DNA of 27,812 nt, from NCBI RefSeq assembly GCF_035285525.1, contig NZ_JAYKGW010000097.1, positions 1 through 27,812 on the forward strand, in the 5' to 3' direction. Both the position numbers and the translations under genes were made by a program. Positions within the stretch are counted from its first letter, which is position 1. Each line of letters begins with the position of its first letter. The notes below the pieces were generated by a model. The model worked only from the letters and a program-made list of their open reading frames with translations. It was not told the origin of the DNA and did not search any database. This stretch comes from Okeania sp. (GTDB lineage Bacteria; Cyanobacteriota; Cyanobacteriia; Cyanobacteriales; Microcoleaceae). Positions 1 through 27,812 of this stretch are shown here, piece by piece.

Positions 1-168
1 TTTTTGGAGTGCTTCAGAAAATGAAATAACTATTGGGCAATAGTTACCAAAAAAATTAGACATGACCTTTCATCGAATTTTTGGAGTGCTTCAGAAAATG
101 AAATAACTATTGGGCAATAGTTACTGAAAAATTCCGAGATTTTTTCATCGAATTTTTGGAGTGCTTAG
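1..168. repeat. Tandem repeat, about 75-77 bp unit, about 2.2 copies, cut by the left window edge
   Basis: TTTTTGGAGTGCTTCAGAAAATGAAATAACTATTGGGCAATAGTTAC occurs identically at 1 and 78 and restarts at 153. Each full unit holds the palindrome TAACTATTG-GG-CAATAGTTA (27-46, 104-123). The 3' third of each unit is diverged but still ends TTCATCGAA. Confidence 0.85.
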
Positions 169-173
169 CTGTT

Positions 174-199
174 CCCTACTCCCTACTCCCTACTCCCTA
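174..199. repeat. Heptamer tandem repeat (CCCTACT)n, STRR-like
   Basis: About 3.7 consecutive copies read directly. The same heptamer (as CTACTCC x3) recurs at 6378-6398. Confidence 0.9.
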
Positions 200-291
200 A
201 TTGTTGCATTTTAGTCAAGAATACGGATTTTAGAAGTAATCCGCTGTACTAAGTAAATATTCAGATTTGTAGAGAAAAAGCAAATAAAATA

Positions 292-3200
292 ATGAATCCA
301 AACCGTATCCAAAACTATATAAATCTTATTCAAGAAATCTTAAGCGCTCCCACAGAAAAAACAAGTCAAATCTTAGCAAGTAACCCAGAACTATTAGATC
401 AAGGATTACTCCAAACAATAATAATGGTAGCCCAGAAATCAGGAGAAAAAGGAAACCAAGAAATTCAAGAAATCCTGCTTACATTAGCAGTACAACTATC
501 AGGAAAATTTGAAATTTCAATAACAGAAAACAGCTCACCAACAATAACCCCTTTAGAATACTTAGAATTTTTAAATCAGGTATTAGAAGCAACCCACCAA
601 AGCCAAAATAATCCGCAAATTATTCACCATATTTTAGAAAAAAACCTCAACAAATTAGACCAAGGTTTAATAGAAACCTTAGAAATTTGGGGAACCTCAA
701 TATTAAAAGAAACAACATTAGAAGAAGCAGATAAAATTGCTGTAGATATAGTTAACTTAAGTAATCAAATTCAAGAATTTTCATTCGGCAATAGAGCCAA
801 TAATTTAGAAATAGCAATTACTGGTTATAAAACAGCATTAACAGTATATGACAACTCCTCAAAATCTCATCATTTAGCAAGTACTAAAAATAATCTAGGT
901 AATGCCTACCTCAACCGAATCTATGGAGAAAAATCTGAAAATATTGAACAGGCGATAGAAATTTATCAAGAAACATTAAAATCAATAGATAAAAAAAATC
1001 ATCCTGAAGATTGGGCAATTAATCAAAATAATTTAGGCAATGCTTACAGTTGTAGAATCGCAGGAGATAAAAGTAATAACCTTGAGGAAGCGATCGCTGC
1101 CTATAAAGAAGCCCTAGAAATTATCACCAAAGAAAATAATCCTCAAAAATGGGCAACTATTCAGAATAATTTAGCCAATGTCTACTTAACTAGAATCACT
1201 GGCAAAGTGAGGGACAATATTGAACTAGCAATAGATGCTTATCAACAAGTTTTAGAAGTTATTAATCAGTCAGAAAATTCACTAGATTTAGCAATAACTC
1301 AAAGCAATCTAGGCAATGCTTATCTAAACAGAACTACAGGAAAATCAGAGGAAAATATGGAATTAGCAATATCAGCTTATCAACAAGCATTACAAATTAT
1401 TAGTCAGGAAAATAAACCTTTCTATTGGGCAAATATTCAAAAAAATCTTGGCACAGCTTACTTAAATAGAGTCATAGGAAAACCTAGTGAAAACATTGAA
1501 TTAGCCATAAAAGCTTATCAAAAAGCGTTCAAAATTTTTACTATAGATAATTTCTTAGATTGGGTAATAATTTCCATTAATCTTGGTACTGCTTACCTAA
1601 ACAGAGAAACAGAAAAAAGAGCTGAAAATATCGAACTAGCAATTAAATTTTATCAACAAGCCCTGGAAGTTATTAACCCAGAAGAATTTACTTTATGGTG
1701 GGGAATTATTCACAAAAATCTTGGAGATGCTTATAGTTATAAAGTTACAGAAGATATTGCTAATTATCAACAAAATATTGACTTAGCAATAGCAAGTTAT
1801 CGAGAAGCATTAAATCTTTTTCCAGTAGAAAGTTTTCTACTAGAGTGTTTACAAATCTATCAAAAATTAGGAGATTTAGAATTTAAGCAAGAAAATTGGC
1901 AACTTGCTATTCAAAATTATCAAATAGCAATTCATTTGTTAGCAATGACTCAAAGTTTAGTGAAAACGGAATCCTCTTACCAAGAGATTTTAGCCAAATC
2001 AATTTATATGTATGAAAACATCGTAGAATGTTATGTGAATATTGGGAAATATGAAGAAGCATTAGAATATGTAGAGAGTTCTCGCTCTCGTCGTTTAGTA
2101 GAGTTAATAACTATTAATGACATTTATCAAAATGAAGAAAAACCAGCAGAAGTAGAAGAATATTATGAGCTACAGCAAAAAATTAATCAATTAAATTTTA
2201 ATGTTAGGAGAATTAATAAATATACAACAGTAGGCAGTCAGTTTACTATCAAGAAAATTGATCCAGAAACCCTAGAAAAAATTTCCATATTGAGAGATAA
2301 ACAGCAACAACTTTGGCAAAAAATCAGGAAGAATAATCGTGTACTAGCAGAGCAATTACAAGTTACATACCTCAGTTTTGCAGAAATTTACCAGTTAGTT
2401 AAGGATGAAGAAACTGCTATTCTAGATTTTTATTTTACGAGAAATAATGCCTATATATTTATTCTAACTCAGCAGGAATTTACTGTTCATATTTGCCAAG
2501 GCGAAGGAATTGAAAATCTCCAAAATTGGATACATAATAATTGGTTAAAACTCTATAGAGAAAATCGAGATAAGTGGCATAATCAAATGGAAAATTTTCT
2601 CTCAGAATTAGCAAATAGACTAGGATTAGATCAACTAATTGAACAACTAAATGAGGTAAAAGAATTAATCATAATTCCTCACTTATGTTTACATCAAATA
2701 CCTTTTGCTGCCCTACCAATTATTTCAGAAAAAGAAACTAAATATTTATCTGATTATTTTCGTTTAAGAGTCGTACCTAGTTGTCAAATCCTCAGTTATT
2801 GTTCACCACAAAAGCTAATTACTAATCCCCGCAAAATGGGAATTGTAGAAACTGCTATAGAAAACAGGTTTTATACAAGATATGAATGTGAAAAAATCGC
2901 AAATATGCACCTCATTTCTCCCCAAAAACATCTCCAATATAGTCAAGCAACAATTAATAATTACCAAAACTTTATTAAACAAATACAGGTATTACATTCC
3001 AGTCATCTTGCTACTGTAAATATAGTCAATCCTTTAGCATCCAAACTGAAATTATTTGATGATGAAATACTTCTGAGTAAAATTTTTACTTGGCAGTTAC
3101 CCGAATTATTTGATGTATTTCTTCCTAGCTGTGAAATTGATATCAATCAAACAGAAATTTCTGACGATATCCTGACATTTGCTACTGCTTTTCTTAGCGC

Positions 3201-3525
3201 AGGTGCCTGTCATATAATTAGTTCATTATGGTTAGTAGAAGATTTAGCTACAGCATTATTTTGTCTTTTTTATTATCAACATCGACAAATATATAAGCGT
3301 TCAGAAGCATTACAAAAAGCCCAAAATCAACTCCGGTATTTAACAGGAACTCAACTTAGTAATTATCAAAAGCAACTAGAAAGATATTTAGAAGAATATA
3401 TGAAACAGGAAAACCTAGAAAAAATCCAACAAGAAAAAGAAAAATTATCATGGTTATGTGAACAGAATTTTCCATTTATTCATCCTTATTATTGGGCAGG
3501 TTTTATTTCTCAAGGTATTTCTTAA
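292..3525 (+). CDS. TPR-repeat protein with C-terminal CHAT (caspase-like) domain
   Basis: 1077-aa ORF. It has about 8-9 copies of a roughly 40-aa unit (NNLGNAYLNRI.G....NIE.AI.AYQ.AL.I), typical of TPR arrays. The C-terminal part has CHAT-like blocks LHSSHLATVN, FLPSCEID and FLSAGACHIISSLWLVEDLATALFCLFYY. Confidence 0.85.
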   Translation: MNPNRIQNYINLIQEILSAPTEKTSQILASNPELLDQGLLQTIIMVAQKSGEKGNQEIQEILLTLAVQLSGKFEISITENSSPTITPLEYLEFLNQVLEATHQSQNNPQIIHHILEKNLNKLDQGLIETLEIWGTSILKETTLEEADKIAVDIVNLSNQIQEFSFGNRANNLEIAITGYKTALTVYDNSSKSHHLASTKNNLGNAYLNRIYGEKSENIEQAIEIYQETLKSIDKKNHPEDWAINQNNLGNAYSCRIAGDKSNNLEEAIAAYKEALEIITKENNPQKWATIQNNLANVYLTRITGKVRDNIELAIDAYQQVLEVINQSENSLDLAITQSNLGNAYLNRTTGKSEENMELAISAYQQALQIISQENKPFYWANIQKNLGTAYLNRVIGKPSENIELAIKAYQKAFKIFTIDNFLDWVIISINLGTAYLNRETEKRAENIELAIKFYQQALEVINPEEFTLWWGIIHKNLGDAYSYKVTEDIANYQQNIDLAIASYREALNLFPVESFLLECLQIYQKLGDLEFKQENWQLAIQNYQIAIHLLAMTQSLVKTESSYQEILAKSIYMYENIVECYVNIGKYEEALEYVESSRSRRLVELITINDIYQNEEKPAEVEEYYELQQKINQLNFNVRRINKYTTVGSQFTIKKIDPETLEKISILRDKQQQLWQKIRKNNRVLAEQLQVTYLSFAEIYQLVKDEETAILDFYFTRNNAYIFILTQQEFTVHICQGEGIENLQNWIHNNWLKLYRENRDKWHNQMENFLSELANRLGLDQLIEQLNEVKELIIIPHLCLHQIPFAALPIISEKETKYLSDYFRLRVVPSCQILSYCSPQKLITNPRKMGIVETAIENRFYTRYECEKIANMHLISPQKHLQYSQATINNYQNFIKQIQVLHSSHLATVNIVNPLASKLKLFDDEILLSKIFTWQLPELFDVFLPSCEIDINQTEISDDILTFATAFLSAGACHIISSLWLVEDLATALFCLFYYQHRQIYKRSEALQKAQNQLRYLTGTQLSNYQKQLERYLEEYMKQENLEKIQQEKEKLSWLCEQNFPFIHPYYWAGFISQGIS

Positions 3526-3542
3526 ATTTGTCAAAAAAAACA

Positions 3543-3600
3543 GTAGGGTTTTGGTCTCCAAACCACTTTTTTAGGTTGAACTTGGAGACCAAACCCCTAC
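3543..3600 (-). terminator. Long hairpin (19-bp arms, 18/19 complementary), probable terminator for the minus-strand gene
   Basis: GTAGGGTTTTGGTCTCCAA (3543-3561) pairs with TTGGAGACCAAACCCCTAC (3582-3600). On the minus strand the hairpin is followed by TG plus T8 (A8 at 3533-3540 on plus). On the plus strand it lies 18 nt after the CHAT stop but has no trailing T-run. Confidence 0.4.
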
Positions 3601-3821
3601 AAGAAAACTTTACCGAAAAATTAAACTATAGAGCCTTTTATTTCAGTCAAAAAAAAGGGATAAATATTCGACAGAAAACAAATTCTTCTGAAGCAATTAT
3701 CTTGATTTTTAAGAATAAGTAATTAGGACTTGCTGATTAAATCTTAAAGTCTTTACAGAGGGTGCATCTCATATTTAGAAAAATGCTTTTTTCCTCCCCC
3801 ATTCCCTCCATACCTCCATAC

Positions 3822-4628
3822 CTAATTTAAAAATAAATCTCCAGTTTCCTCAATTAATAAAGTCGATTTATCCAAATTAAAATCATTAGTTTCAGTCATA
3901 ATTAACTCTAAAATATCCTGTTCATTAATAAACAATGGTTCTATCAATAAAAAGCCCCCTTCATCCCGATAGAAAATAATATTCACAGGTACTTTCAATT
4001 GCCTTAAAATAACCTCAGACTTTCCTGATAACTTTCGTTGTGTAGTATCTCCAATTACCTGATAAGAAATTATAGCAGCAGTTCTATTCGTGAGTTTAAT
4101 ATTAACATAACCATTCACAGGCTTAATAAATCCTAAAGACAACTGTCTTTGGTTAGGTAAAGGAGCTGTTGAACCATCAAAAAATGGTGTCTCAGAAGAC
4201 GGATTTGGTTGAGTTGGAATTGTATTTGATGGTAATATAGTTGCTGACTGTTGTGGCGGAGAAATTGATGGCTGAGGAGATGGAGTAGGAATGGTATTTA
4301 ATGGTGGTACAGTTGAAGGTTGTGGTTTGGGAGAAATTGATGGTTGAGGAGATGGAGTAGGAACGGCATTAGATGGTGGTATAGTTGAAGGTTGTGGTTT
4401 GGGAGAAATTGGCTCAGGACGCTTAGTGGGTGGAGTTTGAACCGTTGGAGGTAATACAGTCCCAGGTTGTTTTTCTTGAGAAGGAGAAGGTAGAGGAGAA
4501 TCAAAACGAGGTAATTGTGCTAAACTTATCGTAGGCAAAATTATAGTTGATAGTAATAAAAATATAGGTCTACAAATTTTACCCTTTAGTTTAGTATTTA
4601 TCTTCAAAAAATAATCAATAAACAGCAT
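3822..4628 (-). CDS. Secreted or envelope-anchored proline-rich repeat protein with a beta-rich C-terminal domain of unknown function
   Basis: 268-aa ORF. The N-terminal hydrophobic segment ICRPIFLLLSTIILPTISLAQ looks like a signal peptide. A P/S/T/Q-rich region follows, then a non-repetitive C-terminal region of about 110 aa. Confidence 0.7.
   Translation of the reverse strand: MLFIDYFLKINTKLKGKICRPIFLLLSTIILPTISLAQLPRFDSPLPSPSQEKQPGTVLPPTVQTPPTKRPEPISPKPQPSTIPPSNAVPTPSPQPSISPKPQPSTVPPLNTIPTPSPQPSISPPQQSATILPSNTIPTQPNPSSETPFFDGSTAPLPNQRQLSLGFIKPVNGYVNIKLTNRTAAIISYQVIGDTTQRKLSGKSEVILRQLKVPVNIIFYRDEGGFLLIEPLFINEQDILELIMTETNDFNLDKSTLLIEETGDLFLN
4261..4420. repeat. 72-bp (24-codon) tandem repeat inside the proline-rich gene, 2 copies plus a partial third
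   Basis: Units start with GAAATTGATGG at 4261 and 4333 and restart at 4405. The two full units differ at about 6 of 72 positions and encode ISPKPQPST.PP.N..PTPSPQPS. Confidence 0.85.
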
Positions 4629-4660
4629 AATTGTTTAGCTAAATAATCTCATGTTTATTA

Positions 4661-5020
4661 TTAATTAGAGTTTGCTGAAAAAGTCTTTTTGTAGAGATTA
4701 AGAAGTCCTAGTGACGTTGCATAACAAAAATGTATTTTATGTCGCGCCGCGTTTCGCGGCGCGACATATAAAGCAGAGCTTTGCGTCAGCAAAACGTCCA
4801 TACAGAGTTAAGATAAATAGGAGTTACAGAGGAGTTGGTCGGAATAAAGAGTAAGAGCGATTCCTCTATTATATATAATATAGTTAGCCAAAAATGCTCA
4901 ATTTTGGATTTTTCGGGAACCGTACCTCAGTAGCCGAAAAGTTCGCACTTTTTGATACTTAAAAACCCTAAAATCTTTACCCATAAATCCTTTGATATTT
5001 AATCAGCTAACCCTAATTAA
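4661..5020. mobile_element. MITE-like non-coding element (family A) bounded by terminal inverted repeats
   Basis: Left end TTAATTAGAGTTTGCTGA (4661-4678). The reverse complement of the right end (5003-5020) is TTAATTAGGGTTAGCTGA, matching 16/18. No ORF inside. It carries the GC-rich perfect palindrome at 4741-4765. Confidence 0.55.
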
Positions 5021-5062
5021 AAGCCTAGCATTATATCAGAAAAGTCTTACATTTAAAAGTCT

Positions 5063-6265
5063 ATGAAAAGTTACGATTGGATTATAGTCGGAGGTGGTAT
5101 AACTGGAGCAGCTCTTAGTTATGAACTAGCAAAAAAAGGTTTTGCTGTCCTCCTCTTAGAAAAATATTCCACTTTAAAAGGTGCAACTCGTTATGGTTAT
5201 GGTAATCTACCCTATTGGTCTAGTAATACAGATTTGACCAATAAACTTTTTCAGGAAGGAAAACAACGCCATTATCATCTATCTGAAGAATTAGAAGCAG
5301 ATACCCAGCTTCGAGAATTAAACTTATTATTAACTATCGCCCCAGAAGATGACCCAGAAAAAATAGCTACTAATTTCTCTCAGAATAATACTGTACCTCG
5401 CCTCATAAGTATAGAAGAAGCCTGTGAAATCGAACCCTTACTAAATAAACAGGCGATCGCTGGAGCTTTCACTGTTAGTCAAGGTCATGTTTCACCAGAA
5501 TCCATAACTTTAGCATATTGTCAAGCATTTACTAGATTAGGTGGTCAAATTGAAATAGCAAAAGTAACAGGGTTAGTCAAAACAAACGATAATACAACTC
5601 ATAACTACCCTCAACGCATAACCGGAGTCTACACCAAAGACAAAACTTATCAGGCTGCCAATGTGGTTATCTGTGCAGGTGGAATTTCCCGTCACTTCCT
5701 CAAGTCAGCAGGTATTTCTACCCCTGTTTATTTTACCCATGCTGAAATGTTAGAAACTCCTCCTGTAGAACTACAACTAAATACTGCTGTGGTACCAGCA
5801 GTAGGGAAACGTTTAGATTGCGAAGCTGCTACCTGTACAATTGAGCTTGAGCAAATGTGGGATGAACCTGGCCACGAATTTGTACCCTTCAGCTTAGACA
5901 TTGGCGCAATTCAATTTAGAAATAATAGCATTAGAATAGGTCAAGTCTCCCGCGTACTAACCGATCCTAAGGCTAAAATCGATCCAGTTAAAAGTGAAGC
6001 GACTATGCGAGTAGAGATAGGAAAAATTTTGCCCTCCTTAGAAAATCTACCAGCAACCTGGCATCATTGTTTAGTAGCGTATAGCCCTGACGACTTACCT
6101 CTCATCGGAGCTATTCCTAATATAGAAGGAATACATATTTTTTCTGGATTTACCAGTCCATTTCTATTAGTACCTCCCTTAGCTAAAAGATTTGCTAATT
6201 ATGTAGCTGGAGAAAATGATGAGATTATCCAGCAATTATCCCCCAGTCGTTTTTTAGATAATTAA
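5063..6265 (+). CDS. FAD-dependent oxidoreductase (DAO / glycine-D-amino-acid oxidase-like family)
   Basis: 400-aa ORF with an N-terminal dinucleotide-binding fold, DWIIVGGGITGAALSYELAKKGFAVLLLEK. Length and C-terminal GFTSPFLLVPPLAKRFA fit the DAO family. Confidence 0.8.
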   Translation: MKSYDWIIVGGGITGAALSYELAKKGFAVLLLEKYSTLKGATRYGYGNLPYWSSNTDLTNKLFQEGKQRHYHLSEELEADTQLRELNLLLTIAPEDDPEKIATNFSQNNTVPRLISIEEACEIEPLLNKQAIAGAFTVSQGHVSPESITLAYCQAFTRLGGQIEIAKVTGLVKTNDNTTHNYPQRITGVYTKDKTYQAANVVICAGGISRHFLKSAGISTPVYFTHAEMLETPPVELQLNTAVVPAVGKRLDCEAATCTIELEQMWDEPGHEFVPFSLDIGAIQFRNNSIRIGQVSRVLTDPKAKIDPVKSEATMRVEIGKILPSLENLPATWHHCLVAYSPDDLPLIGAIPNIEGIHIFSGFTSPFLLVPPLAKRFANYVAGENDEIIQQLSPSRFLDN

Positions 6266-6329
6266 TAATGGATAATGGATAATTGATAATGATATTATTT
6301 GATATACCCGTCGCGACCAAGACACCTAT

Positions 6330-6365
6330 AAACCCGGTTTCTTAAAGAAACCGGGTTTATTTTTG
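6330..6365 (+). terminator. Rho-independent terminator of the 5063 gene
   Basis: AAACCCGGTTTC-TTAAA-GAAACCGGGTTT forms a perfect 12-bp stem and is followed by ATTTTTG. Confidence 0.85.
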
Positions 6366-6480
6366 TTGCGAAACCCACTACTCCCTACTCCCTACTCCAG
6401 ATATAGTACATTTGCGTAAGTTACGATCATGTATTTTGTTTGTGATATAATATATTACAAATATAGATTAAAAATCAAAA

Positions 6481-7662
6481 ATGCCATACGAAAGACTCGA
6501 CCTTTCCGCTCCAAACTCCGTATTATCTTGGGCAAATCATTCCTTAGAGCATCAAGAACACAAAATGGCCAAAAACGTAGCCTCTTTGCCATTTGTCTTC
6601 AAACATATTGCTCTCATGCCAGATGTCCATTTAGGTAAAGGTGCATTAGTAGGTTCTGTCATTGCCACCAAAGAAGCAATTATTCCTGCTGCAGTAGGAG
6701 TAGATATTGGTTGTGGAATGTGTGCTATAAAAACGCCTTTTGTTGCCGACCAACTAGAAGGGAAACAAAAGAAAATTAGACAAGATATAGAAGCAAATAT
6801 TCCTGTAGGATTTTCTGACAATAAAGAAATCGAAAAATCTGTCACTAACTGGCAAAATTGGAGAGAATTTAAAGAGTTACATCCAGGGGTAAAAAAACTA
6901 GAAAATAAAGCTCTTAAACAAATGGGTTCTCTTGGTGGAGGCAACCACTTTATTGAACTATGTTTAGACACAGAAAATAATGTTTGGTTAATGTTACATT
7001 CAGGTTCTCGTCATATCGGCAATAAATTAGCTCAATGTCATATTGAAACTGCCAAAGAATTAGCAAAATTGGCAGAAACAAAATTGCCAGATTTAGACTT
7101 AGCTTATTTTGTCACAGGTACACCAGAATTTGCAGCTTACTGGAGAGATTTACAATGGGCACAAAATTATGCTCGGTTTAATAGAAATGTAATGATGGCT
7201 CGTTTTAAACGAATAGTTGAAAAACACTTAGCTGGAGGTAAACCAAGCAAACCATTATTAGAAGTTAATTGTCATCATAATTATGCTGAAAAAGAAGTAC
7301 ATTTTGGCGAAGAAGTTTATGTAACTCGTAAAGGTGCTGTACGAGCGCAGCAAGAAGATTATGGAATTATTCCTGGTTCTATGGGAGCAAAATCTTTTAT
7401 TGTTAAAGGTAAAGGAAACCATGAAAGTTATTGTAGTTGTAGTCATGGAGCCGGGAGATTAATGTCTCGAACTCAAGCTAAAAAACGTTTTTCTGTTGAT
7501 GATTTAGTGAAGCAAACTGAAGGAGTAGAATGTCGGAAAGATAGAGGAGTTATTGATGAAATTCCTAGTGCTTATAAATCTATTGAAGAAGTAATGAATC
7601 AACAAACTGACTTAGTAGAAATTGTGGCAACTATGAAACAAGTTGTTTGTGTAAAAGGATAA
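6481..7662 (+). CDS. rtcB: RNA 3'-phosphate/5'-OH ligase RtcB
   Basis: 393-aa ORF with the conserved RtcB blocks FKHIALMPDVHLGKG, GVDIGCGM, GGGNHFIEL, HSGSRHIGN, NCHHNYA, IIPGSMG and SCSHGAGR. The N-terminal layout parallels E. coli RtcB. Confidence 0.95.
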   Translation: MPYERLDLSAPNSVLSWANHSLEHQEHKMAKNVASLPFVFKHIALMPDVHLGKGALVGSVIATKEAIIPAAVGVDIGCGMCAIKTPFVADQLEGKQKKIRQDIEANIPVGFSDNKEIEKSVTNWQNWREFKELHPGVKKLENKALKQMGSLGGGNHFIELCLDTENNVWLMLHSGSRHIGNKLAQCHIETAKELAKLAETKLPDLDLAYFVTGTPEFAAYWRDLQWAQNYARFNRNVMMARFKRIVEKHLAGGKPSKPLLEVNCHHNYAEKEVHFGEEVYVTRKGAVRAQQEDYGIIPGSMGAKSFIVKGKGNHESYCSCSHGAGRLMSRTQAKKRFSVDDLVKQTEGVECRKDRGVIDEIPSAYKSIEEVMNQQTDLVEIVATMKQVVCVKG

Positions 7663-7886
7663 TTTTTATATCAGGAATTACACCATTTATCAAAAGTATT
7701 GTTATGCTTGGAAGCCGACAAAATTACTTTTATTCATAACCAAAATTACAACTTTATCAAGCATTTGCTCAAACAAATATTATAGACAGGGTTTGATTAT
7801 GGAAAGTCTTCTGGTTGGGGTAGGAGTAAACCAACCCTTCTCCCAGGAGGAGAAGTTATAAAAAATGAATAATGAGTGAGAAGGCA

Positions 7887-8004
7887 AAAGGTACTAGATA
7901 CAGAGTCAAAAAACTATAGCGCTCTAGTTTTGAGCGCTATATATAGTCTCTGAGTAAGTCCTGTCTTCTTCCTTCTTCCTCCTTCCTCCCTCCCTCTTCC
8001 TTCT
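7887..8004. repeat. Copy A of a duplicated module of about 120 bp (hairpin plus polypyrimidine heptamer tract)
   Basis: AAAGGTACTAGATACAGAGTCAAAAAACTATAGCGCTCTAGTTTTGAGCGCTATATATAGTCTCTGAGTAAGTCCTGTC followed by (CTTCCTT-like)n. It contains the 10-bp-stem hairpin TATAGCGCTC/GAGCGCTATA. Confidence 0.85.
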
Positions 8005-8180
8005 AATTTTTCTGCTTCCCATCAACCCTAAATCCTAACTTTTTCAGCCTTTTCCGTTTAAACCAGCGCACTTTTTTACACCCTAAAAATGCTATAACCT
8101 TTATCTGTAAAAACTTTGATATTTAATCAGCCAGCTCCATTATAGAAAATTTAAGTCTTTCAGAACTTACGGAAAGGTGG

Positions 8181-8318
8181 AAAGGTACTAGATATAGAGT
8201 CAAAAAAAACTATAGCGCTCTAGTTTTGAGCGCTATATATATTCTCTGAGTAAGTCCTGTCTTCTTCCTTCTTCCTCCTTCCTCCTTCCCTCTTCCTTCT
8301 GCCTTCTTCCCTCTTCCT
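8181..8318. repeat. Copy B of the same module, with a longer polypyrimidine tail
   Basis: Nearly identical to 7887-8004, differing by a few substitutions and two extra A. It lies 294 bp downstream in the same orientation. Confidence 0.85.
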
Positions 8319-8391
8319 TAAAAGAAACAATTAACATATAATAACGACGATTAAGAATGTAATTTCAGCCCCGTACATGGAGATTTAAGCC

Positions 8392-9030
8392 TTGGGTATA
8401 GAACTGCGCAGTTATGTATATATAGACAACTTGCAACCTCAGCACGCCGCCTACATTGGGACAGTAGCCCTTGGCTTTTTACCATTACCAGGCGATACTT
8501 CTCTATGGGTAGAAATTTCTCCAGGTATAGAAATTAATCGAATTACAGACGTAGCCCTCAAATCTAATTCGGTTCGGCCTGGGGTACAATTTGTAGAAAG
8601 ACTCTATGGTTTGCTAGAAATTCATTCCAATCGCCAGGGAGATACAAAAGCTGCTGGTCAAGCAATTTTACAAGCTTTGGAAGTTCAGGAAAGCGATCGC
8701 TTAAAACCTCGAATTGTTTCTAGTCAAGTGATTCGTAATATTGACCCCCACCAAGCGCAATTAATTAATCGTAACCGTCGAGGCCAAATGATTTTAAGTG
8801 GCCAAACTCTCTATGTTTTGGAAGTCCAACCTGCGGCCTATGCTGCTTTAGCGGCCAATGAGGCTGAGAAGGCTGCACTAATCAATATATTACAAATTAA
8901 TGCAGTGGGTAGTTTTGGACGGCTTTATTTAGGAGGAGAAGAACAGGATATTTTGGCAGGTTCTCGAGCTGCTTTAGAGGCCATGAAAAATGTTTCGGGT
9001 AGAGAACATTCTGACAAACGCCAAGAATAA
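8392..9030 (+). CDS. ccmP: Carboxysome shell protein CcmP (tandem BMC-domain, BMC-T)
   Basis: The 212-aa product [25 protein letters not shown]...[17 protein letters not shown]...[30 protein letters not shown]...[25 protein letters not shown]...[12 protein letters not shown] matches the CcmP pattern as I recall it. It starts at TTG. The only nearby ATG (8377) runs into a stop after 3 codons. Confidence 0.8.
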
Positions 9031-9765
9031 ATGAGGAAATTCTAGCTAAGAATAAGAATATTATTTGACAAGCATAAAGACTTTTTCAAAAAATGAGTTT
9101 AAAAGGGCTAGTATGTTAATAGCTGTTGGCGAAGCATTCCGCAAGAAATGCTGATCCTGATATTGATGGTAAGTGTTATACTAGAGTTGGTTTATAGTAA
9201 TCCTAAATAGGTTGTGACCAATCAAAAAGTAAATAAAAAACTGAGATTTGCTTTTGTTTTTAGTTAAGATTTCTTTAAAAGCGTAAGCATTCAGCTATTA
9301 GGAGTCTGCATCGTCAGTTCAAGCGCCATAAAAATGAATGGCAAACACTCTTTTAACTTCTACTTTTCAACCTGATGTTTGATGTTTTTAAAGTATATTT
9401 ATGGTCGGAAATTATAGATTTAGTTTAAAAGCTGAAAGCTGATTGCTAAATGCTTACCTAAAAGCGGTAAGATTTTTATAAACAAATAAAATAAGATTGC
9501 TATATAACTTATTTTGTAAGCATTTCCTGTGGAATGCTGCGCCAAAAGAAGTCAGCCATCAGCCATCAGATTTATTAACTTTAAAAGAGGAAAAAGCAAT
9601 AAGCCAGATTTCCAAGCGTTATAAATTATGGTTCATTAATGGATAATTATATTATTTGTTAAAAAGCTGATATTAAAAAGCTGAGAGCTGACGGTGAATA
9701 GCTGAATGCTGACCCTAATTTTATTCAAAATTGCTCCTTAGATAAAAATTGCTAAAAATTTAACA

Positions 9766-10164
9766 ATGTCGGAAAAACTTAAGTTAATGGTTGTTGATGA
9801 TGAGCCGAATAATTTAGATCTATTATATCGGACTTTTCGACGTCAATTTAAAGTATTTAGGGCAGAAAATGCTAGATTAGCTATGGAAATTCTGGAAACA
9901 GAGGGTGAAATGGCTGTTATTATTTCTGACCAAAGTATGCCAGATATGACAGGTATTCAATTTCTTAAAAAAACCAAAAATAGCTTTCCTGATACTATTC
10001 GGATTTTATTAAGTGGCTATACAGAAGAAGAAATAGATCCTGAAATTGATGATATACAAGAGGCGGATATTTTTAAATGTGTAACTAAACCTTGTTCTCC
10101 TCAGGAACTTAAGGATATCCTTCAAGAATGTTTGGAAATATATAAATCTAAGAAAGGTTTATAA
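9766..10164 (+). CDS. Single-domain response regulator (CheY-like receiver only)
   Basis: 132 aa. It has the acidic pocket VVDDEP, the phospho-acceptor context IISDQSMPDMTG, then LLSGY and a conserved Lys-Pro (TKPC). There is no output domain. Confidence 0.85.
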   Translation: MSEKLKLMVVDDEPNNLDLLYRTFRRQFKVFRAENARLAMEILETEGEMAVIISDQSMPDMTGIQFLKKTKNSFPDTIRILLSGYTEEEIDPEIDDIQEADIFKCVTKPCSPQELKDILQECLEIYKSKKGL

Positions 10165-10846
10165 GTAGAAAGTAAGCATTTAGCCGTCAGCTATCAGCTC
10201 TTCCTACAGAATACTAAGCAAACAGCTTTTAAGTTATATAGAATATATTTTCTACTACGAAATTGCTTATGTTAATAATTCAGAGATTAAAAAGATGACC
10301 GCTTTTTGCACAGCATTCCGCCAGAAAGGAAATGTTAATAGCTGAATGCTTCCAAGAGAAAATAACGAATAAGCTAAAACGCATTTTAAATATGTCTTAG
10401 TAAATCAGATTCGTCAGCATTCAGCTATTAGCTCAAGCGCCATAAAAATGAATAACAAGCACTATTTTAACTTCTACTTTTCAACCATATATCTAACGTT
10501 TCAAACTATCTATATTTATAGTCTTCATTAATGGATAATGGATAATGGATAATTACCTCTCCCTAAGAGTGAGAGGATTGGTGCTTAAGGAAAAAATTTA
10601 TTTTTTTCCCCTATCCAAGGGGAGGCTTCAAGGCGCGAATTATTTAATGGTTTAATTATTCATTATTTCGGTAAATTTAAATTATAGATTTGCTTACTTC
10701 AAAATCTGATAAGCTGTTTCGCTGCGCGACATGGAAAACAGAGCATTCCCTATACGAAAAAGCATAGCTCCTCCCCAGGAGGCTAAGTGAAAATGCAGAA
10801 TGCTTACTCAAATTCTTTAGAATTACTATTAGGAGAAAAATTATCA

Positions 10847-12565
10847 ATGCTGAGATTAGAACATATAAGTAAAATATATGCTACAGGTGTTGTTCTCAAA
10901 GATGTTAATTGGGAAGTTAAACCAGGAGATAGAATTGGTTTAGTGGGTGTTAATGGAGCTGGAAAATCAACTCAATTAAAAATTATTACTGGGGAAATAG
11001 AACCTACTTCTGGGGAAATTATTCGTCCAGCAAGTTTACATATTGCTTATCTAACTCAAGAATTTGAAGTAAATCCTAATCGTACAGTTAGAGAAGAGTT
11101 TTGGACAGTATTTACAGAGGCTAATAAAACTCACGAATCTCTTCTAGAAGTACAACGAGAAATGGAAACTGCTACTCCAGAAAAATTAGATGAACTTATT
11201 CATAAATTAGACCGTTTACAACGACAGTTTGAAGCTTTAAATGGTTATGGATTAGATGCAGAAATAGAAAAAATATTGCCAGAAATGGGATTTGAATCTG
11301 AGGATGGCGATCGCTTAGTGAGTGCTTTTAGTGGTGGTTGGAAAATGCGGATGAGTTTAGGAAAAATTCTTTTGCAAAATCCAGATATGTTACTTTTAGA
11401 TGAACCGACTAATCATTTAGATTTAGAAACTATTGAATGGTTAGAAAATTATTTAAAGAATTTAGTAACTCCGATGGTTGTTGTTTCTCACGACCGAGAA
11501 TTTATCGACCGTCTTTGTAATCAAATTGTGGAAACGGAAAGAGGTGTTTCTACTTCTTATTTAGGAAATTATTCAGCTTATTTACAACAAAAATTAGAAA
11601 ATCAAGCTGCGCAGCTTAGCACTTATGAAAGACAACAAAAAGAATTAGAAAAACAACAAGCTTTTGTGGAAAAGTTTCGTGCTAGTGCTACTCGCAGTAC
11701 CCAGGCAAAAAGCCGAGAAAAACTGTTAGAAAAAATAGAAGTTATCGAAGCTCCTCTTGCAAGATTAAAAACTTTAACTTTCCATTTTCCTCCTGCTCCC
11801 CGTAGTGGTCGAGATGTCGCAATAATTAAAGATTTAGTTCATACTTATGATGAAAAAATTCTCTTTTTAGGAGCAAATTTAGAAATAGAAAGAGGAGATA
11901 AAATTGCTTTTCTCGGACCGAATGGTTGTGGAAAGTCTACTTTACTCCGAATGATTATGGGATTGGAAGAACCTACGGAAGGTACAGTGGAATTAGGTAA
12001 ATATAATGTTATTCCTAGTTACTTTGAGCAAAACCAAGCAGAAGCTTTAGATTTAATCAAAACTGTGATGGAAACTATCCATGATGAAGTGCCTGATTGG
12101 AAAAATGAAGAGGTTAGAACTTTGCTTGGTAATTTCTTGTTCAGTGGAGATACAGTATTTAAAAAAGTAGCTGCTTTAAGTGGTGGAGAAAAAGCTCGTT
12201 TAGCTTTAGCTAAAATGTTGCTGAAACCGGGAAATTTTATGTTATTAGATGAGCCAACAAATCATTTAGATATTCCAGCTAAGGAAATGTTAGAGTCGGC
12301 ACTAAGAGATTATGATGGAACCGTAGTTATTGTTTCCCACGACCGTTATTTTATTTCTCAAGTTGCTAATAAAATTGTAGAAATTCGTGATGGTGAATTT
12401 CAGACTTATTTAGGAGATTATCATTATTATCTCAATAAAATTGAGGAAGAAAAAGAAGCAAAAAGATTAGCGAAAATAGCAGCCGAAAAAGCTGCCAAAA
12501 AAGCTGAGAAAGCTGCCAAGAAAAAACAAAAAGAAAAAGAGAAAGCTGCTGCTAAACGTAAATAG
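10847..12565 (+). CDS. ABC-F family ATPase (two ABC cassettes, no transmembrane domain) with a Lys/Ala-rich C-terminal tail
   Basis: Walker A GVNGAGKST and GPNGCGKST, signatures SGGWKMR and LSGGEKAR, and Walker B LLLDEPTNHLD twice. I place the start at ATG 10847 (MLRLEHISKIY, with AGGAG 9 nt upstream) rather than the GTG at 10787 used by the ORF track. Confidence 0.9.
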   Translation: MLRLEHISKIYATGVVLKDVNWEVKPGDRIGLVGVNGAGKSTQLKIITGEIEPTSGEIIRPASLHIAYLTQEFEVNPNRTVREEFWTVFTEANKTHESLLEVQREMETATPEKLDELIHKLDRLQRQFEALNGYGLDAEIEKILPEMGFESEDGDRLVSAFSGGWKMRMSLGKILLQNPDMLLLDEPTNHLDLETIEWLENYLKNLVTPMVVVSHDREFIDRLCNQIVETERGVSTSYLGNYSAYLQQKLENQAAQLSTYERQQKELEKQQAFVEKFRASATRSTQAKSREKLLEKIEVIEAPLARLKTLTFHFPPAPRSGRDVAIIKDLVHTYDEKILFLGANLEIERGDKIAFLGPNGCGKSTLLRMIMGLEEPTEGTVELGKYNVIPSYFEQNQAEALDLIKTVMETIHDEVPDWKNEEVRTLLGNFLFSGDTVFKKVAALSGGEKARLALAKMLLKPGNFMLLDEPTNHLDIPAKEMLESALRDYDGTVVIVSHDRYFISQVANKIVEIRDGEFQTYLGDYHYYLNKIEEEKEAKRLAKIAAEKAAKKAEKAAKKKQKEKEKAAAKRK

Positions 12566-13105
12566 TTTTGATGTTACCATTCAGCAGTCAGCTAGCCTCC
12601 TATGGAGGAGCTTCGCTTTTCACGCCCAGGGAAACATTTATCAGCTATTGCTTTTAGTTTTATATAAAATCCTATTCTCGGTTTATTAACTAAAGTATAG
12701 AAATTAAAGTAAATTTCTCTTTAACAATTAAATAGAAATTGAAAGAAGTAGCTAAGGATAATAAAAATTTCTGAAAAAAAAGGTAATCAGTTAACCTTAG
12801 TAATTACTGGTTTTTCAAAAGCTTTTTGTCTAGTATTTCACAGCAAATAGGAGTTAGTTAAATACTTAAATAATTCAAGATTCAGTTTAATATTTTGGTA
12901 AGACTTTCATTATGTATTTCTATTTTTAGTATAGCAATTCCCATACTTGTGAGGTAAAGTTTTCCTTTCAAAGGGGTATTTAGGGGGATTATCAATGTAC
13001 CTTACTAAGCTGGGAAATGCTGTATTTTCAAAGCAAATTTTCACTCAGAAACCTAATAGTATTTTTTTACATTATCCATTTTAATGTTTCGGTAAAATTA
13101 TAATT

Positions 13106-13696
13106 ATGTCGATTTTTACTATCTTAAAAAGTACATTTTTATTAAGCAGTCTAATAATATGTTTTGATTATTTCCAACCAAATGACAAAACATTTAATCA
13201 TCAAGTTATTAATTTTCCAGACAATGAATTATTAGCTAAAGATTCCACACCAGTAGCAGCAGAATTACAAGAAATTTTACCTAAAATAAAAGCACAAACT
13301 AACGTGCCAATTTTACTGCCTACTGAACTATTAATTACAGAGATAGATAGAGAAATTTATGTTGAAGGTGAAGGTACAAATAATGGGTATAAAATTACTT
13401 TAGCTTTTACACCTGATTGTACTGCCAATGCTTGTTCAATAGGTTATTTTAGTGCTGAAAAAGAAGGTAAACCTTTAGAAGATGAATTTAGCAGAGAATT
13501 AATTTTAGTGCAAGATATTAAAGGATATTTTAGACCATTAAGTTGTGGTGCATCTTGTGCGCTTCCAATTATTGGTTGGGAATATAAAGGAGTATTTTAT
13601 CGCATGGCTTTTAAAGGTGCTGGTCAAAGTCCGGAAATAGAAGGAAAAACTTTAGCAGAAATGGCTAATTCTGCAATTGAAGCGGGGGAAAGATAA
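13106..13696 (+). CDS. Hypothetical exported or membrane-anchored protein
   Basis: 196-aa ORF with an N-terminal hydrophobic stretch (ILKSTFLLSSLIICF) and two Cys pairs (CTANAC, CGASC). I recognise no family. Confidence 0.55.
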   Translation: MSIFTILKSTFLLSSLIICFDYFQPNDKTFNHQVINFPDNELLAKDSTPVAAELQEILPKIKAQTNVPILLPTELLITEIDREIYVEGEGTNNGYKITLAFTPDCTANACSIGYFSAEKEGKPLEDEFSRELILVQDIKGYFRPLSCGASCALPIIGWEYKGVFYRMAFKGAGQSPEIEGKTLAEMANSAIEAGER

Positions 13697-13811
13697 GATT
13701 AATAGTAAGCATTCAGCTATTAGCTATCAGCTTTCAGCAAACTGACTTTTTCTTTCCTACAAAATGCTTTGCAAAAAACCGATTTTTATTCCTGAAAATG
13801 TCTAAGTACTA

Positions 13812-14040
13812 TTAATTAGGGTTTGCTGATTTATCGGGAACTGTAAAAGTCTATTAGTTAAGAAAGGGAACACTTAACTGTTTGGAGTATCTTCTACAGC
13901 CAAATTTTCTGATAATCAGGGTCGAAACTTTACCATTTTGAGACGACAATAGCTAAAAACTAGGTACTTTTTTAACACCTAAAAAGGCTACAACCTTTAT
14001 CTGTAAATACTTTTATATTTAATCAACAAACCCTAATTAA
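13812..14040. mobile_element. MITE-like element (family A), complete copy of 229 bp
   Basis: Left TIR TTAATTAGGGTTTGCTGAT (13812-13830). The reverse complement of 14022-14040 is TTAATTAGGGTTTGTTGAT, matching 18/19. No ORF inside. The right half aligns with the ends at 4930-5020 and 8075-8140, and in reverse with 20422-20505. Confidence 0.65.
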
Positions 14041-14117
14041 TAAAGCTTTTATAGAATATCAAAAATAATAGCTAATAACTAATAGCTGACGGCTGAATAC
14101 TTACGATTAATACTAAC

Positions 14118-15452
14118 ATGAAACAACTTAGTCTATTTCCAGAATGGGAATACGAAACTACAAAAAAAACGATCGATAACTATGGTGAAAGACAACACAT
14201 AGAAACTAAATTTTCACATCTAATTCAAGAGGAACTATACTTAGGTAAACTGGTATCTTATGTTGGAAATAAATCTCTACCAATTCTAGGTTTATATAGA
14301 TACAAAGAAGCCTTTGCATTTTCATTAGTTGAAGAATTTATTAAGCGATTTCAATTGACAGACAAAGACTTGATTTTTGAGCCTTTTTGTGGTATGGGAA
14401 CAACTCCATTTACTGCAATGCACGCTAATATTCAAACTGTAGCAATTGATAAATTACCAATAGCAGCTTTTATTGCTAATACTATGCCTTTATTCTGGCT
14501 AGTAGAACCTTCTTCTCTACATCATAATTTTGAACTATTAAAAAATAAATTAAGACAATTTGAACCTGCTGATGTTGCCTCTGATGTAGCAATTATTAAC
14601 AAGGCATTTTCCACAGAAACTTTGACAGAACTTTCTCAGTGGAAAAGTGCAATAGAAACTTTATCTAATCCCATAAAAGATATTTTTTTACTGCTCTTTT
14701 TATCAATTTTGGAACCTTGTAGTTATACAGCTAAAGACGGACAATTTTTAAGAATAAAAAAGGATAAAAAAATTTATTCCCCCACTGAAATACTGCAACA
14801 AAAAATATATCAAGCAGAACAAGATATCTTATCTATGAGAACTTTATGGGGAAATAAAAAACGCCAACTACCTGAAATTAAATTAGCAGATGCTCGTGAC
14901 TTAAGGAATGTTAAATTTTCTCAAAAACCTACTGCAATAATTACTTCTCCTCCTTACCCAAACCGTTATGATTATACTCGTATTTATTCCTTAGAACTTT
15001 GTTTTAATTTTGTGAAAAATTTTGAAGAGTTAAAAGAGTTGCGGTTTAGTATTTTACGCTCCCATATAGAATTAAAAGTTCAAGACAATGATGCTCCAAA
15101 TCATCCAGTTATTGCTGAAGTAGTAGATATTTTGCGACAACAAGGCAAAGTATTGAATAATCCTCGAATCCCTGATATGTTAGTAGGGTATTTTATTGAT
15201 ATGAATCAGGTTATTAAGGAGTGGTCTAAGGTATTAGTTTCTGGTGCTAAAGTTGCTATGGTAGTCGATAATGTTAGGTTTGCAGGCGAGTTAATACCTG
15301 TAGATTTAATCTTATCTGAAATGGCAGAAAAAGTAGGGTTTAAAGTTGAAAAAATTATTGTTGCCCGCTACAAAGGTAATAGTTCACAACAAATGGGTAA
15401 ATATGGTAGAATTCCTGTTCGTGAAAGTATTGTTGTCTGGCAAAAAAATTGA
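14118..15452 (+). CDS. Type II DNA methyltransferase (amino-methyltransferase, motif I before motif IV)
   Basis: 444 aa. The AdoMet motif FEPFCGMGTT lies near residue 88 and the catalytic motif ITSPPYPNRYDY near residue 277. S-P-P-Y is classically seen in N4-cytosine enzymes, though N6-adenine cannot be excluded. A nuclease gene follows 13 nt downstream. Confidence 0.85.
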   Translation: MKQLSLFPEWEYETTKKTIDNYGERQHIETKFSHLIQEELYLGKLVSYVGNKSLPILGLYRYKEAFAFSLVEEFIKRFQLTDKDLIFEPFCGMGTTPFTAMHANIQTVAIDKLPIAAFIANTMPLFWLVEPSSLHHNFELLKNKLRQFEPADVASDVAIINKAFSTETLTELSQWKSAIETLSNPIKDIFLLLFLSILEPCSYTAKDGQFLRIKKDKKIYSPTEILQQKIYQAEQDILSMRTLWGNKKRQLPEIKLADARDLRNVKFSQKPTAIITSPPYPNRYDYTRIYSLELCFNFVKNFEELKELRFSILRSHIELKVQDNDAPNHPVIAEVVDILRQQGKVLNNPRIPDMLVGYFIDMNQVIKEWSKVLVSGAKVAMVVDNVRFAGELIPVDLILSEMAEKVGFKVEKIIVARYKGNSSQQMGKYGRIPVRESIVVWQKN

Positions 15453-15464
15453 AGGTTTTAAATT

Positions 15465-16400
15465 GTGGTAAATGAGGATAAACGACAAGCTTGGGTCTTA
15501 GATCAACTTGCTAAAAGTGAACTTTTTCATCAAAAGTTACATGAATGGGAAATGTTAGAAATTGCAGATAAAATAGAAGAGGCAAAAGGAGAAACATGGG
15601 AATGGAATTTACAGAATTTAGGCATTTCTTAAACTGCATGGAATAAAGTGATTCATCGAGGAATCAAACCTGTAATTGTTTTTGCTCATCCCCAAGTTTT
15701 AATTAATATTCTATGTTCTGTTAGTTATTATAGAATGTTAGCAATGGTCTCTCAAAAATCTATGAGTCAAGTTGGATTATCAATTATTCGTTATGAGCAA
15801 GGTAATAGTTTAACTGATGAATTAATCGCTCGAAAAATTTCTCAACATTTGAATAAAATTATTAGTTATCTTATTAAAGCTGATGAGAAAATTGACTACC
15901 GTGAATTTCATATTTGGCGAGGTATGGCAGCGGGCGCTCAAGCTCAAGGTTCGTGGCAAAATATCAAGGGAAATAAGATTGAAATTATCATTAGAAGATT
16001 ATTAGAAAGGAGGTTAAATGAACAAAAATTGGTAACTGATGAAAATCTTGATAGTTCGACAATAAATTTGCTTGATGGCAGGGTCGTTATATTTGCAGAT
16101 GAACCAGATATAGGAATTTATAAAGATGAAAAAATTATAGCTGCTGTTGAAATAAAAGGAGGTATTGATAGAGCTGGTATTTTAGAAAGAGTAGGTGCTG
16201 CAATTAAAAGTTTAAGTCGAGCTAAAAAAATTAATTCTGAATCCATAACAGTTTTGATTTTACAAGGTGTTTCTATTACTAAACAAGCAATAGATGACCT
16301 GAATAACCATCAACTTATTGTTAATCATTGGTTCACTGTTGAAGAAGTATTGGAAAATAATCAAAAGCAAAAACAATTATTTGGAATACTAGATATTTAA
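15465..16400 (+). pseudogene. Type II restriction endonuclease (PD-ExK) gene interrupted by an in-frame TAA at 15630-15632
   Basis: My translation from GTG 15465 gives VVNEDKRQAWVLDQLAKSELFHQKLHEWEMLEIADKIEEAKGETWEWNLQNLGIS-stop-TAWNKVIHRGIKPVIVF..., in the same frame as track ORF 15648-16400. The nuclease motif is ADEPD...AAVEIKGG. GAAGG lies 9 nt upstream of the GTG. Confidence 0.7.
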
Positions 16401-16549
16401 TCTTTAACTCATCTTATTCATACTTATACTATTTCTCTTTAACAATGCACTTGAATTTTGACTCTTCTCTCTACCAAAAATACTTTCCATAAGCAAACCC
16501 TAATTAATTTTGTTTTTGTAGAGAAATTGTATGAGGCGATCGCTCACCT

Positions 16550-17193
16550 TTAACTATTAGCATTAGGAAAATTTTTTCTTAAGATAGGCATAGCTACACT
16601 TGAGCTTTCTTGTCTAGCAAGTTGCAAATATTCTACCACAATTTCTGCCACATTTAGAAGGGGAAAATATCGACTATTAGAAACAAGAATATAAGTGTTT
16701 GTTTTCAAGGTATAAATCATAAGTTTATTTTTTTTATATATATCCAAACTTCAGGAATTTTATAGGGAAGATAATCATTAACATCAGTGTAACTGGTAAC
16801 ATCAATTTCTAAGGCTAAATCAGGTGGAGTTTCCCTACTCCAGTCAATACGATCTTTACCCAATGCAACTTGCCAATTATGAATATAAAAACTATAGTCA
16901 GGTTCGATGCCACCAACTTCCGCTAAGTCTATTGTCATAGGAGTAAATGCTTCATATTTTTGTCCTAAGTAATATAATAAAATAGTAATTATATTAGCTA
17001 TGATGTGAGCTTCTCGTCCATTTTTAGGAAGAGGTGACATTAATAAAATTTCTCCCGATCGATATTTGATTCGTGGGTTAGCTTGCTCATCCCTTTGTTT
17101 AATTAGTTTTTTATAGCCTGTCCATGTACCAAGCAAATGAACAAATGTGCCTGGAGATAACTTAATTTTTTCTGGTGTAACAACAGCAATCAT
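16550..17193 (-). pseudogene. Uma2-family (DUF820) endonuclease gene with a frameshift in an A8 homopolymer
   Basis: Track ORFs 16717-17193 and 16550-16747 overlap. The first ends ...YKIPEVWIYIKKINL-stop. The second continues KKNKLMIYTLKTNTYILVSNSRYFPLL..., as expected for the family. Adding one A to the run (T8 on plus, 16727-16734) joins them. Confidence 0.75.
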
Positions 17194-17353
17194 TTTCAGT
17201 ATATTAGTAAGTATTTAGCCGTCAGTTATTAGCAGCTATAAGTTATTAATTTATTATTTCATTATCTTAGAAAAATAAATTAGTCTTCAAGCATAATTAA
17301 AAGTTACTATAGTAATCCTATTTTACAAAAAAATAGACAATTATACAAGCTAA

Positions 17354-17539
17354 AGATATGCTTTATTTAATCTGAGATTACTATACGAATCAAGTGGACT
17401 TAATTTAAGTGGGGCTAGTTTACGAAATGCTAATTTAAAATGGGCAGATTTAAAAGAGGCAATTTTAGAGCGGGTTATATTTGCCCAAAATGAAAAAATA
17501 TACTTGAAATTGACTATATTTCTAACTCCTGAATCCTGA
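17354..17539 (+). pseudogene. Pentapeptide-repeat gene remnant without a start codon
   Basis: The open frame after the TAA at 17351 reads ...SGLNLSGASLRNANLKWADLKEAILERVIFAQNEKIYLKLTIFLTPES-stop. There is no ATG, GTG or TTG in frame before the repeats. Confidence 0.45.
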
Positions 17540-17663
17540 CTTCTGATTTATGACTTTTGACTATTAATATTTAACCACACCGCAAAATTAGTTTTCATTT
17601 AATTTTCTGGGAGGGAAAACTGATATAACAGTTAAAAATATATATGATGAAACTTTTGACTAT

Positions 17664-18437
17664 ATGACTGGTATTGAAGGATTATGGCCTCATAATATTA
17701 GCCCCAACCGACTAGCGGTGTTGGAAATAAAATTGGTACTTTGGTTGCGATCGCAGAATTTTAACTTAGAGTTAGTTTCTCAGTCATCAGAATCTAAATC
17801 TCCAGAGGAGTTAAAAAGTTTAATGTTATCTGCAACTGCTGCTGGATGTGATTTTTCAGAGTTTAGAATAATCAGTAAAAATGTAGTTGAGGCAAATACA
17901 GAAAATTTATTGGACTTAGCAAATATTGCTGGTATAAATCCTGCTGAAGATTTTGCTGGTGCTAAATTATTAGGTGTGAATTTATGTGGTATTGATTTGA
18001 GTGGAGCAAATTTATATGGTGCTTATTTACGGGGTGCAGATTTAAGTGATGCAGATTTAAGTGAAGCCAACCTTAGTCAAGTAAATTTTGGTGGTGCAGA
18101 TTTGAGTGGTGCTTTGTTAAGCAATGCTAATTTAAGTAATGCTAATATGAACCGTGTTAGTCTAGCTTTGGCTAATTTAAGTGGCGCTAATTTAAGTAAT
18201 GCTAATTTAAGTAATGCTAATTTAAGTAATGCTAATTTAAGTAATGCTAATTTAAGTAATGCTAATTTAAGTAATGCTGATTTAAGTAATGCTGGATTAG
18301 CACTAACAAATTTAAAAGGAGCTAATTTTCAGAATACAAAAGTAGAGAAAGCTAGGTTATGGCATGATGGTGGTTTATCTGAAGAAATGAAGCAAGATTT
18401 AATGAAGCGTGGAGCAATTTTTGAGAATCCTGAATAG
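17664..18437 (+). CDS. Pentapeptide-repeat protein
   Basis: 257 aa. After a non-repetitive N-terminal region of about 100 aa come A(D/N)LSx pentapeptides (GANLYGAYLRGADLSDADLSEANLSQVNFGGADLSGALLSNANLSNANM...). The C-terminal tail is GLSEEMKQDLMKRGAIFENPE. Confidence 0.9.
   Translation: MTGIEGLWPHNISPNRLAVLEIKLVLWLRSQNFNLELVSQSSESKSPEELKSLMLSATAAGCDFSEFRIISKNVVEANTENLLDLANIAGINPAEDFAGAKLLGVNLCGIDLSGANLYGAYLRGADLSDADLSEANLSQVNFGGADLSGALLSNANLSNANMNRVSLALANLSGANLSNANLSNANLSNANLSNANLSNANLSNADLSNAGLALTNLKGANFQNTKVEKARLWHDGGLSEEMKQDLMKRGAIFENPE
18186..18290. repeat. 15-bp tandem repeat GCTAATTTAAGTAAT, six perfect copies plus one imperfect, in frame (ANLSN)n
   Basis: Read directly. The units start at 18186, 18201, 18216, 18231, 18246 and 18261 and are identical. 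The unit at 18276 has one change (GCTGAT...). Confidence 0.95.
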
Positions 18438-18505
18438 GAATCATAAATTAGGAAAATAACAGAGTAGTAGAAGGGAAAAAAAATGTCCTTCAATTTTTCT
18501 GTTTT

Positions 18506-18565
18506 TGTCAGCTCAAAATCTTCACATTTTGAGCTTAAGCAAGCAAAAAGCTGACAATTTTTTTT
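18506..18565 (+). terminator. Compound hairpin followed by T8, candidate terminator of the 17664 gene
   Basis: The inner perfect 9-bp stem is GCTCAAAAT/ATTTTGAGC (18511-18534). The outer arms are TGTCAGC (18506-18512) and GCTGACA (18550-18556). ATTTTTTTT follows. Confidence 0.4.
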
Positions 18566-18899
18566 GCACAAATAAAGGCTAAAGCTTTTTCAGCACCTAA
18601 AATTCTGACAAGCATAATTAATGTTAATGTTTTGATATTGTAAGCATTCAGCTATTAGCAATAAAAATATCATACTTAAGGAGAATATTTAAAAGAATAT
18701 AGACTTTAAAACTGACTTTTATCGTAAAATTTCATTCTGAATCATAAAGCTTTGATCAGAAACTAAAAGCAATAGCTGTTAACCTAGTTACAACTCAGAA
18801 GGCTGGCTGAATGCTTACTTAATATTTAATTAGCCAGCCCTAATTATTCGGAGCTATCCAGAACTAAATTAATTTCAAAGGTTAAAGATATAGATATAT

Positions 18900-20243
18900 A
18901 TGGCTAACCAAAAGTCACTTGATAAACTACAGAAACTAATTCAAGATAGTACTAACAAAGCAATCATAAATAATGTCGAGCAAACTAGCAAATCAAGTAA
19001 CAATTTTACTGGTGTAAATCTTGAGAATGCTGACCTAAGTCTGAGCGATTTAGATGATATTAATCTTAGCGAAACTATTCTTAAAGGTGCTTATTTGCTG
19101 TGTGCTAATTTGAAAAGAACTAACTTTAGTAATAGCGATCTGAGCTATGCTAATCTCAGAGGAGCAATAATGTGGTTTGCTAACCTTAGCAAAGTGAATT
19201 TTCAAGGTGCAGACCTCAGAGGTGCTAGTTTTAGAGAAGCTAATTTAGACAGTGCTAATTTAGAATATGCTAACCTTTGGCGTACTGAGATTATTAACTC
19301 AAAATTAATAGAAACTAATCTTACAAATGCTAATTTAACTAATGCTAATTTGAGAAATAGTAATCTCACCAATGCCAATTTTAGTTATGCTGAATTGAAG
19401 AATGCTAACCTTAGCGAAGCTAATCTTACAGGTACTAATTTGAGTTATGGAAATTTGAGAAATGTTATTCTTAAAGATGCTAATCTTAAAAATGCTAATC
19501 TATCTAATATTAACTTAGTTGAAAGTAAATTAAACCGAGCTAATTGTGAAGGTGCTAATTTTTATTGTGCTAATCTGTATTGTACTAATTTTAGTCACGC
19601 CAATCTTCATAACGCCAAGTTGAGAGATGCTAATTTAGATTATGTTAATTTCAGAGGAGTAAAAATTAATGATGGAACAGAATTAGATAATAAGTGGCGT
19701 CTAGTTTGGGATATTGTTAATCATGGTGCTTATGGGAAAAATTTAAGTGGAACTAATCTGGAAAATGCCGATCTTAAAGGTGCGAATATAGGTAGTGTTA
19801 ACTTAACTAATGCTAACCTCAGATATGCTAATCTCAGATATGCTAATCTTAGTAATGCTAATTTAACTAATACTCAATTAACTAATACTAATTTAACAGA
19901 TATTAATTTTATTAAAGCCAATTTATATAATGCCAATATGCAAGGAGCTAATCTGAGCCATAGTTTATTATTTAATTCTATTATGACAGGTGCTTTATTA
20001 AATCAAGCTAAACTGATAAAAACTGAATTATGTGATGCGGAATTATCGAATGCTAAATTAATGATGGCAAATCTGATGAATGCTAACTTGAAAAATGCTA
20101 GATTATTGGGAGCTGATTTAAGAGAAACTAACCTTGAAGGTGCAAAATTAGGTGGTGCTGTATTTGGTAATAATCTGGGAATTTCTGAAGAAATGAAGCA
20201 GGAATTAATTAAACGTGGGGCTGTTTTTGAGGATGAAGATTAA
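18900..20243 (+). CDS. Large pentapeptide-repeat protein
   Basis: 447 aa, almost entirely A(N/D)L(x)x pentapeptides in two blocks separated by GVKINDGTELDNKWRLVWDIVNHGAYGKN. The C-terminal tail GISEEMKQELIKRGAVFEDED is shared with the 17664 product. Confidence 0.9.
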   Translation: MANQKSLDKLQKLIQDSTNKAIINNVEQTSKSSNNFTGVNLENADLSLSDLDDINLSETILKGAYLLCANLKRTNFSNSDLSYANLRGAIMWFANLSKVNFQGADLRGASFREANLDSANLEYANLWRTEIINSKLIETNLTNANLTNANLRNSNLTNANFSYAELKNANLSEANLTGTNLSYGNLRNVILKDANLKNANLSNINLVESKLNRANCEGANFYCANLYCTNFSHANLHNAKLRDANLDYVNFRGVKINDGTELDNKWRLVWDIVNHGAYGKNLSGTNLENADLKGANIGSVNLTNANLRYANLRYANLSNANLTNTQLTNTNLTDINFIKANLYNANMQGANLSHSLLFNSIMTGALLNQAKLIKTELCDAELSNAKLMMANLMNANLKNARLLGADLRETNLEGAKLGGAVFGNNLGISEEMKQELIKRGAVFEDED

Positions 20244-20297
20244 GAAAGAAGAAAGAAGGAAGAAGGAAGAAGGAAGAAGGAAGAAGGAAGAAGGAGG
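20243..20297. repeat. 55-nt all-purine tract containing (GAAGGAA)x5 plus one imperfect heptamer
   Basis: Read directly. The perfect heptamers run from 20255 to 20289. The tract starts at the last base of the stop codon of the 18900 gene. Its complement type (CTTCCTT-like) forms the tails at 7957-8004 and 8256-8318. Confidence 0.9.
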
Positions 20298-20421
20298 CTT
20301 GAAATACAGAATCTTCTTTTTTCTTAGTCGATTGGATATTATTAACATTTGTCTATACATTTGAGAGAAGATATATTTAAAAGCTTATAATCTAAACATC
20401 AACAAGCTTATACCCTATTTG

Positions 20422-20505
20422 TAATTAGGGTTGGCTGAATAAATATGAAGGTATTCACATACTAATGGTTTTAGCATTTTTTAGTTGGGAAAAAGTACTA
20501 GCTTT
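20422..20505. mobile_element. MITE family A, solo end in reverse orientation
   Basis: TAATTAGGGTTGGCTGAATAAATATGAAGG...TTTTAGCATTTTTTAG...AAAAAGTACTAGC is the reverse complement counterpart of 13955-14040. Confidence 0.5.
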
Positions 20506-20782
20506 TAGGTTCAATTAAAAAGGTGAAAAAAGTTAGCAAGGAAAGGCTAACTAGAACAGAAAAATTAAGAGACAATTCTTCCAACTAAATTCCTTTATAA
20601 CTCTTATTCCTCCGAGCTTCTCTTCCTCGGAGGGGCTAGGAGTGGGTTGACTCCCTAAGTCCCCCTCCACCGGAGGGGTTAGGGTTGGGTTGACTCTCTA
20701 CTTCCACCATCAGACTTTTTCAAATATGAAACTCAAAATCTTGTTTGGTAGCCATTACAGCTATAATATATTATTTTTAAAA

Positions 20783-20803
20783 TGAGAATAATTATCATTC
20801 TCA
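20783..20803. promoter_or_regulatory. Fur-family (Fur/Zur-type) operator candidate
   Basis: Palindrome TGAGAAT-AATTATC-ATTCTCA. The 19-mer GAGAATAATTATCATTCTC (20784-20802) matches the classical Fur box GATAATGATAATCATTATC at 15/19 positions by my manual alignment. It lies 16 nt downstream of a perfect TATAAT (20762-20767) and 22 nt upstream of ATG 20825. Confidence 0.55.
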
Positions 20804-20824
20804 TAATTATTGTTCTTTAATTCC

Positions 20825-22018
20825 ATGTCCTTACCAGTACAAACCAAAATGGCCATCGTAGGTGCTGGACCCCATGCCCTAACCTTGGTAACTCATCTGT
20901 TGCAAAAACGGGAAAAGTATCGCCATAAAATAATAGTATTTGATCCCAGCGGCACTTGGATGAGTCAGTGGCAACAGCAGTTCGCAGCCCAAGACATACC
21001 CCACTTGCGATCGCCAGTCGTTCACCACCCAGACCCAGACCCCTATTCTCTGCGTCGGTTTGCGGAACATCGCCTAGATGAACTATTCCCTCCCTACGAC
21101 TTACCTGGAACAAAAGTATTTCAAGAATTTTCCCAAGACGTAGTTAGTCGCTGGCAATTAGAAGACAAAGTATACAAATCATCAGTGACAAATATTGCTC
21201 CCATAACCTATAGAGGGAAACCTAACTTTCGAGTTGAACTAGATGATGGCAACTCAACCATAGCTCATCAAGTAGTCGTAGCTAATGGTGGGGGAAAATC
21301 CCAACTTCCAGAATGGGCGAAAAAAATTTCCACCCCCTATCCAAACGAAAGCCTTTGTCACTCCAATGAAGTAGACTTGCAAGGTTTGCGACTCAAAGGG
21401 GAAAAAGTGTTGGTTATCGGTGGGGGATTAACTAGCGGCCATTTAGCATTGGGGGCTTTAAAACGAGGCGCAAACGTAGCCTTGATGCTAAGACGTAAGC
21501 TCAAAGAGAAATTATTTGATGCCGACGCTGGTTGGTTAGGTCCAAAATATTTGAAAGTTTTTAGCGCCGAAACTGACTGGCAAAAACGATGGCAGTTAAT
21601 TCAAGAAGCACGAGATGGGGGTTCCGTGACACCAGAAGTGATGACTCAGTTGCGCCGTTACCAACACCAAAATGAGTTATCTATTTTTGAGGAATGTCAG
21701 GTAGTGGGTGCTGAGTTTGTCGGCGATCGCTGGCAAGTAAAATGCGATGATGGAATGACATGGGAATGCGATCGTATCTGGTTAGCAACAGGTACAAAAC
21801 TTGATATTATAGAACAACCTATCTTAAAAGAAGTCTTGCATACTCACCCAGTGAAAATAATCAATGGGTTGCCAGTATTAGATGAATATTTGTGCTGGTC
21901 TGGTTGCGAACTATTTATTATGGGTGGGTTAGCTGCTTTGCAAGTAGGACCTGTTGCCAGAAACCTATCGGGAGCAAGGATGGCAAGTACCCGTATCGTA
22001 TCAGCATTAAAAAGTTAA
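20825..22018 (+). CDS. FAD/NAD(P)-binding oxidoreductase with two Rossmann motifs (flavin monooxygenase / N-hydroxylase-like or pyridine-nucleotide-disulfide-like)
   Basis: MAIVGAGPHALTLV (first GxGxxA/G) and VLVIGGGLTSGHLALGALKRGANV (second). I prefer ATG 20825 (MSLPVQTKMAIVGAG) to the TTG at 20810. ATG 20849 is also possible. Confidence 0.75.
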   Translation: MSLPVQTKMAIVGAGPHALTLVTHLLQKREKYRHKIIVFDPSGTWMSQWQQQFAAQDIPHLRSPVVHHPDPDPYSLRRFAEHRLDELFPPYDLPGTKVFQEFSQDVVSRWQLEDKVYKSSVTNIAPITYRGKPNFRVELDDGNSTIAHQVVVANGGGKSQLPEWAKKISTPYPNESLCHSNEVDLQGLRLKGEKVLVIGGGLTSGHLALGALKRGANVALMLRRKLKEKLFDADAGWLGPKYLKVFSAETDWQKRWQLIQEARDGGSVTPEVMTQLRRYQHQNELSIFEECQVVGAEFVGDRWQVKCDDGMTWECDRIWLATGTKLDIIEQPILKEVLHTHPVKIINGLPVLDEYLCWSGCELFIMGGLAALQVGPVARNLSGARMASTRIVSALKS

Positions 22019-22052
22019 TAGAATTTACGCAAATACGCTATATGTAGCGTTT

Positions 22053-22076
22053 AAAACTATTGTACAATAGTTTTTT
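22053..22076 (+). terminator. Perfect AT-rich palindrome followed by a T-run, either a terminator or an operator
   Basis: AAAACTATTG-TA-CAATAGTTTT plus TT. It is preceded by a second hairpin, ACGCTA-TATG-TAGCGT (22035-22050). Both lie in the 109-bp spacer between the oxidoreductase and the NTPase gene. Confidence 0.4.
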
Positions 22077-22127
22077 AACTCTATAGGCAGTACTTTGCCT
22101 AAGTCCTGGTTAAGCTATGGAAGAAAA

Positions 22128-22886
22128 ATGTCAAAACCTATAATCACTGTAGTAGCTGGTCCACCGGGAGTCGGCAAAACAAATTTTATTCGGGAACAAA
22201 TCCCCAAAGATACTCCTGCTGTTTATTTCAGCCCCGGTACTGGCAATGTTCCCATTGACCACACTTATCTGGCTACGGATTTTCCCAATCTCAAAATTAT
22301 TACTGATGCTCAACAGTCAGAACTCATAGAATATCTTGGTAATGGTACAGTTACTTTTATCGAATTAGGATTTTATTTAGAGTTAGATGCAATGTCATCA
22401 CTGCTGGATAAGATTCCTAGCACTCGTATTGCCATTATCCCACCGGGAACAGAAAATAGTGAATGGCATAAGTGGGCAGACCAAACTGTAGAAGGATGTG
22501 CTATTGAGAGTAATATTAATAATTGTCAATTCTGGCGATCGCCCACTAGAGGTCAAGTTATCGATCCGGCAAGTTTAGATGTTTTTTGGTATGATGAATT
22601 AATCCCTGGAGCTTATGGTGAAATTGTGCGTGCTAAAGCAATTTTTGATATTGCTGACGGACGTGCTTTTTCCTTTAATTTTGTCTTAGGAAAAGACACT
22701 GAATATCAAGAATTAAATTTACCAAGATGGCTAGAAGGTAGACCAGAACGTTTTAGTGGAATTGAAGTTTTTGGTAATAACTTAAATCAGAAAGCTTTAG
22801 CAGAAACTTTACAAGATTGTTGTTTACCTGATATAGCAATTTTAGCTTATCAAGAACAAGTAAAAGAAACAATGAATAATGAATAA
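22128..22886 (+). CDS. P-loop NTPase resembling G3E/CobW (COG0523-like) but lacking the CxCC motif
   Basis: Walker A VVAGPPGVGKTNFI. The Walker-B-like block is TFIELGFYLELD. The C-terminal part, GEIVRAKAIFDIADGRAFSFNFVLG, resembles the CobW C-terminal domain. No CxCC lies between the Walker motifs. I place the start at ATG 22128 (MSKPIITVVAG). Confidence 0.55.
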   Translation: MSKPIITVVAGPPGVGKTNFIREQIPKDTPAVYFSPGTGNVPIDHTYLATDFPNLKIITDAQQSELIEYLGNGTVTFIELGFYLELDAMSSLLDKIPSTRIAIIPPGTENSEWHKWADQTVEGCAIESNINNCQFWRSPTRGQVIDPASLDVFWYDELIPGAYGEIVRAKAIFDIADGRAFSFNFVLGKDTEYQELNLPRWLEGRPERFSGIEVFGNNLNQKALAETLQDCCLPDIAILAYQEQVKETMNNE

Positions 22887-23053
22887 TTAATAATTAATAA
22901 TTAATAATTAATTATTATGGTTGAAAGCCTCGCATTTTAAGGAAAAAAAAGAAATAATATTTCCTTAGATGTCGAATAACTTTGCTGAAATTACTGAAGC
23001 ATTAAAGTTTTGAGCAATAAAATCTTACTTTTGACTTTTGATTTTTGACTTTT

Positions 23054-23377
23054 TTAATTAAATAGTTAGCCGTAGGTTGGGTTGAGGAACGAAACCCAAC
23101 AAGAGTAAGCTTTTTTAGGTTTCACTATCGTTCAACCCAAACTACATTTTTAGATGAAAACTTTGACTATTTAATTCCATTAATTAAATAGTTAGCCGTA
23201 GGTTGGGTTGAGGAACGAAACCCAACAAGAGTAAGCTTTTTTTAGGTTTCACTATCGTTCAACCCCACCTACATTTTTAGATGAAAATTTTGACTATTTA
23301 ATTCCATTAATTAAATAGTTAGCCGTAGGTTGGGTTGAGGAACGAAACCCAACAAGAGTAAGCTTTTTTTAGGTTTC
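23054..23377. repeat. Tandem repeat, 126-127 bp unit, about 2.6 copies, each unit internally palindromic
   Basis: TTAATTAAATAGTTAGCCGTAGGTTGGGTTGAGGAACGAAACCCAACAAGAGTAAGCTTTTTTAGGTTTCACTATCGTTCAACCC.A.CTACATTTTTAGATGAAAA.TTTGACTATTTAATTCCA starts at 23054, 23180 and 23307. Each unit has the inner hairpin GTTGGGTT/AACCCAAC and outer arms GTAGGTTGGGTTGA paired with TCAACCCAAACTAC. Confidence 0.9.
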
Positions 23378-23410
23378 TGAACAATTAATAATTAAATAGG
23401 AATAATTAAT

Positions 23411-24226
23411 ATGAAAATCGCAGTTATGTCTTGCATTCATGGCAATTATGAAGCTTTAAATTCTGTATTAATAGATATAGAAAAACAGAAAGCAGAGAAA
23501 ATTTTCTGTCTGGGAGATTTAGTCGGTTATGGTCCCCATCCCAACGCGGTTGTCGAGCAAATTCGCAGTTTAGATATTCCCACAGTTTTAGGTTGTTGGG
23601 ATGAGGATATTGTGGAAGGATTAAATTCTTGTGAATGTAGTTATCCTTCTTTATTAGCAGAGAAACGTGGCAAGTTAGCTCACGAATGGACTGATAAAGA
23701 AATTAATCCAGAAACACGAGAATATTTAGGGTCTTTATCTCATACTTTGAAAGAAGAAAATATGTGTTTTGTTCATGGTAGTCCTCATAGTAACCATGAA
23801 TATTTATTACCAGATTTAGATGGTTTTTTAGCAGTTGAAAGAGTGTTAAGTAGTGGTGCTGATGTCTTGTTTTGCGGTCATACTCATGTACCTTATGTTC
23901 GGACTCTTGATGCTAATCAATTATTAGTTAAAGTTAATAGTTTGGGGAGGGAAAATTTAGAGTCAAAGAGTTGTATTGCTCCTCTGAAAAAAATTGTTAA
24001 TGTTGGTTCTGTAGGAGAACCTCGTCATGGTAGACCAAATGCTACTTATGTTATTTATGACAATGAAACTGAAGAAGTAAATATTCGAGAGATTCCCTAT
24101 GATTATCAACTTACTTGTGAAGCTATAGTTAATAAGGGGTTGCCAGAAATTTTTGCTTGGCGTTTGGCAAGGGGTTTAGAATATGCGGAAAAAGCTGACG
24201 ATCCTACTCATATTTGTGAGAGATAA
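23411..24226 (+). CDS. Metallophosphoesterase (calcineurin-like, Metallophos_2-type)
   Basis: 271 aa. The motifs, in order, are MSCIHGN, LGDLVGYGP, GCWDED, FVHGSPH, GHTHVPY and VGSVGEP. Confidence 0.8.
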   Translation: MKIAVMSCIHGNYEALNSVLIDIEKQKAEKIFCLGDLVGYGPHPNAVVEQIRSLDIPTVLGCWDEDIVEGLNSCECSYPSLLAEKRGKLAHEWTDKEINPETREYLGSLSHTLKEENMCFVHGSPHSNHEYLLPDLDGFLAVERVLSSGADVLFCGHTHVPYVRTLDANQLLVKVNSLGRENLESKSCIAPLKKIVNVGSVGEPRHGRPNATYVIYDNETEEVNIREIPYDYQLTCEAIVNKGLPEIFAWRLARGLEYAEKADDPTHICER

Positions 24227-24505
24227 TTGATAATTAATAATTAATAATGGATAATTGATAATTAAATAATTCTGGTTTAAGTAGGTAGGTGAAAAAAAAT
24301 TACAAGTATGTCATTGCGACTGGAACGGAGTGTAAGGAAGCAATCTCTGAGGGTTTTAAATACTTTAATATTTCCTTACATCGTGAAGTTTATTTGTGCC
24401 TACCTACTTAATTTAATGCCTCCCATTCTAAAGGGAAAAGGAAATAATATTTTCTTATATTTAATCAATAATGGTTTTATAGAAATTTAAGTTTTTCTGA
24501 GGTAA

Positions 24506-24749
24506 AATCCCCCCGTCCCCCTTTGAAAGCTATCCCTTATAAGGAACTCCTGAAACCCTGATGATGGTGGGATGGGCAGATGAGGGGAGAAAAGCCTCTA
24601 GTTAAATACTTAACTCTCCCGGAATACCCATTGAATGGTAAATACATGACTCGTCTTTTTTGTCAAGTTTTATGTTAAGAAAGATGTTTATAAAGGGGGG
24701 AAGCTGGAGCCTTCAAAGTCCCCCTTTCAAAGGGGGATTTAGGGGGATT
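24506..24749. mobile_element. MITE-like element (family B) with G/C-run terminal inverted repeats
   Basis: Left end AATCCCCCCGTCCCCCTTTGAAAG (24506-24529). The reverse complement of the right end (24724-24749) is AATCCCCCTAAATCCCCCTTTGAAAG. A solo right-end copy, TTTCAAAGGGGTATTTAGGGGGATTAT, lies at about 12966-12992. Confidence 0.55.
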
Positions 24750-24892
24750 ATAAATCTAGCTCAGAACTGTGGAAATTGCTATAACCATAGGTAATTATCT
24801 ATTATCAATTACAGCAAATTTCATCTTGGTAAAGCATATCTATGACAGCCTAGAAGGCTGTGTTACAAACCCTAAAAAAAGCAAAAAATTAT

Positions 24893-25621
24893 ATGAATTA
24901 TTGGGCAATCTTAACTGGAATTGAAGGAAATATCAAAGCTTATGAAGCCGTACTTGCTGATATTAAAAAACAAAGATATTTTGTGGAATCTTTATATATT
25001 TTAGGAGATTTAGTCGGGCTAAATATAGATTGTAAAAAATTAGTAGAGCGAGTACGTTATCCCAAAAAAAACGAACTTATACCCCAAGTTTGTACGGGAT
25101 GGTGGGAAGAACAATCTTTGATTTTACATGGATTAACTTCGATGAATGAACCGACAGAATTAATCAAAGAATATGGCATGAATACTGTGAAAATATTATG
25201 GGATAATGTAGATAGAGAAACAGTAGAATGGTTGAGGAATTTGCCCTTTGGTTTTTCTGAACTTGACTGTTTATTAATTCACGGTAGCACTATCGGAGTA
25301 AGCGATAAATTGACCCCCGATACTCCCCCGATACAAATGTTAGATAGATTAATGCGTTTTGGCGTTAATAATTTATTTTGTGGTCGCTCTGGTTTAGCTT
25401 TTGAATATCAGTTGGAAAATGGTTCAGTTAGTAGTGGGGTGACAACATTGGGAGCTGAAGTAGGTGCTATTGAGACAACATCATCTACTCAAGCTTTAAC
25501 GCCACGTCGGGTAATAGGGGTAGGTAATGTGGGAAGTTTGCCGGGAAATGCTACTTATACTCTTTATAATCCTAATACTGATGCAGTTTCTTTTAGAACT
25601 TTGACATACTCCCCGCGCTAA
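24893..25621 (+). CDS. Degenerate metallophosphoesterase paralogue (predicted catalytically inactive)
   Basis: It is colinear with the 23411 product, but the ligand motifs are altered: TGIEGN for SCIHGN, ILGDLVG retained, TGWWEEQ for GCWDED, LIHGST for FVHGSPH, GRSGLAF for GHTHVPY and VGNVGS for VGSVGEP. I place the start at ATG 24893 (MNYWAILTG), by analogy with MKIAVMS. Confidence 0.65.
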   Translation: MNYWAILTGIEGNIKAYEAVLADIKKQRYFVESLYILGDLVGLNIDCKKLVERVRYPKKNELIPQVCTGWWEEQSLILHGLTSMNEPTELIKEYGMNTVKILWDNVDRETVEWLRNLPFGFSELDCLLIHGSTIGVSDKLTPDTPPIQMLDRLMRFGVNNLFCGRSGLAFEYQLENGSVSSGVTTLGAEVGAIETTSSTQALTPRRVIGVGNVGSLPGNATYTLYNPNTDAVSFRTLTYSPR

Positions 25622-25780
25622 AGCGACAGGGATTCTAAATAGTGATATTTAGACTTCCTGCTCTAAGTTTCAGTCAATCTCGCCATCAATTGAGTCAAAT
25701 TTCTGTCAAAGCTCGGTTTGATTTTTCTTTAGATATGGTAATGTTTATTTAGTTTATGTTATAAAAATAAATGCAAAGTC

Positions 25781-27106
25781 ATGCACACAACAGCAATTGA
25801 TTTTATACAGCGTTTTACAGGAAAGAATTTAAGCAATCGAAATATACTCGAAGAGTTTTCAGATCGAGTCAGATTCTCTAGTTGGTTAAAAAAACAATAT
25901 CCTAATACGTCACCAGAAATATACAATGCCATGCTGTTGATGGCACGACCATATTTTGAGTATAAAGATACGCCCGTATACGTTGTATCATTGGTCGATA
26001 CACTTTTTATTACGGGACGTAGTGACTCTAGCATCAGCTTTATCCGACCTAATACTTTAGGCACTCAAAAACAAATGATACTTGATGTACCACATGCCGG
26101 AACCTTACCACCTTCTTGTGTTGATGGACTATTATCTGATGACGTAATTGCTGATAAATCCGTATGCTCTAGCAATCCTTACACAATTTGGAATCAAGCA
26201 GATGTTGGGGTTTTGGAGGTATCTGGAAGTATTTGGCAAAATAATCAAAATTTTGTCTGTGGTTCGGCAGTATTGACAAATTTAATTATCAGCAATGGCA
26301 ATCGCTCCCCAGCAAAAGAAGGTAGAACTAATCAGGTCTACAATACACACACTTATCGTGGGACTCCTCTATACAAAGATATTTCTCAGCCTACGGTCGA
26401 AACAAAACTAGGGTTAAAAAAGAATCATGATTTGAGTATTGCTGTAGCTGGAGCATGTCGTGCTGCTGCGTATATGACAAATCCGAATTATCCTATTATC
26501 TGTTTAGAACCACATAGTTATTCAGCATTTTCCCATGAAATACTCGATGCGTTATTTTCACCAAAACTAGATGGTATGAACTTAACTAAATTTGCACCGC
26601 ACAATGGTGGTACAGATACCAAAGCACTACTAGATTATCTGCGCAATACCTATGACTTGAAATCGTATCAAGAGTTAGTTAGACCATTGGTGTCAGTCTT
26701 AGATGTCTCAAATCCTGACGAACCAGATAAATACAGTACTGTTAATCGCTCGCAAATGGAAGCTTTTGTCGATCCCTTTATAAGGATGATACGGGATGCT
26801 TCTCACAGACTACCTATTAATATTGATAATTGGGAAAAATCCCGTCCTGATGTTTATGGTGCTACCAATACCATACTGAAAAGGTTAGAAGAAGCGATCA
26901 AAAAAGCCAATTATTATCTTGACATTAATGATGACAACCTAATATCAAAAACTATAAATACGGTGACAATTGAATATAATAGGGGACTGGTAACATCCAA
27001 CGAAACCTCTAACATCCACACCAGTGAACAAGATTTTTACGAGCGTTGTCAATTGCTCGGTGCGGCATTTGTAGCTGGCATCAATAATATGCAAAATCTG
27101 TTTTAA
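25781..27106 (+). CDS. Hypothetical protein, 441 aa, no family recognised
   Basis: A long uninterrupted ORF in an AT-rich, stop-rich background. Both antisense track ORFs look like shadows of it. There is no signal peptide, transmembrane segment or motif that I can name. Confidence 0.7.
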   Translation: MHTTAIDFIQRFTGKNLSNRNILEEFSDRVRFSSWLKKQYPNTSPEIYNAMLLMARPYFEYKDTPVYVVSLVDTLFITGRSDSSISFIRPNTLGTQKQMILDVPHAGTLPPSCVDGLLSDDVIADKSVCSSNPYTIWNQADVGVLEVSGSIWQNNQNFVCGSAVLTNLIISNGNRSPAKEGRTNQVYNTHTYRGTPLYKDISQPTVETKLGLKKNHDLSIAVAGACRAAAYMTNPNYPIICLEPHSYSAFSHEILDALFSPKLDGMNLTKFAPHNGGTDTKALLDYLRNTYDLKSYQELVRPLVSVLDVSNPDEPDKYSTVNRSQMEAFVDPFIRMIRDASHRLPINIDNWEKSRPDVYGATNTILKRLEEAIKKANYYLDINDDNLISKTINTVTIEYNRGLVTSNETSNIHTSEQDFYERCQLLGAAFVAGINNMQNLF

Positions 27107-27112
27107 CTTTCC

Positions 27113-27151
27113 TGGCTTTCCCATGGGACGCTCTCCCGCAGGGGAAAGCCA
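27113..27151 (+). terminator. GC-rich hairpin 7 nt after the stop of the 441-aa ORF
   Basis: TGGCTTTCCC (27113-27122) pairs with GGGAAAGCCA (27142-27151), a perfect 10-bp stem. The 19-nt loop can pair further (GGGA/TCCC). There is no clear T-run. Confidence 0.4.
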
Positions 27152-27164
27152 AGACCAGGATTCG

Positions 27165-27329
27165 GACACCAGCACGAATTTGGTAAATGTTATCGGGAAC
27201 AATAGTTTTTTCTGCTAATAAATGACCTGTTGTTGTTAAATTCTCCACTAATATTTTACCTAATTTATCATCAGCTTCGGTTCTTGTATCAGAAACTTTT
27301 AGGACGGCGATTTTTAAGGGTAGTAAAGA
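27165..27329 (-). pseudogene. Internal fragment of a MoaB/Mog-family molybdenum cofactor biosynthesis gene
   Basis: My minus-strand translation, SLLPLKIAVLKVSDTRTEADDKLGKILVENLTTTGHLLAEKTIVPDNIYQIRAGV, parallels E. coli MoaB TRIAILTVSNRRGEEDDTSGHYLRDSAQEAGHHVVDKAIVKENRYAIRAQV. A stop (27330-27332) lies immediately upstream and there is no start codon. Similarity ends at about 27165, so the GGTG block and the rest are missing. Confidence 0.6.
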
Positions 27330-27480
27330 TTAGTTTTAGTTCATTTTTGTGAGTTTTAAATTAAGCTTTAACGGAAATACTTTTCTACTTCTAAAACACT
27401 TTTACCAAAACAACTATTGACAATTGTTGTTACGCGATCGCTGTTTAAGTTAGGCAGAGAATTGCTGATAGGGGATTTCA

Positions 27481-27812
27481 CTAAGCGTGAGGTACACCCA
27501 CGCGGGCAAGATGCCCGCACTGGAATATTATAATTATCAATATTTGTACCTCACAAGAAAAGGGAAATGCTATTATTGTTAATTCTAAATATCCTGAATC
27601 ACTGGTAACAAAGAATCTAATTTTATTGTTTTCCCATAGCCAAACTTCAGGAATTTTTAAGTATTGATATTTAGTTAAATCGTCGATACTTCCTGATGTG
27701 AGATTTATTTCTACTGCCAAATCTGGCTTGTCTTTATCTATTTCGAAACAGTAAGCTACATCAGGTTCTTTTCCTTCTTTTCCTTCTTCTTTAAGAGTAG
27801 TTTTATTGTAAG
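27481..27812 (-). CDS. Uma2-family (DUF820) endonuclease, 5' end beyond the window
   Basis: The frame stays open to the window edge (...YNKTTLKEEGKEGKEPDVAYCFEIDKDKPDLAVEINLTSGSIDDLTKYQYLKIPEVWLWENNKIRFFV...). It shares the PD...(A)VEI and KIPEVW blocks with the 16550-17193 gene. The last 23 codons or so are supplied by an inverted-repeat element. Confidence 0.7.
   Translation of the reverse strand, partial: YNKTTLKEEGKEGKEPDVAYCFEIDKDKPDLAVEINLTSGSIDDLTKYQYLKIPEVWLWENNKIRFFVTSDSGYLELTIIAFPFSCEVQILIIIIFQCGHLARVGVPHA
27487..27554. repeat. Nested inverted-repeat element occupying the 3' end of the Uma2 ORF
   Basis: The outer arms are GTGAGGTACA (27487-27496) and TGTACCTCAC (27545-27554). The inner perfect hairpin is GCGGGCA-AGA-TGCCCGC (27502-27518). 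It is locally GC-rich in an AT-rich context. Confidence 0.6.

Follow-up and report, generated by a model that had tools for sequence, protein, structure and literature searches.

A probable Zur-repressed zinc-limitation gene cluster in Okeania sp. that contains a conserved unit of a P-loop NTPase, a thiolate-substituted metallophosphoesterase, and its pseudoenzyme paralogue

The locus described here is probably a zinc-limitation gene cluster under repression by Zur, in which three genes (B, C, and D) form a functional unit and a fourth (A) belongs to the same regulon. It is located in a 27.8-kb stretch of Okeania sp. DNA (the window), for which a first-pass annotation had described four same-strand genes behind a Fur/Zur-like box. 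All four open reading frames are present and the box was found, together with the following features:

20745-20772, + strand, alternative promoter TTGGTA-16-TATATT (by consensus scan only)
20754-20783, + strand, candidate sigma-70-type promoter ATTACA-18-TAAAAT, abutting the Zur box (by consensus scan only)
20783-20797, no strand, Zur box, 7-1-7 palindrome TGAGAAT-A-ATTATCA (consensus match and PWM)
20825-22018, + strand, A, FAD/NAD(P)H flavoprotein of 397 aa, N-hydroxylating-monooxygenase-like (Pfam, Foldseek)
22054-22075, + strand, hairpin AAAACTATTG-TA-CAATAGTTTT followed by a T run, A-B spacer (sequence and RNA fold)
22128-22886, + strand, B, COG0523/G3E-derived P-loop NTPase of 252 aa with a CobW_C-like domain (alignment, AF2, Foldseek)
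23054-23377, no strand, 127-bp tandem array of 2.6 copies, B-C spacer (TRF score 620; repeat family D2)
23411-24226, + strand, C, metallophosphoesterase of 271 aa with a thiolate-substituted dinuclear site (Pfam, 3rqz alignment)
24273-24415, no strand, MITE-like long inverted repeat, C-D spacer (inverted repeat I5; predicted hairpin)
24893-25621, + strand, D, conserved pseudo-metallophosphoesterase of 242 aa, paralogue of C (BLASTP)

The Zur box resembles the cyanobacterial Zur sites listed in Haas et al. 2009, deviates from TGATAATNATTATCA by a single mismatch, and overlaps with a second, 9-1-9 register (GAGAATAAT-T-ATCATTCTC, 20784-20802). It was the sole strong match in a consensus search of the window, which also returned one match with two mismatches within an ORF (16769) and no separate box before B, C, or D. 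A PWM trained solely on sites upstream of COG0523, HemB, and ZnuC genes (independent Zur targets) gave the Fur-family box at 20783-20802 a score of 19.1 bits, and this site upstream of A is the only one above threshold in the window. The same PWM detected 140 sites in 1.35 Mb, of which 46 precede B and 23 precede A, compared with 0 in shuffled sequence. When the published 15-mer Zur consensus was applied with at most two mismatches, 76 of the 86 promoters of B-operon loci (upstream of A or B) were found to carry a Zur box, the background being 0.14 sites per kb. In related B-operon promoters the box stays at a fixed -16 relative to the start codon of B, and 11 sister genomes have it conserved about 26 nt before A. 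Together with the zinc and Zur regulation of A and B orthologues in model strains, these matches narrow the earlier proposal of a metal-responsive cluster to a Zur-type one.

The evolutionarily obligate, conserved unit is B-C-D and not the entire set of four genes. B-C-D is syntenic across cyanobacteria in all of the 86 related loci with enough sequence, mostly with gaps of a few nucleotides; in Microcoleus and Calothrix, where gene calls exist, the end of B and the start of C share 4 nt. Its recurrent neighbours are HemB (35 loci), a His-rich COG0523 protein (32), FolE (27), HisI (15), and ZnuC (8), which are hallmark genes of the Zur regulon, also in Anabaena. In T. variabilis, a thrS2/COG0523/hisI cluster ends with B-C-D.

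The zinc responsiveness of the cluster is well supported and has partly been published already. In Anabaena PCC 7120, the all4725-all4721 operon (hemB2, flavoprotein, thrS2, COG0523, folE) has the same 7-1-7 type of Zur box as found here; the second gene of this operon, all4724 judging by its position, is the A orthologue (context HemB-A-ThrRS-COG0523-FolE), and Zur sites are present at both expected promoters. This five-gene thrS2 operon is reported to be Zur-repressed and induced by zinc limitation (Napolitano et al. 2012/2013, as cited in PMC6103462 and PMC4787780), and a review counts the COG0523-type "alr1197" among the Zur targets of Anabaena. Whereas the Anabaena flavoprotein gene precedes thrS2, its Okeania counterpart stands first in a separate unit and has B-C-D behind it; a B-C-D operon was not found in PCC 7120. 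The pAQ7 cluster of Synechococcus sp. PCC 7002 (hemB-II, folE-II, G0129-G0132) has the gene set and order of Picosynechococcus PCC 7117, where A is divergent from B and followed by C, D, folE, and hemB. Its G0131 (a truncated B) and G0132 (A) are upregulated in a zur (A2498) deletion strain and with TPEN (Ludwig et al. 2015, PMC4628125). The PCC 7002 operon is broken, with B truncated at residue 147, C deleted, and D reduced to a 111-aa remnant, so that the published data are silent on C and D. As the laboratory strain PCC 7002 lives without B-C-D and none was found in PCC 7120, the operon is dispensable in some strains. The claim of an undescribed module holds for the function of B-C-D but only in part for the regulation of the cluster: the A and B homologues have been reported before as Zur-regulated, although never characterised, and the biochemistry of B-C-D is the uncharacterised part.

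Whether A also shares a pathway with B-C-D is an even question. Genes of the Zur regulon cluster in islands, and A may simply be a member of the same regulon with a function unrelated to B-C-D, just as B-C-D may have no functional link to the rest of the island. A is found near B about as often as HemB, COG0523, or FolE are, and lies within 10 kb of B in 28 of the 87 tabulated loci, in four different arrangements; the Anabaena gene is located between hemB2 and thrS2, and in PCC 7002 A stays intact and inducible although B-C-D has been destroyed. On the other hand, A directly adjoins B in five lineages (Okeania/Trichodesmium, Brasilonema/Scytonema, Symploca/Caldora, Picosynechococcus, and Chroococcidiopsis), either on the same strand or divergently with one shared Zur site, which is closer than other regulon genes come. 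We accept a shared regulon without a common pathway for A versus B-C-D, while the B-C-D unit is not affected by it. Of the four-gene module suggested initially, the B-C-D part thus stands, whereas A is adjacent in about one-third of the loci and separate elsewhere.

A is an N-hydroxylase-like flavoprotein of the same zinc-starvation regulon that is functionally separable from B-C-D, and its description as a two-Rossmann flavoprotein was borne out by Pfam (NAD_binding_9, Pyr_redox_3, and Lys_Orn_oxgnase, the last above cutoff) and by structure. The best Foldseek matches are SidA, PvdA, DesB, and KtzI, with TM values of 0.70-0.77 between the AF2 model and the N-hydroxylases SidA, PvdA, and DesB. 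Like the N-hydroxylating flavin monooxygenases SidA, PvdA, IucD, DesB, and KtzI, A has two Rossmann motifs and the "ATG" motif, but it shares only 14-19% identity with them, is shorter, and contains three strongly conserved low-confidence segments (residues 49-66, 86-94, and 228-240) that set it apart from siderophore N-hydroxylases. Homologues of A are about 60% identical throughout cyanobacteria.

B is derived from the COG0523/G3E family and has lost both its metal site (CxCC) and its guanine-specificity motif, in line with the CobW-like, CxCC-less protein described earlier. A Walker A motif is present, the CobW_C match is weak (21.5 bits versus a cutoff of 22), Pfam cobW (PF02492) gives no match, and the alignment of B (A1) contains neither CxCC nor NKxD. 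The AF2 model (pLDDT 90.5) has Zn-bound YjiA as its best PDB match (Foldseek, E 9e-9), and a profile search of the PDB likewise returned the YjiA N-terminus (E 0.01). With the COG0523/G3E metallochaperone GTPases (YjiA, YeiR, ZigA, ZagA/YciC, ZNG1-METAP1, Nha3-nitrile hydratase, and, further off, UreG and HypB), B shares the P-loop and CobW_C domains, the Walker A motif, the G3E glutamate, control by Zur, and a genetic link with a metalloenzyme. It differs in its shortened NTPase domain (252 aa versus about 320-350 aa) and the lack of a His-rich stretch; an invariant D-C(-C) close to the C-terminus is its sole conserved Cys. Our best guess for the role of B is the NTP-dependent assembly of a C/D phosphoesterase with thiolate ligands. 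Because B lacks both the metal-binding hallmark of COG0523 and NKxD, this chaperone role is drawn by analogy rather than demonstrated.

C matches Metallophos_2 (Pfam, 7.7e-20), and its closest solved relative is 3rqz (E 1.8e-25 over the full length). Where 3rqz reads SDVHAN and GNHD, C reads SCIHGN and GCWDED, which gives the ligand set C8, H10, D36, C62, H122, H157, and H159; the catalytic His is replaced by W63. The altered dinuclear site noted before is therefore confirmed: the substitutions D8C and N62C add one Cys to each metal site and are invariant in the family, as are C74, C76, H267, and C269. Compared with the calcineurin-like YfcE/ApaH-like branch (3rqz; SapH, 3qfm; Pyrococcus 1nnw and 2gju), C has the same fold and motif order with GD, H(IV), and GHxH intact, but CxH instead of DxH in motif I and GCWD instead of GNHD in motif III. 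It further differs by an inserted CxC and by a tail with HxC at its C-terminus, and unlike these relatives it is always paired with a ligand-less paralogue. The Cys-type proteins form a rare clade (7 of 134 representatives); its distant members adjoin FeoB-like GTPase-permeases and FUR-family regulators, while one of them (P0426) is without metal-related neighbours.

D is 30% identical to C (BLASTP, E 2e-27) and has five of the seven ligands replaced, keeping only D36 and H122; in 74 orthologues these seven positions are occupied by G, E, D, W, H, R, and G. The first-pass annotation was right about a ligand-less paralogue but not in calling it dead, as these invariant substitutions and a dN/dS of 0.16-0.23 identify D as a conserved pseudoenzyme.

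It is rather unlikely that C and D are not an enzyme but a Cys/His-rich buffer, sensor, or hand-off platform for zinc (or another metal) that works with GTPases, namely B in cyanobacteria and FeoB-like proteins elsewhere. The replacement of the catalytic His of motif III by an invariant Trp means that C may be no hydrolase at all, and seven invariant Cys and several extra His residues, a pseudoenzyme partner, and pairing with P-loop NTPases in two unrelated architectures point in the same direction. Against this, C strictly retains the motifs GD and GHTH together with five of the seven canonical dinuclear-site ligands, the 71-79% identity across orders is typical of a constrained active site, and YfcE-type enzymes are active despite a non-His residue at the motif III catalytic position.

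For a Zur-repressed cluster with B-C-D as its functional unit, the following course of events can be proposed. When zinc is sufficient, Zur-Zn would sit on the box, beside what is likely the -10 element of the promoter of A, and block transcription; when zinc is scarce, this promoter would open and A would be transcribed. In the Okeania/Trichodesmium clade, read-through from A may then extend into B, C, and D. Since no separate Zur box precedes B, C, or D and the spacers are rich in repeats and hairpins, zinc control of C and D would here require such putative read-through or unseen promoters. B may be dedicated to the nucleotide-dependent assembly of C or to the insertion of its metal (a putative maturase), and C would act as a heterodimer with D. 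Thiolate ligation could shift the metal preference of C from Mn/Mg to Fe(II) or tighten the binding of Zn, and the C/D complex may thus provide a phosphoesterase or metal-handling activity that still works under zinc scarcity. Extra thiolates would make zinc bind more tightly, not less, and this sits uneasily with the simple idea of a "zinc-free paralogue".

The A-B, B-C, and C-D spacers measure exactly 109, 524, and 666 nt, with ATG starts for A (20825), B (22128), and D (24893) chosen to fit orthologue lengths. Their lengths and their content of hairpins, a tandem array, and a MITE-like element agree with the initial description, and 7-nt arrays occur among them as well. The hairpin at 22054-22075 is perfect and AT-rich and could possibly act as a weak attenuator; it was not called by the terminator scan (at least three GC pairs required), which found zero terminator-like sites on the + strand between 20250 and 25800. 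The cluster is indeed not a tight operon here, but elsewhere B and C lie a few nucleotides apart or overlap. The wide gene spacing is peculiar to the Okeania/Trichodesmium clade. In T. erythraeum, the gaps were estimated by tblastn at about 18 nt (A-B) and 11 nt (B-C), the latter without the 127-bp tandem array.

That the cluster is decaying in this genome, with repeats having uncoupled the genes so that C and D have lost zinc control and function, is improbable. The two long spacers full of tandem arrays and the MITE-like element would suggest it when set against a few nucleotides elsewhere, as would the missing Zur boxes before B, C, and D. However, none of the four ORFs is disrupted, dN/dS values of 0.10-0.27 show purifying selection on all of them, identity of C within the Okeania/Trichodesmium clade is 94-97%, and predicted + strand terminators are lacking. 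The expanded spacers are moreover common to about a dozen sister genomes and hence old and tolerated.

As to the remainder of the first-pass annotation, its observations were confirmed and its interpretation is partly supported; neither a lack of synteny outside this genome, nor independent constitutive transcription of each gene, nor placement of the proteins in unrelated, well-characterised pathways was encountered. Its appeal to N-hydroxylases as classical Fur targets failed, as siderophore-assembly genes are not found beside A and the implied regulator is Zur. Control by iron through Fur, with the palindrome as a generic Fur-family box, is very improbable: although the box agrees with 16 of the 19 positions in the classical 19-bp Fur consensus, A has the fold of siderophore N-hydroxylases, FeoB-like genes adjoin the distant Cys-type phosphoesterases, and TPEN also induced iron-stress genes in PCC 7002 (PMC4628125), no NRPS, NIS-synthetase, or acyltransferase recurs near A in the related loci, the same type of box precedes znuC, the His-rich COG0523 gene, hemB2, and folE in those loci, Anabaena promoters of these genes bind Zur with nanomolar Kd (EMSA values cited secondhand), and the PCC 7002 homologues are derepressed specifically in the zur deletion.

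The four genes lie on one strand, and our ORF calls with ATG starts agree exactly with the first-pass annotation on this arrangement and on the spacers of 109, 524, and 666 nt.

A: 20825-22018 (+), flavoprotein, 397 aa, ATG chosen to agree with orthologue lengths
B: 22128-22886 (+), COG0523/G3E-like NTPase, 252 aa, ATG chosen to agree with orthologue lengths
C: 23411-24226 (+), Cys-type metallophosphoesterase, 271 aa
D: 24893-25621 (+), ligand-less paralogue of C, 242 aa, ATG chosen to agree with orthologue lengths

The nearest relatives of all four come from Okeania, Dapis, and Trichodesmium (83-97% identity), which places the window in this clade of marine filaments. An exact-sequence look-up gave no match for the window's B or for its closest relative. 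AT-rich overall, the window contains pentapeptide-repeat genes and long spacers full of repeats. Within the cluster, the spacers are filled by a 127-bp x2.6 tandem array (23054-23377) and a 140-nt MITE-like hairpin (24273-24415), and the stop codons of B and C mark the start of heptamer arrays of AATTAAT and GATAATT (22871-22917 and 24222-24263). Sister genomes carry different insertions at the same spacer places. A further array (AAGGAAG x7.7, 20242-20295) lies 3' of a pentapeptide gene. The genes 5' of the cluster, none of them metal-related, encode TPR-CHAT, DAO oxidoreductase, RtcB, ABC-F, Uma2, and pentapeptide proteins as well as a probable type II restriction-modification pair (14118-16400) with two members:

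14118-15452: N6/N4 DNA methylase-like ORF
15648-16400: XcyI-like restriction endonuclease, 3' of the methylase-like ORF

Rfam and tRNA scans of the whole window gave no match, which leaves no riboswitch or RNA explanation.

B, C, and D make up the functional unit. A scan of species-representative genomes found a B relative in 242 genomes, all cyanobacterial among the matches listed, and the best 80 of these 242 were analyzed together with loci from other look-ups. The order B-C-D is kept in every locus with enough sequence, and gene calls, where available, show a 4-nt overlap of B with C. In every lineage other than the window's clade, estimated B-C gaps have a median of 5-17 nt. In that clade the spacers have expanded (median 384 nt); in Trichodesmium, tblastn estimates give gaps of ~18 nt between A and B and ~11 nt between B and C. 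Adjacent ORFs were grouped by all-against-all clustering, which yielded the following recurrent neighbors.

Recurrent neighbors of B-C-D (loci; lineage groups)
HemB paralogue: 35 loci; 7 lineage groups
His-rich COG0523 with GCICC: 32 loci; 5 lineage groups
FolE: 27 loci; 4 lineage groups
A: 27 loci; 4 lineage groups
Crp-family regulator: 21 loci; 3 lineage groups
HisI: 15 loci; 2 lineage groups
ZnuC-like ATPase: 8 loci; 4 lineage groups

On T. variabilis plasmid A, for example, B-C-D stands at the end of a hemB / thrS-DUF1636-COG0523-MTase-hisI cluster. A gene for a GAF-domain protein of 164-190 aa lies just 5' of B in Calothrix (same strand, L003:7355-7927) and Microcoleus (opposite strand, L001:5922-6416) and is absent from the window.

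A shares the Zur regulon but is separable from this unit. It lies directly upstream of B, in the same orientation, in the window's clade, Brasilonema, and Scytonema, and locus tags place it next to B in Chroococcidiopsis. In Symploca, Caldora, and Picosynechococcus it is divergent from B with a shared site, and in some Microcoleus and Tychonema it lies ~5 kb downstream of B with a box of its own. In most Nostocales no A is found within 10 kb of B. The proposal that the four families form one module thus holds for B, C, and D, which always occur together, but not for A, whose position varies and which is often absent within 10 kb.

The box TGAGAATAATTATCA at 20783-20797 has one mismatch to the 7-1-7 Zur consensus TGATAAT-N-ATTATCA, overlaps a 9-1-9 register reaching 20802, lies ~28 nt 5' of the ATG of A, and adjoins candidate -10 hexamers. 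It resembles the cyanobacterial Zur sites tabulated in Haas et al. 2009, among which are TGAgAAT variants. A position weight matrix (PWM) was trained on boxes 5' of His-rich COG0523, HemB, and ZnuC genes in related loci only and is therefore independent of A and B. Over 1.35 Mb it detected 140 sites, and none in shuffled sequence; 46 of the sites are upstream of B and 23 upstream of A. At the PWM threshold, 23 of 27 A loci carry a site. The window box (19.1 bits) is the sole site above threshold in the window. Because the strict 19-mer PWM under-counted the Nostocaceae boxes owing to a register offset, the count was redone with the published 15-mer, allowing ≤2 mismatches. Promoters with a site then number 76 of 86 for the B operon and 21 of 28 for A; the background density is 0.14 per kb. 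In lineages with a tight operon the box center is fixed at -16 from the ATG of B (interquartile range -16 to -15); in L048-L083 and many Microcoleus loci, for instance, the box occupies ~9979-9998 where B starts at 10001. Such a position leaves almost no space for a 5' leader, which suggests a leaderless or very-short-leader mRNA. About 80-150 nt 5' of the window box, two direct copies (82% identical, 20628-20708) of a 38-nt G-rich unit, CGGAGGGGCTAGGAGTGGGTTGACTCC..., show partial self-complementarity with the sequence before them.

Inside the window's cluster, no internal Zur boxes were found before B, C, or D. In the window genome, zinc control of these three genes would need read-through from the A promoter. 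We infer this step from the cluster scan, which predicted no terminator-like site on the + strand, and from sister species with a compact A-B-C arrangement, to be weighed against the AT-rich hairpin 3' of A and the long, hairpin-containing spacers.

Published experiments on orthologues concern the zinc and Zur control of A and B. In Anabaena PCC 7120 the A orthologue occurs in the order HemB-A-ThrRS-COG0523-FolE, with Zur sites before hemB and before thrS. It is the second gene of the thrS2 operon, all4724 by position. This five-gene operon is Zur-repressed from two promoters and induced by zinc limitation, and Zur Kd values have been published for Pall4725 and Pall4723 (PMC6103462, PMC4787780). 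In Synechococcus PCC 7002, hemB-II, folE-II, G0131 ("similar to GTPases"), and G0132 ("FAD-dependent oxidoreductase") on plasmid pAQ7 were up in a zur deletion and with TPEN; G0129 ("phosphoesterase") and G0130 did not rise under either condition (Ludwig et al., PMC4628125). The latter result could be taken as an argument against co-regulation. Comparison with Picosynechococcus relatives removes it: in PCC 7117, A is divergent from B, which is followed by C, D, folE, and hemB, and B and C are intact there and in PCC 73109, as is D in PCC 7117. PCC 7002 has undergone a deletion-replacement in which B is lost past residue 147, C is wholly gone, D residues 136-246 remain, and an unrelated 235-aa ORF sits at the break (L095 5001-6772 versus L085 6124-8568). 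G0129 and G0130 are thus a remnant and an insertion, and their published non-induction is no evidence against co-regulation.

The cluster is strongly supported as a Zur-type zinc-limitation cluster: the metal-responsive control first read from a Fur/Zur-like box is of Zur type, as argued by the PWM, the conservation of the 15-mer, and the experiments on orthologues. Zur binding to the window box itself is a prediction from the site match and the orthologue data.

A matches NAD_binding_9, Pyr_redox_3, and Lys_Orn_oxgnase in Pfam (PF13434, 36.4 bits with a cutoff of 21.3, residues 116-328) and contains GxGxxG twice; by sequence it shows just a remote likeness to a solved FMO. Its AF2 model (pLDDT 79) has SidA, PvdA, DesB, lysine 6-monooxygenase, and KtzI as top structural matches, with TM 0.70-0.77 and E 1e-21 to 1e-17 against N-hydroxylating monooxygenases in Foldseek. 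Motifs, family HMM, and fold together make A N-hydroxylating-monooxygenase-like, with amine N-hydroxylation as its predicted reaction. A siderophore or zincophore pathway was considered from this fold and rejected, as no NRPS, NIS synthetase, or acyltransferase is among the recurrent neighbors in 87 loci. A is ~60% identical across cyanobacteria. With GC 0.445 and GC3 0.374, against GC3 0.18-0.25 in B, C, D, and further genes of the window, A seems to have had a history of its own or to be under another codon-usage pressure.

The label "CxCC-less G3E-like NTPase" proved accurate for B. In 32 aligned sequences, the Walker A residues G11, G14, G16, K17, and T18 and the G3E glutamate E79 (in IELG) are invariant, as is a D-C(-C) motif close to the C-terminus. 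CxCC is absent in all 32 orthologues, and the YjiA alignment ends before that motif. The NKxD guanine-specificity motif is likewise missing from this alignment, the corresponding strand being followed by PPxxxxSEWHxWA. CobW_C scores 21.5 bits in the window's B, just under the cutoff of 22, and many orthologues carry a precomputed PF07683 assignment. In the PDB, a profile search matched only the N-terminus of YjiA (an E. coli COG0523 protein). With the B model (pLDDT 90.5), Zn-bound YjiA is the best structural match over both domains (E 9e-9, probability 1.0 in Foldseek), but the TM is just 0.34. A Pnkp-like RNA-repair kinase-phosphatase pair of B and C was rejected because the fold of B is COG0523-like and not kinase-like.

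C was correctly recognized as a metallophosphoesterase with changed dinuclear-site ligands. It matches Metallophos_2 (71.9 bits, cutoff 27) and Metallophos (42.1 bits, cutoff 21.5), and its closest solved relative is 3rqz (E 1.8e-25), in which SDVHAN and GNHD stand against SCIHGN and GCWDED in C. Motif I D-x-H and motif III G-N-H-[DE] are replaced by C8-I-H10 and G61-C62-W63-D64, invariantly so in 28 family members. By this comparison, a thiolate stands in for one oxygen ligand at each metal site (D8C, N62C), and Trp occupies the place of the catalytic His. The motif II GD, the motif IV His, and the motif V G-H-x-H are kept and supply D36, H122, H157, and H159. Residues invariant in the 28 members are C8, H10, C33, D36, C62, W63, C74, C76, H122, C155, H157, H159, H267, and C269, of which C74 and C76 belong to an insertion, and H267 and C269 to a tail, that 3rqz lacks. 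Between cyanobacterial orders, C is 71-79% identical. As judged from these residues, hydrolysis is only a candidate activity for C.

D and C are true paralogues (30% identity, E 2e-27), in agreement with the description of D as a ligand-less copy, and D has no match to Pfam domains. At the seven ligand positions D has G, E, D, W, H, R, G, near-invariantly across 74 orthologues: only the equivalents of D36 and H122 are kept, and the remaining five have become G, E, W, R, and G in 72-74 of the 74. This conservation and a dN/dS of 0.16-0.23, indicating purifying selection, make D a conserved pseudoenzyme instead of the "dead" paralogue it had been called. A Crp-family regulator gene is present at L001:10763-11380 and in 20 other loci (Microcoleus/Tychonema, Coleofasciculus, and one Chroococcales MAG). 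In Microcoleus and Tychonema it lies directly 3' of D, and it may provide a second regulatory input.

An exhaustive search of 1.84 billion representatives provided 134 full-length relatives of C, which were typed by their ligands.

Ligand types among 134 full-length relatives of C
Canonical D/N/H ligand set: 99/134
D/N/Y with CxC insertion: 23/134
Full C/C/W type: 7/134

Four distant Cys-type relatives (36-45% identity) were located beyond cyanobacteria. The first is on a contig too short for neighbors, and the fourth has no metal-related neighbors. The second (L088) directly follows a gene for a 548-aa FeoB-like GTPase-permease (4346-5992) and precedes a Crp-like regulator gene (6917-7591), so that on this unrelated, metagenomic contig, too, a Crp-family gene lies 3' of the metallophosphoesterase. 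The third (L089) lies between a FUR-family gene and a gene for a 550-aa FeoB-like protein (6869-8521); another FUR gene and a TonB-dependent receptor are close by (FUR-family genes at 5352-5804 and 9047-9670), and Pfam confirmed these assignments.

B and C may be a maturase-client pair, with D as a scaffold partner of C; this is suggested by the tight coupling of B and C, the descent of B from COG0523 proteins, and the changed metal site in C. The cluster may be compared, by analogy, with arrangements in which a Zur-regulated G3E-type NTPase accompanies a client metalloenzyme. A bolder reading, which we consider unlikely, holds that the Cys-type metallophosphoesterases are an unrecognized class of calcineurin-fold metalloproteins with a thiolate-ligated dinuclear or Cys/His-rich center (from C8, C62, C74, C76, H267, and C269). 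Assembly of this center would need the pseudoenzyme D and a dedicated NTPase, namely B in cyanobacteria, which would have given up its own CxCC, and the FeoB-like GTPase-permease elsewhere. If this reading is true, B-C-D would be a novel counterpart of maturase-client systems such as UreG-urease and HypB-hydrogenase, and zinc starvation would induce it throughout cyanobacteria, among them the nitrogen-fixing marine genus Trichodesmium.

Open-ocean waters contain little zinc, and major marine nitrogen fixers belong to the clade of Okeania, Dapis, and Trichodesmium, in which the re-tooling of the metalloproteome under zinc stress is, to our knowledge, known only in part. With B-C-D, a three-gene operon in 242 species-representative genomes joins the zinc-starvation response, and C, with its unusual cysteine-substituted metal site, is among the most conserved proteins of that response. 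B is a natural test case of a COG0523-type protein after the loss of its own metal-binding motif and bears on how G3E chaperones recognize and serve their clients. Genes annotated merely as "GTP-binding protein", "metallophosphoesterase", "metallophosphatase", or "FAD/NAD(P)-binding protein" also gain a regulon and testable partners.

Zur control has already been published for A and for a truncated B, without functional interpretation, and to that extent the module cannot be called undescribed. For B-C-D the term holds within the accessible literature, where we found no paper characterizing B, C, or D, nor any description of the cyanobacteria-wide B-C-D operon with its fixed Zur box, the thiolate-substituted metallophosphoesterase with an obligatory pseudoenzyme partner, or the CxCC-less COG0523 derivative. 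No literature linking metallophosphoesterases to Zur or zinc limitation was found; the Synechocystis Zur paper mentions none of the A-D families, and the texts and supplements searched contained no usable description of all4724 or of alr1197/1198/1199, a candidate B-C-D of PCC 7120. No PCC 7120 sequence falls into the 90% clusters of B, C, or D from T. variabilis. A Nodularia genome paper apparently includes the adjacent pair, merely listed among phosphatases.

Directly 3' of D lies ORF E (25781-27106, +, 441 aa), which has no Pfam or NCBIfam match. Of unassigned type, this gene has apparently been mobile or horizontally transferred in recent times and was for this reason left out of the module. 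Copies 94-95% identical occur at unrelated positions in one Okeania and one Symploca genome (L008:5459-6781 and L077:19386-20708), the other proteins of the Symploca genome being just 50-77% identical to those of the window.
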